DNA from: Psammoneis japonica | Lineage: Eukaryota | Reading direction: 5' to 3' | Length of the DNA stretch: 64,000 nt | NCBI GenBank assembly: GCA_008632985.1 | Contig: QPGO01000100.1 | Coordinates: 238,388 to 302,387, forward strand | In this document: positions 1 to 64,000 of the stretch, piece by piece | Numbering within the stretch: the first letter of the stretch is position 1 | How the letters are laid out: each line of letters starts with the position of its first letter | Translations under genes and position numbers: made by a program | The notes under the pieces: model-generated | Seen by the model: only the letters and a program-made list of their open reading frames with translations | Databases searched by the model: none | What the model was told of the DNA's origin: nothing

Positions 1-2350
1 TGGTTGGCATGCCACCACGGCCTCCACACACAGTTGCACCTCCCCTTCCAACAGGCCAGACAACAAAATGAAACCTGATTTCTGTGTTTAAAGTGCTGCT
101 GCACTTCTGCCCTGCAACTCTGGCAACAAGCTGACCCACACCTCCAGCGCATCATTTGCTCTGGCAGGGATGTGCAACAGTTGGTCAAGATTGATGCCAC
201 AAGGCTGTGGCACCCACCAGAAACAGCTGGCAGCAACAAAAACAGGGCCAGCAAATGAGACTTCAAAAGAAGCAAAGCACTTGACACTGCAGTTGGGCCT
301 TTTTCTTGGGATTGGATCTGGCGGCAAAGGCAAAACAGGCAGTCTGGAAAAGTTTTAACATGAGGTGGAGCAGGACATGACAAATTAACCACAACCTCAT
401 GCTGAGCTGGTCTCAAATTCAGACTGGTGGGAGCAGCAATGATGGAGGATTGTTTGCCACATGGAGTCCTCAAGAACTTAAACAGACAATGGGCAGAAGG
501 GGAGTTGTTGATGCCGGAGAGGCATGGACCAAGAGCAGTTGACAGTTCGGCAAGTTGATCATCTGAAATGACCTTTGAGACATGCAGAAAATGTGCTGAA
601 ACTTGTGCAAACTTGTCGGCACACAGAAGCAGACAGGCCAATGCACGCTGAGTTGGACCCAACTTCAAACTCCTGAAAACAGCCACATGAACCAGGGGAC
701 TTCAATTGACAACAGGTGGAAGGGGGGTTGTTGACACTTGAGAGGTGTGGAGAGAGAGCAGTTGACAGTTTTGCAAGTTTTCCATCTAAAATGACTTGCA
801 CGACACGCAGAATTTGCACTGAAACTTGCATGAAAACTTTGCACACAAGAAGAAAAAATGCTGAAAGAACACCACCGAGCAAATGAACCACATCAACAAA
901 GAATTGGCGGTCTGAACAGGCAGGCAGGAACCATCATCACACCATCAGAGAAAGGTGACATCTGTGCCAGAGCTTGTTGCATGGAAAAATGCACAGAGGG
1001 TGCAGCAGCCGCAAAACTGAGGCAGAATTGTCCAACAGGCCAGACAGTCATGGCACTGGTGTGAACCACATGATGACAGCAAATGTCATGCCAGATTTCA
1101 CAGAGCAAGCAAGCAGAGAGAGCAGCCACAGACGCTTTGCCCACATTTCAAGTGCAACTCAAACAATGAAGCTTTCTGCTGCCTCAAAAAACACCCACCT
1201 TGCTTTTTGCTGTTGAAGCAACCAGAGTGCTCCCAGCCAGATGTGATGCACCAAGTTTTGTCTCCTTGTCAAGCTCTTCTCACAGTCCCTTCCATGTTGT
1301 GCCAAGCTGCCATCCACAACAAATGGCTTTTGCACATCAGAGCAGAAAGCTTTTTTCACAAACAATGGGCTCCAGAACAGAGTGTTGCAAATGGCAGACT
1401 TGTGACAAGGTGAAAGCCGCATCACACACTGACAACCACTTGCTCTTCTCTGTTTGTTGGCACCCATCTCTCTTGCTCTTTTTTTTCTCCTCTTTAAACA
1501 CAGCTTCAAGCCAAATCTGGAACAGCATGAAACATCTGCTGGAGCTCAAAAAAGGGTCTGTTGTTTGATTCTGGCATCCAGATTTCTCAGAATGACAAAG
1601 CGACAGGTGAGCTGTTTTGGTCTCATCCTCGAGGCACCTGTCAAAAGCTTTCCTTTGCAAAGACAGGTTCCACCCCCCCCCTTTAAGTGGCTTGTTCTCT
1701 TGCACCATCATGTGCAACCAAAGAGATGGTTTGAAGTTTGCAGCAGTTGCAGCACACTGATTGCAAGTGCACCAGTCATTGCTTCTTTGCAGTGGTCTGG
1801 CACTCCTGTCGAAACAATCATGTTTCTTCTTGAGCTGTTGCTGTGATGCCAGCAAATGATGGGTGGACACTTCTGCACCTGGCATGTGCAAATCAGAAAC
1901 TGACAGAGGTGGTGAAAACAATGCTGGACTTGCCAGACAACAAAGAACTGGATGATGAGTGCCCGCATTGCCAACAACTGACAATCTAAATTGGGTGGCA
2001 CTTCATGTCACAATGCTCCTTTTGAGGTCATGCGGTCAGTTGTTGGCACACCAGAGCATTGCCCACAAAGCTCTTGTCATGAAAAAAAAAAAGAAAATGC
2101 CAGACTTTACTGCACAATGCAAGCTGGGGTGCCGGCAATGTGCTTGTTTCTTGCCACAAGAGGCAAAGAAATTAATTGTGCCTCTGCATCCACATGTGAA
2201 CCCATTTTGTTCAAGGCAGTCTTTTGTGCAAAGACAGACCAACCAAAGATGTCGGGATTGTCTCGATGCAAAGTCGGGATCTTCGCATGACATGTTGAAA
2301 AGAGAACATGCGCAAATGAATGGCTCCTGTTGACACAAGTGAAACTGTAC
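1..2350. other. TpA/CpG-depleted, TpG/CpA-rich degenerate block 1 (probably decayed repeat/TE DNA)
   Basis: Hand count over 1-600: about 4 TA and 5 CG, versus about 10 TA and 13 CG in 300 nt of the neighbouring gene (4381-4680). ORFs are Tyr-free and Cys/His/Trp-rich with no recognisable domain. TE origin is inferred, not shown. Confidence 0.8.
532..870 (+). repeat. Degenerate direct repeat, about 220 bp period
   Basis: agagcagttgacagtt..gcaagtt...catct.aaatgac.......gcagaa..tg..ctgaaacttg occurs at about 532-650 and 755-870. Confidence 0.75.
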
Positions 2351-2744
2351 CTGTGAAAGGCGTGGTGATGTCATCGGTCTCACGGAATCTTTTCCGAAGG
2401 ATGATCTCGTCCGCTTTTGATCGTTCTAGACACGCTTGGTCTTTTAGACGAGTCGAAGAGCCGAATCCAACCCAAATCCCTTGCTTCCAAGAGGAGTAGA
2501 ACGATCACAGCAACGATTTAGCTACAGTAACGCGACGAGTGCTGTAGTTTGATAGAGAGGCAAGGTGTTGAATGTATGACGCGAGACACGATCAAGTGCC
2601 GTGTTCTGTAGGTTCTCAGGCAAGTCAAGAGTAGCATAGAGACTGTACATTATAGTTTATGCAACCTTATCAAAAGGCCGAGAGCGACCCTTATTCAAAA
2701 TCGAAGAGAGTTAAGATATGTTCGAGAGACGTAGCCGCGAAGAG

Positions 2745-3335
2745 TCATGCCGCAGAATGGGTCGTGCAAGAAGTGGAAGCAACGGCTCGTCTGTTTGGCT
2801 TGATATGGGTCATGTAGTGACGAAGATATGCAGAAGCTCTCATCCAGTGTGCTTCTCCCACCATACCCCGAAGCCTGTTTTCGACAGCAGCCATGAGGGG
2901 TTCAAAGTCTGGGTCTCCTGCTCTGTTTCGTCTTGTGCATTCAGTCACTATCCGTTTCGCTCGAGCATGCAATTGCGGCTCTCGCTCATTCAAAGACTTG
3001 AAGAGGATCTTGATAAATATTAAGAATCGTTCTCGTTGACGCGATTCTAATACCACAGATGATGTAGTGATTGGGTTTCGTCTCAGGGGCTCGATGCTCG
3101 TTGGTGGGAGTGCCGCTTGTCGTCGGATAGGGCCAGCTTCACTCAGCTCCAGCGACTGGGCGCGAGTGGAAGCCGGTACTACCGTCGGGTCACAGCGTCG
3201 TTGAATCATTTCGTCTGATAAGGAAGAAGTTTGTGGCGATACTTGTAAAGAATTATTTGTTGACTCAAGATCCTCTTCTCGTGCTTTGTGGGGTGACATG
3301 ATTGCCACCTTCAACAAAGCCACTGGCCAAAACAC
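2745..3335 (-). CDS. Hypothetical protein of a diatom-type family (RERFLIFIKILFK...AKRIVTECTRRNR..DP motif)
   Basis: Clean 196-aa ORF with normal composition; helical C-terminal motif resembles a common diatom hypothetical family; the true start may be MSPHK near 3299. Confidence 0.7.
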   Translation of the reverse strand: MFWPVALLKVAIMSPHKAREEDLESTNNSLQVSPQTSSLSDEMIQRRCDPTVVPASTRAQSLELSEAGPIRRQAALPPTSIEPLRRNPITTSSVVLESRQRERFLIFIKILFKSLNEREPQLHARAKRIVTECTRRNRAGDPDFEPLMAAVENRLRGMVGEAHWMRASAYLRHYMTHIKPNRRAVASTSCTTHSAA

Positions 3336-4361
3336 GAAGCCCGATCATCCAGAAGGGTGGAGGAGTTCTCGTTGGGCCTTTCTTTCACGTCAAAAACAAA
3401 AGTGCGGGCAGTTTTGGCCACCTTCCGTGGTTCTCGGTAGAATTTCTACCACCCATTTCTTGCCAGAAATTCAATGTACGAAGCTCTACGTACAATGGAC
3501 ATATTTGTTCAATGAACGTCAGGACCACAGAAACAAACGTCAGTGGATTATTGTGATACGATTGTGTGCATTTCATTATCATGTTCACTCTGAAATCGAT
3601 AGTGACACGTCATGACACCAAAAGCCAATGCTCGCTCGCTCAATGCTTCTCAAAAGTTTTGCACGTTTGTTAGTCTGAGTAAGAGTTAACACACTCTATC
3701 CGGTTTCCAAATAAAAAAGGCAGCCCGAGCTGTCTGACTGCCCGTAGTTTTCTGACGCAGACGCCGCACGCACCGATCGAATAGTGGCGCGAGAAGTTGA
3801 CCGGTGTCAACCTGACTCATCCATCCATGATGCCGCAGTGGCGTCATTCTCTTCTCCCAAGTAGTCCTTAGCAAAATATTTCTTTTGACATTGTACAAGT
3901 TCTAATTAGAAGTTACTCCTAGAAGATAGTGACGGTAATTCCCGGGGTGGACGGAAGATTCGTGAATGAATTTTTGAGTGATTGCCACCTGCTGACACCG
4001 ACACGTCACAGCGTCGCCGAACAGTTCCGAATCATCGATCACATCAACGCAACCACGATTGCTCTTGAGGCGGCGTCGCCCACCCGTTGAATTCGTACCA
4101 GCGTCTACAGGTGATTGACTCAGACTCGGGACTAAGAAAATCGCCTGCCGCACGTGACGTTACGTGACTGCCCGTACAGTTTCTACAGCGAAAGCCGTTG
4201 AAAGGAGAAGCACCAGAACAACTCAACTTTCGAAGAAGGCCGGTGTTCCTGTTTTCCAAGTGTCAACCCCACATACATCAGGCCAATCATTGTCGTTGTT
4301 TACTGATCGACATACAACAACATAACTAACTTTGAGCTTTGTAAAACCCTTATCATCGGCG

Positions 4362-7037
4362 ATGGCAAATGCCGTACACGCCAAAAGATCAACTCACTGT
4401 AATTCGGAGGAACAAACAGTGGGAAAGATGGAGACAACACTGCACGACTCGATACCGAGCGGGACTGATGACCAAGTCCAAAGCGGCAACAGTAACAATA
4501 CAATCGCACAACGAGAAAACACGAATCAGGCTTCAGCAACAGCTTCCATTGACAATCCAGCTAGTACACCACTACATATGCCTGTGTTGGACCACAACGA
4601 TTCTGGAGTAGGAGCTCTTTTGGGAGCTGGTGCTGGAGTCGGAACCCCCTCTACTGTTTCAACTGCACCGTCGACTGAAGACGATGCATCGTTTGAAGCA
4701 CTCAACAAAGCTGGGCTCGATAAGCTTCTATTATTCGATGACACTTCCGTACCGGGTCCTGGACAGCTCCCGCGGCCTCGTGATCGGGGAATACCGCCGC
4801 TGATACCAAACATACCGTCTTCACCCGATTACCAGTCAATGCGAGCTGACTCCAACCTTACGCCTGTTATATCCAATGCAGACAAGCAAAGCAACAACCA
4901 TAGACGAGTCAAGTCGTGGGGGGATGCTGCATCGCAGAACTACTTGAGCGCGGTCGTCCAGAGACCGGGAACAGGGATTACAGAAACGGGAGTGCCACCC
5001 TCTGCAGGTTCTTCTAGTAGAGGCGTACCTCCGAATTTCACTCTCCCTGGTGCCCACGCATTTACAGATCCTAGTCACGGACCATTCTCAGCAAATGTAC
5101 ATCCACATTCACCACCCGCTTCGCCTCCTTACAGTCTACCTACAACGCCACCTCGCGGTCACGCTCACACCGATCAACCCTGGGCTCGGGTCGCGAGCTT
5201 TCGAACCGACCCAGGCATGCTAGACAATGTGCCTACGCAGCATCAACCGCATTATCCTTATCCCCAATTACCCGATAACTGGAATCGGGAAGGCAGCAAT
5301 AGACAGAAGTTTATGATTCATCCAAGCCCCACTCCATCCGGCTATCACACACCACCCTACCCTCCGTACCAAATGAGCAATCCTGGTTACCAACAACACT
5401 CGCCACCCATGGCAACGACTCCACCTAGACCACGCAATCCAAGACAGCCTCCAGGAGCAGCAGCAGGACAACAGAACCCGCATCGTGGACCACCAGGAGC
5501 AGCGACACCGCCTCGTTCTTCGGCTGAGATACTAAAGACCTTGCTTCGGAAGAAGGCCTGTCTTTATGAACCAGAAACATCCCGTGCGGTAGCGTTGGTG
5601 ACATGGATGGTGGGACGGGAGTTGGCCATAAAGTATGGCTACTTTTCGAGACAACAGTTACAGTCGGGTGTACACGCTTGTGTCGCGAAAAAGATTGATT
5701 CGGGCGCCATTACCAGAACCAAGGTCAACCGATGCATGCAGATTATTCTGAATAGCTGCTTTCACTACATTATTCCTCTTCCGGACGGAAACGAAGACAG
5801 TGGATCCGCTTTTCGAGAGGCGTTTGCTCGGGAAGCAAAGGACGAGTCTTATTTGGTTCGTACCTTGGGAGCGCCGTGGGATGGTTTGCTCGCAGACCGA
5901 GAGGCTATTCTTAAGGCCGCTGCTGGAGTCGGAGAATCGACGCCTTCACCCGAGTCTTCTCCGAAAATGGAGAGTGTGAGGCGGGGTGGGCAAGGAAGCG
6001 GCGGGGCAGATACCAAAAGTGGAGGAAAAGCAGACGGCGGCGAGGCTGCTCCCAAGCGAACTGTCTTGCTGTGTTTCAACGAGAACGTACGATCTGTTGA
6101 AGACGTCTTTCACTGTCACACGGAGTTTATTCGAGACACGGCCAACTCGTCCAAGCTGCAGCTATCAGCACAGGAGTGGCGATCATTTTTTGGGAAGCAG
6201 CACACTGTACCTGCGTTAGGAGCTGATGGCAGTACTAGCGCCTCTTCGTCTCTTTTGGGTGTTCCCCATTTTCTTACGCAACCCTTTGACGCTTTGGGTC
6301 AAATGAGTCCCAACGAGCTTGCCCAATTTCGAACAACGTGGTGTGCGAAGCGTTATGAGCACGATCACGATCTTTGTGGCTTTGCACATGTCGGAGTGGG
6401 TGGAGGCTGGCTCCGTCGTGACCCGTCTCTCCATTCCTACAGTGACAAGATGTGTGCTTCCGTGTCGAGAGTTTTGGATGAACGCTGGGGTCCCAGATGC
6501 TTCGTACTCAACTCCTGTCCCAAGGGAGAAGACTGCCCGCTTGCTCATTCCAAGGAAGAAATCGATTACCATCCAAATCGATACAAGAGCCACACGTGCT
6601 CTACTCCGTACTCCAAAAGCGGAACTCCGGTTATGGGACGATGCTCACTTGGCGACTTGTGTCCTCACTTGCATCCTACAGATGCGTCATCTCCACCTTC
6701 TTCGGCTACTAGTTCACCGGTACGCAAGGCAGCTCCGCCGCCAGCACCTAAACCGCAGCAGCAACAACATCGACGTCCTGGACGTGGCGAGGGCTTCCGA
6801 CCGGGAGGACAAGGAGCTGCCGCCACTCCTCCCGATGGTGCTCCCATGCTCTACTTGGATCCTGCGCCTGTCTCCAAGTTTGAAAAGAGGCTTGGAATGC
6901 CTGGATTGCAGAGCTTGTTTCGGAGGCACTGCCATGTCATTCATGCACATTTGCGAGACGGTCCGGACAACAAGAAGTGCCGATGTTATTACAGCAACTT
7001 TGGAGATGAATGGGGAAAGTCATTGCAGACTCTGTAA
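4362..7037 (+). CDS. CCCH zinc-finger protein (Unkempt/tandem CCCH-like) with Pro/Ser-rich N-terminus
   Basis: About 890-aa ORF with FRTTWCAKRYEHDHDLCGFAH, CPKGEDCPLAHSKEEIDYHPNRYKSHTC and CSLGDLCPHLH; first ATG at 4362. Confidence 0.85.
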   Translation: MANAVHAKRSTHCNSEEQTVGKMETTLHDSIPSGTDDQVQSGNSNNTIAQRENTNQASATASIDNPASTPLHMPVLDHNDSGVGALLGAGAGVGTPSTVSTAPSTEDDASFEALNKAGLDKLLLFDDTSVPGPGQLPRPRDRGIPPLIPNIPSSPDYQSMRADSNLTPVISNADKQSNNHRRVKSWGDAASQNYLSAVVQRPGTGITETGVPPSAGSSSRGVPPNFTLPGAHAFTDPSHGPFSANVHPHSPPASPPYSLPTTPPRGHAHTDQPWARVASFRTDPGMLDNVPTQHQPHYPYPQLPDNWNREGSNRQKFMIHPSPTPSGYHTPPYPPYQMSNPGYQQHSPPMATTPPRPRNPRQPPGAAAGQQNPHRGPPGAATPPRSSAEILKTLLRKKACLYEPETSRAVALVTWMVGRELAIKYGYFSRQQLQSGVHACVAKKIDSGAITRTKVNRCMQIILNSCFHYIIPLPDGNEDSGSAFREAFAREAKDESYLVRTLGAPWDGLLADREAILKAAAGVGESTPSPESSPKMESVRRGGQGSGGADTKSGGKADGGEAAPKRTVLLCFNENVRSVEDVFHCHTEFIRDTANSSKLQLSAQEWRSFFGKQHTVPALGADGSTSASSSLLGVPHFLTQPFDALGQMSPNELAQFRTTWCAKRYEHDHDLCGFAHVGVGGGWLRRDPSLHSYSDKMCASVSRVLDERWGPRCFVLNSCPKGEDCPLAHSKEEIDYHPNRYKSHTCSTPYSKSGTPVMGRCSLGDLCPHLHPTDASSPPSSATSSPVRKAAPPPAPKPQQQQHRRPGRGEGFRPGGQGAAATPPDGAPMLYLDPAPVSKFEKRLGMPGLQSLFRRHCHVIHAHLRDGPDNKKCRCYYSNFGDEWGKSLQTL

Positions 7038-8549
7038 GGTGCAGATGGAGGGACCAGGCTTGAAGTATCTGTTGCGCAGGGGACAGTGCGCTCGGAAGAA
7101 TATCAGCTACAAGTCTAGTCATGGAGGATAGGTGCTGCTACCTCGTGAAGGGGATACACGATGAATATTTTGAATGTTATTGGGTTAATGGGCGGAACGG
7201 GAAACTGTGTGCCGACGGTGTCAATGGGGAAGCAGAGTTATGGACTTCCCTAATGTTCAAGAATAAATCACTTTGATTTCATAAGTTATTGGGAGACCCA
7301 GCCAGTTACGTGCTCTCTCATGTTTTGTTTTACAATAATGTCCGTCGAATTGTAAGTAATTAAATCCGCTATCACTACCCACAGGTTTTCGTGTAGCAAC
7401 ATACCATGAAGTTGAAAAGTCGACAATGTCGAGGGCGACGGCAAGCGAGCCCTCTCTCTGTGTAAGCAAAGATCGCAACGGATGACAAACTGCAACCCGG
7501 CTGCAGCGAAACTCTCAATCCAATTATCGTCTGAACTCTGAAGTCACAATCCATCCCCCCCAACCCGAGAATTTGCCATCAAGGTAATTCACCGCCACTC
7601 CTTTCATTATTCACGCCGACCGCAGTACGCCACAAACTGATTCCTCCATTCCTGCAGCGCCTGTCTATGAATCAAACATTCCAGGGCTTGGGCAACTCGA
7701 ACGAGAGCAGCCACAGCGAATTTTTCTACGAAAGTTATCACTCTTACAGTATCAGCTGTACCGCAGAAGATGCTGGTTTCGATGAGGACGGCACATTACG
7801 AGACTGATTGACCCACCTCAGGAGCAAAGTGGATGGGGAGCATTGGAGTCTTTTTCTTCGGAGTTGCTATTTCTTGTCTGAAAGGGCGGAAAATCAGTCA
7901 CTTCTTGATGGGACCATGAATTGGCTGTGCTGTGGAGCTTTGCGCAGAGAAGGGAGAGAGGCTGCGTTGGCCGCGTTCTCAAGTGGGCCATCTGTTTTAG
8001 ACTGAGAACGTCTGCCACCTCGAACTCGTGTGTTCATATTGTTTGGAAGAAAGCGACATCCAAGTTCAACCCGGACTGGCTCACATGTCCCATCGTTCAC
8101 GAACAATCTCAGAATGGTAAGACTGACAACCATGAGAAGGGACCATACCCTCATTGAACCAATCTAAGACTTCGATGACAGTCTCAGATGGTTGACAAAG
8201 AATTTAATCGCACACTGCCCCGTGTAGCCCTACTTCTACGGCTGAAACCAACAAAGGAAAGGGAGCCAGTGAATTTGTTCGCAGTGCCGAGAATGATGAC
8301 GGTTGATCCGCTGCAGCACGTAGTGACCCCTTCTCGAACATGCTGCTCTTCAAGCAAGTCTGATGATGAATTGTGAAGAGCCAGCTAGCCTGTGTGTACA
8401 ATCTTTCTTCCGTGCTGCCAACATGTCTTGATATTATCAAACGGATGCGGAGCCGATGATGCAGTATGTTGTTAAACATGGTTGCACGAAGAAATGTGAA
8501 AGTTGTTTGATCAAGCGACAGTCAATCAACGACCTCAGGGCATGCTACT

Positions 8550-9560
8550 AATGAATGACTACCGGAAACGAATACATAGCCACGCTCCCACTCTACTCCT
8601 CGTTTTGCTTCTCTTCATAACTTGCAGCAACAGTCGCAGCGATGGGCAAGCTCGGAGACGAAAGCTTTGAACTTTTATGAGACTTGCTTGGTGTCGGGAG
8701 AAAAGCCAGGTGGACGACAGCACAGATGGCCGCTCGTACAGCTTGCGCAGCCGTTCAGCTTGAGCTTGTAAGAGCTGGTGAGGCAGATGAAATGTTATCG
8801 GCAACAAATTTATGTGCTTGAGTGCCATGTGATGACTCGAAACTGCAGAGCATTCCAAATCAACGTCCGCTGAAAGCCTTTGACAAAGGGCCATCCATCG
8901 TCCAGCACCTTCCAACGTAGAGACAGAGAGCTTGGTTTGTAGTAGTCCAAGTAAGTACGACCTGATGATATCCTTGAAGTAAGTAGGCACAACCAATCTA
9001 CCTCGGCGCAAGCATACATCACTTGAGACTGTCATATACGGGTCGATACAGCATGTAAGCATTCAGACGTTGGTGCACTCTCCCACAGAACAAAACCAGC
9101 TTCCAAATACCAAGTGACACTCAACGACTTGGTGCTTATCGCCAATCAACGATTGCTGCAAGTGTGTCATAAAGAATATTGAAGCACTGACCATCCACAG
9201 TTCGAGACAAAAGAAACGTCGTGTCCATACGTCGAGATATGCCATGTTGCTCCGAGGAAGAAACCAGAGGATGAAAAGAGAGCGGGAAGAATATCAACTC
9301 TACCGAACAAAGTCAACGACCGGTCCAATATGCGCCTCGACCTTGTAATGTCATGCAGTAGCAGCGCGTGGATCTCGCCTCGCTCTCCGCTCTCACAAAA
9401 GGGATTTGTGTCCCTGCTTCACACTCTTTGTTTTGCTTCTCTTTGTAACATGCAGCAACATACGAAGAGATTGGCTGGCAAGCAATTCAACGAACCCATT
9501 GAAGCTTGATTGGGCATGAAAGGAAAGGACTCCTTGCTGAAACATTGGCTATTCCCTTGT
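8550..9560 (-). pseudogene. Degraded, internally duplicated coding remnant
   Basis: 8580-8645 and 9410-9475 are similar and translate on the minus strand as SLRLLLQVMKRSKTRS and SLRMLLHVTKRSKTKS; reading frames are fragmented. Confidence 0.35.
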
Positions 9561-10522
9561 GCAGCGAAAACACCGAGAACGAATCACCAACAAACAGCGT
9601 GTAGTCTGGTTGTAACCTCTAGTAGCACAATCAACATCAAGGTCGATTCTCTCTACGCATATTATAGTAAGTCAATGGAGAATTAGCCACACGAATGGCC
9701 AAGCCGTTCATACTCCGGCGGTCTCAAGATCATACTAAGAAAATAGGAAAAGAAGGAAATCGCATTTTGCCACCATGTTGCATCACCCAACGGCTCGTTG
9801 CAGCTGCCAGCTGCTGCGCCATGGTTGTTGTTAGCCGTTGTGTGTCTGTCTTGTGATCGTTATGTTCGTTGTTTGCGCCGCCATGCTGTTGTGCCCTCCA
9901 GAATTCCGTGTTTGACGCTATCGTCTCCTGGTTGAAGAAACGTCATAGTTGCAGTTGTTAGGTAATTGGAGTTCGCAGTCTACGTCAGTTAGGAAACAGA
10001 CGAATAACGAATTTGTGCAGTGTACATAAAATGCCATAGTCATTTGATTCAAAATTTTGTAACGGAAAGAGTGAATAATTCGTTATCTAATTGTACACAA
10101 ATCCTCTTACATTTTCTACAGGTGTCAGCCGGCAGGATCGAACGTCTCGGTTGTGAAGTTCTCTCTTGTTTATTTAACGATTTCTACGTAAATTTGACGT
10201 TGCACTTTCTTTCCGTGACGGCCCCGCACCTGACTTTACCCAGCAGGCGCGGAACAAGTACGCACTTACGTAGAAACGGTGTAGAATTGTACCAACAGCC
10301 ATCACATTTTTTTTGAATTCACTGCGAATTCAAAAAATCGGGGCAACGAACACCCATCCACACAGAGTTTGTACGAGCGCCCACACAACGTTCACTCTTT
10401 TCATCGGCATCCGATCGTAACAGCCACATTTTGAATGTGCTTTGCCCATCAGCTCACAATTCGGCACTCTCGGCTTGAAACACACACAACATCATCATCT
10501 TCTGTTGAGAAACACCACCACC

Positions 10523-11597
10523 ATGATGAAGAATACTACTACTGCTCTTTTGTTTCTTGCAACTCTTCCCTGTGCCGTGTCGTGGATGACTGGAGGTGGT
10601 ATGCCGTCGTCGCTCTCGTTGCGTTCTACCGCTGAAACGAGAAACAGTCCGCTGTATTTTGGAGAAAAACAAGCCGAAGCACTTCCACTAACAGCGACGG
10701 ATATTGAGATTCTCAATAACTTTCGATCACGTCATTTCAATATTCCGCTCTTGGTATTGGATCATGCCGTTCTTCCGGGACAGCGTCAAGAATACGCAAG
10801 GTATGTTTCTTTGTATGCGTCGTCGTGATGTCATTGCCGAATTCAAATTTCTTACGCAAAACATACCGTTTTTTTTTCGTAATTACAGTGCCGATCCCGA
10901 GTTCAAAATGATGATTGAGCACATTCTCAAGCACGAGGGAGGTTCCGTCGGTGTTGTGGGACGCATTCCCGGAACTAACGTACCGCTCAACATGGGTGTA
11001 AGTTGTTGTTGTTGTATGCATATTCTTTGATATCAAATCTCGGTACTCGGCTCACGTACATTCTCTACTTATTCAATCATAGGTCACCTTTCACCTTCGC
11101 GAAGATCAAGTCCATACGAATCACGCCGGTGAACTCGTCATTTTGATTTTCGGTGAGCGCCGATTCGAAATCTCGGGAGATCAGTGGGATGATATTGAAC
11201 TCGATGACAGCAGCTTCCACTTTGTCGACGTGGACTTGCTCGATCCTACCAAGGAGGGACTCAACGCCGACGAATTCGACAAGACCCTCTACCTCTCGAA
11301 TCAAATCCCAGAACTCGTCGATGCTGGGTCGCTTGCGCTCTCATGCACAACCACGCTTCTCCGGACCAACTCAAGCTTGCCCTTCGCGAAGCCGGTCCCA
11401 TGCCAGAAAAGTTCGACGAACGCGCCAGTTGGGCCGCCAACTTGTTGAACCCTCATGTGCCCGGATGGAAGCTGAGCGATGATATTCGTCCCGCCATGCT
11501 TTGTTGTGAAAATGACTACGACAGGCTCGCTCTAGCCTTTGCCGCCATGAATTCATCCATTGAATACATGCGAGGCAAGAAACAAGAAAAGTTCTAA
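10523..11597 (+). CDS. LON-protease N-terminal (substrate-binding)-like domain protein with signal peptide, possibly plastid-targeted; 2 introns
   Basis: MMKNTTTALLFLATLPCAVS-W leader; IPLLVLDHAVLPGQR, GERRFEI and DIRPAML motifs; introns 10801-10888 and 10998-11082 (GT..AG); one 1-nt frameshift near 11326. Confidence 0.7.
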
Positions 11598-12629
11598 TTC
11601 AGTGCAAGACTCTCCTCCTCTTTCTCTCTCTTGCTTCTTGTCCATGTCATGCCTTGTTTGAAACAATTGCGCACGACATTGGGCAACGGAGCTGTTTATA
11701 TTTGTGGAGAGACACGAATTCTAGGATTGTAGTTAGCGAAACAGAAAAGTAACAATAGATCAGTTGCTTATGTTTTATGAATCATTATCTTTACAGTATT
11801 TTAGTTTGGCTAGAGTCTATTGTCTTATCTATATAGCTTTCTTCTTTGCTCTCTAGCAAAGGATGCCGATCCATCCACAGCGTACCGGTATCCACGACTT
11901 GGATGTCACTGTTGGAATCCTTTTTTGGCGGTCACGACACGCGTCGCTTGACAACTCGCGCCCGTTTTACGTTCCGTAGGTTGCACGGTGATTTTTGTAC
12001 CAGAGTTGGAGGGAGTTTCGACTAACAGACAGACGGTAGTGGAAGGAGTTTTTGCGACATTTGCTTGCTGATTAGCTTTGGCTGTCGCGATCAATCAGCA
12101 AGCAACTAGGTAGTTTCCCTAACCAATAAACACTCTATGAATAACTTACCGGTACCGGTATAGATGATGGACTCTAAAACAATACAGTACTGTACTGTGC
12201 GTGTTTTCATGCAGGACAATTCTTTTTTCGGATCTTGTGACGAGCTTGGCTTGAGTTATCGTGAACGATAGACTGGAGCTTATTTCTCAGACACACGACG
12301 ACTCGTTCTTTTGTGGATGTCGTCAATGAAGTAATGGAATCATTCAATGCTTTGGTGTTTACAATACTACATGATTGATCTTCTTGGAGCTAATAAACAG
12401 CTATTGTGGAGCGCTAGTAGATTACTCTTGTTATGAAAGAAACTCGGCAATGGTTGTCGATTTCGCAGTATTGATCCTGGACAACTCGCGATGGAGTAAG
12501 AGGCTTGCAATTCATGACGATTTTTGTTCCAGCAAATGCGGAGGAGGGAAGCTGTTGCCGACAGAATGCTATGAGGGACCGTTTTGTCAGATGATAGAGA
12601 TGATAATTCTGGAGACCGATCGACGGTTG

Positions 12630-15600
12630 TCACGCCTTGGGGTCCGTGCTCACAAATTTGGCTTGAACTTTCTTGAACGATCGGCCCTTGGTGTCGAGAA
12701 CAAGATTGAGCACTTCTGCTTGTTCAGACACGGCGATTCGTTCCTTCTTGATTCGTCGCTGACAAATGCGTGAGTTGGAATTTCAATTGTGGTGTTTGTT
12801 GAAAAGTAGAATCGCTGAGTGCCTTGACGATAAAGCACCCTGACAAGAATCACCGAATCAAACCCGGCTGCCTTGGCTTGCGAAATTCTCTTAAAATCGC
12901 CAATGACTCGTTTCTTTCGATACAATCCCGGCGATGACGATACTGGCATATTCTTTGCAACGGCACGACCCTTTTTGTGGTTGAGGCTCACGTCCACCAA
13001 CAGTGGGTCCGACACGTACATGTATTTGGACTTGTCCTTGAAGGCCTTTCCGGTGCTGATTGAAGCTTGGGTTGCTCATTGTAGTTGGAATCGCCGTATC
13101 GCTGGTAATCATTCCCCTTGCAAAAGTTTACCAGATAGTCCTGCTCGAAATCGAATGGCTTGCAATACGAAGGGAATGTCTTCGTCAAGGCCAAATACGT
13201 ACAACACGTGTAACGAGTGTTCACCGCTCCAACGTCGTTGGTCAAGACGCTCATGTAGGATTTCTCACCCACGTAAAATCTGTTGTTTCGGCAACCGGGG
13301 ACACAAGACACTTGGTTGTATCCTGTCGGTGTACGTCCAATAAGGTCAGACCACTTGGAGCAGTCACTGGTTGCCGCGCAGTTGGGTTCTAGGTCTGTTC
13401 CAGGTCCGTACGAGTACTCATCCCCTAACTCAAACAACGAATGCCCCAGCTCATGAACCATGACTTCGGGCCCACGCGGATGAGTCGAAACGGTTGCGAT
13501 ATTTTCCAGAGTATACCCGGCTCCGCCGTATCTTGAATCATTATGAATGACAAGAGTTTGCACATTGGCTCCATCGGGCATGCACTTGCTCGACAGCTTC
13601 TGGGTTGTTGCAATGCTGCAACAGAGCAATCGTTCGATTCCGGCACAATTGTTGGCACAAAAGGAAGAGAAAAGCTGCGGTGGGTCTACTCGAAACACGT
13701 TGAGCTCCTTGTTTTCTTGCGAAAACATTTTGTAGCCCTTCATAAAGTCATACGTCTCCGTGACTCGCAATTTCCAGTCCTCATAGTCATCAAATGCCGA
13801 ACCAACAAATACCAGATTGATTCTGTTTTTGTCGAAACGAGTTCCAAACTCGTGCTTGATTGGATAACACTCGGCAGTGGCCATACATACGCCGTTTCTA
13901 CATATGGATGACTTGCAGTCATCCTCGGACATGCAAACCTCACCGGTGCTACGCGGGGGCGGACTCAATTCCTCCTCTGTTGGTGCGGAGTAAGAGCTGC
14001 AATTGTTGGTGGTTGTGTTGTTGGAGGCTTGGTTATTTTGTTGGCGGAAGCATCCAAAAACCGGTACTGAGGACAAGTCACTCTTGTTGCACAGGCAAAC
14101 TTTTTACACTTTTGCTGGTTTGCTTTTGTCACCTGTTCGAAGCATCCATTACGAAAGCATTTCCCGCATATTGCAGGTGGACTGGTAGGAGTTAGCGTCG
14201 ACTCATCACCTAACGAGTTGGCACTTGACTTTGAAGATGGTGCTAATGTTGGAAACATTGTCGGTCTGTTCGTAGGAGATTTTGTTGGCGTCTGCGTTGG
14301 TGAAGTTGTCGGAGCAGGGGTCAGTTTGACACTAGACCTTAGAGTTGGGGCTCCTGTCGGTGTGGGAGTTGGCTGCTTTGTTGGAAACTCTGTCGACGAT
14401 TCTGCTGCCATCTGCGTTGGGCCTGGCGTCTGTTGGACGCTCGGCCTTAGAGATGGGGCTGATGTCGGAATGGGCGTTGGCGGTGTTGTTGGAAGCTCTG
14501 AAGGACTCTCGGTTGGACTTTTGGTGGGGTTTGCTGTAGGCATCTGCGTTGGTGAAGTCGTAGGGGTAGCGTCGGACTAGATGTTGGAGTCGCCGTTGGT
14601 GTTCGTGTCGGACTAGGTGATGGAGGCGGTGTCGGTTTGGCTGTCGGTAGAGGCGTAGGAGACGGTGTCGGCTCAGGTGTAGGGTTTGGAGTTGGAGCTA
14701 GTGTAGGCGACAGCGTCGGACTCGGTGTAGGCGAATTTGTAGGGCTTGGAGTTGGGGCAGGTGTAGGCGACGATGTAGGCGACCGAGAAGGAGACGATGT
14801 CGGTTTGGCTGTCGGCGGAGGTGTAGGATTCAAGGTGGGTGATAATGTCGGTTTGGCTGTCGGCGGAGGCGTGGGAGCAGGTGTTGGTGGTGGCCGTGGA
14901 GGATCTCCGAGTGTGCAAGTGCAGAGAAGGCTTTGCGCTGATGTTCCACATGATGACGCCCGAGGACTCATGCAAGTTGCATCGATGCTTTCCGAGGCTT
15001 CAATACAAGTTCCTCCACGCTCCTCACAAAAGTCATTACAATTCTTTCCGTCCAACTGGGCGACTACAGTGCACTGGGAAGTGCCCTCCCCGCAAATTAG
15101 ATTCGCACTGCTGTACTGGTTTGAGCAAGGCGTATTGCGTGGAGCAAGAGCGGCTTCTTTACTCCCCAGAGAACACGTGCAGATGTTGTCGTAAAATCCT
15201 GCTGCACATGAATTTGCCCCCCAAGTCTCACACGTGGCAATAGCATCTTTGTTTGATTTAGCAGAGTAGCATATTCCACCGCGATCGCCACAATATTCGT
15301 CACAACTTTTCCCGTCCATGACAACAAAAATGTGCAAGATTCACCGGCCTCTTCGTTGCAGACAAGGAAATCTTTGTCTTTGCCATATTTTTCGGCGCAT
15401 GATTCTTCCGTCATTGGCGAGGGGGGAGGCGGTGTCGGCGGTGTTTCGAGAGAACAAGTGCAGATATTGTCGTACAACACGTCGTCACATGAATTTGTCT
15501 CTTGCGTTTCGCAAGTTTTCAAGTCGTCCTTGTTCCTTGCGGCTGATAAGCAAGTCCCTCCTTGTCGGGCACAGTAATCTCTGCAGCTTGCTCTGTCCAT

Positions 15601-16306
15601 GACGACAAAGAAGGTGCATCTATCATCCTTTTCATCGCACACGAGTATTTCTTTCTCGTTTGCATATGTCGCTTCACAGGTGCTCGACGCAGGTGATGGC
15701 AGACGAGGCGCGGCATTGGCAGGCGTCGGTGCAACCAACGTAGGTGGAATAAATCGAGAGTCGAGAGAACACTTGCAGATGTTGTCCGTAAATGGGTCAT
15801 TGCAGGAATTGGCACCATCGCTCATGCAAGTGTCGCCGACATTGCTTTCGGCATAGGAACATGTGCCGCCGTTTCGCTTGCAAAAGCTACTGCAGCTATC
15901 TCCTCCAAGCCTCTTCATAAATAAGCAGTGATCTGACGTCTCTCGACACAAGAGAATGTCGTCCCCGTATTGTTTCTTACATCCCGAAGGAGGAGGCTGC
16001 GGTTTTGATACCTTTTCCTTTCCTTTTGAGCAGGTACAGAGATTATCCCAGAGCCCAACATGACAGTAATTCATTCCTTCCTCTCTACAAGTATCGCCCT
16101 CGTTTGCGGCGGAAGATAAGCATGTTCCACCGTATTGACCACAAAAATCATCACAGCTGTCTCCCTTAGCGTGACAAGGAATGTACAATCGGAAGACCCC
16201 TCTTGGCATAACGTCTTGTCCTTCCCATATTGTTTTTCGCATTCTTTTGTTAGTGCAAAAGGAAACAAGGCCAACAGCACACGATAGCTGGTCTGGGGTA
16301 ACTCAT
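12630..16306 (-). CDS. Large secreted M64 (IgA-peptidase-type) metallopeptidase with five Cys-rich repeats and a PTxxP linker; several frameshifts
   Basis: [10 protein letters not shown]...YGGAGY...[14 protein letters not shown] in 12988-14076; Pro/Thr stalk about 14200-14900; repeated C..YG..C.E..C...C..FC...GG.C...DNICTCS units in 14900-16250; hydrophobic leader near 16280. Confidence 0.75.
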
Positions 16307-16945
16307 TCTTGCTGTCTGTATCAAACCGTTCCTTGAGGTGATATCAAGGACAACGGCTTTAAAGGCAACGCTATTCCAGTTCGAGAACGAAGAGGAGGCA
16401 TCAAACTACTAACTGTGTGGAGACGTGTGGAGGTGGCGACTAACTATTTTTTCATCTCCCGGTTTTGTGGTCACTGGTAAGACATAAGCCCTGGTTTTCC
16501 CATTATTATTTACGACTTACTCTACTATTCTCAAACTCGGTACTCTAAGTGTTTGGGGATCCAGGGTCATCGATAGACATTAACTGGCCTAATTGACGAG
16601 GAAGACATATGTCCAGTGCCATTTGTCTTTAGAACGTGGAACACCACCCTTTGCCAATTTTTGGAAATCTTGCGCGGCATCAAGTTTTCGCAATGGGAGG
16701 GAAGACGGAATGACGGCTTCAGACTTGCGTGCAGAGAGGTTTGGGGTTGGGCGGCAAAATGAGAACCCCAATGTTCTGAACGATGAGAACCCTGAGTAAC
16801 AAACGCAACCAAAAGGGCCATTCTTGTGACGGCGAGCAATCTTCCAAAGCAAACACGCCTCCTTAGTCCGTGTTACTGGAGGCATTATTTGGTTTCCGAC
16901 AAAAGATCGTTCACATCACAAAAGAACAACACATCATTCGTCGCG

Positions 16946-18616
16946 ATGAAGAATCTCAAGGTACTTATTATTTCCATTGCGTTCTATCGGTGCAATCCCA
17001 TGGTCAGACGTGTCCAGATCCAATCTGCTCGGCTCCGGCCGCCCCGCCCATTCCTACCGTGACAGATCGCGCCTCGTTGAACGCTGCCATGTTGACTCTC
17101 AGCCAAGGGGACAATGGTGAATACATCAACTGCCTGGACACGTCCGCCGTGACCGACATGAGCTTTCTGTTTTTAATGAGCTTCGTTTCAACGAGCCGGT
17201 TGGATGCTGGGATACCTCAGCCGTCACGAAAATGAGTAGTATGTTCGCCAATGCCCAGACGTTTAATCAACCCATTGGCAATTGGAACACGTCGGCCGTA
17301 ACAGATATGCGAGGCATGTTTAGTGGTGCACGTGATTTCAATCAAGATGTTGCAAACTGGGATACTTCTCGGGTGACAGTCATGACAAATATGTTTACGA
17401 GTGCGACACTGTTTAATCAAGACATTGGCGATTGGAACACCTCTCAAGTAGCAGACATGGGAGTTATGTTTTTCAAAGCTGCTGCCTTCAATCAAGATAT
17501 TGGCGGATGGATCACTTCGAGTGTCACAGACATGAATCGAATGTTCTTTGAAGCTACGGCCTTTAATCAAGACATTGGTGGCTGGAATACGTCTCGAGTG
17601 GATGACATGAACCTATGTTTAATGATGCCGCTTCGTTCGATCAAGACATTGGTGTTTGGGACGTGTCTCGAGTAGAGGACATGAACGACATGTTTCACGG
17701 CGCGACCGCCTTCAATCAAGATATTGGCGGTTGGGATACGTCTCAAGTATTGAGGCTAGCCCGAGTGTTTGCTGATGCTGTTGCATTTGATCAAGACATT
17801 AGCAACTGGAACACGTCTAGAGCGAATGATATGAGGAGCATGTTTTCCAATGCAGCTTCTTTTAATCAAGATATTAGCGGCTGGGACGTGTCTCAAGTTA
17901 ACTTTATGCGTTCCATGTTCAGAAACGCCGCTTCGTTTGACCAGAATCTCTGTCTTTGGGGAGAAAAAACCGTAATCACCAGGCCAAGCAATGTTGGGAG
18001 CATGTTCTCCGGTGCTACTTCTTGTGAATCACAGGACGATCCAGACCTTACCGTAACTCCGAAGAGCCCCTACTGTGCCGTATGCACTTTAGTTGAAATG
18101 CCGTCGGCTGCACCGAGCGCGACTTCTGTCAGTATGCCGACTGCAACTCCGGGCATCGGAATGCCCAGTTCCGCACCGAGTCTCGAGGGGCCTGTTCCTC
18201 CGAGTGTGGCTCCGACGATTAGTGGCACAATGATTGATGGCACTCCTTCTGCAGCTCCTAGTGCCGGTGGGGTCGCGGTCGACAGTCCCTCTGCTGCTCC
18301 TAGTACTGGTGGGTTCGCGATCGACAGTCCCTCTGCAGCTCCTAGTGCTAGCGAGGTCGCGGTCGACAGTCCCTCTGCAGCTCCCAGTGTCATGCTCAGC
18401 TCCCCTGAGTCTGAACTTCCCACCGCCGCACCTAGTAACACGGCTTCGATTGACGACACTTCGACAGCTCCCAGTAGCACAGCTCCGGCTGTCGATGATT
18501 CTGATGCTCCAACTTTAATGCCCACCACTTCCGCGGCTCCAATGTTGACCGACTCTTTGTTCCGTTGGTGCTCTGCGTTTGTTCTCTTCATGGTCGTACG
18601 TAACGTACATGTCTGA
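16946..18616 (+). CDS. DUF285/BspA-type 25-26 aa repeat surface protein with signal peptide, PSAAPS stalk and GPI-like tail; frameshifted
   Basis: About 10 repeats of FNQDIGxWxTSxVxDMxxMF; N-terminus [11 protein letters not shown]; hydrophobic C-terminus [14 protein letters not shown]; frameshifts near 16980, 17170-17230 and 17612. Confidence 0.85.
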
Positions 18617-18959
18617 CTCTACAGTAGTTCTAGCTACTAGCTAGTGCTGACTAACTAGCTTTACGTAGCGTAGTTGGTTCTCGCGGAAGGTACGTACAGT
18701 GCTAGAGTAGAGTGTTGGGGAGTCAGGGTCATCAAAAAACATTAAGGTCTTACGTCGTAATTGAAAAGTATGTAAGACTTACAGCTTGTCTCGTTTCATG
18801 GAGCGTGGAACACCCTTGCCCGCCAAGCAATGTTTGCGTTTTTGGAGATCTTGGACGCCATCACATTTTGCAAAGGGAGGGAGACGGAATGACGACCGCT
18901 GAGTGGCGATCTTATCTATCTATCTATCGGCACGCAGCACGCACGTCGTCGCAGTTAGC

Positions 18960-19847
18960 AAGATGATAGCGATACTTCTGTGCCGTACCCCGGTATCGGT
19001 ATGCTCTGCGACATCGCTTTTCTCGTCAACGGTTCACAGACTTCTCTCGATGCCAGGGACTCATCGTGTGGCGATTTGTTTGGAAGAATTTGAAGGAGCC
19101 GTCGAGGTCTATCAACCTCTCCTGGTGGATTGCCCGCCCTTGAACAAGCGGGTTGTTGTGGAATTTGCCTTTCGAACTCCCAATCGAGGTGATGAAGAAG
19201 GTCGGACTTGAGTTGTTGTTTCCCGAGCGGTGTCTAGTACAAAAGGTGGGGCCACAGGTGTTGCCATGGAACGTCATGGTATCTTTTGGGAAGGCGACTG
19301 CAGCGTGGATTGGTTCTGGTCCGACTCGACTGACGATATTCGAATCCTGCGATAATCAACAATGTAGGATGCGCACCCTTGTACGAATCTCCTGATAAGC
19401 TATGTATCGGTAAAACGCACAGCAACAACAGAGGATCAATCTACAAGGATGTCTTGGGTGTTTGGAATGCCGGTGGTTGTCAAGGCCAGCTCTTGTTTGA
19501 AGCATCACTGCGTAATTCACCCTTTGGAATTATGGTCCCGGTGAATGCGTACAGCCATTGAAGCAAGTGTGTGTGGGGACTGTGATTGGCAATGTGACAA
19601 ATAACGTCCCCACCTCGTCAGTGCGCCAACAAGTTCCTTGTCAACGGCGAGCCCAACCACCAACGTGGCGCTTTCCGCTGCGCCGTCTCTTGCGCTTCGT
19701 CCAAGTGATGCACCATCTATTCCCACCTTTCCGACAAGTTTTCCCGCCACGCCGAGTGGTGCAACTAGGTATGGTGGCGTTTGGGTATTTTATTCACCAG
19801 CCGCATTTGTATGGCTCTTTTTTGCCGCTTGGATCGCTCTTTGGTAG
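18960..19847 (+). pseudogene. Fragmented putative surface-anchored protein
   Basis: Ends in an SPT/APS stalk plus hydrophobic tail (GGVWVFYSPAAFVWLFFAAWIALW); upstream frames are broken. Confidence 0.4.
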
Positions 19848-20448
19848 CCGCTTGGAGATGCGTTGCGGGTATAAAGCGTAGTAGCGCTCGCGTAAGAGCA
19901 GTGCTCTCCAGAAGCACCCGCTCGGACTACTGTAGAGGGGGGATACAAGCAGAAACAAAATCAAAGCAAAGCCACTGCGACGTCCTTGAATTGACCCCAC
20001 CTGGCTGACCCAATCGTCTCCTCAAGACGAGGCTTGCAGATTGGATAACGAGAATGCTAACCGAACTTGAAGCTGCGGTTGGAAACCGTGACTTGACTGC
20101 TTGAAGCCTGGTGCGATTCGATCGTGACACCTGCGGATTAATTTCACAGTCTGAAGCTTTTGTGAATTTGAACTTACGATCTACACAGACCTGACAAAGT
20201 CGACGTGATTAGAATACGTTAGATAATGTGGGCCATTTCCTTAGATTCTGTTCAACGTTGCTTTGTTCTCTTCTACTGACAATTTCAGTAGCTTAAGGTG
20301 TTCTTTTGCAATACAGGGGAAGAGCGTGCAGTCCTCATCAGACTCCAAAAGCAAACTGCGAAGAGAAGCCGTACCGAAACCTCCATCTCTTTTCGTCGGC
20401 TAAAGGCTCTATGTCGATTCTCATTGCATATAGAACTGAAGCAACCAA

Positions 20449-22317
20449 TTACATTTCTCCCGAGATTGCCAACCAAACTCCAATTGCACCCAATATGAAG
20501 CCTCCAACCATAAGCAGGAACACGATGTTTAACTCGACAAGTTGAGACGCAGTTGGTGGCGAATCGCGGCCGTAGACAGCTGCCCGATACATGAACGCGG
20601 GGAAAACAAACACGACAAACGGAACAAGTGTTCCACCTCCAACGGCATTCACCATGCCCAAGTCTGTAAAAAGCATGGCCAACGCCGTCAAGATTGAAAG
20701 AAGAAACACAGAGACAATGTTGATATTTGTCGACGTTTGCTTTGCCATGGGTACGTCCAACACATCGAGAATGCCGTCACGGAACCCCATGAAGGTCAGC
20801 GGGTACGTAAATATCAATGAAAACGCGACGGCCACACGGCAAAAGGTGGCGAGATGGTCATGCGTGGAGTAGTTGTTGAGAATGTAGCCGTCGCAGTGCG
20901 ACCCAAACGTCAAAAACCCAAATCCAGCAATCAGGATGAAATTGAGTGAGGATAGGCCAAAGGCGTAACTCACAACCGCACCAAATCGCGCAATGGTGGC
21001 ATTCTTTAGCCTGAAACAAACGCGAGATCCAGAAGGATGAGACAGGCTGTAGAGGGCATGCGTAGACGTTCGTCCCGTAAGACTTACTCGGTATAAAACC
21101 TTGGGGCATTGTAATGAGCTACAAATGCCTCAAATACCATGCACAAAAACACAAGGACTCGTGCACTCAAGGCACCGCTCGCACCGGTATCACCAAACCT
21201 CGGTTTCATTTCATCATGAAGACCCTGTAGTTTGAATGCGATTTGCAACAGATACAGAATAGTAAAGAAGATTCCATGATGACCGTTCAGGCACCAACTG
21301 TAGTCTCTTACCTGCACGAACTTTCCATTTGTTGCTGCATCATAAGTGCCGTCAAAGTAACGAACGCCCATGGCAGCTGCTGTCAAAAACATGCTTACCA
21401 TTCCTGCTAGACTGAATGGTGATAGCACCTTGAGGTTCTTTAGTAGACAAAGAGGCAAAAGCGCCACAACCGTGATGAAGAACAGCGACTGGGCTCGAGT
21501 CACATGAACAAGCCCAATGGTGTGAAAAAGCGATTTGAAGGTATCTGCGAGAATCATGCTCTGTGATAAAAGGCAAGCCACAGGGTTGAGTGAAAAATAT
21601 TCGCCGCTTTCAAACCGATAGAACCATTTTCAAGTTACTTGCATATGCTAGATTACCCAAGGCTGGCTTGAGCATGTTGACTGTTGCAACAACCGTTGCC
21701 CCCGTTTCGCCCATTGTCTCTTCCCAGACTTCGCGGTATGTGGCTGTGTGAGTTATTCTGCATGTTTTTCCCTAAGCAAAAAGAGCCACGTTGGTAAATC
21801 ATGGAAAAGAAACAATAGCTGCATGGATGAACAACATACCAAAATCAGAAAGAAATATGCAAAAATTGCTCCCATCAAGATAATGTAAATTGACGCCGGA
21901 ATGATTGCCGATGGTGCGTCGGCAAACGCAGCCCTGTCAGAAAGAGTGTACCGTAAAACACAAGTCAGAAGAATTATTCAAACTCTCTTACAAAACCTTT
22001 TCAACACTCGATCATCGGTCTTAACACGTACACTCCGCTGGGGAGAGCTAATACCCCGGATCCTACTAGATTCTTCACAAGGTTGAAGATTTGCTCACCG
22101 ACTGAAGCCGTACCTCCAAAGTCACGGACACTGCAACTTCTTCCCGAGAAGTAAGTGACTGATTGACCAGATTACGGATAGATTCTCCAAGACGCGAAGA
22201 TCCCCGTCTTCGACGCTGCCCTCTCGAGCTTGTCGATTGTTGGTATGTATTGTAGTAATGCAAAGGAGGACGACCCGTGTCGGGGTCATTCACAAGAGGC
22301 TTCGCTTCGGCTGACAT
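20449..22317 (-). CDS. Amino acid transporter (Aa_trans / SLC38-like), multi-intron
   Basis: LLPLCLLKNLKVLSPFS, FVAHYNAPRFYTEL, GFLTFG...ILNNY and FTYPL motifs with many TM segments; start MSAEAKPL at 22317. Confidence 0.88.
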
Positions 22318-22790
22318 GATTTTCAAAAAGTCTCTACATCTAACAACAAACACTTGCGGCGGGGAAAGATTTTTCACCATGATCCAAGCTGGATGCGATG
22401 TCGTCGGCTTCGCACTTGGATGCATGCATTCGCGCGAGACGACTGTGCGTAGACTAGGGCCCTACATACGTAAAGTACCGTACGTTGTGGGCAAACAGGC
22501 AGACGTCGGATGGAGTTTCCGCAATTTCAAAATTCGAATACATCTATTCATAGGTAGACATTCATGAATCTAAGCAACGGAACATCCCAAGCCTCTCGCG
22601 CTGTCTTCGCGCGAACTTCGAACGGGTTCACTCAGTCATCGCGAAATTTGCGCAGGCAGCAAAGGACCAAGCTTCTTCGAACGACAATAGAGACTACCGT
22701 TGAATCAAAAAGGAATGCTTGTTCTTCTCACAAAAAAATCTTTCCCTGATCTAAAACCATTCAATCAAGACCTACTTTACCAAAATAACA

Positions 22791-23186
22791 ATGTCGTTCA
22801 CAGCCCTCCAAGGAGCAACTCTCATTGCCGCCCATGCCACCATGACACGGGTCTTGCTCAGTTTCACACTCCGCACCTATCAGTTTTTGGAATGGGATCC
22901 AAAACGCAAAAGTCGCATCAGTTCCAATTATAATATTCAGCAGTATGAAAAGGCGGTCAACAACGAATCCGAATACGCAGGACTTTTGACGGCGATTCTC
23001 CTCTTTCTTTCTCTTCAAGACAATCAAGCCTCAAAAGGAGCCACCCTTGCGGTTGTGGGCCAGGTTGGATATGTATGGAGTCGCACGGCGTTTGGATATC
23101 CCACTTGGCCAACCATTGCCTTGGCGATAACCCGCTATGGTGGCCTTGCGCTTCTAGTCAGTGACCTTTGGAGGACCGCGTTCTAG
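22791..23186 (+). CDS. Small membrane protein, MAPEG-like
   Basis: 131 aa with 3-4 hydrophobic segments; KAVNNESEY resembles the MAPEG RAxxNxxE motif. Confidence 0.55.
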   Translation: MSFTALQGATLIAAHATMTRVLLSFTLRTYQFLEWDPKRKSRISSNYNIQQYEKAVNNESEYAGLLTAILLFLSLQDNQASKGATLAVVGQVGYVWSRTAFGYPTWPTIALAITRYGGLALLVSDLWRTAF

Positions 23187-23451
23187 ACGAGGAGTACTTA
23201 CTGCATTTTAAGATCAAGCTAGAATAACCAATCAAGTACTGTAGACCGCCTTATACTTGATTGATTCCTCTTCTTCTACCATTTTGTGGTTCAACGTCAT
23301 ATATTATGTAGCGCTATAGAGTTGAACCACAATTCCAAAACAGTATTGTCATCGTTCTTTGCTTCGTTTTGCTCTCCCCCCTTCTTCAAATTCTTCATAA
23401 AATGTCCTCAGACATCTTGGACTTGGATGGGGTGGCAAGCACTGCAAAGAA

Positions 23452-25083
23452 TTAATAACAGCAACCGTCGTCGATAGCTTCTCGCATGTTGCGAGGATGG
23501 AACCAAACATTTAATCCGTACTTTTTTCCACGTGTAACTGTCATTGCTTCATGAAATGCCAAGTCATGTGGTTTCTCAAAGTCGTTGTCCAGCACGTTTT
23601 GCCACAAGACGGCTCGTCCCTTTTTCGGTGAAACGCGTTTTTCAATCTCTGTAAAATGAAGGTCGCCACCTTCTTCGACATCACTCAGAAATACGTAAAG
23701 AGTTAATATTCGATTTCCACATCGTTCTAGTCCTTGTGTCGAAATGAGGTCGTGGTGCTCTTCGTAGTGTCCGCCCTCATTGTACATTAAAATCTCCATG
23801 AATTCCGTGTTTTCAAGCTTCATCTCCGTCGTATTCAGCATTCGATCCATAACTTTCTCACCGACAGACTCGTCTTCACATCCATCCTCACACCAAGCAT
23901 GTAAACTGGTTCGTCCTTGCCCAACATTGTTGCCAAAGGCTCCATCAATGTCGACTTCCTCGGTGATTTCAGCTGTTTGTTCAAAGCCAATCTCGGCTCC
24001 CTTTTGAATCAACCAATCACACTCGTCGCTGGACAAGTAGTCATCAAATACGAGGATCCACGGTAGAGGAGACTCACCAGCTTGTATCGCTTCACCTGTC
24101 GGTCGTGATAACACAGTAGCCTTTGGCGCATGGCTTGATGACACGAGGCGCTCAAACACGGCATGCAATTGCCCGGTTGGCAACATGTCCATGTCCTCGG
24201 GTCGCCGGGCACATTTGCGATAATGCGCAATTGCACTACAAGCTTGACAAGCCGGCGCACAATGTTGAAACATTCGTATCGCATCATTGGTTCCGTGGCA
24301 TTCTCCCATGGCGGCATAGGTGCTGCAATACTCGTCCAAGTTTCGACAATCTCTTCGTACCTCTTGATACTCTTCTTCTTGATACACTTCATTCACCATA
24401 TAATCGCGCGTCTTTTGAATTACTTTTTCAATTTCTTCTCGTATCTTTGCATCCTTATGGTAGGTTTGCTGCTTGACTCCCATGTCAATGGTGACGGCTT
24501 GTGTCGAGTCACCAAAACACACCAGACAGGACCTTGGGCAATTTTGCAACATGTACTCGGAATCCTCCACACACTTCCCTACTTGTGCCTTTTGCTCACA
24601 GTCCTCATCCTTATCTTCACACTTGCCATTTTCTTTGTCTCCTGTATGCAAAAAGTAGGCAAATCCTCGAATCGCATCTTGATAAATCTGCTTGTCTGAC
24701 ATTGTCTCGACCGAAACGCCACCACCATGATGTACACAGGATACCGGACAGTGGGAGAGCATAAATTCAGGGTTTCGTTCACATTCTCCGTTACGAGCCC
24801 AATCTTGACAATGTTCTCGTTTATCCATTCCATATTTCTTGCGATATTTTTGGGTTGAAGAATCATTAATGCGGTTGAGTAGTACCCACAAAAAGGACGC
24901 TAGACAAAAGACAAAACAGAAGAGGTATAGAAAAAGACAGAACGTGTTGTTACTAGCACTGCTCTTGGACGATGAGCGCTGCTTGTTTTTCCTGAAGTGA
25001 TGTGCTGCTGGATAATATGAAGCAGGCTGAGCCGTATGAAGGGGAAGACCATGATTGGAACTACTTCCTCGATGGCGCAACAT
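23452..25083 (-). CDS. P4H: Prolyl 4-hydroxylase with ShKT domains, type II membrane anchor
   Basis: ShKT units (CQDWARNGEC..NPEFMLSHCPVSC); 2OG-Fe(II) motifs HHD, RILTLYVFLSDVEEGG, PKKGRAVLW, HEA..V..G.K; real start MLRHR at 25083. Confidence 0.92.
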   Translation of the reverse strand: MLRHRGSSSNHGLPLHTAQPASYYPAAHHFRKNKQRSSSKSSASNNTFCLFLYLFCFVFCLASFLWVLLNRINDSSTQKYRKKYGMDKREHCQDWARNGECERNPEFMLSHCPVSCVHHGGGVSVETMSDKQIYQDAIRGFAYFLHTGDKENGKCEDKDEDCEQKAQVGKCVEDSEYMLQNCPRSCLVCFGDSTQAVTIDMGVKQQTYHKDAKIREEIEKVIQKTRDYMVNEVYQEEEYQEVRRDCRNLDEYCSTYAAMGECHGTNDAIRMFQHCAPACQACSAIAHYRKCARRPEDMDMLPTGQLHAVFERLVSSSHAPKATVLSRPTGEAIQAGESPLPWILVFDDYLSSDECDWLIQKGAEIGFEQTAEITEEVDIDGAFGNNVGQGRTSLHAWCEDGCEDESVGEKVMDRMLNTTEMKLENTEFMEILMYNEGGHYEEHHDLISTQGLERCGNRILTLYVFLSDVEEGGDLHFTEIEKRVSPKKGRAVLWQNVLDNDFEKPHDLAFHEAMTVTRGKKYGLNVWFHPRNMREAIDDGCCY

Positions 25084-25379
25084 GGTCAAGTTGTGCGTTG
25101 ACGTTGAATGATGGTTGAATGATGGTTGAATGAAATTTTTGAGGACAAATTTTTGAGAAGCAATGCGTTGCGATGGAGCAATGCATGCGCGATCTCTGTC
25201 CGAAGCGAGGGGGGGGAGAGACGTCCGGTTCAATTTTGAATTTTCAAACGGCTGTGGTGACCCAACGGTCAAATGACGGGTCATTTGCCTCGTCGCACTT
25301 TGTACAGCACACGAGGTTGCCATGCTCAAAGACAACTCCATTGGAACACCATGTTGTTGCTGTGCTGAAAAACTCTGAG

Positions 25380-28070
25380 AGAAATCAACAGGACAGAGAG
25401 CTTGGGTGTGCTGGTTGCGAAAACCTGCCCAAGTGCTGGCAACTGTGTGTGACAACATGAGTGCACAGAGAATGAAAGAAAATCTTGATGAGAAAGATCT
25501 GCTCAGCTTTCCAAAAGGTTTGGTTGTCACCACCCATGTGCTGCAGCATGCATGCACAATCCATGGACTCAGCAAACACAGTCGCACAGAGCACACAACC
25601 TTCCTTGACATGTGGTGTCTCTGTGTGGACCCCGCAGGTCACAAAAGGAACAGACAATGCAGCGGCGCACCAGAAACACATGCTGGCCAAAAGTTGATGC
25701 AGCAGCAGACTGGACAGGGACAGCCAGAAGCAACTCAAAGCCAGAGTGCTGCAGCAATGCAGCAGGGGCAGCATGTCCTCAACAAAAAAAGCAAGGAATG
25801 TCCAAAAAAGCACTGGCTGCCTTTCTTTGCTGTTTGTGGTTAACTGCAAATGTCAAGAATCAGCAAAGCTCATGGAACCCATGCAACATGCCCAACTCTT
25901 CAAATGAGAGAGCTGGCCTGTTGTTGTTGCTTCTTGAATCCAACACAGAGAATGACATTGTTGTCACATGGCAAGAAAAACTGTGGTGATGCAGAAAACA
26001 TCAAGGGGTGTGTGTGAGCTGCCAACATGGTGCAAAGTCAGCCCCAGTGCACACCGGCAACAATGAAAAAAGCAAGTGTGCACACCTCTCTTTGCACACA
26101 CTGCTGCTGGTCTGTCAACAGCAGCTGTTGGTCAACAATGTCACACAATGACATGCTGGCAGTGTTGTTGAACTCATGGGGTGCAGGTCAGCAGTGTGTG
26201 AATGCTGGGTTGTGAGTGGGACATTTCCGGGTTTGCCACAGATGGGAGGTTCATCACAGTNNNNNNNNNNNNNNNNNNNNNNNNNNNNNNNNNNNNNNNN
26301 NNNNNNNNNNNNNNNNNNNNNNNNNNNNNNNNNNNNNNNNNNNNNNNNNNNNNNNNNNNNNNNNNNNNNNNNNNNNNNNNNNNNNNNNNNNNNNNNNNNN
26401 NNNNNNNNNNNNNNNNNNNNNNNNNNNNNNNNNNNNNNNNNNNNNNNNNNNNNNNNNNNNNNNNNNNNNNNNCCCCCCCCCCTCCTTTTCTTGCACACAG
26501 CAATGGAGGGTGAGGGCCTTTTGAAGAGCTGGCTCTTCATTGTGAGTGCAAAGATGATGATGGCAGCAGGGAAGGAGAACAATGTCCAGCTGTGCTGTGC
26601 AATCTCAGAGGCAAGGTGTGGCAACTGCACCCAGCCAATGCAGTGCCACAAAGTTGCAGCAAGAGCAAACAGCCTCAGTGCCACAGAAATCTTTTGTGTG
26701 AGTCACAACAATGCTGGGGGTGCAGCCAGCTTCAGCCCTTTCATTTGCCCAGAGAAGGTCTCAATGCTGTGCCACCTGCCTGCGCAGCACTTCTAAACTT
26801 TGCTTTTTGCTTTGATTTTTTTTGGGTCTCCACCAGCAGCTGTGCAGGCTGCCATGAAAGCTGCCCAGTGTCCCCTTTTTGTCATCAGGAAAGAGAACAG
26901 TTCTTTCACTGAGTGCAAAAAATCAGCATCTGAAAAAGAGTGAAGCTTGGTTGTGTCCATGTGAAAGCATTGCCATTGTTTGAGAGCACTTTCTGTTGGA
27001 TTGTTCAAGCTGAAGCCTGCACTTTGTTTTTTGGATCTCACATTTTTGGCAACAACAACACTCGCTTGTTGTGTTGGCTTGAGCTGGGATTTCCTGCAGC
27101 TGTGCCACTTTTGTTGAATTTGCAAGCATGTGTTGCTCAAAAGTGCACTTGTTGAGAAAGCAACAACCCAACCAACATTGATTCAAGCATGTCAGTTGGA
27201 AGCAGTGGTGTGGTGACAAATGTTGAAAAGACCTCTGTTGTAGAATGAGAAATTTTTCTGCCTTGCAGCAAAGCAAAGTCATGGATGTGAAAATAAAAAA
27301 AAGCAAGGGGAAAAACAGGTACCTGACATCATTGGGAGGGCAGGCAGGATGGAAAGGTTTTGAGTGCCAAAGTCATTTGGGTGCAGCCCATTTTCCCACC
27401 ACACCATTGGTTTTTGTTTGACCCAGTTGAGGATTTGATTTTGAGGACTGGTGACTTGAAGAGGAGTTTGTGATGCTCAAAGATTCTGTTGGAGCACCAG
27501 ATTGCTTTGACTGGTCTCTGAGAGAACAAGTTGACAAGACAGAGTGATGGTGTGTGGCTGCTGACAAATGACAGAGACAAGCTGACAAAGACTTCCCAAG
27601 CGCTGGCAACTGTGTGTGACAAATGTGAGTGCAGAGAGAATGAGAAGATCTCACAAAGGAAATCTGCTCAGCTGCCCGAATGGTTTGACCATCATCCATG
27701 GGCAGCATGAACAACAAAGTCTGTGGGCTTTGCAGCTCACAAGATGGAAGCATCTGTGTTGTTGACCCTGCAGGTCACAGCAAAAAGGGGGCAGCACAAC
27801 AGCACATTGTGTGGACACACACATTTAAAGGCAAGGCAACAACAGACTGGACAACAATGTGTCATTGGTGGCAAGTGCTGTCCATTTGTGATGTGCAAGG
27901 GCATGGCAAATGAACAGCAAAAAACAGGTTTTTGGATGACTGCAAGTGCCAATCAGCACAGCTCATGGCAAGTCAAGCAACATGCCCGACTCTTCAAAAG
28001 AGAGTCATTGTCTTGCTGAAATCTGGCACAGAGAAGATCATTGTCACACAAGACAAAAACACACTGTGAA
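25380..28070 (+). repeat. Dispersed degenerate repeat A (copies about 25380-25990 and 27520-28070)
   Basis: Shared cccaag.gctggcaactgtgtgtgacaa...atctgctcagct...gaccc.gcaggtcaca...cagca.agctcatgg...caacatgccc.actcttcaaa.gagag. Confidence 0.8.
26261..26471. other. Assembly gap (N run)
   Basis: Run of n characters. Confidence 1.
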
Positions 28071-30150
28071 GAACAACATGAGGGGCATTTCAACCTCACA
28101 CATGTGAACCACACAATTGTCAAGTGTTTGCCTCATGTGACAACAAATGCGATGCACAAACAAATGATTCCAGGAAGCATGAGAGTGCTGCAAAAAATGA
28201 TCACACACTCTCTTCCCTCAAAACACCCACAAAATTGCATCCAGGTTGAGCCCAGGTTCTGGATGATCAGAACTTTTCCCTGCCAACCATCAGAGTCATT
28301 GCTCTGAATGCTTTTCTTGATGTGAGGTGCTGAGTGCAAAATCAAGCTGTGTTGGTGCCACAGTGGTTGTCACCTGCACAAGTGGATGTGCAGTGCTGTG
28401 CGAAATGCCTGACACACAGCAGAGCAGAGACCGGAAAACACACAAGAGGTGCACACCAAATGTTCATTGAAGGTGATGTGGGGGCAATGACAAATTGTGG
28501 CAAGGTTCCCTTGTGTCAATGCTGTGATGACAACCAACAATCTCAAGCAAGTTCTGCAATGCACAAACAAGTCCAAGCCCAAGCTGCATCAGATGACATG
28601 GCTGGTGCATTTCAAGGCAATGCACATGCCAGATGATCAGGCTGCCAATTCCAGATTGCACACATCCACTGGATGATCAAAACAACTTCTCCTTGTCAAA
28701 CAGGAGAGTTGGCACTCTCTGTGTGGGTGCGCTTTTGGGAATGCAACAAGTTGCTGCTGCTCAGTGCAAGCAAACAGCACTGGGTGCTACAAAATGGTTG
28801 TCTGCAAACCAATGACACAGATCAGCAGAAATGCCCAGCATGCAGCAGGAGGGCAGAGACTGAAAAACACAAATGAGGCACCCATCGTCATGTGCTCATT
28901 GAGGTTGCTGTAGGTTGTGGCACTGTGATGAGATTTTCTTGTGTGCACGCCACAATGATGGTCAACAATCTCAAGCAAGTTTTGCAACAAGCAAGTCCAA
29001 ACTGCATGAAATGCATGGCAGACCTCAGCAGGGGACACATGCACAGGCAGCACCATGCTGCATCAACCAACTGCAAGTGCGCTCTCAAATGAGCAAGTCC
29101 ACTCTGCACAAAAAATGTGGTGCAATTCAGCAGGAAATGCACACAGAGGTTGTGTGGTGCTGCATCAACCAACTGCAAAGAATGCACAAAACAAAAAAAA
29201 CAAAAACAAGAAGCTTGGGCAGTGACCAGCAGGTGCAGCACCAGCAAAAAATGTCTGGCATTTGTGTTTGCAGAAAACAAGTGTTGGTGCACACACCACA
29301 GATGTGGTGCCAGTGTGCACACCAGCAACAAAATGTCGCAAATGGAAGAGCAAATGGGCACAGCCCTCACACATGCTGCTGGTCACAATGGACAGTTGTC
29401 AGCTGACAGCACTGACATGGGGTTGTTGCACCCAGTCAATGATGCGGCAGGTCAGCACAAAAATGTTGGGTGGCTTGCAGAACCTTTTTTGCATCTGCAG
29501 CAGGTGAGAGGCTTGTTGATGATGGACCCCTCCTCTGATGGTGTCACAGGGTTAAAACAAAGCCTCTGAAGGGACACCACAGAGAGGTTGTTGAGGTGGT
29601 GTGGCAGAGTGGACCCAGAGAAAACCACAGTGTGTCTTTGTGAAAATTGTGTTGTGCCCCTGTTTTTGGAGAAAAATGCAACAAGGAGTGCTGCAGCCCA
29701 CCTTGACTGAGGAGTGGGTTTTGCCAAAAGGCACCTGGGCAGGTGAGAGATGTTGAGAGTTGCACATGGTGGCTGTCAGAATCAGAAAAGAGAGCAGTTT
29801 GAGCCAAGTGAAAAAAATGCATCTGAAAAAAAGTGGAGCTTCATGTTCATGTGAAAGCACCGCCATTGGCAGACAGCACTGTCTGTTGGGTCACTCAAGC
29901 TGAATCCCACACTTCATTTTTTGGATCTCACATTTTGGGTGACAACAACTCAGTTGCTGTGTTGACTTGAACTGAGTTTCCAGCAGCAGCTGCGCTGCTT
30001 TTGCAAGCACATGTGGCTCAAAAAAAGTGTGCATGACAACAACACCACCCAATCAACATTGACTCAAGTGTGTCAGTTGGAAGCAGTGGTGGTGGCAAAT
30101 GTTGACGAGACCTTTGTTGTCAATGAGAAATTTCTGACTTGCAGTGAAGT
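26920..30150 (+). repeat. Dispersed degenerate repeat B (copies about 26920-27265 and 29810-30145)
   Basis: Shared catgtgaaagca..gccattg...ttttttggatctcacatttt...caacattga.tcaag..tgtcagttggaagcagtggtg...aatgagaaattt. Confidence 0.85.
28460..29060 (+). repeat. Degenerate repeat C (copies about 28460-28635 and 28895-29050)
   Basis: Shared caacaatctcaagcaagtt.tgcaa....caagtccaa and flanking sequence. Confidence 0.7.
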
Positions 30151-31630
30151 GCTGAAGTGGCCATGAAAATGAGACACCACCCACCCATGCCATTGCTGCT
30201 CTGCTTTGTAATGTGAAGCTTCTTTGCACTTGTTTGCAGGCTTCTTGGTTGTGTTGCACTCTGCCTGCAAGAAATTTCTGCACTGCAACAAAGCAGAGTG
30301 GTGATTTCAAAACCGAGACACCACCAATGCCTTTGTTCCACTTGCCAAGGACATGGGGGCTGTCACTCTTGTCTGTGGGCTGCTTGGTTGCCACACACAT
30401 GCTTTGCCTCATGGCTGGAGAGTGAAAAGTTGCTCTTTTGTCCCTGCACCAAAGCTGACATGGACAACTTCAAGTGCAGACAAAAACATCAATTGTGTGG
30501 TCTCAGCTCCTGCTGTTTGGCCCAGCAACACTGGCTCTGTGTGTCATGGACCTCCGCTCCCCATCACATCAAAGATGTGACAGGAACAACCAATGCAGCA
30601 ATGTTTTGAGTCAAGGTGGGATTTGGCTGGGTGCTTCTTGTTGCACAGCACCAAATGTTTTTGCCATGACTGAATGATGAACAAGCCAGTGGGGGTCTCG
30701 CAGCTGTCAACAAAAATCACAGCAGAAAAAATGTGCCTGTCTTCAAATGTCAGCTTCAGAAAATCCAACCTGAAGGGTGCAAGGGCTTTGAAGAGCCATT
30801 TCTGGATTGGAGAGCTGCCTTGGAGGAGAATGCATCTTGTCTGGAAAAAAGGCCTGGGAAGTTGCCAACAAATGTTGGGAGAAGGAAAGTGCTGGGAAGT
30901 CTTGACAAGAGTCTCAGAGAAGCACCAAAAATGGAAAGATTGGCCCCGTTCAATGCTTGGAATGCAGTCACACATGTGGAAAACAACAGCTGCAGAGGTG
31001 CTCATTTTGTCTTGAGAACTCAAACAAAAAAGACAAAAAATGTGAGAATGTCTTGGATGCAGCATGTCTTGGATGCAGAATTGTGCAGAGGAGGTGTGCA
31101 GCCATTGGGGGTGAGAACACAAGAAGAGAAATCACCATGGCAGTGATGCTGCACCCAAATGAATTTGGAATGGAGTGTCACCTCTAACACCTGCACAACA
31201 TCTCCATCATGGCACAACTGCCAAGCACTCCAAAGTGACTGAGGAAGCTGCCTGGCACAATGCCCAACTCTTGCACAGGACAGCCATGTGGCTGCTTGCA
31301 CAAAAAAACAGCTGCAAAGTGCAGACATCACATGTTGTGAGAACCATCCACCCCGTTGTCACCAAGGCTTTTGTGCAGCCAGCATTTGGCAAATCAACAG
31401 TGAAGAGTGTCATGTCAAAAGCTCTGCAGCTGGGCAATCTGAAGCGGAGAGCAAGAGAAAGAGTGAGACCAGCCATGACACCAGACAAAAAATGCAAAAG
31501 TTTCAAGAACCCAATCATCATGTTGAGCAATGAAAGCCACCTCCTCATTGATGCCCATGCTGGCAACCATCATTCTTGCCTCCTTGCCATGATGGCCATT
31601 GCTGAATGTTTTAGAACAAGAGCAAGTTCA

Positions 31631-32586
31631 CAGCAGCAGCAGCAGCAGCAGCAGCAGCATCCACTGTCCGAAATCCACCATCCAGAATCTGCCATCCAGA
31701 ATCCGCCATCCACCATCCACCATCCGCCATCCAGCATCCACCATCCCGCATCCACCACCCACCATCCACCATCCATCATCCACCATCCACCATCCACCAT
31801 CCACCATCCACCATCTGCTGTCCACTGTCCACCATCCAGCATCCTCCATCCACCATCCATCATCCAATGTCCAGCATCCAGCATCCAGCATCCGCCATCC
31901 AGCATGCACCATCCAGCATCCACCATTTGCCATCCAGCATGCACCATCCACCATCCGCCATCTGCCATCCACCATTTGCCATCCAGCACCCAGCATCCAC
32001 CATCCTCCATCCAGCATCCACCATCCGCCATCCAGCATCCACCATCCACCATCCACCATCCATCATCCACCATCCGCCATCCATCATCCATCATCCATCA
32101 TCCACCATCCACCATCCAGCATCCACCATCCAGCATCCAGCACCCACCATCCGCCATCCGCCATCCAGCATCCAGCATCCACCATCCACCATCCACCATC
32201 CAGCATCCATCATTCACCATCCACCATCCACCATCCAGCATCCACCATCCAGCATCCAGCATCCATCATCCACCATCCGCCATCCAGCATCCACCATCCG
32301 CCATCCACCATCCTGCACCCACCATCCACCATCCCGCATCCACCATCCCACATCCACCATCCACCATCCAGCATCCACCATCCAGCATCCACCATCCGCC
32401 ATCCGCCATCCAGCATCCACCATCCAGCATCCACCATCCACCATCCGCCATCCACCATCCACCATCTGCCATGCACCATCAAACATCCACCATCCACTGT
32501 CCACCATCCAGCATCCACCACCCACCATCTGCTGTCCACTGTCCACCATCCAGCATCCAGCATCCACCACCCGCCATCCACCATCC
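31631..32586 (+). repeat. (CAG)9 followed by a roughly 0.9 kb 7-bp satellite (TCCACCA/TCCAGCA/TCCGCCA)n
   Basis: Directly visible heptamer tandem array; gives HHPPSSI-type translations. Confidence 0.95.
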
Positions 32587-33577
32587 AAAAAAAAAACGAA
32601 ATCTGTTTTACCACTGCCTCGCTGCTGCCCACACCAACACCTGCCATGGCAGATGCACATTCCCCAGCACCCACAAAGGGCAGCAGGGACAATTTGAACA
32701 CTGTGAACGTTGTCAGAAAGACAGTGCCATTAACACGTTGTCCGAAGGCAATGCCGTTAGTGCATCATCAGAAAGTGGCTGTTTGTTTTAAGTCAGAATG
32801 GCACCAACTGGATGCTTGTTGCACGGCAGCACAGTTGCTGTGCCTCAAAGAATGGACAAGCCCAGCCACACCACTTGGGAGACACCAAAACAAACACGGC
32901 AGAAAACTGAAACACATGTCTGTCTCCAAAGACAATTTGCTTGAAGAGAATGTGAATGAAATTCCTGGCATGAAACCATCCAGGAAGTCGCTCCAACACG
33001 GACCCCAACGATGAAAGGAAATGATGATCGCGGAAAACACCATCACACGTAGAATTGCACAGGAATTGTGCACTGAAGCTGCAGCATCGAAGTGCAAAAA
33101 GAGCAAACACTCAGACCTGGAAATGCTGGCCACTTGAAAGACTTATGAAGACCCACTTTGAAGTGCTGCCGTGCAGTGTTGATCATGACATTGAATTGCA
33201 CTGTAAAGAAAACTTGGAGGAAGAACGTTGGCAAGAAAACCAAAGGATGAAACTTGAAACGGTCTCGACTCAAAATTCTGGCCAAACGTGCAGAATTGCA
33301 CATGGAATTTGCACTGTAACAACTGACTTGGAAATTGCTGAATCACGTAGAAACCAATGCATAAAACACACTGACACATGGAAAGAAAATGCAAAGAGAT
33401 GCGACACCATGGCGGTGCCGCCCCCCCGAATGTAGACACAACAGAGTGTCCCCTCCGATGCCTTTTGGTTTCTCTGTCATTGGTGCAACTGCCTGACGTC
33501 CCAAAGTGCCCGAAGAGGTTGGCATGCCACCGCACTCTCACACGGGACAATCCTGCAGGTGCTTGAGCAGAATTGTG

Positions 33578-33932
33578 CCATCCACCATCCAGCATCCAGC
33601 ACCCACCATCCACTGTCCACCATCTGACTGCCATCCACCATCCAGCATCTGCCATCCAGCATCCACCATTCAGCATCCGCCATCTGCCATCAACCATCTG
33701 CCATCCACCATCCACCATCAACCATCCAGCATCTGGCACCCAGCATCCACTGTCCAGCATCTGCCCTCCAGCGCGCAGCATCCATCATCCAGCATCCACC
33801 ATCCAGCATCCCCAGCACTCACCACCCACCATCCTCCAACCACCTTCCATTGCCCACCACTCAACATCCAGCATCCAGCACCCAGCATCTGCCATCTGGC
33901 ATCTGCCATTCACCATCCAGCATCCACCATCC
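33578..33932 (+). repeat. Second, more degenerate array of the same 7-bp satellite
   Basis: catccac/catccag/catctgc units. Confidence 0.92.
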
Positions 33933-36824
33933 ATTGGGGCCATTTTTTCCAATGCTGTCAGCCCATCACTGCCTTCTCTCACCACAGACTGTGCCACCAT
34001 GCAGGGTGTGCTCAACAACAAAATTAACACATTGACCTCAACAACAAGTTGACAGAGTTGCCTTGTCAGCAGTGCCAGCATGAGAGTTCACAACAGCACA
34101 GGTTGTGTGAGGCATGCACCCAATGACTCCGTGAAAAAGAGGGTGACAAGAGTTGTGCTGCAGCATGATGGCAGAAAAAGTTCCGGGTCATTTGGGAGGA
34201 TGTCGTTTCTAATGTGAATGCCGGCTTTTCAAGATGTTGAAAGAATTTTTGTTTGGGGTTGCAGTTTGGAATTTGAGTGAAAAAGATCATTGGATGTGTG
34301 AAATGACACGACAAATGCACAAATGTTTGCAACAATTGTGCTGCGATTGTGCATTTGACGCTGGATGCAGTTGTTGATGATGGCACTTGTTGGTGTTTGG
34401 GCTCAGTTCATGCTGCAGTTTGTGGGTGATGTCAAGTCTTAGATCTCATTGACCAACTTGCAATGTTGACTGCTCATCTCAATTGTCACAGAACAGAAGA
34501 ACAACTGTCTCTCAGAAAAAGACAGAAAGAAAGGAAGAACATGAGTGCAATTGAGAGTTGCAGGATGCACCCACCCCCCTTGTTCCCATTCAATCCTGCT
34601 GCATCATTTTGTGTCTCCATCAAATGTTTTGGTGAAAATTGCACTGCATGCCTTCTGACCCTGTGGTGTGGCAAGGAGACAATGGGTTTGCATTCTGGAC
34701 TCTGACTCAGATTCACACATCAATGATCTCTTCCCACATGGACAGTTGCTTTCAGTTAAGATGTGCATGATGGACTGCAAAACTTGCTGTCAAAGACTGC
34801 TGGCTTGTGAAAAATTCTGACAATTCCAAGAGACCAAGAGACAGCTCCCCTGAACTAACTCATCATGTTGTTTCCTGGACAACGCCATGCTGCAGAAGAA
34901 ACAAAAGGGAAACAACTCAATTTGGACACGCAAAAATGTGAAAAAAATGAACCTCAAGTCCCAACAAGTTGGTGGCACCATTTTGTGCTTCATGGTGCAA
35001 AGCAACCCTTGTGAGATTGCACTTGTGAAGATTTGAAGAATGTTGAAAAAAGAGCGAACTTGGTTTGCACCATGAGCATGTGAATGACATTGATGCAGAT
35101 CCCAGCTGATGATTTCAAGCTGACTTGACACATTGTTTCAAAACCAAGAGCTTGGCTGGACACTTTGAAGGAAACGGGCATGTCATTTGGGACTTGCACA
35201 TTGTTGAAAAAGGGTGTTTTAATGCTGCTGGATTGTTGTCACACATTGGGTCCCAACAAGGAAAGAATCCCACAGTGTGTGCAGCCTGGTGTTGGAGAAT
35301 GCAAATGCAACAGGAGCATGCAATGTCTGTGACTTTGCTGGAACCATCAAAGGCAAGAGAGTCAACATCTTCAACATTGTTGTCTTGAACCCAGTTGTGC
35401 AGGCACCATGCACAGCACCAGAGGGCTTGCTGTAAAACCACCATCTCATGCTGTCAAGCAAGCTGTCAGTGGTGCCATCATCCAAGCACTGGCTCATGTT
35501 GGTGGCCTTGTTGGAGAACACACAAAAGGAGGACATTCAGAGAAATGCAGTGCAGAATGCATTGGTGTCAAAGCAATTGAACCATGGGGACACTGCGGCA
35601 GATTGCTGGGAACCTTTGTGCTTGGTGGAACAATTGGCAACAGTTTTGTGGGAGGTGGTGTCACTGAATGTGGAGATTGAGTCAGTGGCCTTGTTGGACT
35701 CTTGTCTGCTGACAGCCTTGTTTCAAGCAGCTGTGCATGCGGCGGCATCAAAGTGAATGGTGACAATCACAAAAAAGCAACCCTCCAGTTGGCGGTGGTC
35801 TTGTTGGGTGGAACACAGGTTCAATCCAGAACAGCTTTGCACTGGAAAAATTTCCAGTGGGTCCAGGGCATGTCTTGGGATGCTCATGGGTTAGATCTGA
35901 CAAAAGGTCTTGTCTCACAACAACTGCTGCAGGACAGAGCCTCCAATTGGCACCAAGGTGCAGGCAAAAGTCATTGACGATCCAAGCTGCTTTTGAATTC
36001 AGGGCAATGAGCCAATGTTGAGCTGGAACATTGACACTTGGACTTTTGGAGTGAGCTTTTGCCCATCGCTCAAGTGTCGGAACACACATGGCCACCAGCA
36101 ATGAGCCCAAGCATTGTTTCCACTGGACGGTCAACAATGACAAGTGTGCCGTTGACAGGGCCACTGTCGTTCATCATTGTCTTGTTTGCCATGGCCTTCC
36201 CAAGTTGCCGACCAAGGCAACCGCATGCATCACTGCCAATTCCAATGACAGCATGTGAAGACTGCACTGCTGTCATTGTTGCGGGAACTTTGAAGAAGAT
36301 CACACAGCATCTGGGTTGCATCAAGCTTGAACTGCACAAAATTATCCAAATTGAAAAATCTAGAAAAACATTGTTCGAAAGGTCACGCGGGCGAAAAAGC
36401 TCTTGACGAAGCAACGGCACTTCACTCCCGCAAAGTCCCTGGCGCATACAATCTGTTGCAAGGTCTAAGAAATCAAGTCGGCGAAAAGGTTCGCTGAGGA
36501 CAAATGACTCTAGAAGACCAAAAGAGAATTGTGGCTGTCATCAATGAGGCACAGCATCTCATTGATCTATTGAATGCATTCTAGGGTTAACGCGAAAGAG
36601 CCTTTACGTTCTTCGATGCACCATTCACGGTGGCTTGTTTCCAGTAGAAAAAGAAAGGCGCTGAAAAATGTCAAGAAATGATGCTTTTCAAAAGTAGGGC
36701 CGTAGCTAGTACAAACTAAAAATGAGCGCTCTACTAGAAGTGTAATTCATTGTTAAATTTATCACATATCCATTAAAACTTCAAAACGCTAAAACTACTG
36801 TTGTACAGACAGATTCAAGTCAGT

Positions 36825-38309
36825 CTACTCCTCCGCCTTTTCACCTTCCTCTTCCTCCTTCTCACCCTCGTCTTCAATCGCCATGGTGGCCATTTTCTTC
36901 TGAATGTCACCAATCATATCGGTGACTTCAGGAGCAATCGCTTTGAGGTACGCCTCTTCCACCTCGTCATTGTCACCCAGGGTGGACACGACGCACATGA
37001 AATCAATGAGATCCGCCAAGGGCACGTCAATCCCCTTGCTGTACTTGATAAAGGCAAAGGCAAACTCCTCCGGATCAAGCTGTTGGTCGCCGTCCTGATC
37101 AAAGCCCAGCATGAGCAGGGCAGCCTCGGCAACCGAATCCTCCAAGGCCATGGCTTGCTGGAACTTGCGCATGGCAATCAGAAGCTCCTGATAGGAAATC
37201 TTGCCATCGTGGTTGGTATCCCACAAGTCAAAGAGCTGGCGCAAGCGCGTGTACTGAAGCGCCCCCGCGGCAATCACCGCGTCCTTCATGTCTTCGGCGG
37301 CATCGAGCGCCGCGTTAAAGGTGGCATCGGTAATGATGAGATGGGCAATCTGTTCTCCCGTCAAGACAGTCTCACGCGTCATGGCAACGGTCAAGTCGTC
37401 GGCAATGTCCTCAAACTTCTTGTCCGAGGCGGCACCAATGTTCATAATGAGCTTGGCAAACTCCGCATAGTCCAACGTACGGTTCTCATCTTCATCAAAC
37501 ATGAGCAAACAGTTGACGGCGGCTTTCTGTGGCGAGTCGAAAAAGAAAACAGTGAGCATAAGAAACACAATCTCGAGTTATCATCAGATTTGTAATTGCT
37601 GTACGGTACGTACCTCCGACGTCTCCAGATCGCCCGTGAGCGTGTAAAGCCCCAGCACAACCTCGGAAAAGTTGACGGAACCATCGCCGTCCAAATCAAA
37701 GAGCTGAAAGAGCGCAATCATGCGAGGATCCACCAGCACTCCATAGAATTCCCCACGAGACTTGACTTCGGCATCAATCTCGGGAGCCACAATCTCTCCG
37801 GCAATTTCCTCCACAATATCGTTTCCCTCGAGAAAGATCATTTGAAAGATTAAAAACTCCGAAAACTCGTGGAAGGTCCCTCCCATGGCTTCGGTAAGAG
37901 TGTCAGCACACGTTTTGAACTCATCCTTGTCTAGTTTGGCGTTCTTGTCTTTATCAAAAAGCGCCACCATATCAATGGCTCGGTCCAACGACTCGGCAAA
38001 GTCCATGTCGACATTGCGCTTACGAATACCGTCGGCAAGCTCACGCGCGTCAACGTATCCGTCGCCATCCTTGTCCAACAGACTAAAGAGCAAATCGAGT
38101 TTTTCCGCGTCGCTCATTTCGGCGAGGGAATCCAACAACTCGAGCGACGACATGAGCGCCGTCATTTGCATCATGATTTCGACGCGAGCGTTCTTGACAA
38201 AGTCGCTCACATTCTTGGCTTCCGATGCCTTCTTCTTGGCGGATTCCGTCGCGATAGACGACGCACGGAAGTTTTGCTGCGATTTGCGGAGATTGGGTTT
38301 CTCAGACAT
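36825..38309 (-). CDS. Multi-EF-hand calcium-binding protein, one intron (37527-37613)
   Basis: Loops DKDGDGYVDARE, DKDKNAKLDKDE, DLDGDGSVNFSE, DEDENRTLDYAE, DTNHDGKISYQE and DQDGDQQLDPEE; a GT..AG intron joins the two ORFs. Confidence 0.92.
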
Positions 38310-39585
38310 GGTGTTTTAGCTTTTTGTTGTTGTTTTGAGTGGTTGTGAGCAGAAGAATGGCTGAGGTTTTCGCGTTCGGTATCTTTCGAAAGAATCTTTT
38401 CGCGTGACAGCTGGTTTGTTCGCCAGTCGCGCACAGCTTTTCCCGCCATTTTAGTCATGAACGTTAACCTGAATCACGAGCTGAGTCACCATCGCCACGC
38501 CATCATTATTTTTGATTTCCTCGCCAAAAGCTAAACGCTAAAAACACGCGACCATGATGATTAAAGCACCGTAGGGCCCTACCTGGTGCGTGTTCTTCAC
38601 AACACGAGAGCTAAAAGATAATAGGCTAGACATGAGAGTGAGTGTAAACAGAAAATAGAAACAACATGACAGCAACTTGATCTGCAACGATTGCCATTGT
38701 GACGGTAGGTTTCAAGGCAATGACAGTCAAGCACGATTTTTGCGCCGAATCGGATTAACTCTTTCTATTTTAGTTTTTAATTTCCTCATTCAATCGTCTG
38801 AACCATGCCACCATGCCGAACAAAATACAAAATGACTGAGACTGCCTTTCCCGAACAAGCACAATTCCAGAATGACTCACAAGCAAAGGAGAGAGATGGA
38901 TGGGAGCCTGTGGTACATGACCTGGAGAACTGCTCTTTCTCTGGTCACGATTCTCGCAATTCCAACAACCCCGGACGCGATGTCAAAGACAACGTCAAAG
39001 ACGAATCGACAGGTGAGCCTTTGTCGAGTCATACAGAGAAACTTTTTTGCACCTCTTTGTTTTCGATCTCCACCAGGAACGTGACGCCTCCAACAACAAT
39101 TTCGTCTGCTGCTGTTGCAGTATGGAGTGCCGGCACGGCGACACACACGACAATGGGATAGTGCACAAAGTCCGCCGATCCTCCCGCCTTCAAGTTAATC
39201 CAGGAGTTTCGCCATTCGAGTATCGTAAAACGCCTTTGGAGTCGTTTTCGGAGCCAATCCTTTAAAAATGCTTGTGTATGGAATAACCGACATTACACGA
39301 CTGGCTTCAGTATTCCGGAACAAATTAGATGCCTGCGTTAGTTGCAAGATTCCTTCAACACGGCATGCCTGTCCTGCTCTTTTTGTTCATAACCAGTGTC
39401 CAAAACCTGTTCAAAACAAGTAAAACTTGGCATTTCACCTGAAAGTCGCGCCAGAATTTCAACGAGGCTTTCCTACCAAGAAGCTACGTACCACATCCTC
39501 GAATGATCCCAAGTGCACTCCCACGGTCAACAACGCAAAAAAGCCACTCTCACAAAAAAAGCACTGAAGTCAATCGAACACGACC

Positions 39586-41051
39586 ATGAGCAGTTCAAGC
39601 AAGAAGGCATCCAGGACAGAGGAGCGCACGACGGGCTTTCGGGTTATATCCGAATCGTATCCCAGCGGCAGGGGATGCTGCTATGGCCAAGAGCTTGACG
39701 AGGACTACATCCGCGCTTGTACAAACACCACTGTTGTTGGAGAGTACGACACCATGAGAGAGGCTAAGCGAGCAGCTATAGCCAAGCGCAACGCCACCTG
39801 CGAGTTCGATGACTGTGAGTAGGTATCTGCGACCTTGCCATAATGACGCCATGTTTCACTTCTTCTCAACGCATTCACCTCTCTTGGTCGTCATACTCGT
39901 ACACAAACTCACGCATAGGGGCGGAAGAGTTTTATGGCAGGAAAGCACCCCCGTACTACAGTGACGACGGCGATAACTATGACGACGACGAAACGGTCGC
40001 AATCTACATTGTCGACATTTCGAAAGAACTCGCCGAGAAGGAGAAGGCAATGAAGAAGGCACGCGCTTCAGCCCCGCCCAAGAAGACCAAGTCGACGACC
40101 AAGCCGAAAGCGTCAACCAAGTCAAAGACGAAGGCGCCTTCCAAGGCAATCGTTAAGCCGGCAGACCGGAAATTCGGCCATTCAGTCACGGATACGTCAG
40201 TCATTGACACGAACATTTTTCTCCGTAACCCTTGCCGTCTCCGCGGTGGAGAGTCGCATCATCCTGGCGTTTACGGAAATGGTGAAACGGGCAAGAACTC
40301 GTTAGTATACCTGATGCAACGTATCTCGGATCGGAACTACGCCATGCGTAGCTTCTGCCTTGAGGGCACCGGGGCAGAGTACACGAGTTTTAAGAGGCGC
40401 AACGTCATTGATCGTTGTGTGGCGTGGATGCCAAACACGAACCTGAATAACCACTCCAAGAACGAAACGATCTTGGACGCTTGCCACACGGATCTCGTCC
40501 AGTACAACACGGGAAGGACCCTCTTGACAGCTGAAAGCCTTGTCGAAGGAGCGAACCCCGACATCGAATGCATGTTCATCCACGGCTACTGTGGTGGTGA
40601 CAGTTCTCCCAAGGACATTGTCAGGGCTATTGAAGCATGTCCGAATCTTCGGTGCATTTCGCTAACCGAGACCGTTCTTTCCGATGACGTCCTGACTGCA
40701 CTTGCATCATGTGCAGAACTTCGCGGAATCCTTCTTTCCATGCCAGACAACGAGTCTCCCAAAGCCACTGATGCGGGGCTTGCGGCAATCTTTCGTTCAT
40801 GCCCCAAACTCTCCTGGGTCTTTATTGATTGCGACATCTTCGATACGGAAAGCTGGAGGGCGTTTGCCGACGGCGCCTGCCCTGACCTAGAGGTTCTCTG
40901 GGTGGACAGCACCATGTCTGAAAATGGACGATACGATGTGGCTCGAGGTGACCACAACATTATCCGCGCGGTGCTGGCGGAGCGCAAGTCCGATCTGAAG
41001 CTGCTCATGATTAACCCAGATACCAAGCTCAACTCTCGTCACCACATCTGA
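39586..41051 (+). CDS. Hypothetical protein with C-terminal RNI-like/LRR region, paralog 1; intron about 39815-39918
   Basis: ACPNLRCISL, SCAELRGILL, SCPKLSWVFI and ACPDLEVLWV repeats; splice gact|gtgagt..catag|gg gives DDWAEEFY. Confidence 0.75.
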
Positions 41052-41628
41052 ATTGGAACAGGTGTAAGTCATGGCCAGCCTTGTATCTAAAGGCACAACC
41101 AAGAACCCACCGTACTGCATGCTCGTAGTAACTATGACTTTAGCGACCTCTTTGATTAAACGCACTCGTTTGTAAATTTCTTGACTACAAAACGATGGAT
41201 GAGCATGCTCCTCCAGCCCACAAGCACTGCTGCAGCTCCTCTGGCATACGTGTCCGCAATCGAAAGCATGCCGGAGCTGATATCGTATCCTTTTCAGTCA
41301 TGTGACGGATACGGGGACCAGCTGCGCTCTTTCTGTTGTGATTGTGGACAGACCAAAGATCTTGACCTAAAGATCGCAGAACGTTCCGCGTCCGGCAATG
41401 ATCGCCGGCAGGCTCCTCTGAAAGATCAGAAAAACCCGACTTTACTTGCAACCTCTTGAACCGCGCCAATTTTTCTATCATGCCATACATACTTGAGCCA
41501 CGCGGACATTATAGAAGCGACGGCTCGAATAACGACAAAATTCTCAGCGGTCCCACAAATAAATCAAACTCCGACCGCACGTGACGGCGCTTATTGCACC
41601 TCTAAAACGAATCGCACTACACTTTCGA

Positions 41629-43155
41629 ATGAGCTTGTCAAGGAAGAAAAAAAGCAAGAAGGAGTCGAAGCGCACGTCGGGGTATCGCGTCGTGAGTGAA
41701 TCGTATCCCAGCGGTCGAGGTTTCTACTTTGGTGAGGGTCTTGACGATGACTTCGTCCGGGCTTGTACCCGACCGCGATTGTGGGGGAGTTTGATACTCT
41801 GAGCGAGGCCGAACAAGCGGCCAAATATATGCGTGACGCCACATGCCAATTTGAAGACTGTGAGTAACAATCGCATACAACAAACTAAAGCAACGTCGAA
41901 GTTATCTATCAGATTCATCTCACCTATTTCTTTCTCTTTGCACTTCTTCACCAAAGGCGCAGTAGAGTATCGCGACAACAGGCCGATCAGGTACCACTTC
42001 GTTAGTCCCGATGAAGATGAGGCAATTGACATTTGGATTGTGAATATTGCTGAGGAACACGCCAACAAGGAAAACGTCGACAAGGAAAACGCTCCGCGGA
42101 AAGGGCACCCCACCGCTCAGCCCAAGAGGAGCCAGAAGGCAGGTGCCAAGACTCAGGAACGCAAATTCGGTCCTGTAAGGGTAAAATGCAATCCCGACAC
42201 AGAAATCTTTCTTCGATACCCATGCCGCCTAAGTGGAGGAGAATCGCATCCTCCCGAGGCTTATGGCTGCGGCGGGAGAGGCAAGGATTCGCATTCCTAC
42301 ATGGTTCAGCGGATGTCTGACCGCAATTATGCCATGCGCAGCCTTTGCCTTGAGGGCGCTGGTGCCAAGTATACAACCTTCAAGAGGAACGGCCACACAA
42401 CCCATGCCACGGCATGGTTACCCTCCAGCAATCTCAGTAATCACGCAGAAGATGAAACCATCTTGGACGCGTGTCACTTGGACCTTGTCAATGTCACGAA
42501 CGGAAAAAGCCTCCTCACGGCAGAGACTCTGCTCGATGCTGCAAGCCCCGAGGTCGAATGCATGTTTTTGAACGTGTACCAAGGTGGATCGAAGAGCCCA
42601 AAGGAGATTGCGACGGCCATTGCGGCATGCCCCAACCTCAAGTGCTTCTCCTCTGTGGAATCTGTCATTTCCAACGACGTTCTCAAAGCTCTTGAAGGCT
42701 GTACGGATCTTCGTGGTCTCCTCATCGAGATGCCTGTAAACAAGTCGCCTCGCGCCACTGACAAGGCTCTTGCAAGAGTTTTCAAAGCTTGCTCCAAACT
42801 CTCTTGGATCTATGTTGATTTCAATATTTTTGCTTCGGAGAGTTGGATGGCACTTGCCATGGGTGCTTGCCCAAACTTGGAGGTGCTTTGGGTAAACAGC
42901 ACCAAATCGAAAAACGGCCGTGTTGGTGTGGCGAGGGGCGATGTTGTCATTATTCGCACCTTCCTCGAACTCCGCCAATCCAGTCTCAAGCTCTGCATGA
43001 TCAACCCCGACGAGACGCTCAAATCACGCCACGTGCGCATGGGGGCAAAACAGATGGACCGGCTAGAAGGAACCAAGATCGAGGCTCCAAGGTATGAAGA
43101 TAGTTTAGATTACGAGGAAGAGCAATATGTGGATGTTGATTGCACCACCTCGTAA
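41629..43155 (+). CDS. Tandem paralog 2 of the RNI-like/LRR protein; intron about 41859-41956, frameshift near 41773
   Basis: Shares SESYPSGRG, PCRL.GGESH, QR.SDRNYAMRS.CLEG.GA.YT.FKR and ETILDACH.DLV, and the intron position, with paralog 1. Confidence 0.75.
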
Positions 43156-43959
43156 GCTGGTACTTTCAGTTTCAGGGTCTCAGCACAGTCTGGGTGCAGC
43201 GATCTTTCAGCTTTCGGTTGCCCTCAAATTGTATTTCAAAGTACCAACTATCCATATAGTCGAGAGCCATTATCAGCGACTGGTGCAGTGTCGTTAGAAG
43301 CTCGGCTCTGAACGCATGAAGAGACAAGTTGAAAGTGGCACTTTCCAACTTGTTCGAGCGTCACAACAAATAAATATAGGACCACACAACAAAACGTTTG
43401 CTCGCAGAAACAATGAGTATCATTGCGATTATCATCAACATGATTATCAATAGGATTACATGATGATTCAGCACGCTCAATGCGGCGTCGTTCGTTCACA
43501 TCATCGTCATGATGCGTTCGTGTGATGGCTGAATGAAGTTGAAGTTGAAGCGCGTATGATACGCGTTGCGCCGGAAGAAACAACCGATGACATCACAGTG
43601 ACGATGTCAAGGATTCACTGTTCGGATAATCGGTTTATTAACATATCATGCATCTAAGGTTAACTAACCTTTTAATTTACTCTAACAACTGTAGATTATC
43701 AGTCTTGAAAACCGCCATGACTTTTATAAGAAACCACATGCGTGATAAAGTATAAATAAATATAAGTGCTTCAACTGGATAAAACATCAAATACCGTTTT
43801 AAAAATTGAAACGAACAACATACCGTCCATTTTTTTTTCTTTTCGGTGTGTTGCACACAAACAAAAAGCTGCTTGCCTTCTCTGTATTCAAGCTACTCGA
43901 GTTCAAAGCTCAATTGAAGGAAACAAAAGGATCTCTATAGTTTTCCTATACCGGCGACA

Positions 43960-45041
43960 ATGCCGAGTTCAAGTTGGTCCAATCCGAGGCCGGGCTATCA
44001 GCCTCGCCATCGTCAAGGATTCGACGCGAGACCCCGTTCCCAGTATATCCCCGAGGAGTCGTTTACAGAACAAAGCTTATTCTACGACGCAAACTCCACC
44101 ATTATTTCGGATTGGGATTATGATCATGAGAGCAACTCGAATGAGTCGTACTTGAACCACACGCAGTATCAACTGGACACAAGTAAAGAAAACACGGCGC
44201 CCCTCCCGACACGTCCACGAGAAGTGACTAGAGCTCAATCATGCCCCAATCAAGGCCAGAAAAAGTCGGAAAGAAAGCTGTGGAGATCTCGCAGCGGAGA
44301 AAAGGTGGAAGTGAAATCACGCAACTGGAACCAAAAGCCTTTGGTCTGTCTTGGTACCTTGGTCGGGAAAGGGTTTGACAGCAGCAACGACACGGTACCA
44401 GAAGAAGAGGAATACAATCGCCTCTGTCAGACTATGAATGGTTTCAAAACTGATTTTGAAGCAAGTCTGCTGCATGAAAGCTTTGCAAATGGGAACATTT
44501 TGTCTCCCAAAAGTGACAACGTGGCGTCTCGCGAGGATTCGAACGCGTGGACCCCGGGACGTTTAATGTGCTCTTTTGGGACAATGTCTTCGGAACCCAG
44601 CGAAGAGGTTCCGAGAGAGCAATCGTTCTCGAACGACCTTTTCTCACCTCATCAACGCCTTCAAAGCGGCACAAAAAGGACGAGTTATAGGCGACCACAG
44701 AGTTGCCCTCCACCAAGAACAAGGAAACCCGCGAGGGAAATCATCACGGCAAAGAATCCTCGTCGTTGCAGAGAAACAAGTGGGACACCAACCGCCTGCT
44801 TTGTGCATCTGCCGTTCTTGGAGGTACCATGGGTAATGAGCGTGGTGAGTCTGGTGGTACCAATGGTGCAATGCCAGTACTCTCACGACGAAGCAAGTCG
44901 AGCCAGAAAGACACTTGGTATGTGCGACCAGAAGCCACCGCCAGACAAGAGAGCCGATATGTCCGACCAGACGCCACTGTGAATCAAGAGAGTCACGTCA
45001 TGGATATGATTTATTTTGACAGGGAGCCTTGTAACAAATGA
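43960..45041 (+). CDS. Low-complexity hypothetical protein, possibly frameshifted near 44750-44800
   Basis: 340-aa ATG-initiated ORF rich in Ser/Arg/Glu; no domain recognised. Confidence 0.5.
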
Positions 45042-46144
45042 GGTGCTTAGTTCATAAAGATGGGATTAGACAGAAGCTGGGAACAGCAACAACGAAATGT
45101 GTACGGATGTTGCTCCAGAACAGAATAAATCTACAGTAGCAACGACTTTTATAATTGTAAAACATGTTATATATCAATTCCATGCTTCTTTTTCAGCTCT
45201 ATCCAGACCTTTTACCGGTAGGTAGCATGGATGTGAGAGAAAAAGCCTCAAAATTAGAATACCACGAGACTATGGATTGACATCCAATGTGCGTTCGTGT
45301 CTCACTTTTTTCCGCGAGGGAGACATGAGACAGGGGTGCTGCAGCCCTGGCCAGATGCCGTCGGCCTTATCAAATAAGGCCCTACTACCCGCTAGCTAGC
45401 TAGAGATAGGTACCAGCGACCCAACGTTTTTTGGCGATTCTAGCTAGTTTGCTCTAGATGGAGGAGTGTTGCGCCACCTCTAACAACACCAAACCAAACA
45501 AGCAGCCAGTTCTAGAATGAAGGCAAAGTATGGTAAAGAGATTTAAGCTACTGTTTTGTGACATAACTTGCCAGAACTGTCGAATACAAGCTTATCCGCT
45601 AGAGCTACAAGCTCTACTGTTGTGTACATGACGCAATGTAAATGCTATTCTTTGAAACAGTCAACTTTGAACTTTTCCGGCATCGACGGTTGACTTGAAT
45701 CCAACGTTGCTCGATGCGGAGGTAGTATGGCCACAGGGGCGTTGATTCGTGCCGACTTTCGTAGGCATCCACCAAGAAAGAACCCCGGCAATATCGAGAA
45801 ACACTGGCGATTTCCATGTGTCGCGTACCAAGAAAGGCCTTTGTGAGACTCCCAGCCCAAATGTCCAGAGGACAATAAAAATCTACAAGAGCAATGATTT
45901 TCGTCAATAATTTCCGAGTAGTCCCAAGGCCCGAATGCCAAGAAAGACGGCGAGATTGAGTAGCTTTGCAATTAAACTGGTGTCATCAAAACAACAAAGA
46001 GCAGTGCCTACAAGCACGCTCTGTATCACTATAAACATCTTTTAACTAGTACTCATTGCTTCCCTTCATCGCATTTTCATCATTATTTATCAATTATATG
46101 CATGCAATTCATTTCGATCGATTCATTTCTCTTTTTTGTTCTCC

Positions 46145-47584
46145 TCATGACGCTGCACACAAGTCATCTACATTTTTGGATTGCGACGAGAGCGCATAAA
46201 TCAGTCCCACATAGGTTCCAATGCCCTCCAAAAAGGTCGATTCGGGAATGTACTCGTCGTTTTCATGTAGCATAATTTCCGTATTTCGCATGGGCGAAAA
46301 TCCCAAGGCTCGAATGCCCAGTGCACGCAAAAAGCGAGAATCCGTTGCCGCGGGAAAGACTTGTGGTTCCATCTTGTATTGCATGGACGACATGGAATCA
46401 CAAAATACCTTGTACCATGGATTCATCTTGACGTCTGTCGACGTTGTAGCGTGTTTTTGCAAATCATTGCCCGCTTCACCAATATACTCCCAACTCAAAC
46501 CATTTTTTGAGTCGAACATTCTTGACACCACGTATCAATCATGTCGCTAATTTCGTGGGGTTCCGTATGAGGCGAGATTCGAATATCCAACGAACACTTG
46601 GCAATGGGTGGGACACAATTGTAGGCAAAGGTATTTCCCACGGCAACGCCCGCTTGGAGTGTAGTAATGTTGAGTGATGTGACATCGCCCAAGGATCGTT
46701 TTGTGGCTTTTGTCTTTCGTTGGGCCGCAGCCACGGCGTGTGCACAATTGGAATGATCATCCAATCCCAACAAATCACGTTGTCCCTTGCGAAAGGCCAA
46801 GGCACGATTGGCCAGTTCCACCAATTGTTCCACGGCGGTATGATCAATGAATCGAGATCCGTGTCCCGTATTACCCTTGGCCGTGACATCAATCCACCAT
46901 GGCAACGTTCTCCATAAAACACGGAAAACGTATCATTGGTCGATGCCAAGCCTTCATCGAGCGCGAGTGCAATTCCAATTTTGGAAAGAGTATTCTTGTA
47001 CAAGGTTGAATCCAACAAGGCCGCCATACCGGACCCGCCCACTTCCTCGTCGGGGACATACGTCAAATAGACGGACCGCCGTGGCTGTGTATAGCCCAAT
47101 TGAATCAACTTTTTGATGGCTTGCACATATTGAATACAAACACACTTCATATCTTGTGTACCACGACCATAAATCTTTCCATCTCGCCGCAATCCCTCAA
47201 AGGGAGGGACAGTCCAATCCTCTTGTTGGGCGGGAACGACATCGTAATGACTATTCAACAACACAACCGGCAATTCCGGTTCGGTCCCTTTCCAATGTGC
47301 ACAATCACGGGAGAATTGTGTGGACTTTCCGGCAACATCCAAACACACTCGGATCCAAACACGGGCGTCAACACGTCTTGTATTAGGTATTGAGCACACT
47401 CGTGATAGGCACCCGTGTCGGGTGCCGTGGCGGACACGGTTTCGTATTGAATCAAACGTTGCAACGAGGCAATGGCCTTCTCGGATTCGTCCTTGGATAA
47501 CACAACATTGGAGGGATCGAACTTAAAAGTAGCAGCAGCAGTGTCGGTGTTATTGGTAGTGGGATCGTCGGGACGAGGCGTCAT
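46145..47584 (-). CDS. ACY1: Aminoacylase-1 (peptidase M20A), about 3 frameshifts
   Basis: LLNSHYDVVP, IYGRGTQDMKCV, VPDEEVGG, ALDEGLAS, GHGSRF, FPAATDSRFLR..GI.ALGFSP...LHENDE. Confidence 0.93.
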
Positions 47585-48110
47585 GGTTGAAGTTTGTTTG
47601 TTGTGTTTGTTGTTGCCTGTTATGTTGCTGTTTGGTTGGTGGATGTTGTTGTACCGGTATGTGGTGCTCATCACCAACGAAAAATGCGCACACTCCCAAA
47701 AAAAACTCCCTCCAACCCGCCCGATGCATGGTCAGACGACTGACGTGGTTGGAAATTTTTGACATGATTCGTTCTTTGTGACGTATGCATCTCTTATTAG
47801 ATTGACGCCACACTAAATAACTGACGTCCCGAAAAAGTGGAAATCACGAGTTCTCATTCGTCGTCAACAGCAGGAGGCGAGGTGCGTCAACAAGCACAGT
47901 GTCACCGACAGCAACACACCTTCCGATCATCATTTCTTGCCTGCAATTGCAGATAAAAGTTTGCTGAGTTCAATCTGGATCCAAACTTATTATCCATACG
48001 TCAAAGCAGACCGTTGTGTTGTATCGTCAGAATCAATCTATACCTGTGCTCTGAGATCTTTCACAGAAGCTAGCTTACACCGCCGCCCAGAAAAAAAAAG
48101 ATACAGCATA

Positions 48111-49844
48111 ATGTCTTCTTCTTGTACCGCAATCATGTTGCAAACCGTTGTGAGACGCAGTTCTACCAATACTACGAGACGTGCCACGACAAGACGAACA
48201 ATAACATCTATATCGACCAGATGCTTTTCGGATGCAGCTCGTGTCGTTGATGAACAACAACAAGAAGTGGTGGTGCCAGCCAATGGTGGACTTGCCTCGT
48301 GGGCACAAGAAGAAGCCAAACAAAAAGCAGCAGCAAAAAAGCCGAAACTTACAACAAGAGAACTGAATCCAAACAACAATACTACTACTACTGCTGCAAC
48401 TACTACTACTACTCTGGATACTTTGATATTACAACAACATCAAGACGATGATTTGTTGAGTGCAGTCGAGGACATGGACAGTCTCATGACACTTGCTTCA
48501 CAAGCCTGCACACCACTCCGTTTGTTGGACATGTACCGGTACGCATCGTCGGACGATCCACAACAACGTTTACGGAATGCACAATTTCTCTACAAGGAAA
48601 TTCCCATTCGTGTCGCACAACGTGCCGTCGATCTCTTGACGTTGCCACACGGTCTCGGAGAAACCAAGCCCATTCAGAACGTGGCTAAAATTTATCTCGA
48701 ATATCTCGATCAATTCCAAGCCATTGCGTGTCCTACATCCACAAAACAAGAAGAGGCCTTTACGGACTTTTTACAAACCATGGTGTTGGATCGGACAGCC
48801 ATTCCGATTGAAATTGCACGGGGCGTACAAGAGTGGACGACCAACATGTCTCTCAACGTGGAGCAGCAACAAGCCAATTTGCAAGAAATGAATTATGCAC
48901 TCATTCGTTTCTTTACAGCCCGTGTCGGATTGCGTTTTTGTGTGAACATCACATTATGACATCACCGAAACGTTTGCAACAATTGGAATTGAACGGATTG
49001 TTGCAACACCCACACAAAAACAACAAATTGGGTTTGATTGAAACGGACTGCAATGTGGTGCAAGAAATTCAACACGTCAGTCATCAAGTGACACAACAAA
49101 CCAAGGATTGTTATGGGATGAGTCCGGAAATTCAAATTGTCGAATGCTCCTCCCGAAAGAGTCGGAATTTTACCTTTGTTCCGCATCATTTGCAATACAT
49201 GGTGGCGGAATTGTTAAAGAATGCAAGTCGTGCGACGGTTCAATTGTGAGTACTATGTAGCAGTAGTAGTAGTAGTGGGGTGAATGTGTTTGGTTTTTGT
49301 AAATCGCGTCACTCACCTTGTTAATATATATCCTTTCTATGTTTTTCTCTGTTATCGACACAGTCACTTGAAACACTTGGCAAAACACAAGGTCCCACCC
49401 CCGATTCGCGTCATTGTCGCTCGCGGCGACGAGGACGTTACGATTAAGATTGCCGATCGCGGCGGTGGCGTACCACGTTCCAAAATGGATTACATTTGGT
49501 CCTTTGCCCATTCGACCGCCGACAAGGACGAAGAAGCCAAGACGGACTTTGGTACCAATGCCTTTACCGGTGCCTCGACGCATGGATTTGGATTGCCATT
49601 GTCGAAAATTTATGCAAAGTACTTTGGTGGTGAACTCACGTTGAAAACTATGGAGGGGTACGGGACGGATGCGTACCTGTACTTGCCGCGACTTGGAGAT
49701 GCGTGTGAGAATTTACCAAAGCGTGTTACGGTTTCGCCGGGAGAGGGAATTTCCAATCCGTCCTTTCTCAACAAGAAGAAAAAGAAGGAGAGTGTGAGGA
49801 GCTTTAGCACCAGCAGTGCGACCCAACAACCACAAGGATTGTAG
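48111..49844 (+). CDS. PDK: Mitochondrial pyruvate/branched-chain ketoacid dehydrogenase kinase; intron about 49246-49363, frameshift near 48940
   Basis: Arg/Thr/Ser-rich transit peptide; NAQFLYKEIPIRVAQR, ELLKNASRAT, IKIADRGGG, GFGLPLSKIYAKYFGG and EGYGTDAYL. Confidence 0.92.
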
Positions 49845-50921
49845 GGATTTCTTTTTTGAATTGTGTGATTTGTATTCGTATTTTAGACAAAATGGTTGGT
49901 TATACATCCTTTGGTTTTGATTGTTTTGTCGTTGTTCAAGTTTGCGGCAAGTGGTTATTATTACTTTATTTTTGTACTGCAAGCTCGCATGTCTTGTTCC
50001 TACAATAGCGGCTGTTATCGATTCTCATTTCCAAGAGAAGTGGAAAAGTCCAAATCATTCTTGCGTGTGTTGAAATAGAGCAGAACTAGTCTCTATAGAG
50101 AGAATCAGAGATAATAGAGAATCTCTATAGTTAGTTAGTAGCTTGATCTCGAGAGAGTAGTTAGTTCGTTCGTCGGTTGACTCGTCATTTCACGATTTCA
50201 ACACGATGTTGCCACATTGATGTAGTGGCGTCAATCTAAATCCATATACACCACGAGATTTGGCCAAGGCAGCTATACATTGTGAACTCTAGGTTGGCGT
50301 TGATTTTTAAACTCGGTTTTGCTTTGATATCATCTCTAGCTCAATGTTTTAGAGTTTTTCCCTATAGTTTTGTACAACTTGGACGAGACCTGCATGAAAT
50401 GGGGCGTCGTGTGTCATGATGGGACCCATCATCTTGATCTATCTAGAGTGTACTGTACCACGAAGCGAAAGAAGCGCGGCGGTTACGATGGGCAATTAAA
50501 AAAATGTCAATAATTGAAGTAAATAAACACGTGGAATGTGGTCTCTGACCTTATTGCGTGGCTGAAGAAAACACGAGCTAAATCGCTGTCACTTCCAAAT
50601 CTCCCTCCGACCTCATCACAACATCAGCTGAAAACAAACACCAAAACCCGCCGTCGTTCTACAGTCCCGGTTCATTTCAGGAGAATCATACCCCATATCC
50701 AGCCCAACATTGAATGTTGTAAAAGGTGACAACACCATCTTCCCCTCTCTCGGGCGGCACGATCGATGCGGGGGAGTTGTGTTTTTGGTGCGTTTCACGC
50801 AGAAATCTACGTGTCTGGTGCTTGACGTTGATGCTTCCTCTCGATGGATGCCTCAGTTTCTGCTCTCGATTCTCTCACAATCTTTTCTTTGACCAGGAAG
50901 TAACACAGTCAAGACATCGCC

Positions 50922-52370
50922 ATGATTGCCTTCATGAAGAACCTTGTTGTCATCTCCCTTGGCATTGCTGCCGGTGCCGCGAGTGCTGGTCCCTTTGCCC
51001 GCCCGCTTTCGGCCGTCTTTGACTCGACGGTGCAAGGTGTGTTGATTGCTGTGAAAGCAAGTCAAGACATGCTTCACATTGCTTTGGCCATGACCACAAT
51101 TTTTGCGCCGATCGAAAGCCATGATGACTCCTTCATCCGCCTCCCAAAACATCCTCCGCAACACCACACCTGCGAGCATGCCCGTTGAAGCTCAAATCAG
51201 GTCGAGCATCTATTGTGTGTCTTTTGACCACAAGGACTGCGACTCCACCCTTCTTCACAACATCATTCGAAACTGCACACCTGTGGACGACGTGCCAGTT
51301 GAAGCTCTAAAAGCCTCGAGCTCTGTCTGCCAGTCTTCCTTCGACTTGTCCTTGGAGCACGAAATCGATTTGTCTGGCCGTTTCCAAGAAATCTTTCAAG
51401 AGCACGTGCCCACCGCAATGATGCCCATCCTGACATTTTCCGACACTTGCAAGATTTTGTCAAACTGTGCCATTGAGACCACGTTGAAGTTGCACACGAC
51501 ACTCCATGAATTCTCTTTGAAGACCACCAAGACTGTTCGTGAAACCGCTTCGAGCTTGCACAAGATCATCCATGACTCCTTGAAGACCTTTGTCACAAAG
51601 ATGCAAATTCAGGCTTGCATTTGGAAAGAACACATGATGACGCAGCTTCAGACACCAAGATTGTCATTGGAATGTTGGTGGACGACAATTTTCAAGAATC
51701 AACAAATGGCTTTGTCACGCTTGTTCAAACTCAGGCTTGTGCTCTGCATGAAAAATACGAGACGATGCTGTTTCAGACACCAAAATTGTTCTGCATCCAG
51801 AACATTGGTGGACAAGAGTTCAAAACTTGTGGAAGAGCTTTTAGTCTGGGTGCGAGTGTGGGCGAGCGAGATGTCAAGAGTTGGGGACATTCCTTGTGTC
51901 CCGATCCGAATCATGCGGTGAATTGGGTTGGTTGTCAGACACAGGGTTTGGAGTTCCAAGTCGCCAGTTGTCAGATGATGCAGCAGGTGTCCTGTGCAGA
52001 CACAAATGAAAATTTATCCATCTCTGTCATAATTCACATGCTGGGTTGGTGTCCATTGCTCCATCAAAAAGGTTGTGCCGCAAACCGTGTCTCCCAAGAA
52101 CGACTTCCGCGCGCGACTGCCTGATGATGATCCAAGCTGCCTTTGCCAGTGCAGCTTCAGACAGACCCACAGCACTTGCGTGGCACAGAACCTGTCGGCA
52201 TCACACTCGCACAAGAGGAAACCGCAGAGAGGGAAGGCTCTGGCGCATGCCAAGATGACTTTGATTGTTGCAAAGAACACGAACAACATGCACCGTGCCA
52301 GTCGGCAAGACTCACAAGTGTTTTCGGCTTGCCCAGACGCATGTAACGCACAGTTTGAGACCTTCTAATG
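50922..52370 (+). pseudogene. Degenerate gene of unknown family with a signal-peptide-like start
   Basis: MIAFMKNLVVISLGIAAGAASA followed by overlapping broken frames that are nearly Tyr-free. Confidence 0.4.
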
Positions 52371-52499
52371 TCGCAGACGCATGCTGTGAATGTGAACTCT
52401 GTTGATGCAGTGGATTGAGCTGTGGTCATCGTGCCAAATTTGGTCACCATGAATTTCTTGCGGGGACTGCGACAGGCGTTTTCAACGGGGGTTCAGCAA

Positions 52500-53100
52500 T
52501 TGAGAAGCTGTGTCGTGTGTGTCAGCCTCAAGCGCTTGCACTCTTTGGATCCAAAAATGTTGCAGCAGCTCACAGACTTTAAGCCTGAGAGCATCATGCC
52601 CAAATCTCTGGCCAGCTGATCAACTGGAGGATCAGATTTGAGGCCCTCAGTGTCAGCCTGCTGGGACACAACTGGCTCTTTGCACTGATGAATCTTGGTC
52701 CTTGCCGAAGAGAGATTGCTGTTGCTTGAGAGTTGATCTGCTGAATCGATTTCATGCGCACAGTGAATGCGAAGCCATTGAGCCACAACGTGAGGTCTGG
52801 CTGAGACACTTCTTTGCCCGTGGGCCTTGCGATGGAGCAGCTGATGCAATTGCCGAGAGCAGGTCGCTTTGCAAGAGTGTCGGTTTGGCAAAGGCCATTG
52901 CAGACATGTGGAATCGGATTTGGTCCAATGCAACCCCATGGAGTGGCAAGAGTTACGTCAAGGAGAACATCACGACTCTCCTCGGCATAAAAGTCACCCA
53001 CCGTGACTGCAAATGAGCCATCATCCCTCTTGACGGCACTTTCATGATGGACTTTGGTGATTTTGTCACCAAGATTTGCCACCTCTTGGTTTTGGTCACG
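52500..53100 (-). pseudogene. C-terminal fragment of a VWA-domain protein
   Basis: VTVGDFYAEESRDVLLDVTL resembles the GDLYAEE.RD.L motif that follows VWA domains; frameshifted; VWA core not seen. Confidence 0.6.
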
Positions 53101-53599
53101 TGACGGGCCTGTAGAAAACCCAACGAGTTTGATGACTTTCTTGTCACGTGCTTTGGAGCACTCTCAAGTCGCTTCTTCTTGCTGATTGACAGAGAAGGGA
53201 TGACCACGTGTGTTCGACTGTCGCGACTGAGCAGGAAAGTGTGAACATGGCGAGGTCACGTGCATTCTGCAGCAAAAGTGAACTTGATGAGTTGGCAATG
53301 GGAACCTCTTCATTGTTGCTTCACTTCTTGGTGCGCCAACTGTCAAGTGTGCATGAAATGTCGTGTGCTCGCACTCAAAAGAACGCGACCATGACGTCAA
53401 GCTCATTGCTCTTACAAAACTGCTTTCCACCCGGCCTCGGTCTAAAATCAATGTGCCATCAGTGCCCACATGGACATCATTCCAGAAAAGCACGGGGTGT
53501 CAGTCTGGCTGGGCAAAAGAGTCCAAAGGACATCACAAACCCACTGTCCATCAAGTTTTTGTCTGGCTTCGGAGTCCAGTGGCTAGACTCTTGTTCCAG

Positions 53600-54350
53600 T
53601 TCTAAAGCTTTCAATTCATGCAACGGCGGCACATTCTCCATCACTCCCGGGTTCCAGTTTCTCCCAGATCACCCCCATCATTGGCTTTTTAGGTGGTGGC
53701 TCAATTTGCATCTGCTGAGTTGGCGTTGCAATGTAGTCAGAGAGGGTGTCGCAAGGGCTTGGACAAAGTTCCTGATCGGAAACAACCTGGCAGTCATGAA
53801 CCAAAGATGCAACTGGCATGCCCAAGTCGATGACTCCAATCTGGTGGAGCACAGCCCATTCCAGGTCAAAGCATCCATGTCCCTTGCCAAAACGCAGCCC
53901 ATCTCGGTTGACGACTGAGGCTCCTGCAACTGCCAAATCTAATTTGCTGTGCCTCTGACGAATGTCCGACAACGAAACGCATTGCCGACATCTTTGCAGT
54001 TGTCCAGCAAAACAGTTGCACTGGCGGTGCCGGCAGTCTCTCCATCTGATGGCCTGATTTTCAAAATTACCTTCTGCATCCCACCTGTTGGCATGACAAC
54101 CACCTTGCCGTCTTGTCCTTCTGCGCATCCCAGCAGCTTCTCGAGACAGTTGTCAGGTGTGATGAAGATGGTTTTTGCTTCTGAACATGCTTTCATTTGT
54201 CACAATCTTTTCGTTGCAAGTTCGCTGCCTTCAAAGTCTGGAATGAAATGGTTGAAGTCACAGCCATGACACTTGTGAGGTTTCGCCACTCGCTCCATTC
54301 TCGTCACACCCACTTGGCGTTGCAGCCTTGCGCCAAGTTGCCACGTCATT
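53600..54350 (-). pseudogene. 5-formyltetrahydrofolate cyclo-ligase-family pseudogene
   Basis: DFNHFIPDFEGS, AKTIFITPDNCLE, DGK.VVMPT, G.RFGKGHG(C)FDLEW and VHDCQVV; in-frame TGA at 54200-54202 plus frameshifts. Confidence 0.85.
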
Positions 54351-54937
54351 TTGTCCCACTGACAGCAGCTTGCAGTGGACGGGAGGTGCAGGCGCGAGGG
54401 ACAGCTGGTTGTTCTTCACTGGCATTTGTCATGGATTCTCTGCTTTTGCCCATTGTGGAGGCACCCATGGATGTTCTGTTCCGCAGAAATGTGAAAGGCA
54501 GAATCTCTGGCCTGGGGTGGCAGTCGCGTGGATTCCTTCTCCATTGACCGTCATCAAAAGCAACACCACAGAAACATTCCTGCCAAGGCAGTTGCACATT
54601 TAGGAAATGAAACGTTCTTCCCAACACCGGCAGAAGTGAAGGATTCTTTTCGAACCTCGACGGTCAATGGCGGGTCCAATCACAAAACACAAAACATCTC
54701 GCAGTGGAGTCTCTGCTCTCTGCTCGCTGCAACAAAGAGTGAGTCCATTTTCATCAGGAGCTGGATGAAGCCCATGGTACAAACTTAGAGACAACGGGTC
54801 TAACGGCACCAGCGCCATTGTCGAGAATCAATCATTAGATTTTGATGATGCTCTCTGCAGATGTTGCAGAACGTAGGTTCCACGTAGAAGTAATGCTATA
54901 AATCTCTCCCCAGCGTTTGAATTAACAATTTCTTACC

Positions 54938-55068
54938 CGGTCTGACATCCGTCTGACATCCGTCTGACACCCGTCTGACATTTTTTTTTGTCAGACTACT
55001 CACAAAATACACGAAAAAAATTCGTTTTGAAACGCCCGTGAAACGCCAGTGAAACGCTCGTGAAACAT
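54938..55068 (+). repeat. Two short 11-bp tandem arrays: (CCGTCTGACAY)x4 with one inverted copy, and (GTGAAACGCYM)x4
   Basis: gtctgacatccgtctgacatccgtctgacacccgtctgaca-t9-tgtcagac, then tgaaacgcccgtgaaacgccagtgaaacgctcgtgaaac. Confidence 0.9.
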
Positions 55069-55355
55069 TTGTGTGAGAATTCTGTATTCGCTGAGGATTG
55101 TTTTTGCGTAGGATTTCTACGGAGAGCTACGACGTACTGTACCTATCTCCCCACGTTATTTTGCACCTGCACCCGACTGCGCTGTTTTTCTGAAAAGTTC
55201 ATTCATCGAACCAACGACAACAAGCACAGTTGTAGTTTCCCTAACCACTAAAATTCACAAATCATTGCATATCTGTACTCTTCAGCAACAGCAAGAAAAA
55301 CAAGACAGAGCGAGGTGTGTTGCGAGAGTCAAAAGAGCGACAATAGAGGCGATTG

Positions 55356-56645
55356 ATGTTTTGCGTCCTTCTTGGCCTTGTTCCTCCCAATTTGGATGTT
55401 TGGAAAAAAGTAAAGGAGCAAATAATAACAACAACAAGTAGTGCTGCTCGTGATGGTAATGACGACCATGTGAATCTTCATCTCGAGTGGAGAGGTGAAT
55501 CGCTAGCCACCGACGACGGGACCCTGACATTGCTCGTCGAGGCAGTAAGTGATGAACAAGCAACGCCGGAATCAATACGAGAACTTGTCGAAAAGGAGTT
55601 GTCAAACTATTCTCAAGCAGACGACATTTCGTGTGAAGTGTGGGCCTCGGCTCCGGCGCCCTTGCCTCTGCGCCCATTGGAAAGTGATTACATGGATCTT
55701 TTTCATATCCATACCGACATGATGGTTCGACTGAAACGACGACAAGAGACGACAGTACCACCACTGTGGATACGGCAAGCAGAACGATGCGTCAATGGGG
55801 AATTCTCGTACAACACAATGTGTTGAATGAGACTCAAGTACAAGAGTTGCGTCTCCTCGTGGACGAGGCAGTTTTGCAAGCCGAACAATCCCTTGCCAAA
55901 CACCGACCCGACATTGTCGTAGGACGAGATGTCTTTTTGTTTCAAGAAATGGCGTCTCGGAATCTGGAGCGGTTTGATCTTCGTCTAACTGGGGATGCGT
56001 CCGACTTTGTAGAAGACCATATTCTGAACAACACGGCCGTGTCGGCCTTGCTGGAAGCAATTTTGGGAAAGGATGACGACATTGATTTTGACTTGTCCGT
56101 GGTGTATTCTCGGCCGGGAGCTTGTACTCAAGGTTGGCACGCCGATGGTAACCATCAAGTGGGTGCACTCGATGCTGGATGGACCGCCGACGGCTGGAAA
56201 ACGTCGTTGGCGGATGCCTATGCCGTTTGCATGTTTATCCCCTCATTGATTTAAACCAGCATGTCGGATTTACCCAATTTTGGCCGGCCTCTCATCAACA
56301 CCGTGACTTGGTGGGTTTTGGAAAAGTAGCCGAAATCACGCAAGCCACCTTGGATGGGACATGCTGGCGGGAAGCGCAATCTGGTATGACTACCGATTGC
56401 TTCATCGTGGAATGCCCAACCAATCGACCGTTGTTCGTCCCGTCGTTCAAATTATTTTCAAAAAGAAATGGTACATTGAAAAAGCAAATTATGGAACCGA
56501 ACCAATTATAGCCGCAGTACAGACAGGAATAGTAGAGTTTAGATTTCGAATTACTCTTTTATCAACTACGTCGTTGCATCCATCCGTCCTTTATACGAGA
56601 CGACAAAGGAAACGACCAATCGTCAAGATCATGGCGATACTCTAA
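55356..56645 (+). CDS. PhyH-like 2OG-Fe(II) dioxygenase, frameshifted; ends uncertain
   Basis: VVYSRPGA..QGWHADG, FIPLIDL....GFTQFWPASH and AGSAIWYDYRLLHRGMPN....RP. Confidence 0.8.
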
Positions 56646-56816
56646 AAGCAGCGGCAGCGCTAAACAAAAACAAGTATTCTAGTTTGAATTATGACTATTA
56701 ATTTTTTCTTCCTACACTGCTTTTATGCTTTCTTTTTGAAGTTGCTTCTTGTTGTTGCTGTTGATATTGCCCCCCCTACGAGTTCATTCCCCTACTCCAC
56801 CCCTACTACACACTAA

Positions 56817-57694
56817 CTACACAAGGGATCGCTTGACAAGTTCTTGATGGAACACACCCTTGATTTCTCGTGCCATTTCGTAAACCGCCGAACCCTTTTG
56901 GTTATACGTCAGGGCATTGTCAAAGGTCAAGTTCACGTCGGATTGAAACTGTTCCAACGTTTCATAGCTGCTGAGCTTCTTTTCGACGGTACCAGGTCCA
57001 TGGGAGTCTTGATGATTTCAAAGTAATCGGGGATTTGAAGGAATACCGGATCGACGGGATGATTAAAGACCCATCCGTGATCATGAGTCTTGAGTGAGCG
57101 GAGGATTTCCATACACATGGATCGAAGGGCCGGGCTCATGACTGGCTTGTCGTCGTTGTTGTCGTCGTCGCTCCATGTGATTCGTGCTTTCTTGACTGTG
57201 GGAGTTACAATGGGACAACTACTGTCGGTACTGTTGCTACCATGGTCATCATCAAATGGTAAAGGCTCAAATGCATCGTCCTGATCTCCTTGAAAGACGT
57301 CTTGATAGGTAGTAGTCGCTTTGCGTTTCTTGTCTGGAGGAATCACGACTCCGGCAACACGGGTAGTCCTACTATTATTCTCCGTCTCTAATTTCAACCG
57401 CTTAGCTTTGGCTCGTCCAATCGCATGTCGGACGGGGCCGCAGGTCTGGCACGTGACATCACGACAATTGCGATAATGAGTCAAAATGTACCGGCTGCTC
57501 ATACAATGGCGCACCGTGCACTGTCTCTTTTGGCACGACACCAAATGGTTCCAAAGCGCCTTGAGCTTGGTACAATGGACTGTGACGGGGCACGATTCGT
57601 GTTGACATTTCGACGCGTGTCTCAACAACAAGAGACGTTGTTGTTTGTAGCGGAGCTTCTTATCGGGTACTACTAGAGATGATTGTTCCGTCAT
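56817..57694 (-). CDS. Small TAZ zinc finger + bromodomain protein, frameshift near 56993
   Basis: [13 protein letters not shown]...CPVT.HC...K.LW.H...C...C...HC.SSRYIL.HY..C (TAZ); [10 protein letters not shown]....[13 protein letters not shown], continuing GTVEKKL...[13 protein letters not shown]. Confidence 0.88.
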
Positions 57695-58191
57695 TGTGTG
57701 GGACTGGAAGTGACGACTCCAAATGGCATGTATCGGAGTTGCGCTTATTTTGATCACGCCAAATGAAATGGTGCTCTGGAATTTTTTCGATTTGCTCGAA
57801 ACTCCCTCCGACCTGCCCTCGCGTAGAAATGTACCAGAATCTTACGTACGACCGTTAGATCGGGTTTGCACGACTGCGGACCGCGGTGAATCGCGGAAAT
57901 GACGTGTTCCGCATAGCCTCGGACTTTGAAATTATCGCGGCCTACTAGCTAGAGTACAGTCTACTCTAAACCCTCAGCTATGGCGCACAAAACTCCTTAC
58001 AGTAGGGCCTAGTAGGTTGACGGAAAGGTGATTTCTAGAGTTTGCCAAACAATTAGCCTGCAAGCTACGTACTATTAGAGAGATTTAGAAGCCAGTATTC
58101 GTCAGGGAAAAATGAGTGGCTGCTCAGTCCAGGAGAGAAGCAAAGTACTCTCTGAAAGGAAAAAGGTAAACGGCAAATTATTATGCGGTAG

Positions 58192-59395
58192 TTATGATTG
58201 TCGAATAACAGACAAGAAGAATTCGCCCAAGGTTTGGTACCACTCTTCAGTCATGTGCACATTGTCGGCGTGTTCATTCACCGCCGAGGCTTCAAATGGG
58301 TCCAAAAAGGTGGATTTGTGTTGAAACTTGGGTGTTGTGGCGAGAATGTCCCCGACGGCGTGATTCCAATCTCGAGTTTCATTGAACTTTTGAGGATAAT
58401 CCTCGGTAGCTGGCGCCGTGTTGCCCAAGAATATAATGTGTTCACATTGAGGTTCAACAGTTCCAAGTACCACTTGGCGTTCTTTTCAAACATGGGTTGT
58501 GTGATATTTGGTATAGCCGCATCATGGTGACCAAAGCAAACGACACAGACTGGCTTCCCCCACTGTTCCACATTGGATTTCGTGTTGAAGGTTTTCGATA
58601 AGAAGGAGGCAACATTTTCTTGCGTTGTGTGAAACTCTGGAGACTGCATTTCCACATCTCGAGCAAATTCTACTCCAAAGTACCCTCCATAGATGAGAGG
58701 CTTGGTACTATTGCAAGACTTTTTAGGCGCTCGTCCGTAGTCACCACATATTCTGTCTGACACCCGGCACATCTGTGCAGTAGGGGTTCTCTGCTCCAAA
58801 AGACGTTGGTCCTTCGGCATTTTGAAGATAGTTGGGGCGTCCACTTTTTCTTACGTCTATAGGCTACATCAAATATCTTGTTGTTGTGACAGCGGCGGGC
58901 CACCTCATGGCGAAAGCTGTACTTGTTTCCACAGGTTTTTGCGATTCGTTCCGACGCTTGCTTGAAAGATACTTTCCGACGGTCGTTCTCCGAGCCAGTC
59001 GCATAACGGTAGAGTCCCGAAAAATAACCATCTTTGCCCATCCGTTTTGATCCAGGCTTTGATTTTTCTTTTTAAACGGGAGGCGCGACGAGAGAACCTT
59101 TCTGCATTCAAACTGGTCATCAGGTGACCACTCGCACGACATTTTAATCTCATTGCTGTCGTCAATCGTTACCTCTTTTTTGTGGTTTGACATAACTGTG
59201 CTTTTGGATCCTCATCGAATGCCAGTGAAACTATAACGCGATCCGCAATCAGTCCAGCCAGAAACGCCAATGTCAAAATCAGCCACACCTTTTTCTTGTG
59301 CAACACCGACGGAGCGACACTCTTTTGATCAGTCGTTACCATTTTCAGTTTCAGCATAGTAAGGAGTTTCAGCAACTAGGGATAAATCTCCCCAT
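58192..59395 (-). CDS. Type II membrane SGNH/PC-esterase-like protein, paralog A (multiple frameshifts; may be a pseudogene)
   Basis: RWLFFG(D)STV, VEFARDVEMQSPEF.TTQENVA, FGHHD and DNVH motifs across shifted frames. Confidence 0.7.
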
Positions 59396-59876
59396 TGAAG
59401 AATCGTCTCCCTCAAAGGTCGGATCCGTACAGTTTCGTTTCATCGTGCAGCCTTCTTCTAGAGAGAGTCCGAGTACTAGAGTAGAGCCTTCTTCGCAGAA
59501 AAAATGAGACTGGGAGGTGCGGCGGGGTCATCGAACTGAAAATGACTGGTCACAGTCATTGAGTCTGGCAATTTTAAACTATGCAGTACGTATAAATGGA
59601 TGTTATGTTTTAGTACCGAATTTCAAATTTTGATTCCTGCTGGCGTGTTTTCGAGATGTCCAATCTACATTCGTCTTGGTAGAGGATCTACATGTGTGGT
59701 TGAGGTGCGAAAGCGAACCTTTTCCTTCACAAACCACCTTAAAGTGAAAGGAAAAGGCCTCGGGTACTTTACCGAAGAGATAAGCATAGCTGTATCCATC
59801 ACCTTTAAGCTCAACGTTACGATGTTTGCTAGTATTAAACGTCGTTCTCGGCTGAAATCGGCGTTGACGGAACCCC

Positions 59877-61181
59877 ATGAATTCAAAAATGGAGTTCCAG
59901 CCACTGGTCGTTGAATCAGGTGATGACTACCGAGACGACGGCGATCCCAAATCGTCTAAAACGAACAGCAAAATCCACTCTTCTCCCACAACCTTATCTA
60001 CAAAACGCCTGCGGCTGCTCGTGCCATTAGTTTTTCTATGCGGAATTATTGCAAGCCGAACCGTTACAATACTATTCTCGAGAACTAATTCCAAGGAAGC
60101 CCCCAGCTTCGAAATCGACGACAACAAGGAAGAAGAGGGAGCGGAAGAGTCTATCATAGACTCGGACAAGAGCATGACGCCCATTAGTACGGCTTCTGTG
60201 GAGGCTACCAGCCAGCCAGCGAAAATCGAGTGCATCTGGGGTCCTAAAGCGCAAGACGAGTGTAAAGATTTCCTGAATGCTCGCCTTCCTTACTCTCAAC
60301 CAAACAGGTCGCCTAGCAGTAGTCGGATTGGCCATCGTTGGTTATTTTTCGGTGACAGCACAATGACACGGCTGGTTCGGACAACAAATCTTAGTGTCTA
60401 TCTGGCTCGCAAGGCAGCTGATAGAATCAACAAGGAATGCCCAGACAAGTTCGAATGTGACCTGCGGCTTGCAAAGAAATGCATGTACAACGAGAAATTT
60501 GATTTGGAATACCGAAGGAACATGGACTGGACACCTCCCGACTATTTAAACAAGGCTGAGGGACCTAGAGATGTTCCAAATGAGCCCTACTGTGTAGATT
60601 GTGGGGGGTGCAGATACGAGTTTGTAGTCTGTAAAGATTTGGGGCCTAACAGGACATGCAACGGTCTTGACGCACCAGTTACACATGGAGGGTTGATCAC
60701 TGTGGAATTCGCTAGAGATGTCGAGATGCAAAGTCCTGAATTTCTAACCACGCAAGAAAATGTTGCTGCATTCATGGCTCGCTCGTTTTCTCCACAATCG
60801 ATTGTCGATTCCCTCGGCAAGCCCGTGTGCGTGGTAAATACTGGGACGCATGACTCCAAGATCCCAAAAATCACAACAGAAAAGTTTATGACCAACCTCA
60901 AGTGGTATCTTGGTCTACTAGAGCCACAGTGCGAACACATTATATATCTTGCCACGGTTGCTCCCGAAGCAGATCGGTTCCCCGGACACATTGCCTTGAT
61001 GTATGAATGGAATATCAAAGTCCACGAGTTTCTCGCCACGGATGCGAAATTTCAAGAAAAATCTACGTTTATCAATGTATTCAACACTTCAAAGGAGGAG
61101 GAGCACGATGGGAAAATACATATGGAACAATCATGGTACGATGATCTCGCATCCTTGTTTATGCCACTTATTGATAAGTAG
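59877..61181 (+). CDS. Type II membrane SGNH/PC-esterase-like protein, paralog B
   Basis: Intact 434-aa ORF; N-terminal TM, FFGDSTM (GDS), VNTGTHD and DGKIH (DxxH). Confidence 0.82.
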   Translation: MNSKMEFQPLVVESGDDYRDDGDPKSSKTNSKIHSSPTTLSTKRLRLLVPLVFLCGIIASRTVTILFSRTNSKEAPSFEIDDNKEEEGAEESIIDSDKSMTPISTASVEATSQPAKIECIWGPKAQDECKDFLNARLPYSQPNRSPSSSRIGHRWLFFGDSTMTRLVRTTNLSVYLARKAADRINKECPDKFECDLRLAKKCMYNEKFDLEYRRNMDWTPPDYLNKAEGPRDVPNEPYCVDCGGCRYEFVVCKDLGPNRTCNGLDAPVTHGGLITVEFARDVEMQSPEFLTTQENVAAFMARSFSPQSIVDSLGKPVCVVNTGTHDSKIPKITTEKFMTNLKWYLGLLEPQCEHIIYLATVAPEADRFPGHIALMYEWNIKVHEFLATDAKFQEKSTFINVFNTSKEEEHDGKIHMEQSWYDDLASLFMPLIDK

Positions 61182-61462
61182 ATAGCCCGAAGCCCAAAAG
61201 GGATGCATTTGCAGCGGGGAACGAAGCGTTCACGGGGTTAAGATCTAAAAGTAGGGGGACTTTATGACACACACACTAAGATATTTTATGTCTAACAAGA
61301 GCGACTGCTCCTCCCGATTCATGCTGTTGAAAACGTTCGGGTTGTCCTGAAAAAAATCTTGGATGGCTCCTGCATGAGGATTTTGGTAGTAACCCCTCAC
61401 GCTTCTAGTCGAGCCACCTTTGTTCAGAAACTACTCAGTCGCCTCAAGGAACCCAGATCTCC

Positions 61463-62147
61463 TTAATTATTCGTCGTTACGATGGTTCTGATAGAGTCTT
61501 GTAAGAATTTCATTTTGTTGGTGTCTTGGGGAGTAGTCACACGAATGAACAGGTCAGAGCAGCAGCAGTCGTCAAGGTCCGCGAACTTCTTGACGAAGTA
61601 ACGGACTCTTTGTTCATAGTCCGTTGGAATTTCTGCAAAGGCCTTGGATGGTTCCTGGTCTTGAATGCCGCTCGACAGAATCTGCTTTGCAAACAGGTCC
61701 TTTTGATTGAGCACGAGGATTTTGGAAATATCGTTTGCTTCTTTTGAATCACAAAGCCTCTCCCAACTCTCCAATGCGCGCTTCATTCGATTCTTCCTTG
61801 CGTGCTTAGTGACACTTTTTGCTTTATCTGGACCATACTCGTCGTCATTTGGCAAGTCTGCAACGAACAAGGCCGCATCCCTGTATTTGAGATACTTGGT
61901 CCAGTCACCATTTGGTTGACTTACACACAAACGAGACACGTCGAGAAACTCATGCTCAAATCCATCAATCAGGTACCTATATTTGGTAATGAAAGATGAA
62001 ATTGATTCAACTCTCTCGTACCTTCCATATCGCTCTCGTATCGCTCAAAGAGCGCCACGAGAGCTTTAGGATCTCCCTCACAAGAATCCTGACTTTGTCC
62101 AGGTTCGCTCGCTCCAAGACATGCTCTTCCGGCGCAGGTGCAATCAT
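61463..62147 (-). pseudogene. Truncated G-alpha-like gene, copy 1 (frameshifted, small deletions)
   Basis: ILVLNQKDLFA.QI and YFVKKF...FIRVT...DTNKMKFLQDSIRTII-like C-terminus; colinear with 63118-63942. Confidence 0.7.
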
Positions 62148-63117
62148 GGTTACTGTACCAACAAAATGCTTTCTCTAACTATGTCATTTTCATAAAATGT
62201 CGCATTACGTAGGAAATGAAGTTCACGTTTGCTACACTGTATGCAACATTTTTTCTTCTTGCTGCCACGTCGGGTTGGGGGTTCGCGCTTCGATCCTTGC
62301 TTCGAGATGGTTGATTCTTGTTTTTGTTTGTCACCCGCGATCTTTCAGTCATGGGTCGTGCGATAGAGGTGGAATCAGGAATCTTTCGATTTACACCTGT
62401 TTCAACAAAAATGAAGGAGCGATAATAAGGAGCAACACCGCAACACCATGGCGGCGCCATCTGCCGTAGGAGATTGATAGCCGGGCTTCTTTCTGCTGTT
62501 ACTAACGCAGTCAGACATGAAGGTGATTTGAAGGTCTGAAAAGGCCATCAAACCGCTCCTAAAAGACACGAGATAGACGCATGAGGAGAAAGGCGCGTCC
62601 GTGCCGGGCGTTTACCTACGTTCAAGGAGAAACTTAGAGACACACTACACACCCCATGTAAACAAAGCGTTTGATGGATACCTAAGGAGGCATTTTATGT
62701 TGAAAGGATAGCAAGATACAGCGAGATTCACGAATTGCTCATCACATCAATCTGATCGCTTTGGTCTTGTTCTCCCTGTGAGCGTCCCACAAAGAGAGAT
62801 CATGAATTAACTTCATAAGTTGTAAGTATAGTCTTTGTTCTCGTAAGTTGTACTGAAAAGCACCATCCCACATGACGAAGACAAAAACCTTTGCACAGGG
62901 AGTTGGATACGTGGTACAAGTCTTTGGACTTGGTGGATTACGATGAAAAGAACATACTTTCTCTCTGATGGGTGGGATCACATAGTTTGTTGATCAATCG
63001 GTGCACCAGAACAGCAAAGTCAGTCTCTCTCACATGATTTCTTCCATCCTGTTGTCTTTTCAGGAAACTTATGCTTTGACTCTGGTCTCGAAATGTACAG
63101 TATTTTGTTGGTATAAA

Positions 63118-63942
63118 CTACCGTGGAAAAGAACGCGTGACGAAAGCTCGATTCATCATTCGACGTTCAGCCTTTCCAAGCCAGTTCTTGACTCTGCGCG
63201 CAACAGACGCAGTGTCTGCTGAGCCATCCAGCAACCCAGATCTTTGTAAATTTCCAATCATGATGATGGATCCGATACATTCTAGTATGAAGTCCGAGTT
63301 GGCGCTATCGTGCGGAGAAGTCACACGAATGTACAAGTTGGAACGGTGACAGTCTTCACATTCTTTGAACTTTTGGATGAAGTACCGGACTCCCTGTTCA
63401 AAGTGTTTTGGTTTCCCTGCAAAGTCCCTGAATGGTCCCTGATCTTGAATGTCACTCGACAGAATCTTTTCCGCAAACGTATCCTTTTGATTCAGTATGA
63501 GGATTTTGGAAATCCCCTTTGCTTCTGGTGAATTGCACAGTCTCGCCCAACTCTCCAAGGTGCGAGCCATTCGATTCTTCCTTGCCGGTTTACTATCACT
63601 GTACTCTTTGCTGGAATCGCAGTATTCATCATAGTCGGCTAAGTCTGCAATGAACAAGACCGCGTCCCTGTTTGATAGATACTTGGTCCAGTCACCGTTC
63701 GATTGACTTGCAAACAAACGAGACACGTCGAGAAACTCAAGCTCAACTCCATCAATTAGGTACAAGTACCTATATTTGGTAATGGAATCTGAACTTGATT
63801 CAACTCTCTCGAACCGTCCATATCGTTGTCGTATCCCTTCAAAGAGTGCTGCTTGTGCTTTCGGATCTCCCATTCCGATTACGAGTATTCTGACTTTGTC
63901 CTGGTCCGGTTGCTCCAAGACATGCTCTTCCGGTGCAATCAT
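63118..63942 (-). CDS. Atypical truncated heterotrimeric G-protein alpha-like protein, copy 2
   Basis: AVLFIADLADYDE..., NRM..TLESW, ILILNQKDTFAEKI, FAGKPKHFEQGVRYFIQKFKEC and IIMIGNLQRSGLL match the G-alpha C-terminal half; P-loop and DVGGQ are degenerate. Confidence 0.8.
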   Translation of the reverse strand: MIAPEEHVLEQPDQDKVRILVIGMGDPKAQAALFEGIRQRYGRFERVESSSDSITKYRYLYLIDGVELEFLDVSRLFASQSNGDWTKYLSNRDAVLFIADLADYDEYCDSSKEYSDSKPARKNRMARTLESWARLCNSPEAKGISKILILNQKDTFAEKILSSDIQDQGPFRDFAGKPKHFEQGVRYFIQKFKECEDCHRSNLYIRVTSPHDSANSDFILECIGSIIMIGNLQRSGLLDGSADTASVARRVKNWLGKAERRMMNRAFVTRSFPR

Positions 63943-64000
63943 GGTTGCCAATTGTGCTTTCTCTATTTGCGTTTAATTCTATAAAGTGTCGCGGTAATGA

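Follow-up and report, generated by a model that had tools for sequence, protein, structure and literature searches.

Introduction

Hypermutation of TpA to TpG or CpA has been measured in the chlorarachniophyte alga Bigelowiella natans, where Mettrop et al. (bioRxiv 10.64898/2026.01.13.699255) describe it for integrated viral DNA in mutation-accumulation lines. According to the available text of that preprint, two hypermutable regions together carried 231 mutations, 230 being A→G or T→C and all 230 said to fall on TpA, and 124 TpA-depleted, CpA+TpG-enriched clusters were counted genome-wide. An ADAT2-type deaminase is proposed there, and a 5' U/T beside the edited A is described as the usual context for ADAR and for tRNA A34 editing. 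The words 'diatom' and 'CpG' each occur zero times in the available text. For P. tricornutum, ~6% of the genome is given as methylated in the portion available of PMC6604790, which cites Huff & Zilberman 2014 and Veluchamy 2014.

Our literature search found no report of TpA-erasing hypermutation in diatoms. Here we describe a region-targeted TpA-erasing footprint, reported so far only in one unrelated alga, in a diatom, Psammoneis japonica. The stretch analysed (the window) comprises 64,000 nucleotides of contig QPGO01000100.1. The initial annotation had proposed an undescribed mutational system; since the B. natans preprint, as far as its text is available, reports direct measurement of TpA→TpG/CpA hypermutation, the process can no longer be called undescribed.

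Results

Three blocks of the window are nearly free of TA

Dinucleotide composition set apart three blocks that were poor in TA and rich in TG and CA (Table 1). Block 1 contained 10 TA and 20 CG among 2249 dinucleotides (observed/expected (o/e) TA 0.07, CG 0.16, TG 1.87, CA 1.71), block 2, our main finding, contained 32 TA in 10987 dinucleotides representing 11.07 kb of called bases (TA 0.04, CG 0.18, TG 2.05, CA 1.79), and block 3 contained 27 TA and 166 CG in 4050 dinucleotides (TA 0.11, CG 0.65, TG 1.55, CA 1.55), compared with a TA o/e of 0.58 elsewhere in the window. Expressed per 1000 dinucleotides, TA numbered 4.4, 2.9, and 6.7 in blocks 1, 2, and 3 respectively versus 39.5 in the flanks, which is 6- to 14-fold fewer; a hand count had earlier put the deficit at roughly 5-fold, which was correct as to depletion and understated its size. 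In sliding 1-kb windows, TA o/e was 0.01-0.17 inside the blocks versus 0.35-0.95 outside, the range of CG o/e was 0.04-0.5 for blocks 1 and 2 and 0.5-0.87 for block 3, and TG and CA o/e were 1.4-2.7 in the blocks. The 44 windows without block overlap had TA rho of 0.35-0.95 and CA+TG rho of 1.02-1.36. Across the window, the 12 longest stretches without TA (459-997 bp) all lay inside blocks. As an outside yardstick, 57 environmental contigs in which a related kinase gene occurs were divided into 762 1-kb windows, none of which had a TA rho below 0.3 (1st percentile, 0.42).

The block edges were sharp, with TA shifting within ~100-250 bp. Dense TA stopped at 25062 and restarted at 36343 around block 2; at the right end of block 1, the positions of individual dinucleotides placed the return of CG at ~2253 and that of TA density at 2348-2427. 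The blocks first placed at 1-2350, 25200-36350, and 50560-54780 are real, and our refined limits lie close to these. The G+C content of block 3 was 0.48-0.51 versus 0.43-0.47 in neighbouring windows, as expected if A:T→G:C change had outrun CpG decay, and block 3 apparently represents a younger or less complete conversion.

Table 1. Coordinates of the blocks and of the features within them (window positions)
Feature	Position	Strand	Remarks
Block 1	1-~2347	.	TA-poor, CG-poor, TG/CA-rich; truncated by window start
Diverged internal duplicate, block 1	456-638 / 682-861		
Ankyrin-repeat remnant, marginal	1834-1986	+	Block 1; E 1.2e-4
Block 2	25063-36342	.	11.3-kb domain, TA nearly absent
CG-poor core of block 2	25313-36060	.	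~250 bp narrower per side than TA-poor domain
G8 run	25208-25215		Block 2
Diverged direct duplication, block 2	25420-25545 / 27587-27707	+	
Diverged direct duplication, block 2	25832-25910 / 27928-28004	+	
Assembly gap	26261-26472		Block 2; 212 N, followed by C10 run
Diverged direct duplication, block 2	26823-27294 / 29715-30170	+	Spans 26823-30170
Diverged direct duplication, block 2	28402-28602 / 28828-29019	+	
(ATCCACC)n tandem array	31673-32587	+	Block 2; ~131 copies
Second tandem array	33578-33933		Block 2; ~50 copies
Block 3	50580-54777	.	TA-poor, CG partly lost
Left part of block 3	50342-52342	.	Many relatives in DNA run, from contig depth
vWA-family protein gene fragment	52597-53163	-	Block 3; C-terminal part only
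5-formyltetrahydrofolate cyclo-ligase-family pseudogene	53619-54325	-	Prokaryotic type; one frameshift, one in-frame TGA

TA and CG were exchanged for TG and CA on both strands

The fraction of pyrimidine-purine steps was 0.236, 0.252, and 0.241 in blocks 1 to 3 and 0.243 in the flanks. Within this constant total, TA+CG fell from 0.097 in the flanks to 0.013, 0.014, and 0.048 in the blocks, whereas TG+CA rose from 0.146 to 0.223, 0.238, and 0.194. When expectations were scaled from the flanks and the 7-nt arrays excluded, 1154.8 TA+CG dinucleotides had been lost and 1170.9 TG+CA gained, while the remaining 12 dinucleotides stayed close to flank values. A constant pyrimidine-purine total in which TG+CA rises by as much as TA+CG falls is the signature of transitions. 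The balance held globally only: per flanking context, loss and gain correlated poorly (r 0.13), which indicates that the ancestral composition of the blocks was not simply flank-like. TG and CA were balanced and interleaved, with runs-test z values of -0.2 to -4.0 in the blocks versus -2.6 to -3.6 in the flanks, and the mutation process was strand-symmetric.

Loss of TA differed from loss of CG in footprint and context

At the left edge of block 2, CG remained dense up to 25312 (21 CG in 25033-25312), whereas TA was already absent from 25063; at the right edge, CG returned from ~36067 and TA only at 36343. Block 1 likewise ended with its TA-poor domain reaching ~100-170 bp past the CG-poor part. 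The extent of loss also differed, since block 3 retained 17% of the expected TA versus 71% of CG (losses of 83% versus 29%). We further normalised TA survival to the purine/pyrimidine pattern of the blocks themselves, since transitions leave that pattern unchanged. Although the context counts were small (57-69 TA), survival was 0.026 for RTAY (5 TA), 0.065 for mixed flanks (21), and 0.324 for YTAR (31); the corresponding -ln values of 3.64, 2.73, and 1.13 were near additive per strand, and in the unsaturated block 3 they were 2.76, 1.82, and 1.04. Survival of CG was flat across the same three classes (0.30, 0.30, and 0.31). TTAA made up 16 of the 69 surviving TA in the blocks versus 71 of 1773 in the flanks (p 3.9e-8). 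The differing footprint, extent in block 3, and dependence on flanks indicate that TA and CG were lost by separate processes. Together with the mass balance and the duplicates described below, this bears out the earlier proposal of a process distinct from 5-methylcytosine deamination that makes A:T→G:C changes at TpA in bounded regions.

Duplicates inside the blocks diverged after duplication

The duplicate pairs of block 2 were 66-81% identical in four letters and 0.94-0.96 identical in the purine/pyrimidine alphabet where compared. Five in-block pairs, four from block 2 and one from block 1, were examined for adjacent double-transition differences. CA↔TG accounted for 26 of 36 such differences (26 of 955 aligned dinucleotides), the others including AC↔GT (4), AT↔GC (1), and TA↔CG (0). 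In three pairs outside the blocks, CA↔TG made up 12 of 46 double transitions and 12 of 2316 dinucleotides, making these swaps ~5 times commoner per position inside the blocks (Fisher p 5.6e-7 when counted per position, 4.7e-5 when counted per double transition). A CA/TG pair results when each copy of an ancestral TA or CG has mutated on a different strand, the outcome being the same from either ancestor. The excess of such swaps between in-block duplicates therefore shows that mutation took place after duplication, in place. The three blocks had no mutual similarity, even in the purine/pyrimidine alphabet, so that the TA-poor state is a property of regions and not of one repeat family.

Contents, neighbours, and sequence support of the blocks

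Domain scans of the ORFs revealed no recognisable host gene in blocks 1 or 2. Across the 195 ORFs scanned in the blocks there was no transposon or virus Pfam domain and no remnant of a reverse transcriptase or integrase. No terminal repeats were found at the blocks. The units of the tandem arrays agreed at 80% when compared in four letters and at 0.92 when compared as purines and pyrimidines; the ~131-copy array is open in all three forward frames and yields spurious ORFs as long as 542 aa. A ShK/prolyl-4-hydroxylase gene on the minus strand has its 5' end at the left edge of block 2 (candidate starts 25083 or 24828), and TA loss reached into the 5' region of this gene.

When contigs at least 90% alike were counted together, depth came to 282-634 over the left part of block 3 and to 54-65 over the flanks; this sum is not a copy number. 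In run X1, 224 contigs matched a 20-kb stretch, 111 of them being 90-95% alike. Searching found no relative for the 275-aa ORF at 51094-51918. The vWA-family fragment had 96 relatives at E<=1e-3 (best 4.4e-23), aligned to residues ~285-430 of proteins of ~500-570 aa, and VWA domains were present in five of the six proteins scanned. The cyclo-ligase pseudogene matched Pfam PF01812 (E 1.1e-5), and tblastn gave two HSPs in frames -1 and -3 with 53% and 42% identity to P0001, the first containing a stop. Relatives of P0001 were located at 53 prokaryotic loci, those of Chloroflexota being 55-66% identical to it, and none was found in the viral contigs searched.

The window was also compared with contigs of a public DNA run, whose source may be the strain that gave the window. 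At 35001-38480, a stretch that includes the right edge of block 2, 0 letters differed and depth was ordinary; at 52729-54756 in block 3, 4 letters differed. Since these independently assembled contigs match the parts of the blocks that they cover, the block sequence does not reflect an assembly quirk confined to this record. The suggestion that the target is silenced or repetitive DNA is not supported for block 2, which had no transposon or virus domain and, in the part covered by these contigs, ordinary depth; many relatives in the DNA run were seen only for the left half of block 3.

Compared with three relatives, the cyclo-ligase pseudogene had Cys (TGY) or His (CAY) at five of eight Tyr-bearing positions and Cys or Gln at four of eight all-Arg positions. 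Against a profile of 53 homologues, Cys occurred at only two of five columns with at least 30% Tyr, Cys or Gln at only two of nine Arg-rich columns, and an invariant Tyr was replaced by Gly (GGT). Three Tyr-rich columns of the vWA fragment held Phe, Tyr (TAT kept), and Gln. The comparison with three relatives weakly supports TA/CG conversion in place, and polarisation at the protein level was weak in the wider comparisons. Signs of ongoing activity were absent: between the single-copy part of block 3 and the DNA run, 4 of 2029 positions differed, a level not above that of the flanks (18 of 7108; 9 of 2849); among the differences listed, neither of two in single-copy sequence (54014 and 54213) and none of three in the multi-copy left part (50757, 50980, and 51485) fell on TA.

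Discussion

We consider it likely that the blocks are ordinary DNA rewritten in place by a regional, strand-symmetric TpA→TpG/CpA process, with independent CpG decay in addition. TpA would become TpG or CpA through A:T→G:C transitions confined to regions, and a slower, separate decay of CpG to TpG/CpA, most simply by deamination of 5-methylcytosine in methylated chromatin, would be laid over it. Conversion would be near saturation in blocks 1 and 2 and at ~83% in block 3. Our best guess for the agent is a TA(Y)-preferring DNA adenine deaminase. A TadA/ADAT-type enzyme acting on transiently single-stranded DNA in a chromatin domain, with a preference for A in 5'-T-A-Y-3', would yield inosine that is read as G, and deamination of either strand would give TG on one and CA on the other. 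Site-by-site polarity, the nature of the enzyme, its targeting through chromatin, and any defence function are what we infer.

We regard two other chemistries as unlikely. A single process of dual specificity, such as a deaminase editing A and C in DNA, could remove TA and CG without separate 5mC decay; both palindromic pyrimidine-purine steps became TG/CA in the same blocks, and ADAT2 enzymes acting on A and C in DNA are cited in the available text of bioRxiv 10.64898/2026.01.13.699255. The hypermutable regions of B. natans described in the same text had essentially no C→T, however, and in our blocks TA loss overhung CG loss by ~250 bp at both edges of block 2, went much further than CG loss in block 3, and varied 12-fold with flanking context, whereas CG loss did not vary. 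Alternatively, the thymine might be attacked, with TET/JBP-type oxidation at R-T-A giving 5-hydroxymethyl- or 5-formyluracil that mispairs with G and leads to T→C. 5-Formyluracil is able to pair with G, and the 5-hydroxymethyluracil of dinoflagellate DNA occurs in TpA contexts, as does base J at the telomeres of kinetoplastids. This reading accounts for the result in the duplex (TA→CA on one strand, TG on the other) as well as adenine deamination does, and the same holds for the context rule, RTA being the complement of TAY; the base J site nevertheless follows a pyrimidine (TTA), whereas a purine was favoured here. Polymerase-eta-like error-prone repair synthesis recruited to the blocks, a candidate of the initial annotation, is hardly credible. 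This polymerase makes A→G errors at WA in somatic hypermutation, and TA is one of its hot motifs. Yet AA was undepleted (o/e 1.18, 1.13, and 1.22 in blocks 1 to 3 versus 1.14 in the flanks) and AG unenriched (1.09, 1.01, and 0.98 versus 0.94) where TA was nearly gone, which disfavours WA→WG errors.

That foreign or mobile DNA (virus, transposon, or bacterial insert) arrived already poor in TA and CG is very improbable. Block 3 does carry a prokaryote-type pseudogene and a stretch with many relatives, and blocks 1 and 2 lack recognisable host genes, but the duplicates mutated after duplication, and an exchange of TA+CG for TG+CA at constant pyrimidine-purine fraction would not be expected of unrelated native compositions. 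Moreover, TA depletion ran unbroken across the repeat, vWA fragment, and pseudogene of block 3, the three blocks were mutually unrelated, and none of 241 kb of environmental contigs came near a TA o/e of 0.04. We give scarcely more than passing credence to ADAR- or ADAT-like A-to-I editing of retroelement transcripts that were then reverse-transcribed and inserted as pre-mutated copies. The sharp edges and the 5'-T preference, which matches known RNA adenosine deaminases (bioRxiv 10.64898/2026.01.13.699255, available text), would suit it, whereas editing of one strand would produce TG or CA only, and the blocks have both equally and finely interleaved. The lack of retroelement remnants among the block ORFs and of terminal repeats, the CA↔TG divergence of copies duplicated in place, and the continuation of TA loss into the neighbouring gene also argue against it. 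The likelihood of a sequencing or assembly artefact is negligible: the homopolymer-flanked gap in block 2 would speak for it, while public-run contigs reproduced the block sequence and a block/flank junction, and we know of no chemistry that makes TG/CA from TA and CG in kilobase patches beside normal sequence.

Among known systems, 5-methylcytosine deamination in methylated repeats accounts for the CG→TG/CA component of the blocks and is unable to remove TpA; CG loss here was narrower, slower, and without flank dependence. Fungal RIP resembles the blocks in being regional, dinucleotide-specific, and transition-only, with sharp edges and degraded coding capacity. It nonetheless converts CpA/TpG to TpA and makes DNA AT-rich, whereas in the blocks TpA was destroyed, TG/CA rose, and G+C was the same or slightly raised; duplication dependence is a feature of RIP that we do not claim for the blocks. 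ADAR/ADAT and APOBEC-type editing share with the proposed diatom process a deaminase-driven hypermutation with nearest-neighbour preference, although ADAR/ADAT act on RNA and APOBEC acts on single-stranded viral cDNA, all leaving strand-biased changes, while the diatom footprint is chromosomal and strand-symmetric.

The comparison with B. natans, drawn from the available text of the preprint, is the closest. TpA as target, TpG/CpA as products, and regional action beside normal neighbours are common to both, as is the long-term footprint of clustered TpA-depleted, CpA+TpG-enriched 1-kb windows; 16 of the 64 1-kb windows of the diatom stretch fall within the preprint's TpA and CpA+TpG thresholds. 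Annotatable genes are few in the affected regions of both, and one diatom block contains the remnant of a non-eukaryote-type gene. The lineages differ, diatoms belonging to Stramenopila and B. natans to Rhizaria, and the diatom blocks, known from sequence alone, are near saturation (TA rho 0.04-0.11 versus 0.45 in the active NCLDV region), whereas the B. natans regions are viral with directly measured mutations. The coincidence of TA loss with CpG loss, the RTAY > YTAR rule, and the ~250-bp overhang past the CG-poor core are diatom features that do not appear in the available B. natans account. In our reading, the process in the diatom blocks is of the same kind as that measured in B. natans.

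Three TA-poor blocks with sharp boundaries

The windowed profile of TA, CG, TG and CA that the initial annotation had proposed was computed across the 64-kb window. The observed/expected ratio (o/e, or rho) of TA in sliding 1-kb windows was 0.01-0.17 in three blocks and 0.35-0.95 outside them. For CG the same windows gave an o/e of 0.04-0.5 in the first two blocks and of 0.5-0.87 in the third, and TG and CA reached 1.4-2.7 in the blocks. Counted over whole blocks, TA numbered 4.4, 2.9 and 6.7 per 1000 dinucleotides in blocks 1, 2 and 3 versus 39.5 in the other 45 kb, giving a TpA o/e of 0.04-0.11 and a CpA/TpG o/e of 1.55-2.05; the CG o/e was 0.16, 0.18 and 0.65 respectively, matched by a gain of TG/CA. 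The positions of single dinucleotides together with the windowed ratios located the blocks where they had been reported on first inspection, with a depletion more extreme than was then stated. Their edges resolved over about 100-250 bp, and normal DNA with expressed-looking genes adjoined them.

The thresholds of a recent study of the alga Bigelowiella natans (Mettrop et al., bioRxiv 10.64898/2026.01.13.699255) were passed by 16 of the 64 non-overlapping 1-kb windows, all within the blocks and forming runs of 2 (truncated by the start of the window), 11 and 3; the 44 windows free of block overlap all fell short (TA rho 0.35-0.95). Assembled contigs of a public DNA run (X1), possibly from the same strain, matched the block sequence and crossed the right-hand edge of block 2 without a single mismatch, which rules out a scaffold artefact. 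The blocks are a real and striking feature.

Coordinates of the blocks, their contents and neighbouring features (positions in the window)
Feature	Position	Strand	Remarks
Block 1	1-~2347		Cut by the start of the window; from positions of single TA and CG
Block 2	25063-36342		From positions of single TA and CG
Block 3	50580-54777		From positions of single TA and CG
Ankyrin-repeat match, marginal	1834-1986	+	E 1.2e-4, slightly over the Pfam cut-off; block 1 yielded no other protein-like remnant
7-nt tandem array (ATCCACC / CCATCCA)	31673-32587		Block 2; about 131 copies
7-nt tandem array (ATCCACC / CCATCCA)	33578-33933		Block 2; about 50 copies
vWA-family gene fragment, isolated, C-terminal	52597-53163	-	Block 3; directly beside the cyclo-ligase pseudogene
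5-formyltetrahydrofolate cyclo-ligase-family pseudogene	53619-54325	-	One frameshift and one TGA
Control tandem duplicates outside blocks	39586-41042 / 41629-43032		65% identity; genes without Pfam family
Control tandem duplicates outside blocks	61444-62099 / 63227-63900		78% identity
Intron	37527-37613		87 nt; GT..AG on the gene's strand, X2 contigs
Intron	41799-41923		125 nt; GT..AG on the gene's strand, X2 contigs
Intron	49246-49363		118 nt; GT..AG on the gene's strand, X2 contigs

TA and CG were converted in place by transitions

Since transitions keep the purine/pyrimidine class of a base, the count of pyrimidine-purine steps provides a clean test. This fraction was constant, at 0.236, 0.252 and 0.241 in the three blocks and 0.243 in the flanks, and within it the TA+CG share fell from 0.097 in the flanks to 0.013-0.048 in the blocks while TG+CA rose by an equal amount. 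With the 7-nt arrays excluded, 1154.8 TA+CG dinucleotides were lost and 1170.9 TG+CA gained, and the remaining twelve dinucleotides were nearly unchanged between flanks and blocks. The G+C content of blocks 2 and 3 is as predicted from their TA and CG losses: block 3, where much TA but little CG is gone, had 0.48-0.51 versus 0.43-0.47 in adjacent DNA, and in block 2, where both are gone, G+C was unchanged. The balance holds globally only, as loss and gain per flanking context at the tetranucleotide level correlated poorly (r 0.13), and the ancestral blocks were therefore not simply flank-like in composition. TG and CA were equally represented (715 TG to 687 CA in block 2, left part, and 407 TG to 404 CA in block 3) and finely interleaved, being no more clustered in runs tests than in the flanks, which argues against a single round of editing on one RNA or DNA strand.

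Blocks 1 and 2 hold old internal duplications with 66-81% identity. An ancestral TA or CG that mutates independently in two copies will, half the time, become TG in one and CA in the other, an adjacent double difference that is otherwise rare. Across five in-block duplicate pairs, CA opposite TG accounted for 26 of 36 adjacent double-transition differences (955 aligned dinucleotides), the others including four AC/GT, one AT/GC and no TA/CG; in three control pairs outside the blocks it accounted for 12 of 46 (2316 aligned dinucleotides; Fisher p 5.6e-7). The in-block repeats were also far more alike in a purine/pyrimidine alphabet (0.91-0.96) than in four letters (0.67-0.80). The CA/TG differences exclude the possibility that block sequence simply arrived TA-free. 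Together with the constant pyrimidine-purine fraction and the equality of loss and gain, they bear out the core of the first reading, that a second process turned A:T into G:C at TpA. Block 3 and X1 differed at few positions, and none of the differences listed was at TA.

TA and CG were lost by separate processes

The losses of TA and of CG differ in footprint, extent and context dependence, and are two processes. The CG-poor core of block 2 (about 25313-36060) fell short of the TA-poor domain by about 250 bp at either end, and at the end of block 1 the TA-poor DNA overhung the CG-poor DNA by about 100-170 bp. Block 3 retained 71% of the flank level of CG and 17% of that of TA, with 27 TA left. 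Survival was then normalised per block by the pyrimidine-purine steps in each purine/pyrimidine (R/Y) flank class, a number that transitions cannot alter. TA survival was 0.026 in RTAY, 0.065 in mixed and 0.324 in YTAR contexts versus 0.30, 0.30 and 0.31 for CG in the same classes, and the order for TA was kept in all four block segments analysed. The negative logarithms of TA survival (3.64, 2.73 and 1.13 over all blocks; 2.76, 1.82 and 1.04 in the unsaturated block 3) were close to additive, as is expected if the strands are attacked independently and 5'-TAY-3' is an about threefold better substrate than 5'-TAR-3'. Of the 69 TA surviving in the blocks 16 were TTAA, versus 71 of 1773 in flanking DNA (p 3.9e-8), and TTAA is a poor substrate on both strands. 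The counts are small, and we put forward as a prediction the strand-additive flank rule that they follow, with RTAY fastest and YTAR slowest.

The left margin of block 2 (25063-25312) is TA-free yet CG-rich, with 21 CG in about 280 bp, and overlaps the 5' end of a ShK/prolyl-4-hydroxylase gene (candidate start 25083), so that the hypermutated domain seems to extend into the 5' region of a gene without CG loss. The same margin holds an 11-nt tandem repeat (GTTGAATGATG, 2.8 copies) and a run of eight G.

Contents of the blocks and neighbouring genes

A Pfam scan covered 82 of the 93 stop-to-stop open reading frames (ORFs) of at least 90 aa, the 11 omitted lying within the 7-nt arrays, and 113 ORFs of 50-89 aa from 1-2400, 25100-31560, 33900-36400 and 50500-52600. 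None of these 195 block ORFs had a virus or transposon domain; the yield was the cyclo-ligase match, the marginal ankyrin repeat and otherwise sub-threshold noise. Comparison of the window with itself in the transition-blind purine/pyrimidine alphabet revealed neither LTR- or TIR-like ends nor similarity between the three blocks. Being mutually unrelated and free of terminal repeats, the blocks reflect a regional state, not a property of one element.

Besides old duplications, block 2 contains an assembly gap and the two 7-nt arrays. All three forward frames of the arrays are open, giving spurious repeat ORFs of up to 542 aa, and most differences between their units are transitions (identity 0.80 with four letters and 0.92 in purine/pyrimidine). 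The first part of block 3 has many relatives in X1 at 90-95% identity, and no relative was found for a 275-aa ORF in this multi-copy part. Relatives found for the cyclo-ligase pseudogene were prokaryotic (Chloroflexota, Rhizobiales and some archaea), none being viral; it may be an inactivated remnant of a bacterial gene transferred into the diatom. With the vWA fragment beside it, block 3 looks like a patchwork of gene fragments. Proteins related to that fragment measure about 500-570 aa and carry VWA at the N terminus, one of them having Vwaint as well. Measured against three relatives, the pseudogene had Cys or His at 5 of 8 Tyr positions and Cys or Gln at 4 of 8 Arg positions; against a 53-member profile both leans were much weaker (2 of 5 and 2 of 9), as was the Tyr lean in the vWA fragment, and the pattern supports the conversion weakly.

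The genes adjoining the blocks are intron-poor, and their products include ShK/prolyl-hydroxylase, DUF285, EF-hand, pyruvate-dehydrogenase-kinase-like, TAZ/bromodomain and G-alpha subunit proteins. The kinase is 57%, 54% and 52% identical to its relatives in Phaeodactylum, Seminavis and Fragilaria, and 61-63% to further ones. As its named relatives are all diatoms, the window belongs to a diatom with no close tie to these three genera, and not to Bigelowiella. Among 57 metagenome loci (241 kb) retrieved with an alignment of this kinase there were no TA-poor windows, these being mostly short genic contigs and uninformative on gene-poor diatom DNA. In the DUF285 (BspA-like repeat) gene, 75-nt repeats are part of the coding sequence (17240-17884); 42-nt repeats encoding a Ser/Ala/Pro-rich stretch come after it (18241-18388). 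Spliced contigs of a second run (X2) lie at 36762-38332, 41517-42031 and 47924-49902, and their GT..AG joints indicate that X2 is evidently a transcriptome despite being recorded as 'DNA?'. Depth in X2 was 200-547 over neighbouring genes, highest over the EF-hand gene, which lies some 420 bp away from block 2 on its right side; the compared parts of blocks 2 and 3 had none, an absence of cover that is not counted as evidence.

Processes that could account for the signature

Decay of 5-methylcytosine (5mC) explains the CG part of the signature only; a fall in TA from 39.5 to 2.9-6.7 per 1000 dinucleotides is beyond cytosine deamination, and 5mC decay was rejected as the cause of the whole. Fungal RIP, by which C becomes T at CpA and TpA is created, is the opposite chemistry; it needs an excess of TpA and loss of CpA/TpG, and was rejected since the blocks show the reverse in both. 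Neither strand bias nor retroelement features were seen, which speaks against A-to-I editing of RNA with subsequent reverse transcription. Error-prone synthesis of the polymerase-eta kind (WA to WG), one of the candidates of the initial annotation, would act on AA as well as on TA, and it lost ground because AA was untouched in the blocks (o/e 1.13-1.22 versus 1.14 in the flanks). A thymine-directed route, the oxidation of T at RTA, fits the duplex data as well as an adenine deaminase does and is retained as a competing explanation.

From the footprint and its context we infer a model that combines an adenine deaminase, a chromatin domain and CpG methylation. A deaminase of the TadA/ADAT kind would turn the adenine of 5'-TAY-3' into hypoxanthine on either strand, whichever is for the moment single-stranded inside a marked chromatin domain, and replication would then fix A to G. 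Recurrence over roughly 1e5 generations would strip nearly all TA, and CpG methylation of a slightly narrower core would lead to the slower decay of CG. In the natural substrate of TadA the sequence is U-A-C, in keeping with TAY. Our arithmetic from the counts in the available passages of the preprint (211 mutations, 6169 TpA and 3132 generations; bioRxiv 10.64898/2026.01.13.699255) gives a rate in B. natans of about 1e-5 per TpA per generation. At this rate the half-life of a TpA would be about 6e4 generations, and TA would be expected to reach saturation in a matter of millennia.

Implications and comparison with known systems

To our knowledge, no cellular process that specifically destroys TpA in chromosomal DNA was known before 2026. 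Such a process has so far been reported once, in a preprint that deals with one rhizarian alga; the diatom footprint is the same and far more complete, and the process is probably not a one-species curiosity. As 16 of 64 kb, a quarter of this stretch, has been rewritten, it shapes genome composition and gene death. Erasure of TpA makes old repeats and insertions invisible to annotation by homology, and may be the reason why blocks 1 and 2 lack identifiable content. The flank rule (RTAY fast; YTAR, notably TTAA, slow; additive over strands) sets the specificity that any candidate enzyme must match, and the offset by which TA loss outreaches CG loss offers a testable tie to chromatin boundaries. 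The process is now open to study in organisms for which transformation and gene editing are established, and a natural A:T to G:C editor acting in chromatin is of interest for base-editing technology.

We found no report of TpA hypermutation in diatoms in the literature. A mutation-accumulation study of Phaeodactylum tricornutum (PMC6604790) describes the usual GC to AT bias, with no TpA hypermutation seen in its matched passages, and PMC11884799, in the part available, deals with 5mC and has no bearing on TpA loss. The description of the process as undescribed has been overtaken by the 2026 preprint (bioRxiv 10.64898/2026.01.13.699255), which concerns another supergroup lineage and in which neither diatoms nor CpG are mentioned. 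The literature compared contains none of three details: the saturation, the independence of TA loss from that of CpG together with its consistent offset at the edges, and the strand-additive flank rule.

In the available passages of the preprint, two integrated viral regions of B. natans mutate at about 1000 times the genome rate in mutation-accumulation lines, 230 of 231 mutations are A to G or T to C, all stated to be on TpA, 124 clusters poor in TpA and rich in CpA+TpG occur genome-wide, and an ADAT2 homologue is proposed as the deaminase. Tentatively, and with the odds rather against it, diatoms and chlorarachniophytes could share an enzymatic DNA editing that erases TpA in marked chromatin domains, independently of CpG methylation and about 1-2 nucleosomes wider, acting at 5'-TAY-3' on either strand and saturating to leave permanent TG/CA-rich 'scar' blocks. 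Were this true, the putative enzyme would be a natural DNA adenine editor working in a double-strand context, and the pathway, if homologous in both lineages, would act widely in the SAR supergroup as a mutator for genome defence or of heterochromatin. The two systems are alike in a TpA-poor, CpA+TpG-rich footprint confined to discrete regions beside normally evolving DNA. They differ in degree, with a TpA rho of 0.04-0.11 in the diatom blocks versus 0.45 in the active NCLDV region of B. natans. The targets in B. natans are of foreign origin (integrated virus, virophage, transposon or other non-eukaryote DNA); here the evidence is mixed, as no scanned block ORF had a virus or transposon domain and block 3 holds a prokaryote-type pseudogene, a stretch with many relatives in X1 and a vWA fragment.

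What the first reader, a model, noticed from the sequence alone, without database searches (positions are those of the whole stretch)
50560..54780. TpA loss uncoupled from CpG loss: a younger or intermediate-stage block
Seen: about 2 TA and 14 CG in 51181-51480, so CpG is at gene-like levels while TpA is nearly gone; blocks 1 and 2 have lost both. Inference: TpA mutation is faster than, or independent of, 5mC decay, so it is not a by-product of CpG depletion. The blocks may form an age series.
Basis: partly seen in the sequence, partly recalled or inferred. Interest (0 to 1): 0.8.

Follow-up and report, generated by a model that had tools for sequence, protein, structure and literature searches.

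The report
TpA-erased DNA block keeping most CpG
A 4-kb stretch between two ordinary genes of a diatom-like alga has had nearly all its TA steps turned into TG or CA while keeping most of its CG steps, which is the footprint of a TA-specific mutation process described so far only in one unrelated alga.

Summary
Block 3 (50721-54778 by change-point) has 23 TA where 159 are expected and 165 CG where 234 are expected. That is TA o/e 0.10 and CG o/e 0.64, against 0.57 and 1.01 in the rest of the window. Blocks 1-2 have 0.04-0.06 and 0.19. TG and CA rise by the amount that TA and CG fall, so the loss is by transitions.

The direction is supported three ways. A second version of one segment in a public run has TA at 4 sites where the window has TG or CA. 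Tyr columns of two dead genes now read Cys or His. Old duplicates inside blocks 1-2 disagree as CA versus TG far more often than normal paralogues do.

TA loss is separable from CG loss. Block 3 shows it, and so do two edges of the old blocks, where 174 and 250 bp have lost TA but kept full CG.

The 'age series' reading is possible but not shown; weaker methylation explains the retained CG equally well.

The process matches TpA-only A>G/T>C hypermutation reported in a 2026 preprint on Bigelowiella natans. The window seems to come from another, diatom-like organism, and it adds a CpG-decay overlay and much more complete erasure. Contig data argue against an assembly artefact. The enzyme is unknown.

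The parts
50721..54778 (.). Block 3, the TA-poor zone. TA o/e is 0.10, CG o/e 0.64, TG and CA o/e 1.56 each, and GC 50%.
   Evidence: TA change-points lie at 50721 and 54778. Dinucleotide table. Counts against background rates.
50577..52031 (.). Part of block 3 that belongs to a dispersed repeat family. The first ~145 bp still have normal TA. CG o/e is 0.75 over 50721-52031. It contains short internal direct repeats (spacings 114 and 125 bp) and no recognisable protein family.
   Evidence: Summed word depth is 324-1036 here against 55-65 in single-copy parts. Many short contigs are 90-99% alike, and the single-copy contig ends at 50577. Of 21 listed differences among versions, 13 are CG<->TG/CA and 4 are TA<->TG/CA. 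No Pfam hit and no homologue of ORF 51094-51918. Repeats D2 and D4.
52436..53085 (-). Dead 3' fragment of a von Willebrand-A/Vwaint-type gene. It matches only residues ~275-487 of ~490-550-aa homologues, and the frame changes near 52792.
   Evidence: Homologues at E 7.7e-25 to 5.5e-13, most of them carrying VWA Pfam domains. tblastn places two pieces, in frames -2 and -1. A second version in run X1 has an extra G after 52793 and has TA at 4 sites where the window has TG/CA.
53585..54382 (-). Degraded gene of the 5-formyltetrahydrofolate cyclo-ligase family. It has an in-frame TGA at 54200-54202 and a frame change between 53984 and 54026.
   Evidence: Pfam PF01812 at E 2e-4, below its cut-off. 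phmmer finds 699 relatives at E<=0.001, best 3e-45. tblastn pieces lie in frames -1 and -3. Run X1 has an extra C after 53983, so that frame change may be an assembly error. The best named homologue is from Anaerolineae/Chloroflexota MAGs.
54756..55195 (.). Right-flank repeat with normal TA density. It includes an 11-bp tandem GTCTGACATCC (54940-54981). It bounds block 3 but is not TA-depleted.
   Evidence: Summed word depth is 169-221, and the single-copy contigs end at 54756 and start at 55195. Direct repeat D1. TA positions.
1..2427 (.). Block 1, cut by the window start. TA o/e is 0.06 and CG o/e 0.19. Its right edge 2253-2426 has lost TA but kept CG.
25063..36343 (.). Block 2. TA o/e is 0.04 and CG o/e 0.19. 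The left edge 25063-25312 has lost TA but kept CG. The right edge 35978-36342 has no TA and intermediate CG.
   Evidence: Internal diverged repeats show CA/TG discordance.

Best explanation
Block 3 is a stretch of silenced, partly repeated and partly captured DNA lying between two normal genes. It holds a dispersed repeat, a 3' fragment of a vWA gene and a degraded 5-FTHF-cyclo-ligase-like gene. It has been hit in place by a mutation process that changes A:T to G:C specifically at TpA, on both strands, turning TA into TG or CA. This is the same kind of process as the TpA-only hypermutation seen arising de novo in integrated viral DNA of Bigelowiella natans. Shown here: the erasure itself, its transition nature, its direction, its strand symmetry and its sharp borders. 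CpG loss in the same blocks is a second, separable process, and block 3 has undergone less of it. I infer that this second process is deamination of methylated CpG. Also inferred and not shown: that an enzyme does the TpA change (an adenine deaminase acting on DNA, as the preprint proposes, or a thymine-modifying enzyme), that the block is targeted as foreign or repeated DNA, and that block 3 is younger than blocks 1-2.
For: Only TA and CG fall, only TG and CA rise, and the amounts balance. The four Y-R steps sum to 24.3% of dinucleotides in the background, 24.1% in block 3, 25.2% in block 2 and 23.6% in block 1. AT, AA and TT o/e are little changed in block 3.

Direction:
- In 52729-53080 a second ~91%-alike version in run X1 differs at 32 letters. 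Of the 11 listed, 4 are TA there against TG/CA in the window, and 1 is CG there against CA in the window.
- In the two dead genes, 9 alignment columns are Tyr-rich in homologues. The window has Cys (TGY) in 4 of them and His (CAC) in 1, and keeps Tyr in 1.
- Cys makes up 5.7% of the window pieces against 1.5% of the homologues, and Tyr 0.4% against 2.0%.

Mutation in place, after duplication, on either strand: five diverged repeat pairs inside blocks 1-2 show 21 CA-versus-TG disagreements among 55 adjacent double mismatches (892 aligned nt). Two paralogue pairs in normal DNA show 8 among 146 (1566 nt). Fisher P is 5e-8.

No strand bias in block 3: there are 402 TG and 386 CA, and the runs test gives z=0.87.

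Context preference: relative to the background, ATA/TAT is left at 0.06, GTA/TAC at 0.11, CTA/TAG at 0.21 and TTA/TAA at 0.26.

Separability from CpG loss rests on block 3 and on the two TA-free, CG-full edges.

Precedent: preprint 10.64898/2026.01.13.699255, of which I read the abstract, the Results and the Discussion. It reports 230 of 231 de novo mutations in two integrated viral regions as A>G/T>C, and states that they fall on TpA. It also reports 124 TpA-poor, CpA+TpG-rich clusters genome-wide.
Against: - No ancestor or full source copy of block 3 was available. The direction rests on 11 of 32 differences of one contig, on 9 Tyr columns and on composition.
- In the repeat part of block 3, the listed differences among versions are mostly at CpG (13 of 21), and only 2 show TA elsewhere where the window has TG/CA. 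So most versions share the TA-free state. Most TA loss there therefore predates their spread, or the family is natively TA-poor.
- No viral or transposon protein domain was found in any of the three blocks. 'Foreign DNA' as the target is therefore not shown.
- Two paralogue pairs in normal DNA (76% and 64% alike) are not affected, so duplication alone is not the trigger.
- One of the three old-block edges shows TA and CG change-points 33 bp apart.
- Run X1 may be the assembly's own data.
- The organism is not identified, so 'a second lineage' is an inference.
- No enzyme was examined, because no genome is held.
Confidence: 0.75

Rival explanations
1. Native composition. Block 3 is an inserted mobile or viral element whose own lineage evolved with almost no TA, and nothing happened to it in this genome.
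For: The versions of the repeat part seen in run X1 mostly share the TA-free state; only 2 of 21 listed differences restore TA. The best named homologue of the cyclo-ligase-like gene is bacterial, so part of the block may be of foreign origin.
Against: The vWA fragment has a second version in the same run with TA at 4 of the 11 listed differing sites. Tyr columns read Cys or His. The TA-free zone at blocks 1-2 runs 174-250 bp into CG-normal flank next to host genes. Old duplicates inside blocks 1-2 resolved the same sites as CA in one copy and TG in the other. No relative was found in viral contigs.
Confidence: 0.1
2. By-product of methylation or of heterochromatin in general. One process, such as 5mC decay with biased mismatch repair or GC-biased gene conversion, removes both CG and TA, and block 3 is simply an earlier stage of it.
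For: All three blocks lose both dinucleotides to the same products. The right edge of block 2 has nearly coincident TA and CG change-points. Three single-copy differences between the window and run X1 are all CpG<->CpA, which fits ongoing CpG decay in the block.
Against: Two edges have lost TA completely with CG at or above background. The ratio of TA loss to CG loss differs strongly between block 3 and blocks 1-2. GC-biased conversion would also deplete AT, AA and TT, which it does not. The B. natans data show TpA-only mutation.
Confidence: 0.1
3. RNA editing followed by retro-copying. The segment passed through RNA that was hyper-edited A-to-I by an ADAR-like enzyme and was then reverse-transcribed and inserted.
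For: The preprint's Discussion says ADAR usually favours a U before the edited A. Both dead genes lie on the same strand and show no obvious introns.
Against: Editing of one RNA strand gives TG or CA but not both. Block 3 has 402 TG and 386 CA, interleaved at random (runs z=0.87). The 4 TA sites of the second version correspond to 3 TG and 1 CA in the window. TA loss also covers non-genic flank at blocks 1-2.
Confidence: 0.03
4. Assembly or basecalling artefact at modified bases.
For: The window differs from the X1 contigs at three CpG-related letters and at single-base indels, so the assembly has some local errors or comes from another strain.
Against: Contigs of X1 at the flank's depth carry the same TA-poor sequence over 52729-54756, with 4 other letters in 2029. 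A strand-specific miscall would give TG and CA variants at each site, and that is not seen.
Confidence: 0.02

Closest known systems
TpA-specific hypermutation of integrated viral DNA in Bigelowiella natans (Mettrop et al., bioRxiv 10.64898/2026.01.13.699255; abstract, Results and Discussion read, supplements closed)
   Same: TA changes to TG or CA on both strands. The effect is confined to discrete regions, leaves a long-term signature of low TpA with high CpA+TpG, and reaches non-viral sequences and unannotated genes. All four 1-kb windows of block 3 (TA 0.06-0.13) pass that paper's TpA threshold (Rho <=0.43). Their mean TG/CA o/e is 1.48-1.63; that paper's Rho(CpA+TpG) threshold is 1.52, but its measure may be computed differently.
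   Different: The erasure here is far more complete: o/e 0.04-0.10, against Rho 0.45 in their NCLDV region. No viral gene is recognisable here. The blocks also carry CpG decay, which that paper's main text never mentions. The organism here appears different. It has 12 ORFs of 300 aa or more in 44 kb, against 8 introns per gene in B. natans. TA makes up 3.9% of dinucleotides, against 6.0%. One named eukaryotic homologue is from a diatom. No de novo rate is known here.
Repeat-induced point mutation (RIP) of Neurospora and other fungi
   Same: It is a localised, near-saturating transition hypermutation of repeated or silenced DNA that spills into adjacent sequence and kills genes.
   Different: The chemistry runs the opposite way. 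RIP makes TpA from CpA, so TA rises; here TA falls to o/e 0.1 and CA/TG rise. Dependence on duplication is not shown here, and two normal paralogue pairs are untouched. Diatoms have RID-related DNMT4 enzymes of unknown function (PMC9998398, passages read). That could bear on the CpG part only.
CpG decay of methylated transposons (5mC deamination), as expected for methylated diatom repeats
   Same: CG changes to TG/CA in blocks 1-2 and partly in block 3. Differences among repeat versions are mostly at CpG.
   Different: It cannot remove TA. Methylation of these blocks was not measured. The two diatom genome papers checked (PMC5124317 and PMC7466962, passages found by term search) say nothing about TpA loss.
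Very-short-patch repair and CTAG scarcity in E. coli
   Same: It is a T:G-directed process that turns TA-containing words into CA/TG-containing ones.
   Different: It is a slow, genome-wide bias in a bacterium. It is not a bounded block effect that reaches 85-95% erasure.

Membership tests
TpA-specific A:T>G:C hypermutation (B. natans type) | Changes are transitions at TpA giving TpG and CpA | tested here: met
   The Y-R dinucleotide sum is conserved. A second version carries TA at 4 of its 11 listed differing sites. Tyr has changed to Cys or His in 5 of 9 Tyr-rich columns. CA/TG discordance is 21/55 against 8/146.
TpA-specific A:T>G:C hypermutation (B. natans type) | Confined to discrete genomic regions with normal flanks | tested here: met
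   TA change-points at 50721 and 54778. The rate goes from 54.9 to 4.7 per kb at the left border, and from 5.5 to 36.8 per kb at the right.
TpA-specific A:T>G:C hypermutation (B. natans type) | Targets are integrated viral or other foreign DNA | tested here: inconclusive
   No viral or transposon domain in any block and no viral-contig relative. Block 3 does hold a dispersed repeat, a captured gene fragment and a gene whose best named homologue is bacterial.
TpA-specific A:T>G:C hypermutation (B. natans type) | Mutation rate at TpA raised about 1000-fold in real time | not testable with these tools
   This needs mutation-accumulation lines or population data. The only hint is 4 TA<->TG/CA differences among the 21 listed between repeat versions.
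Fungal RIP | C>T at CpA, so TpA rises and CpA/TpG fall | tested here: not met
   TA o/e is 0.10 and CA and TG are 1.56 in block 3, the reverse of RIP.
Fungal RIP | Triggered by sequence duplication | tested here: inconclusive
   Part of block 3 is repeated and the vWA fragment has a second version. The cyclo-ligase-like part is at single-copy depth. Two paralogue pairs in normal DNA are unaffected.
5mC-driven CpG decay | CpG lost to TpG/CpA in methylated DNA | tested here: inconclusive
   The loss is seen: CG o/e is 0.19 in blocks 1-2 and 0.64 in block 3. Methylation itself cannot be read with these tools.
ADAR-type editing fixed by retro-copying | A>G on one strand only | tested here: not met
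   402 TG against 386 CA, with runs z=0.87. Both outcomes appear against the second version.

The most novel reading that the evidence does not exclude
A TpA-directed A:T>G:C hypermutation system exists outside the chlorarachniophytes, in a diatom-like stramenopile. It works on double-stranded chromosomal DNA in place and has domain borders sharp to about 0.1-0.3 kb. It runs to 85-95% erasure of TpA. It is aimed at the same silenced blocks as CpG methylation but reaches slightly further and acts faster or independently. That would make adenine- or thymine-directed genome editing a widespread algal defence parallel to fungal RIP. The TA-free, CG-full rims and 'intermediate' blocks such as this one would then give a natural time series for separating the two processes.
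Probability: 0.45. Interest if true: 0.8.

Novelty: new member of a known kind. Interest (0 to 1): 0.66.

Why it matters
TpA-specific hypermutation of chromosomal DNA is known from a single 2026 preprint on a single species. My literature searches found no other report and none for diatoms. If this window is from a diatom-like alga, several things follow:
- The process is older or more widespread than one lineage.
- It can erase TA almost completely.
- It co-exists with CpG methylation decay without depending on it.

That makes the enzyme question testable in organisms that have genetic tools, by comparing methylation mutants and deaminase candidates. It also gives a simple genome-wide read-out, TA o/e against CG o/e.

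It matters for annotation too. TA-free DNA has no TAA or TAG stops, so it produces long false ORFs and extends real ones. The prolyl-hydroxylase ORF here runs about 550 bp into block 2.

Tried and rejected
- No whole genome is held, so no genome-wide TA/CG plot, source copies or enzyme search were possible.
- Earlier findings of this scan: nothing for this genome, this sequence or the combined words. The word 'TpA' gave 41 findings; the 8 shown were six on phage DNA and two that matched a bacterial gene named tpa, and none bears on this.
- Self-comparison of the window, both plain and in purine/pyrimidine code to see through transitions, found no copy of block 3 in the window.
- No terminal direct or inverted repeats bound block 3. 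The GTCTGACA motif is not enriched elsewhere (21 matches against 18.6 expected).
- ORF 51094-51918 of the repeat part has no homologue at E<=0.001 among 682 candidates of similar length.
- Pfam on all six read-through frames of blocks 1-2 gave only a low-complexity hit in the heptamer satellite and sub-threshold ankyrin matches in block 1.
- A viral-contig scan with a cyclo-ligase alignment found 64 pattern matches, none confirmed.
- The protein atlas call on the neighbouring kinase gave no usable taxonomy.
- No RNA holder was listed for the block, so expression is unknown.
- The third 'control' (DUF285 repeats) aligned a region to itself because the coordinates overlapped. I dropped it.
- The heptamer ATCCACC could not be derived from a known telomere unit by TA>TG/CA. 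That was only a thought from memory, with no call behind it.
- The supplementary tables of the preprint, which list its TpA-poor clusters and genes, are closed. They might show whether CpG also falls in B. natans clusters.
Full report
**What is there.** The window is eukaryotic and gene-dense. Outside three blocks, TA o/e is 0.57 and CG o/e is 1.01. In three blocks TA nearly vanishes.
- Block 1 spans 1-2427, block 2 spans 25063-36343 and block 3 spans 50721-54778 (change-points).
- Block 3 has 23 TA against 159 expected and 165 CG against 234 expected.
- No background 300-bp window (0 of 435) has TA o/e below 0.15. Block 3's 38 windows average 0.095.
- CG o/e is 0.64 in block 3, 0.19 in blocks 1-2 and 1.01 in the background.

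The claimed contrast is therefore real. CpG in block 3 is intermediate rather than gene-like. It is 0.75 in the repeat part and 0.60 in the single-copy part.

**Not an artefact.** Contigs of public run X1 carry the same sequence at the depth of the flanks. One 2029-base contig covers 52729-54756 with 4 other letters and 1 gap. X1 may be the assembly's own sample, and its library type is not on record. Even so, a modification-dependent miscall would give conflicting TG and CA versions, and these are not seen.

**What kind of change.**
- Only TA and CG fall and only TG and CA rise. The four Y-R steps together make 24.3% of dinucleotides in the background, 24.1% in block 3, 25.2% in block 2 and 23.6% in block 1.
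- AT, AA and TT are little changed in block 3, and GC content moves from 47.8% to 50.3%. The loss is therefore by transitions within Y-R steps.
- The surviving TA sit mostly in TTA/TAA, at 0.26 of the background level. ATA/TAT is at 0.06.

**Direction.**
- Block 3 carries two dead genes on the minus strand. One is the last ~210 codons of a vWA/Vwaint-type gene at 52436-53085, with a frame change near 52792. The other is a gene of the 5-formyltetrahydrofolate cyclo-ligase family at 53585-54382, with an in-frame TGA at 54200-54202.
- In 9 alignment columns where homologues are Tyr-rich, the window has Cys (TGY) in 4, His (CAC) in 1, and Gln, Phe and Gly in 1 each. It keeps Tyr in 1. Cys is 5.7% of the window pieces against 1.5% of the homologues.
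- Run X1 holds a second, ~91%-alike version of 52729-53080, with 32 other letters and an extra G after 52793 that would keep the frame. Of its 11 listed differences, 4 are TA there against TG (3) or CA (1) in the window, and 1 is CG against CA. The other 21 differences were not shown to me.
- Inside blocks 1-2, five pairs of old internal repeats disagree as CA versus TG at 21 of 55 adjacent double mismatches. Two paralogue pairs in normal DNA do so at 8 of 146 (Fisher P 5e-8). That is what independent resolution of an ancestral TA or CG on either strand after duplication would give.
- In block 3, TG (402) and CA (386) are equal and randomly interleaved (runs z=0.87). This rules out one-strand RNA editing.

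**Uncoupling from CpG.** There are three lines of evidence.
- Block 3 keeps 63-71% of its CG but only 14-18% of its TA. Blocks 1-2 keep 19-23% and 7-12%.
- Two of the three old-block edges have a rim that is TA-free but CG-full. In 2253-2426 TA is 1 against 6.8 expected and CG is 12 against 10.0. In 25063-25312 TA is 1 against 9.8 and CG is 17 against 14.4. The third edge, 35978-36342, has 0 TA against 14.3 and intermediate CG, 9 against 21.0. By maximum likelihood its two change-points are only 33 bp apart.
- In the one organism where the process was caught in the act, the mutations fall on TpA only.

The rims also weaken the age-series reading. They are presumably as old as their blocks, so retained CpG can mean 'not methylated' rather than 'young'. 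Block 3 does look younger, because its genes are still recognisable while blocks 1-2 give no credible domain. The data cannot separate age from methylation level.

**Anatomy of block 3.**
- It lies between a branched-chain ketoacid dehydrogenase kinase-like gene that ends near 49841 and a gene starting near 55.3 kb.
- Its left 1.3 kb belongs to a dispersed repeat. Summed word depth is 324-1036 against 55-65, with many contigs 90-99% alike. Depth is not a copy number.
- Among the 21 listed differences between versions in that part, 13 are CG<->TG/CA, 4 are TA<->TG/CA (2 each way) and 4 are other. Most versions therefore share the TA-free state and have since diverged mainly at CpG. TA loss in that family thus largely predates its spread, or the family is natively TA-poor. 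This is the main point against a simple in-place story for that part.
- The right flank (54756-55195) is another repeat with normal TA.
- No terminal repeats bound the block.

**Comparison with what is known.**
- The match is to the preprint 10.64898/2026.01.13.699255, of which I read the abstract, the Results and the Discussion. In Bigelowiella natans mutation-accumulation lines, two integrated viral regions mutate about 1000-fold faster. Of 231 changes, 230 are A>G or T>C, and the paper states that they fall on TpA. Genome-wide there are 124 TpA-poor, CpA+TpG-rich clusters. An ADAT2-like adenine deaminase is proposed but untested.
- That text never mentions CpG (0 hits).
- The present window is probably from another organism. 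It has 12 ORFs of 300 aa or more in 44 kb, against 8 introns per gene in B. natans (table in PMC13746701, passage read). TA is 3.9% of dinucleotides, against 6.0%. The gene content includes DUF285 and ShK-prolyl-hydroxylase. The only homologue found that is named as eukaryotic is from the diatom Grammatophora. This is an inference, not an identification.
- Fungal RIP works like this in outline but runs the opposite way, making TA rather than removing it. It therefore fails the membership test.
- Six literature searches found no report of TpA erasure in diatoms or in any organism other than B. natans. A seventh found only dinoflagellate papers among those mentioning both 5-hydroxymethyluracil and diatoms.

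**Mechanism.** Shown: the process is TpA-specific, produces A:T>G:C, is strand-symmetric, is bounded to blocks and is separable from CpG loss. Inferred: it is enzymatic, because about 85-95% of TA is gone while the vWA segment is still ~91% alike to its second version. Candidate chemistries are adenine deamination in DNA (the preprint's proposal) and thymine oxidation to a G-pairing base (my suggestion from memory of 5-formyluracil mispairing and of thymine hydroxylases in other protists). Neither was tested. The trigger is unknown. Duplication alone is not enough, since two normal paralogue pairs are untouched.

**Verdict.** The age series is open. The phenomenon belongs to a kind described once, in another lineage. 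This instance adds near-complete erasure, a CpG overlay and TA-only rims.

Noticed in passing
window 23455-25638 (-): The stop-to-stop ORF of the ShK/2OG prolyl-hydroxylase gene runs about 550 bp into TA-free block 2. TA-free DNA has no TAA or TAG stops. The first ~180 codons are probably not coding, so this is an annotation hazard for such genomes.
   Followed up: partly
window 31673-32587 and 33578-33933: A heptamer satellite ATCCACC, with about 131 and 50 copies, lies inside block 2. It translates in several frames into long His/Pro/Ser or Trp/Gly/Asp repeats and gives a spurious DUF6799 hit.
   Followed up: partly
window 26261-26472: A run of 212 N (assembly gap) inside block 2.
   Followed up: no
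window 61444-62151 vs 63227-63946, and 40206-41042 vs 42196-43032: Tandem paralogues in normal DNA: G-alpha genes 76% alike, and an unnamed pair 64% alike. Both keep normal TA and CG, so duplication by itself does not bring on the TA erasure.
   Followed up: partly
window 53023, 54014, 54213, 53983: In the single-copy part of block 3 the window differs from the contigs of run X1 only at CpG<->CpA letters (3 sites) and one missing C. Either CpG decay is ongoing between strains or alleles, or the assembly has small errors at methylated sites. The missing C may create the apparent frameshift in the cyclo-ligase-like gene.
   Followed up: partly
window 53585-54382 (-): The closest named homologue of the cyclo-ligase-like pseudogene (52% identity over ~119 aa) comes from Anaerolineae/Chloroflexota MAGs. 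This is a possible gene of bacterial origin sitting inside the hypermutated block.
   Followed up: partly
window 17121-18613 (+): Two adjacent ORFs with strong DUF285 (BspA-like repeat) matches and internal 150-bp periodic repeats, in normal-composition DNA.
   Followed up: no
window 50263-50281 vs 54582-54600: A 19-nt direct repeat, with one copy just outside and one just inside block 3. The copies differ as CTATAC against TTGCAC, that is, TA>TG and TA>CA at adjacent steps. It may be chance and was too short to interpret.
   Followed up: no

Follow-up and report, generated by a model that had tools for sequence, protein, structure and literature searches.

Footprints of a probable TpA-directed mutational process in a decayed cyclo-ligase gene of Psammoneis japonica

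On the minus strand of the window, the whole 64,000-nt stretch of P. japonica DNA analyzed here, an intronless and decayed gene of bacterial type was identified from 54349 to 53619 and assigned to the 5-formyltetrahydrofolate cyclo-ligase (5-FCL) family (PF01812). We consider it probable that this relic is a dead 5-FCL copy on which a directional process converting TpA to TpG or CpA has acted. Footprints of the TA type were found to be enriched in the relic and to occur in both orientations, and TA was depleted, with TG and CA correspondingly enriched, across the entire domain in which the relic lies. Taken alone, the relic is supporting evidence for such a process.

The cyclo-ligase relic and its family

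The relic is read in two frames of the minus strand, and its parts and lesions are as follows.
53978..54349, minus strand: N-terminal part (frame A), with an ATG at 54349, collinear with residues 1 to ~125 of homologues of 245-250 aa and carrying the FIPDFEGS and FITPDNCLE motifs.
53619..53978, minus strand: C-terminal part (frame B), with a stop at 53616-53618, the PF01812 match, and the GKGHG.FDLEW and VHDCQVV motifs.
54200..54202, minus strand: in-frame TGA stop (plus strand TCA) in a variable column, read as R, V, A, I, C, C and C in the seven nearest relatives.
53978..53980, minus strand: site of a -1 frameshift, with two bases where the relatives have one Tyr, His or Pro codon.

The preliminary description had regarded this region as a 5-FCL pseudogene, an assignment borne out by profile and protein searches, by collinear homologues and by the broken frame. 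The C-terminal piece was matched by PF01812 at 26.0 bits (E 1e-5; 25.8 bits with a longer ORF), which did not reach the gathering cut-off of 27, and no PF01812 match was detected in the N-terminal pieces; the shortfall in score would fit a decayed copy. A phmmer search with 121 residues of the relic returned 734 proteins at E <= 1e-3 (best 6.7e-45), and PF01812 was carried by 53 of the 53 proteins found at E <= 1e-5. The relic aligned collinearly with protein P0154 (51% identical over 232 columns), and identity to the seven nearest relatives was 43-51%. When a tree of the relic and its homologues was built by FastTree, the relic was sister to P0154 (support 0.88) within an eight-member clade (0.99). 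For the analyses of change, the states at the relic's parent were taken as the observed residues of these nearest relatives.

The model for the canonical bacterial MTHFS, equivalog TIGR02727, scored the relic at 14.2 bits (E 0.031), below its cut-off of 84.9. On its sequence, the relic is best described as a member of the ~245-aa subfamily of 5-FTHF_cyc-lig and not as a canonical MTHFS. It resembles this subfamily in full-length collinearity and in the four motifs listed above, and differs in its stop, frameshift and shortened tail and in the loss of residues invariant in the seven nearest relatives (e.g., W16, R74, Q85, Y90, and G95). Named sources of the subfamily include bacteria and fungi (Roseovarius, Albidovulum, Hoeflea, Anaerolineae and Chloroflexota MAGs, Capronia, and lichen fungi). 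The named members of the relic's own protein group were bacterial MAGs only, and the neighboring genes seen, one of them a kinase gene, were of eukaryote type only.

The reading frame of the relic is not intact, as indicated by (i) the in-frame TGA, already reported in the preliminary description and present in the minus-strand translation; (ii) the -1 frameshift; (iii) a C-terminal tail ~14 residues shorter than that of the relatives; and (iv) a branch length of 0.99, compared with a median terminal branch of 0.32. The frame switches between 54352..53978 and 53978..53619 on the minus strand: frame A ends in ...GGC AAT GCG, and frame B begins with GTT TCG TTG one base earlier, where the relatives read G-[RNH]-[YHP]-[IVL]-S-L. 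The earlier suggestion that the TGA arose from CGA is possible but weak, Arg being present at this column in the sister protein only among the seven nearest relatives.

Tyrosine columns and the direction of change

The composition of the relic was found to be skewed beyond chance at both the nucleotide and the protein level. The 735-nt reading has 4 TA (obs/exp 0.09), 28 CG (0.59), 76 TG (1.67), and 70 CA (1.55). Tyr accounts for 0.4% of residues, compared with 2.3 +/- 0.6% (minimum 1.1) in 49 homologues, and Cys for 4.5%, compared with 1.3 +/- 0.5% (maximum 2.6). Only 1 Tyr is retained in the relic, compared with 6-10 in each of the seven nearest relatives across comparable columns. His shows no excess (2.9% vs 2.6 +/- 0.7% in the homologues), and Phe is low (2.5% vs 5.2 +/- 0.8%), which is not explained by TA loss. 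The columns that carry the Tyr argument are listed below.
54185..54187, minus strand: KA-C-S, TGT Cys at position 56; Tyr in 7/7 nearest relatives; Y43 F19 C11 of 87 homologues.
53844..53846, minus strand: L-H-Q, CAC His at position 170; Tyr in 6/7 nearest; T35 Y18 R14 of 87, with Thr the commonest.
53871..53873, minus strand: GKGHG-C-FD, TGC Cys at position 161; Tyr in the sister protein only and Phe in the other six; F57 Y24 of 87.
54260..54268, minus strand: H-G-C (CAT His, GGC Gly, TGT Cys) at positions 29-31; Tyr in 4/7 at the His column and in 2/7 at the Cys column.
53751..53753, minus strand: PSP-C-D, TGC Cys at position 201; Tyr in 3/7 and Phe in 4/7 near relatives.

Four of these sites had been put forward in the preliminary description as positions that are usually Tyr, and the strings quoted for them were all located in the minus-strand translation: GKGHGCFDLEW (TGC at 53871-53873, plus strand GCA), HGCDFNHFIPDFEGS (Cys encoded at 54260-54262), MKACSEAKTIFITPDN (Cys encoded at 54185-54187), and AVLHQIG (His encoded at 53844-53846). 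The expectation held for KA-C-S (7/7 nearest) and L-H-Q (6/7) but not for GHG-C (1/7) or HG-C-DF (2/7); intact homologues thus have residues such as Phe or Cys, named in advance as speaking against the claim, at two of the four sites. The Cys column of HG-C-DF is variable (L18 K12 Y11 F10 W9 of 87 homologues), and even at KA-C-S, the best-supported site, Cys is natural in 11/87.

Counted across the whole protein, the relic has Cys or His at 7/15 columns where some near relative has Tyr. As a control, each of the 87 homologues was compared with its own seven nearest, and Cys or His at Tyr columns was found 0 (n = 42), 1 (34), 2 (7), or 3 (4) times, with a maximum of 3; the seven relatives scored alike gave 0-2. 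The two best conserved Tyr columns (7/7 and 6/7) read Gly (GGT) and Ala (GCA) in the relic, and these speak against the Tyr claim since a single TA transition cannot yield Gly or Ala. A third conserved column (4/7 Tyr) falls at the frameshift.

The direction of change was examined by asking which single back-mutations of the relic restore a residue of its relatives. Transitions that re-create TA restored a residue of the seven relatives in 17/100 nonsynonymous cases, compared with 16/297 for other transitions (one-sided Fisher p 6.1e-4); transversions did so in 68/1224. When the sister protein alone was used, the counts were 14/89 for TA-creating and 11/275 for other transitions (p 4.5e-4). 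Enrichment of the CG type was not significant (9/90, p 0.10), and Arg->Cys and Arg->Gln footprints of this type are present in the relic. The 17 candidate footprints of the TA type comprise Y->C (four), Y->H (three), I->M (three), V->A (four), and L->S, T->A, and M->V. On the coding strand, 9 appear as TG and 8 as CA, and both strands were therefore hit.

The relic is nested in the eight-member clade, and states common to all seven relatives consequently changed on its own branch. This polarity is indirect, being drawn from outgroup proteins ~51% identical to the relic, and at 95 positions the relic matches none of the seven relatives, with 70/95 of these left unaccounted for by changes of either the TA or the CG type. 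Within these bounds, the earlier proposal of a TA->TG/CA polarity on both strands is upheld by the enrichment (p 6e-4), the 9:8 split and the 7/15 columns, while two of the sites named in its favor are weak. The value of such a coding relic with many outgroups is that it gives the direction, from TA and not towards it, without a second copy; it also displays the effect of the process on a gene, with Tyr removed and the protein flooded with Cys.

The TA-poor domain and its repeat

The relic lies within a bounded block that also holds a repeat and a second gene relic.
50721..54777: TA-poor domain containing the pseudogene, with 23 TA in 4057 nt.
50467..51969: multi-copy repeat that makes up the left part of the domain, with a summed word depth of 613-1335, whereas single-copy contigs in that run have ~59-68.
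52372..53080: duplicated segment, with a second copy ~89% identical elsewhere in the same sample; it overlaps the Vwaint-like relic.
52597-53163, minus strand: Vwaint-like gene relic, 53% identical to protein P0218 over 109 aa (E 2e-34).

TA is depleted throughout this domain, at 5.7 per kb (obs/exp 0.09), compared with 43 per kb (428 in 9945 nt, 0.59) in the flanks. TG (402, obs/exp 1.56) and CA (386, 1.55) are raised to a similar extent, compared with 1.17 and 1.21 in the flanks, and CG is at 0.64 compared with 1.08. The edges of the domain are sharp, both in a 500-nt profile and in the list of TA positions. Two other TA-poor domains were present in the window, and in most of their 500-nt bins CG obs/exp was 0.03-0.25. 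The TA surviving across the three domains was biased in context (TTAA 5.9x, ATAT 0/66), a pattern that would be left by an enzyme sensitive to the flanking bases. In this domain, CpG decay could not have removed TA, and the loss of TA (~85%) far exceeds that of CG (~40%), such that two processes are separable.

The asymmetry seen in the relic was found to recur in the duplicated segment, 0.6-1.2 kb from the gene, when its two sequences were compared. Among the 36 differences listed over 308 nt, TA was present only in the other copy 10 times and only in the window once, and CG only in the other copy 8 times and only in the window once. The TA-retaining paralogue of 52372-53080 was also recovered in a second run, X2 (depth 39.6), which has no cover over 53139-54641. 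The Vwaint-like relic overlapped by this segment looks eukaryotic; its PF14624 pointer scores 0.90 and is a lead only. Among public proteins no same-genome copy of it was found, just three relatives at 51-53% identity.

The multi-copy repeat occurred in the run as several internally deleted variants and matched no model of Pfam or NCBIfam. Likewise, the remaining ORFs in the domain had no match to these collections, no viral or transposon domain was detected, and blastn revealed no repeats common to the domain and the rest of the window. Terminal repeats were sought at the borders; a 19-nt match (50263, 54582) scored 23, below the maximum of 31 in shuffled controls, and was attributed to chance. 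When Pfam and NCBIfam were searched with those ORFs that reach 130 aa within or near the two other TA-poor domains, the yield was only a border-crossing 2OG oxygenase/ShK ORF and a sub-threshold DUF6799 (20.8 bits vs a cut-off of 26.8).

The sequence itself was checked against a public run, from which a 2029-nt contig (word depth 64.8) covering 52729-54756 was rebuilt with 4 other letters and 1 gap relative to the window; the run represents one sample and may be the source of the window's own assembly, and the differing letters and gap may include the TGA or the frameshift.

Candidate processes and known systems

The sharp edges, the context bias of the surviving TA, and the polarity of the relic support a targeted enzymatic editor over drift. 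The agent would be a DNA-acting enzyme that works in chromatin silenced and associated with repeats, producing a local DNA-level transition process aimed at TpA within the 4-kb nuclear block, by which TA would become TG or CA on either strand. In codons, the outcomes would include Cys (TGY) or His (CAY) in place of Tyr (TAY), Met in place of Ile (ATA), and Ala in place of Val (GTA). A slower decay of CpG to TpG/CpA, probably ordinary 5-methylcytosine deamination, would account for the Arg->Cys and Arg->Gln changes and perhaps for the TGA; the likeness lies in the CG->TG/CA change, the CG value of 0.64, and the Arg footprints. The likeliest chemistry at TpA would be that proposed for the alga Bigelowiella natans, in which adenine is deaminated and the resulting hypoxanthine is read as G, and by this analogy we tentatively favor an adenine deaminase, with somewhat less than even confidence.

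Thymine-modifying enzymes occur in protists, and the chemistry might instead lie on thymine, where a TpA-directed process would modify or damage T (hydroxymethyl-uracil, J-type, or O4-alkylation) so that it pairs with G, giving T->C. The strand-symmetric signature (TG 402 vs CA 386; footprints 9 vs 8) leaves T->C indistinguishable from A->G by sequence, and the sparing of TTAA with the disappearance of ATAT reads equally well as a 5' neighbor rule for T. However, no evidence here favors thymine chemistry over adenine deamination, and the sole experimental report of the signature proposes an ADAT2-like adenine deaminase, by prediction only. We regard a process on thymine as unlikely, though worth keeping in view.

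Ordinary decay would explain Cys and His by random or lineage-specific change in an old pseudogene or divergent gene, and the low TA by another cause, e.g., donor composition. It draws on relatives just ~51% identical, on Phe or Cys being natural at two or three sites, and on best conserved Tyr columns that are not Cys or His. Against this, TA is at 0.09 of expectation over 4 kb in which a multi-copy repeat, non-coding DNA and an unrelated relic of eukaryote type all fall; none of the 87 controls has as many Cys/His at Tyr columns as the cyclo-ligase relic; and the TA-type rescue (p 6e-4) is joined by a 10:1 asymmetry in the paralogous segment. Ordinary decay is largely refuted by these results and appears very improbable.

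A sequencing or assembly artefact, in which modified heterochromatin bases are miscalled and TA and CG are read as TG/CA, is similarly improbable to a high degree. The domains are sharply bounded and CpG-poor, like methylated DNA, and a single run and sample carries the stretch, perhaps as the assembly's own source. Yet contigs rebuilt from that run at an even depth of ~65 reproduce the 2029 nt across the gene (with 4 letters and 1 gap different), the paralogous copy that keeps TA and CG was read normally in the same run, and the relic resembles a truly decayed gene in its long branch, its stop and its many changes of other than the TA type. We likewise regard as very improbable an ADAR-like A-to-I hyper-editing of RNA followed by reverse transcription and insertion: the relic has no introns, both gene relics are on the minus strand, and ADAR favors U before the edited A (as quoted in the discussion of 10.64898/2026.01.13.699255), but reverse transcription of a single strand should leave TA->TG in just one orientation, whereas TG equals CA here (402 vs 386; 9 vs 8), no poly(A) tract follows the relic's stop, and the domain takes in non-coding DNA and a multi-copy repeat as well.

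Returning to a DNA-level editor aimed at TpA, the closest known parallel is B. natans, where TpA hypermutation of integrated giant-virus and virophage DNA was described, with new mutations observed in mutation-accumulation lines (Mettrop et al., bioRxiv 10.64898/2026.01.13.699255). In that preprint, the changes are confined to TpA and yield TpG or CpA by strand, the affected regions are bounded and consist of silent or foreign-looking DNA, and TpA is low and CpA plus TpG high over the long term; the agent proposed is an ADAT2-like adenine deaminase, from prediction only, and TA is still frequent in these regions (rho 0.45 for that of the NCLDV). The P. japonica domain is similar to this account in its TpA-only change, its TpG/CpA outcome by strand, its bounded regions, and perhaps the silent or foreign-looking nature of its DNA. 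It departs from the same account in that change is inferred from standing sequence, not measured as new mutations, and is near complete (TA 0.09); in place of viral DNA, the targets are a multi-copy repeat and single-copy gene relics, with loss of CpG (0.64), in another lineage. In composition, the domain shows the B. natans type of skew relative to its flanks (TA 0.09, TG 1.56, and CA 1.55 vs 0.59, 1.17, and 1.21), and change of A:T to G:C at TpA on either strand, polarized from TA, was found indirectly, from outgroups ~51% identical and 36 listed pair differences. A full-text search of the literature found no report of TpA-directed hypermutation in diatoms, and within the literature searched the signature has so far been reported only in B. 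natans (2026 preprint), an unrelated alga.

Repeat-induced point mutation (RIP) of Neurospora and other ascomycetes is C->T change chiefly at CpA, by which TpA rises and CpA/TpG fall. The domain is like RIP in that its hypermutation is local, consists of transitions at a specific dinucleotide, ruins repeated or foreign DNA, and may extend into neighboring sequence. Its direction is the opposite, with TpA down to 0.09 and TpG/CpA up to ~1.55, and the C->T change at CpA with TpA excess expected of RIP was not observed. RIP is also named as the comparison in the discussion of 10.64898/2026.01.13.699255.

Overall, we advance a broader reading, which we rate as close to evenly balanced, in which this stramenopile alga would have a chromatin- or repeat-directed DNA editor that converts TpA to TpG/CpA on both strands, with TAT the best target and TAA spared, to near completion. 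The editor would spread from repeats over neighboring or foreign single-copy genes and destroy them by erasing Tyr, Ile-ATA, and Val-GTA codons, and the 5-FCL gene would have been horizontally acquired, caught, and killed in this way. If this is true, TpA editing would be a genome defense common to distant algal lineages (Rhizaria and stramenopiles), and a second lineage would make the question of whether DNA adenine editing is an old eukaryotic genome defense testable in a group with genetic tools.

Reading frames and family of the relic

Minus-strand translation of 53600-54352 contained every peptide string quoted in the preliminary description, and the observation as a whole was confirmed: a broken copy of the 5-formyltetrahydrofolate cyclo-ligase family (5-FCL; 54349-53619, minus strand, here the relic) is spread over two frames.

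Features of the relic
From ATG at 54349, minus: frame A, containing HGCDFNHFIPDFEGS, then TGA, then MKACSEAKTIFITPDN
54200-54202, minus: in-frame TGA stop interrupting frame A
~53978-53980, minus: -1 frameshift, where homology switches frame (translation versus homologues)
53871-53873, minus: Cys codon TGC of GKGHGCFDLEW (translation)
Stop at 53616-53618, minus: second frame, carrying GKGHGCFDLEW, AVLHQIG and VHDCQVV

The relic is intronless and collinear with proteins of ~245-250 aa. Its C-terminal piece matched PF01812 (5-FTHF_cyc-lig) at an E-value of 1e-5 and 26.0 bits, 1 bit below the Pfam cut-off. An exhaustive phmmer search with a 121-residue query from the relic retrieved 734 proteins at E ≤ 1e-3 (top hit 6.7e-45), and a word-indexed search retrieved 53 at E ≤ 1e-5, with PF01812 in 53/53. 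The few homologues with names come from bacteria (Rhodobacterales-type names; Anaerolineae and Chloroflexota MAGs) or from fungi. A canonical MTHFS identity was rejected, as TIGR02727 scored only 14.2 bits versus the 84.9 needed.

When both relic frames were aligned with 87 homologues of 225-300 aa, the relic was found to be (i) sister to the protein P0154 (support 0.88; the two are 51% identical over 232 columns); and (ii) a member of a clade of eight (support 0.99). The seven nearest relatives referred to below include P0154. At alignment position 112 P0154 itself has Cys against Tyr in the other six of these relatives; it also carries His at a further Tyr column. Because the relic carries a TGA and a -1 frameshift, has a tail ~14 residues shorter than those of its relatives in the alignment, lacks several residues invariant across the seven nearest relatives, and lies on a long branch (0.99 versus a median terminal branch of 0.32 in the FastTree tree), the gene is considered dead.

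Tyrosine columns and polarity of the codon changes

Positions of the relic compared with Tyr in the seven nearest relatives
KA-C-S: Tyr in 7/7; 87 homologues Y43 F19 C11
L-H-Q: Tyr in 6/7; 87 homologues T35 Y18 R14
GHG-C: Tyr in 1/7, the sister only; 87 homologues F57 Y24
HG-C-DF: Tyr in 2/7; 87 homologues L18 K12 Y11 F10 W9
54266-54268, minus: further site, His; Tyr in 4/7
53751-53753, minus: further site, Cys; Tyr in 3/7
53949-53951, minus: further site, His; Tyr in 2/7

The proposal that the first four of these positions are usually Tyr held for KA-C-S and L-H-Q and was weak for GHG-C and HG-C-DF; at one well-supported site, KA-C-S, Cys also occurs naturally (11 of the 87 homologues). The two best-conserved Tyr columns are occupied in the relic by Gly (GGT; Tyr in 7/7 relatives) and Ala (GCA; Tyr in 6/7), and a third (Tyr in 4/7) coincides with the frameshift. 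Fifteen columns carry Tyr in one or more of the seven relatives. The relic fills 7 of these with Cys or His and retains Tyr at a single one; scoring each relative against the remaining six gave 0-2 Cys/His and 6-10 Tyr, and the control maximum was 3 Cys/His at Tyr columns when each of the 87 homologues was scored against its own seven nearest. Compared with the homologues, the composition of the relic was found to be low in Tyr (0.4% versus 2.3 ± 0.6%), high in Cys (4.5% versus 1.3 ± 0.5%, maximum 2.6) and unexpectedly low in Phe, with no excess of His.

All single-base changes of the 735-nt reading were then enumerated, with a rescue defined as the replacement of a residue absent from all seven relatives by one present in one of them. 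Tabulated in this way, the codon changes revealed an enrichment of TA-type rescue: 17 of 100 nonsynonymous TA-creating transitions were rescues versus 16 of 297 other transitions (p 6.1e-4, one-sided Fisher), with 9/90 for CG-creating transitions (p 0.10 against other transitions) and 68/1224 for transversions. Comparison with the sister only gave 14/89 TA-creating versus 11/275 other (p 4.5e-4). The 17 TA footprints comprise Tyr to Cys (four), Tyr to His (three), Ile to Met (three), Val to Ala (four), Leu to Ser, Thr to Ala and Met to Val; on the coding strand 9 are TA to TG and 8 are TA to CA, so both strands were struck about equally. Candidate CpG footprints include Arg to Cys at two columns, Arg to Gln, and the in-frame stop. 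The suggested CGA origin of the in-frame TGA is possible only through the sister (Arg), because the residues found there across the seven relatives are R, V, A, I, C, C and C. Neither the TA nor the CG class explains 70 of the 95 positions unmatched in all seven relatives; much of the relic's divergence predates or postdates the TA loss. Overall, the substance of the original interpretation (directional TA to TG/CA change on both strands, legible as Tyr to Cys/His) was borne out, and its detail was overstated, since half of the four named sites are weakly supported and the best-conserved Tyr columns run against it.

A composite TA-poor domain

The window is eukaryote-like, with nearby ORFs matching a branched-chain ketoacid dehydrogenase kinase, an M20 peptidase and a TAZ/bromodomain protein. 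It holds three sharp-edged stretches with hardly any TA and abundant TG and CA (~1-2200, ~25000-36200 and ~50800-54600). Judged by the positions of individual TA, the third extends from ~50721 to ~54777; the pseudogene lies entirely within it, 250-430 nt from the right edge.

Composition of the domain at 50721-54777 and of its flanks, as count (obs/exp)
Length: domain 4057 nt; flanks 9945 nt
TA: domain 23 (0.09); flanks 428 (0.59)
TG: domain 402 (1.56); flanks 728 (1.17)
CA: domain 386 (1.55); flanks 738 (1.21)
CG, obs/exp: domain 0.64; flanks 1.08

TA was lost, and TG and CA were gained symmetrically, within sharp borders. CpG loss in this domain (~40%) is far less advanced than TA loss (~85%), and the two are thus separable; CpG loss seems to lag. 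Most 500-nt bins of 25000-36200 and 1-2200 have a CG obs/exp of 0.03-0.25 versus 0.64 in the pseudogene domain, and TA is about equally gone in all three domains despite this difference. Within the second domain there is a 212-N run at 26261-26472, and the 5′ end of a 728-codon ORF (23455-25638, minus; 2OG-FeII_Oxy_3 and ShK) enters its border at ~25000; this may be another gene with an overrun end. An array of short tandem repeats with an 11-nt unit (GTCTGACATCC-like, copies overlapping) occupies 54940-54981, just beyond the right border of the third domain.

Copy number was taken from contigs of the one public run containing the stretch. The domain is composite, as it joins a multi-copy repeat, a two-copy segment and a single-copy pseudogene region.

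Components left of the pseudogene
50467-51969: multi-copy repeat; summed word depth 613-1335 versus ~59-68 for single-copy contigs
52372-53080: two-copy segment; one more copy elsewhere in the sample, ~89% identical
52597-53163, minus: unrelated second gene relic, overlapping the two-copy segment

No recognisable protein domain was found in the repeat; internally deleted variants of it are present in the run, and its leftmost 250 nt have normal TA density. A single-copy contig of 2029 nt (depth 64.8) spans the pseudogene region and agrees with the window apart from 4 letters and 1 gap. The second gene relic shares 53% identity over 109 aa with three unnamed proteins (P0218-P0220), and an Atlas pointer (score 0.90) to the Vwaint family (PF14624) serves as a lead only. 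TA loss spans coding, non-coding, repeated and single-copy DNA. Among 36 listed differences over 308 nt of the two-copy segment, TA was present only in the other copy at 10 sites versus 1 in reverse, and CG at 8 versus 1. The segment reads as a before/after pair inside the domain, 0.6-1.2 kb from the pseudogene and of matching polarity. The change is shown to have run from TA.

Target context, chemistry and known systems

The 66 TA surviving in 1-2200, 25050-36300 and 50721-54777 were compared with 1833 TA in normal DNA. Overrepresented among the survivors were TTAA (16/66 versus 75/1833, a 5.9-fold share) and CTAA/TTAG (18/66 versus 150/1833, 3.3-fold), while ATAT (0/66 versus 116/1833) and ATAC/GTAT (1/66 versus 260/1833) were nearly absent; of the four TA remaining in the relic, three form part of TAA or TTA. 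This suggests that TA is poorly targeted when an A follows and that TAT is the best target.

These patterns would be consistent with an enzyme that acts on DNA, targets TpA with a preference for flanking bases, and is aimed at silenced, repeat-associated chromatin from which it extends into adjacent single-copy DNA. The simplest chemistry, which we put forward tentatively, would be deamination of adenine on either strand, yielding hypoxanthine, which is read as G; the same chemistry is proposed for Bigelowiella natans (preprint 10.64898/2026.01.13.699255). Thymine-directed chemistry at TpA would leave an identical signature and is considered less likely. An RNA intermediate is unlikely because the TG and CA orientations are equal. 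That the TG/CA excess is a base-calling artefact is highly improbable, given that TA and CG of the second copy were read intact in the same run.

The closest known case is the TpA-restricted hypermutation of B. natans. According to that preprint, integrated giant-virus and virophage DNA is hypermutated at TpA only, 230 of 231 new mutations in two regions were A to G or T to C, and the authors place every such mutation on TpA (10.64898/2026.01.13.699255). Relative to that account, (i) the process here is deduced from sequence, whereas there it was measured as new mutations; (ii) TA loss here is nearly complete; (iii) the target here is a repeat and gene relics, there viral DNA; and (iv) CpG loss accompanies TA loss here. 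Fungal RIP, in contrast, runs in the opposite direction. A full-text literature search found no report of a TpA-directed process in diatoms. The relic is not a new system in itself; its use lies in the polarised footprint that it preserves of a rare, barely described mutational system.
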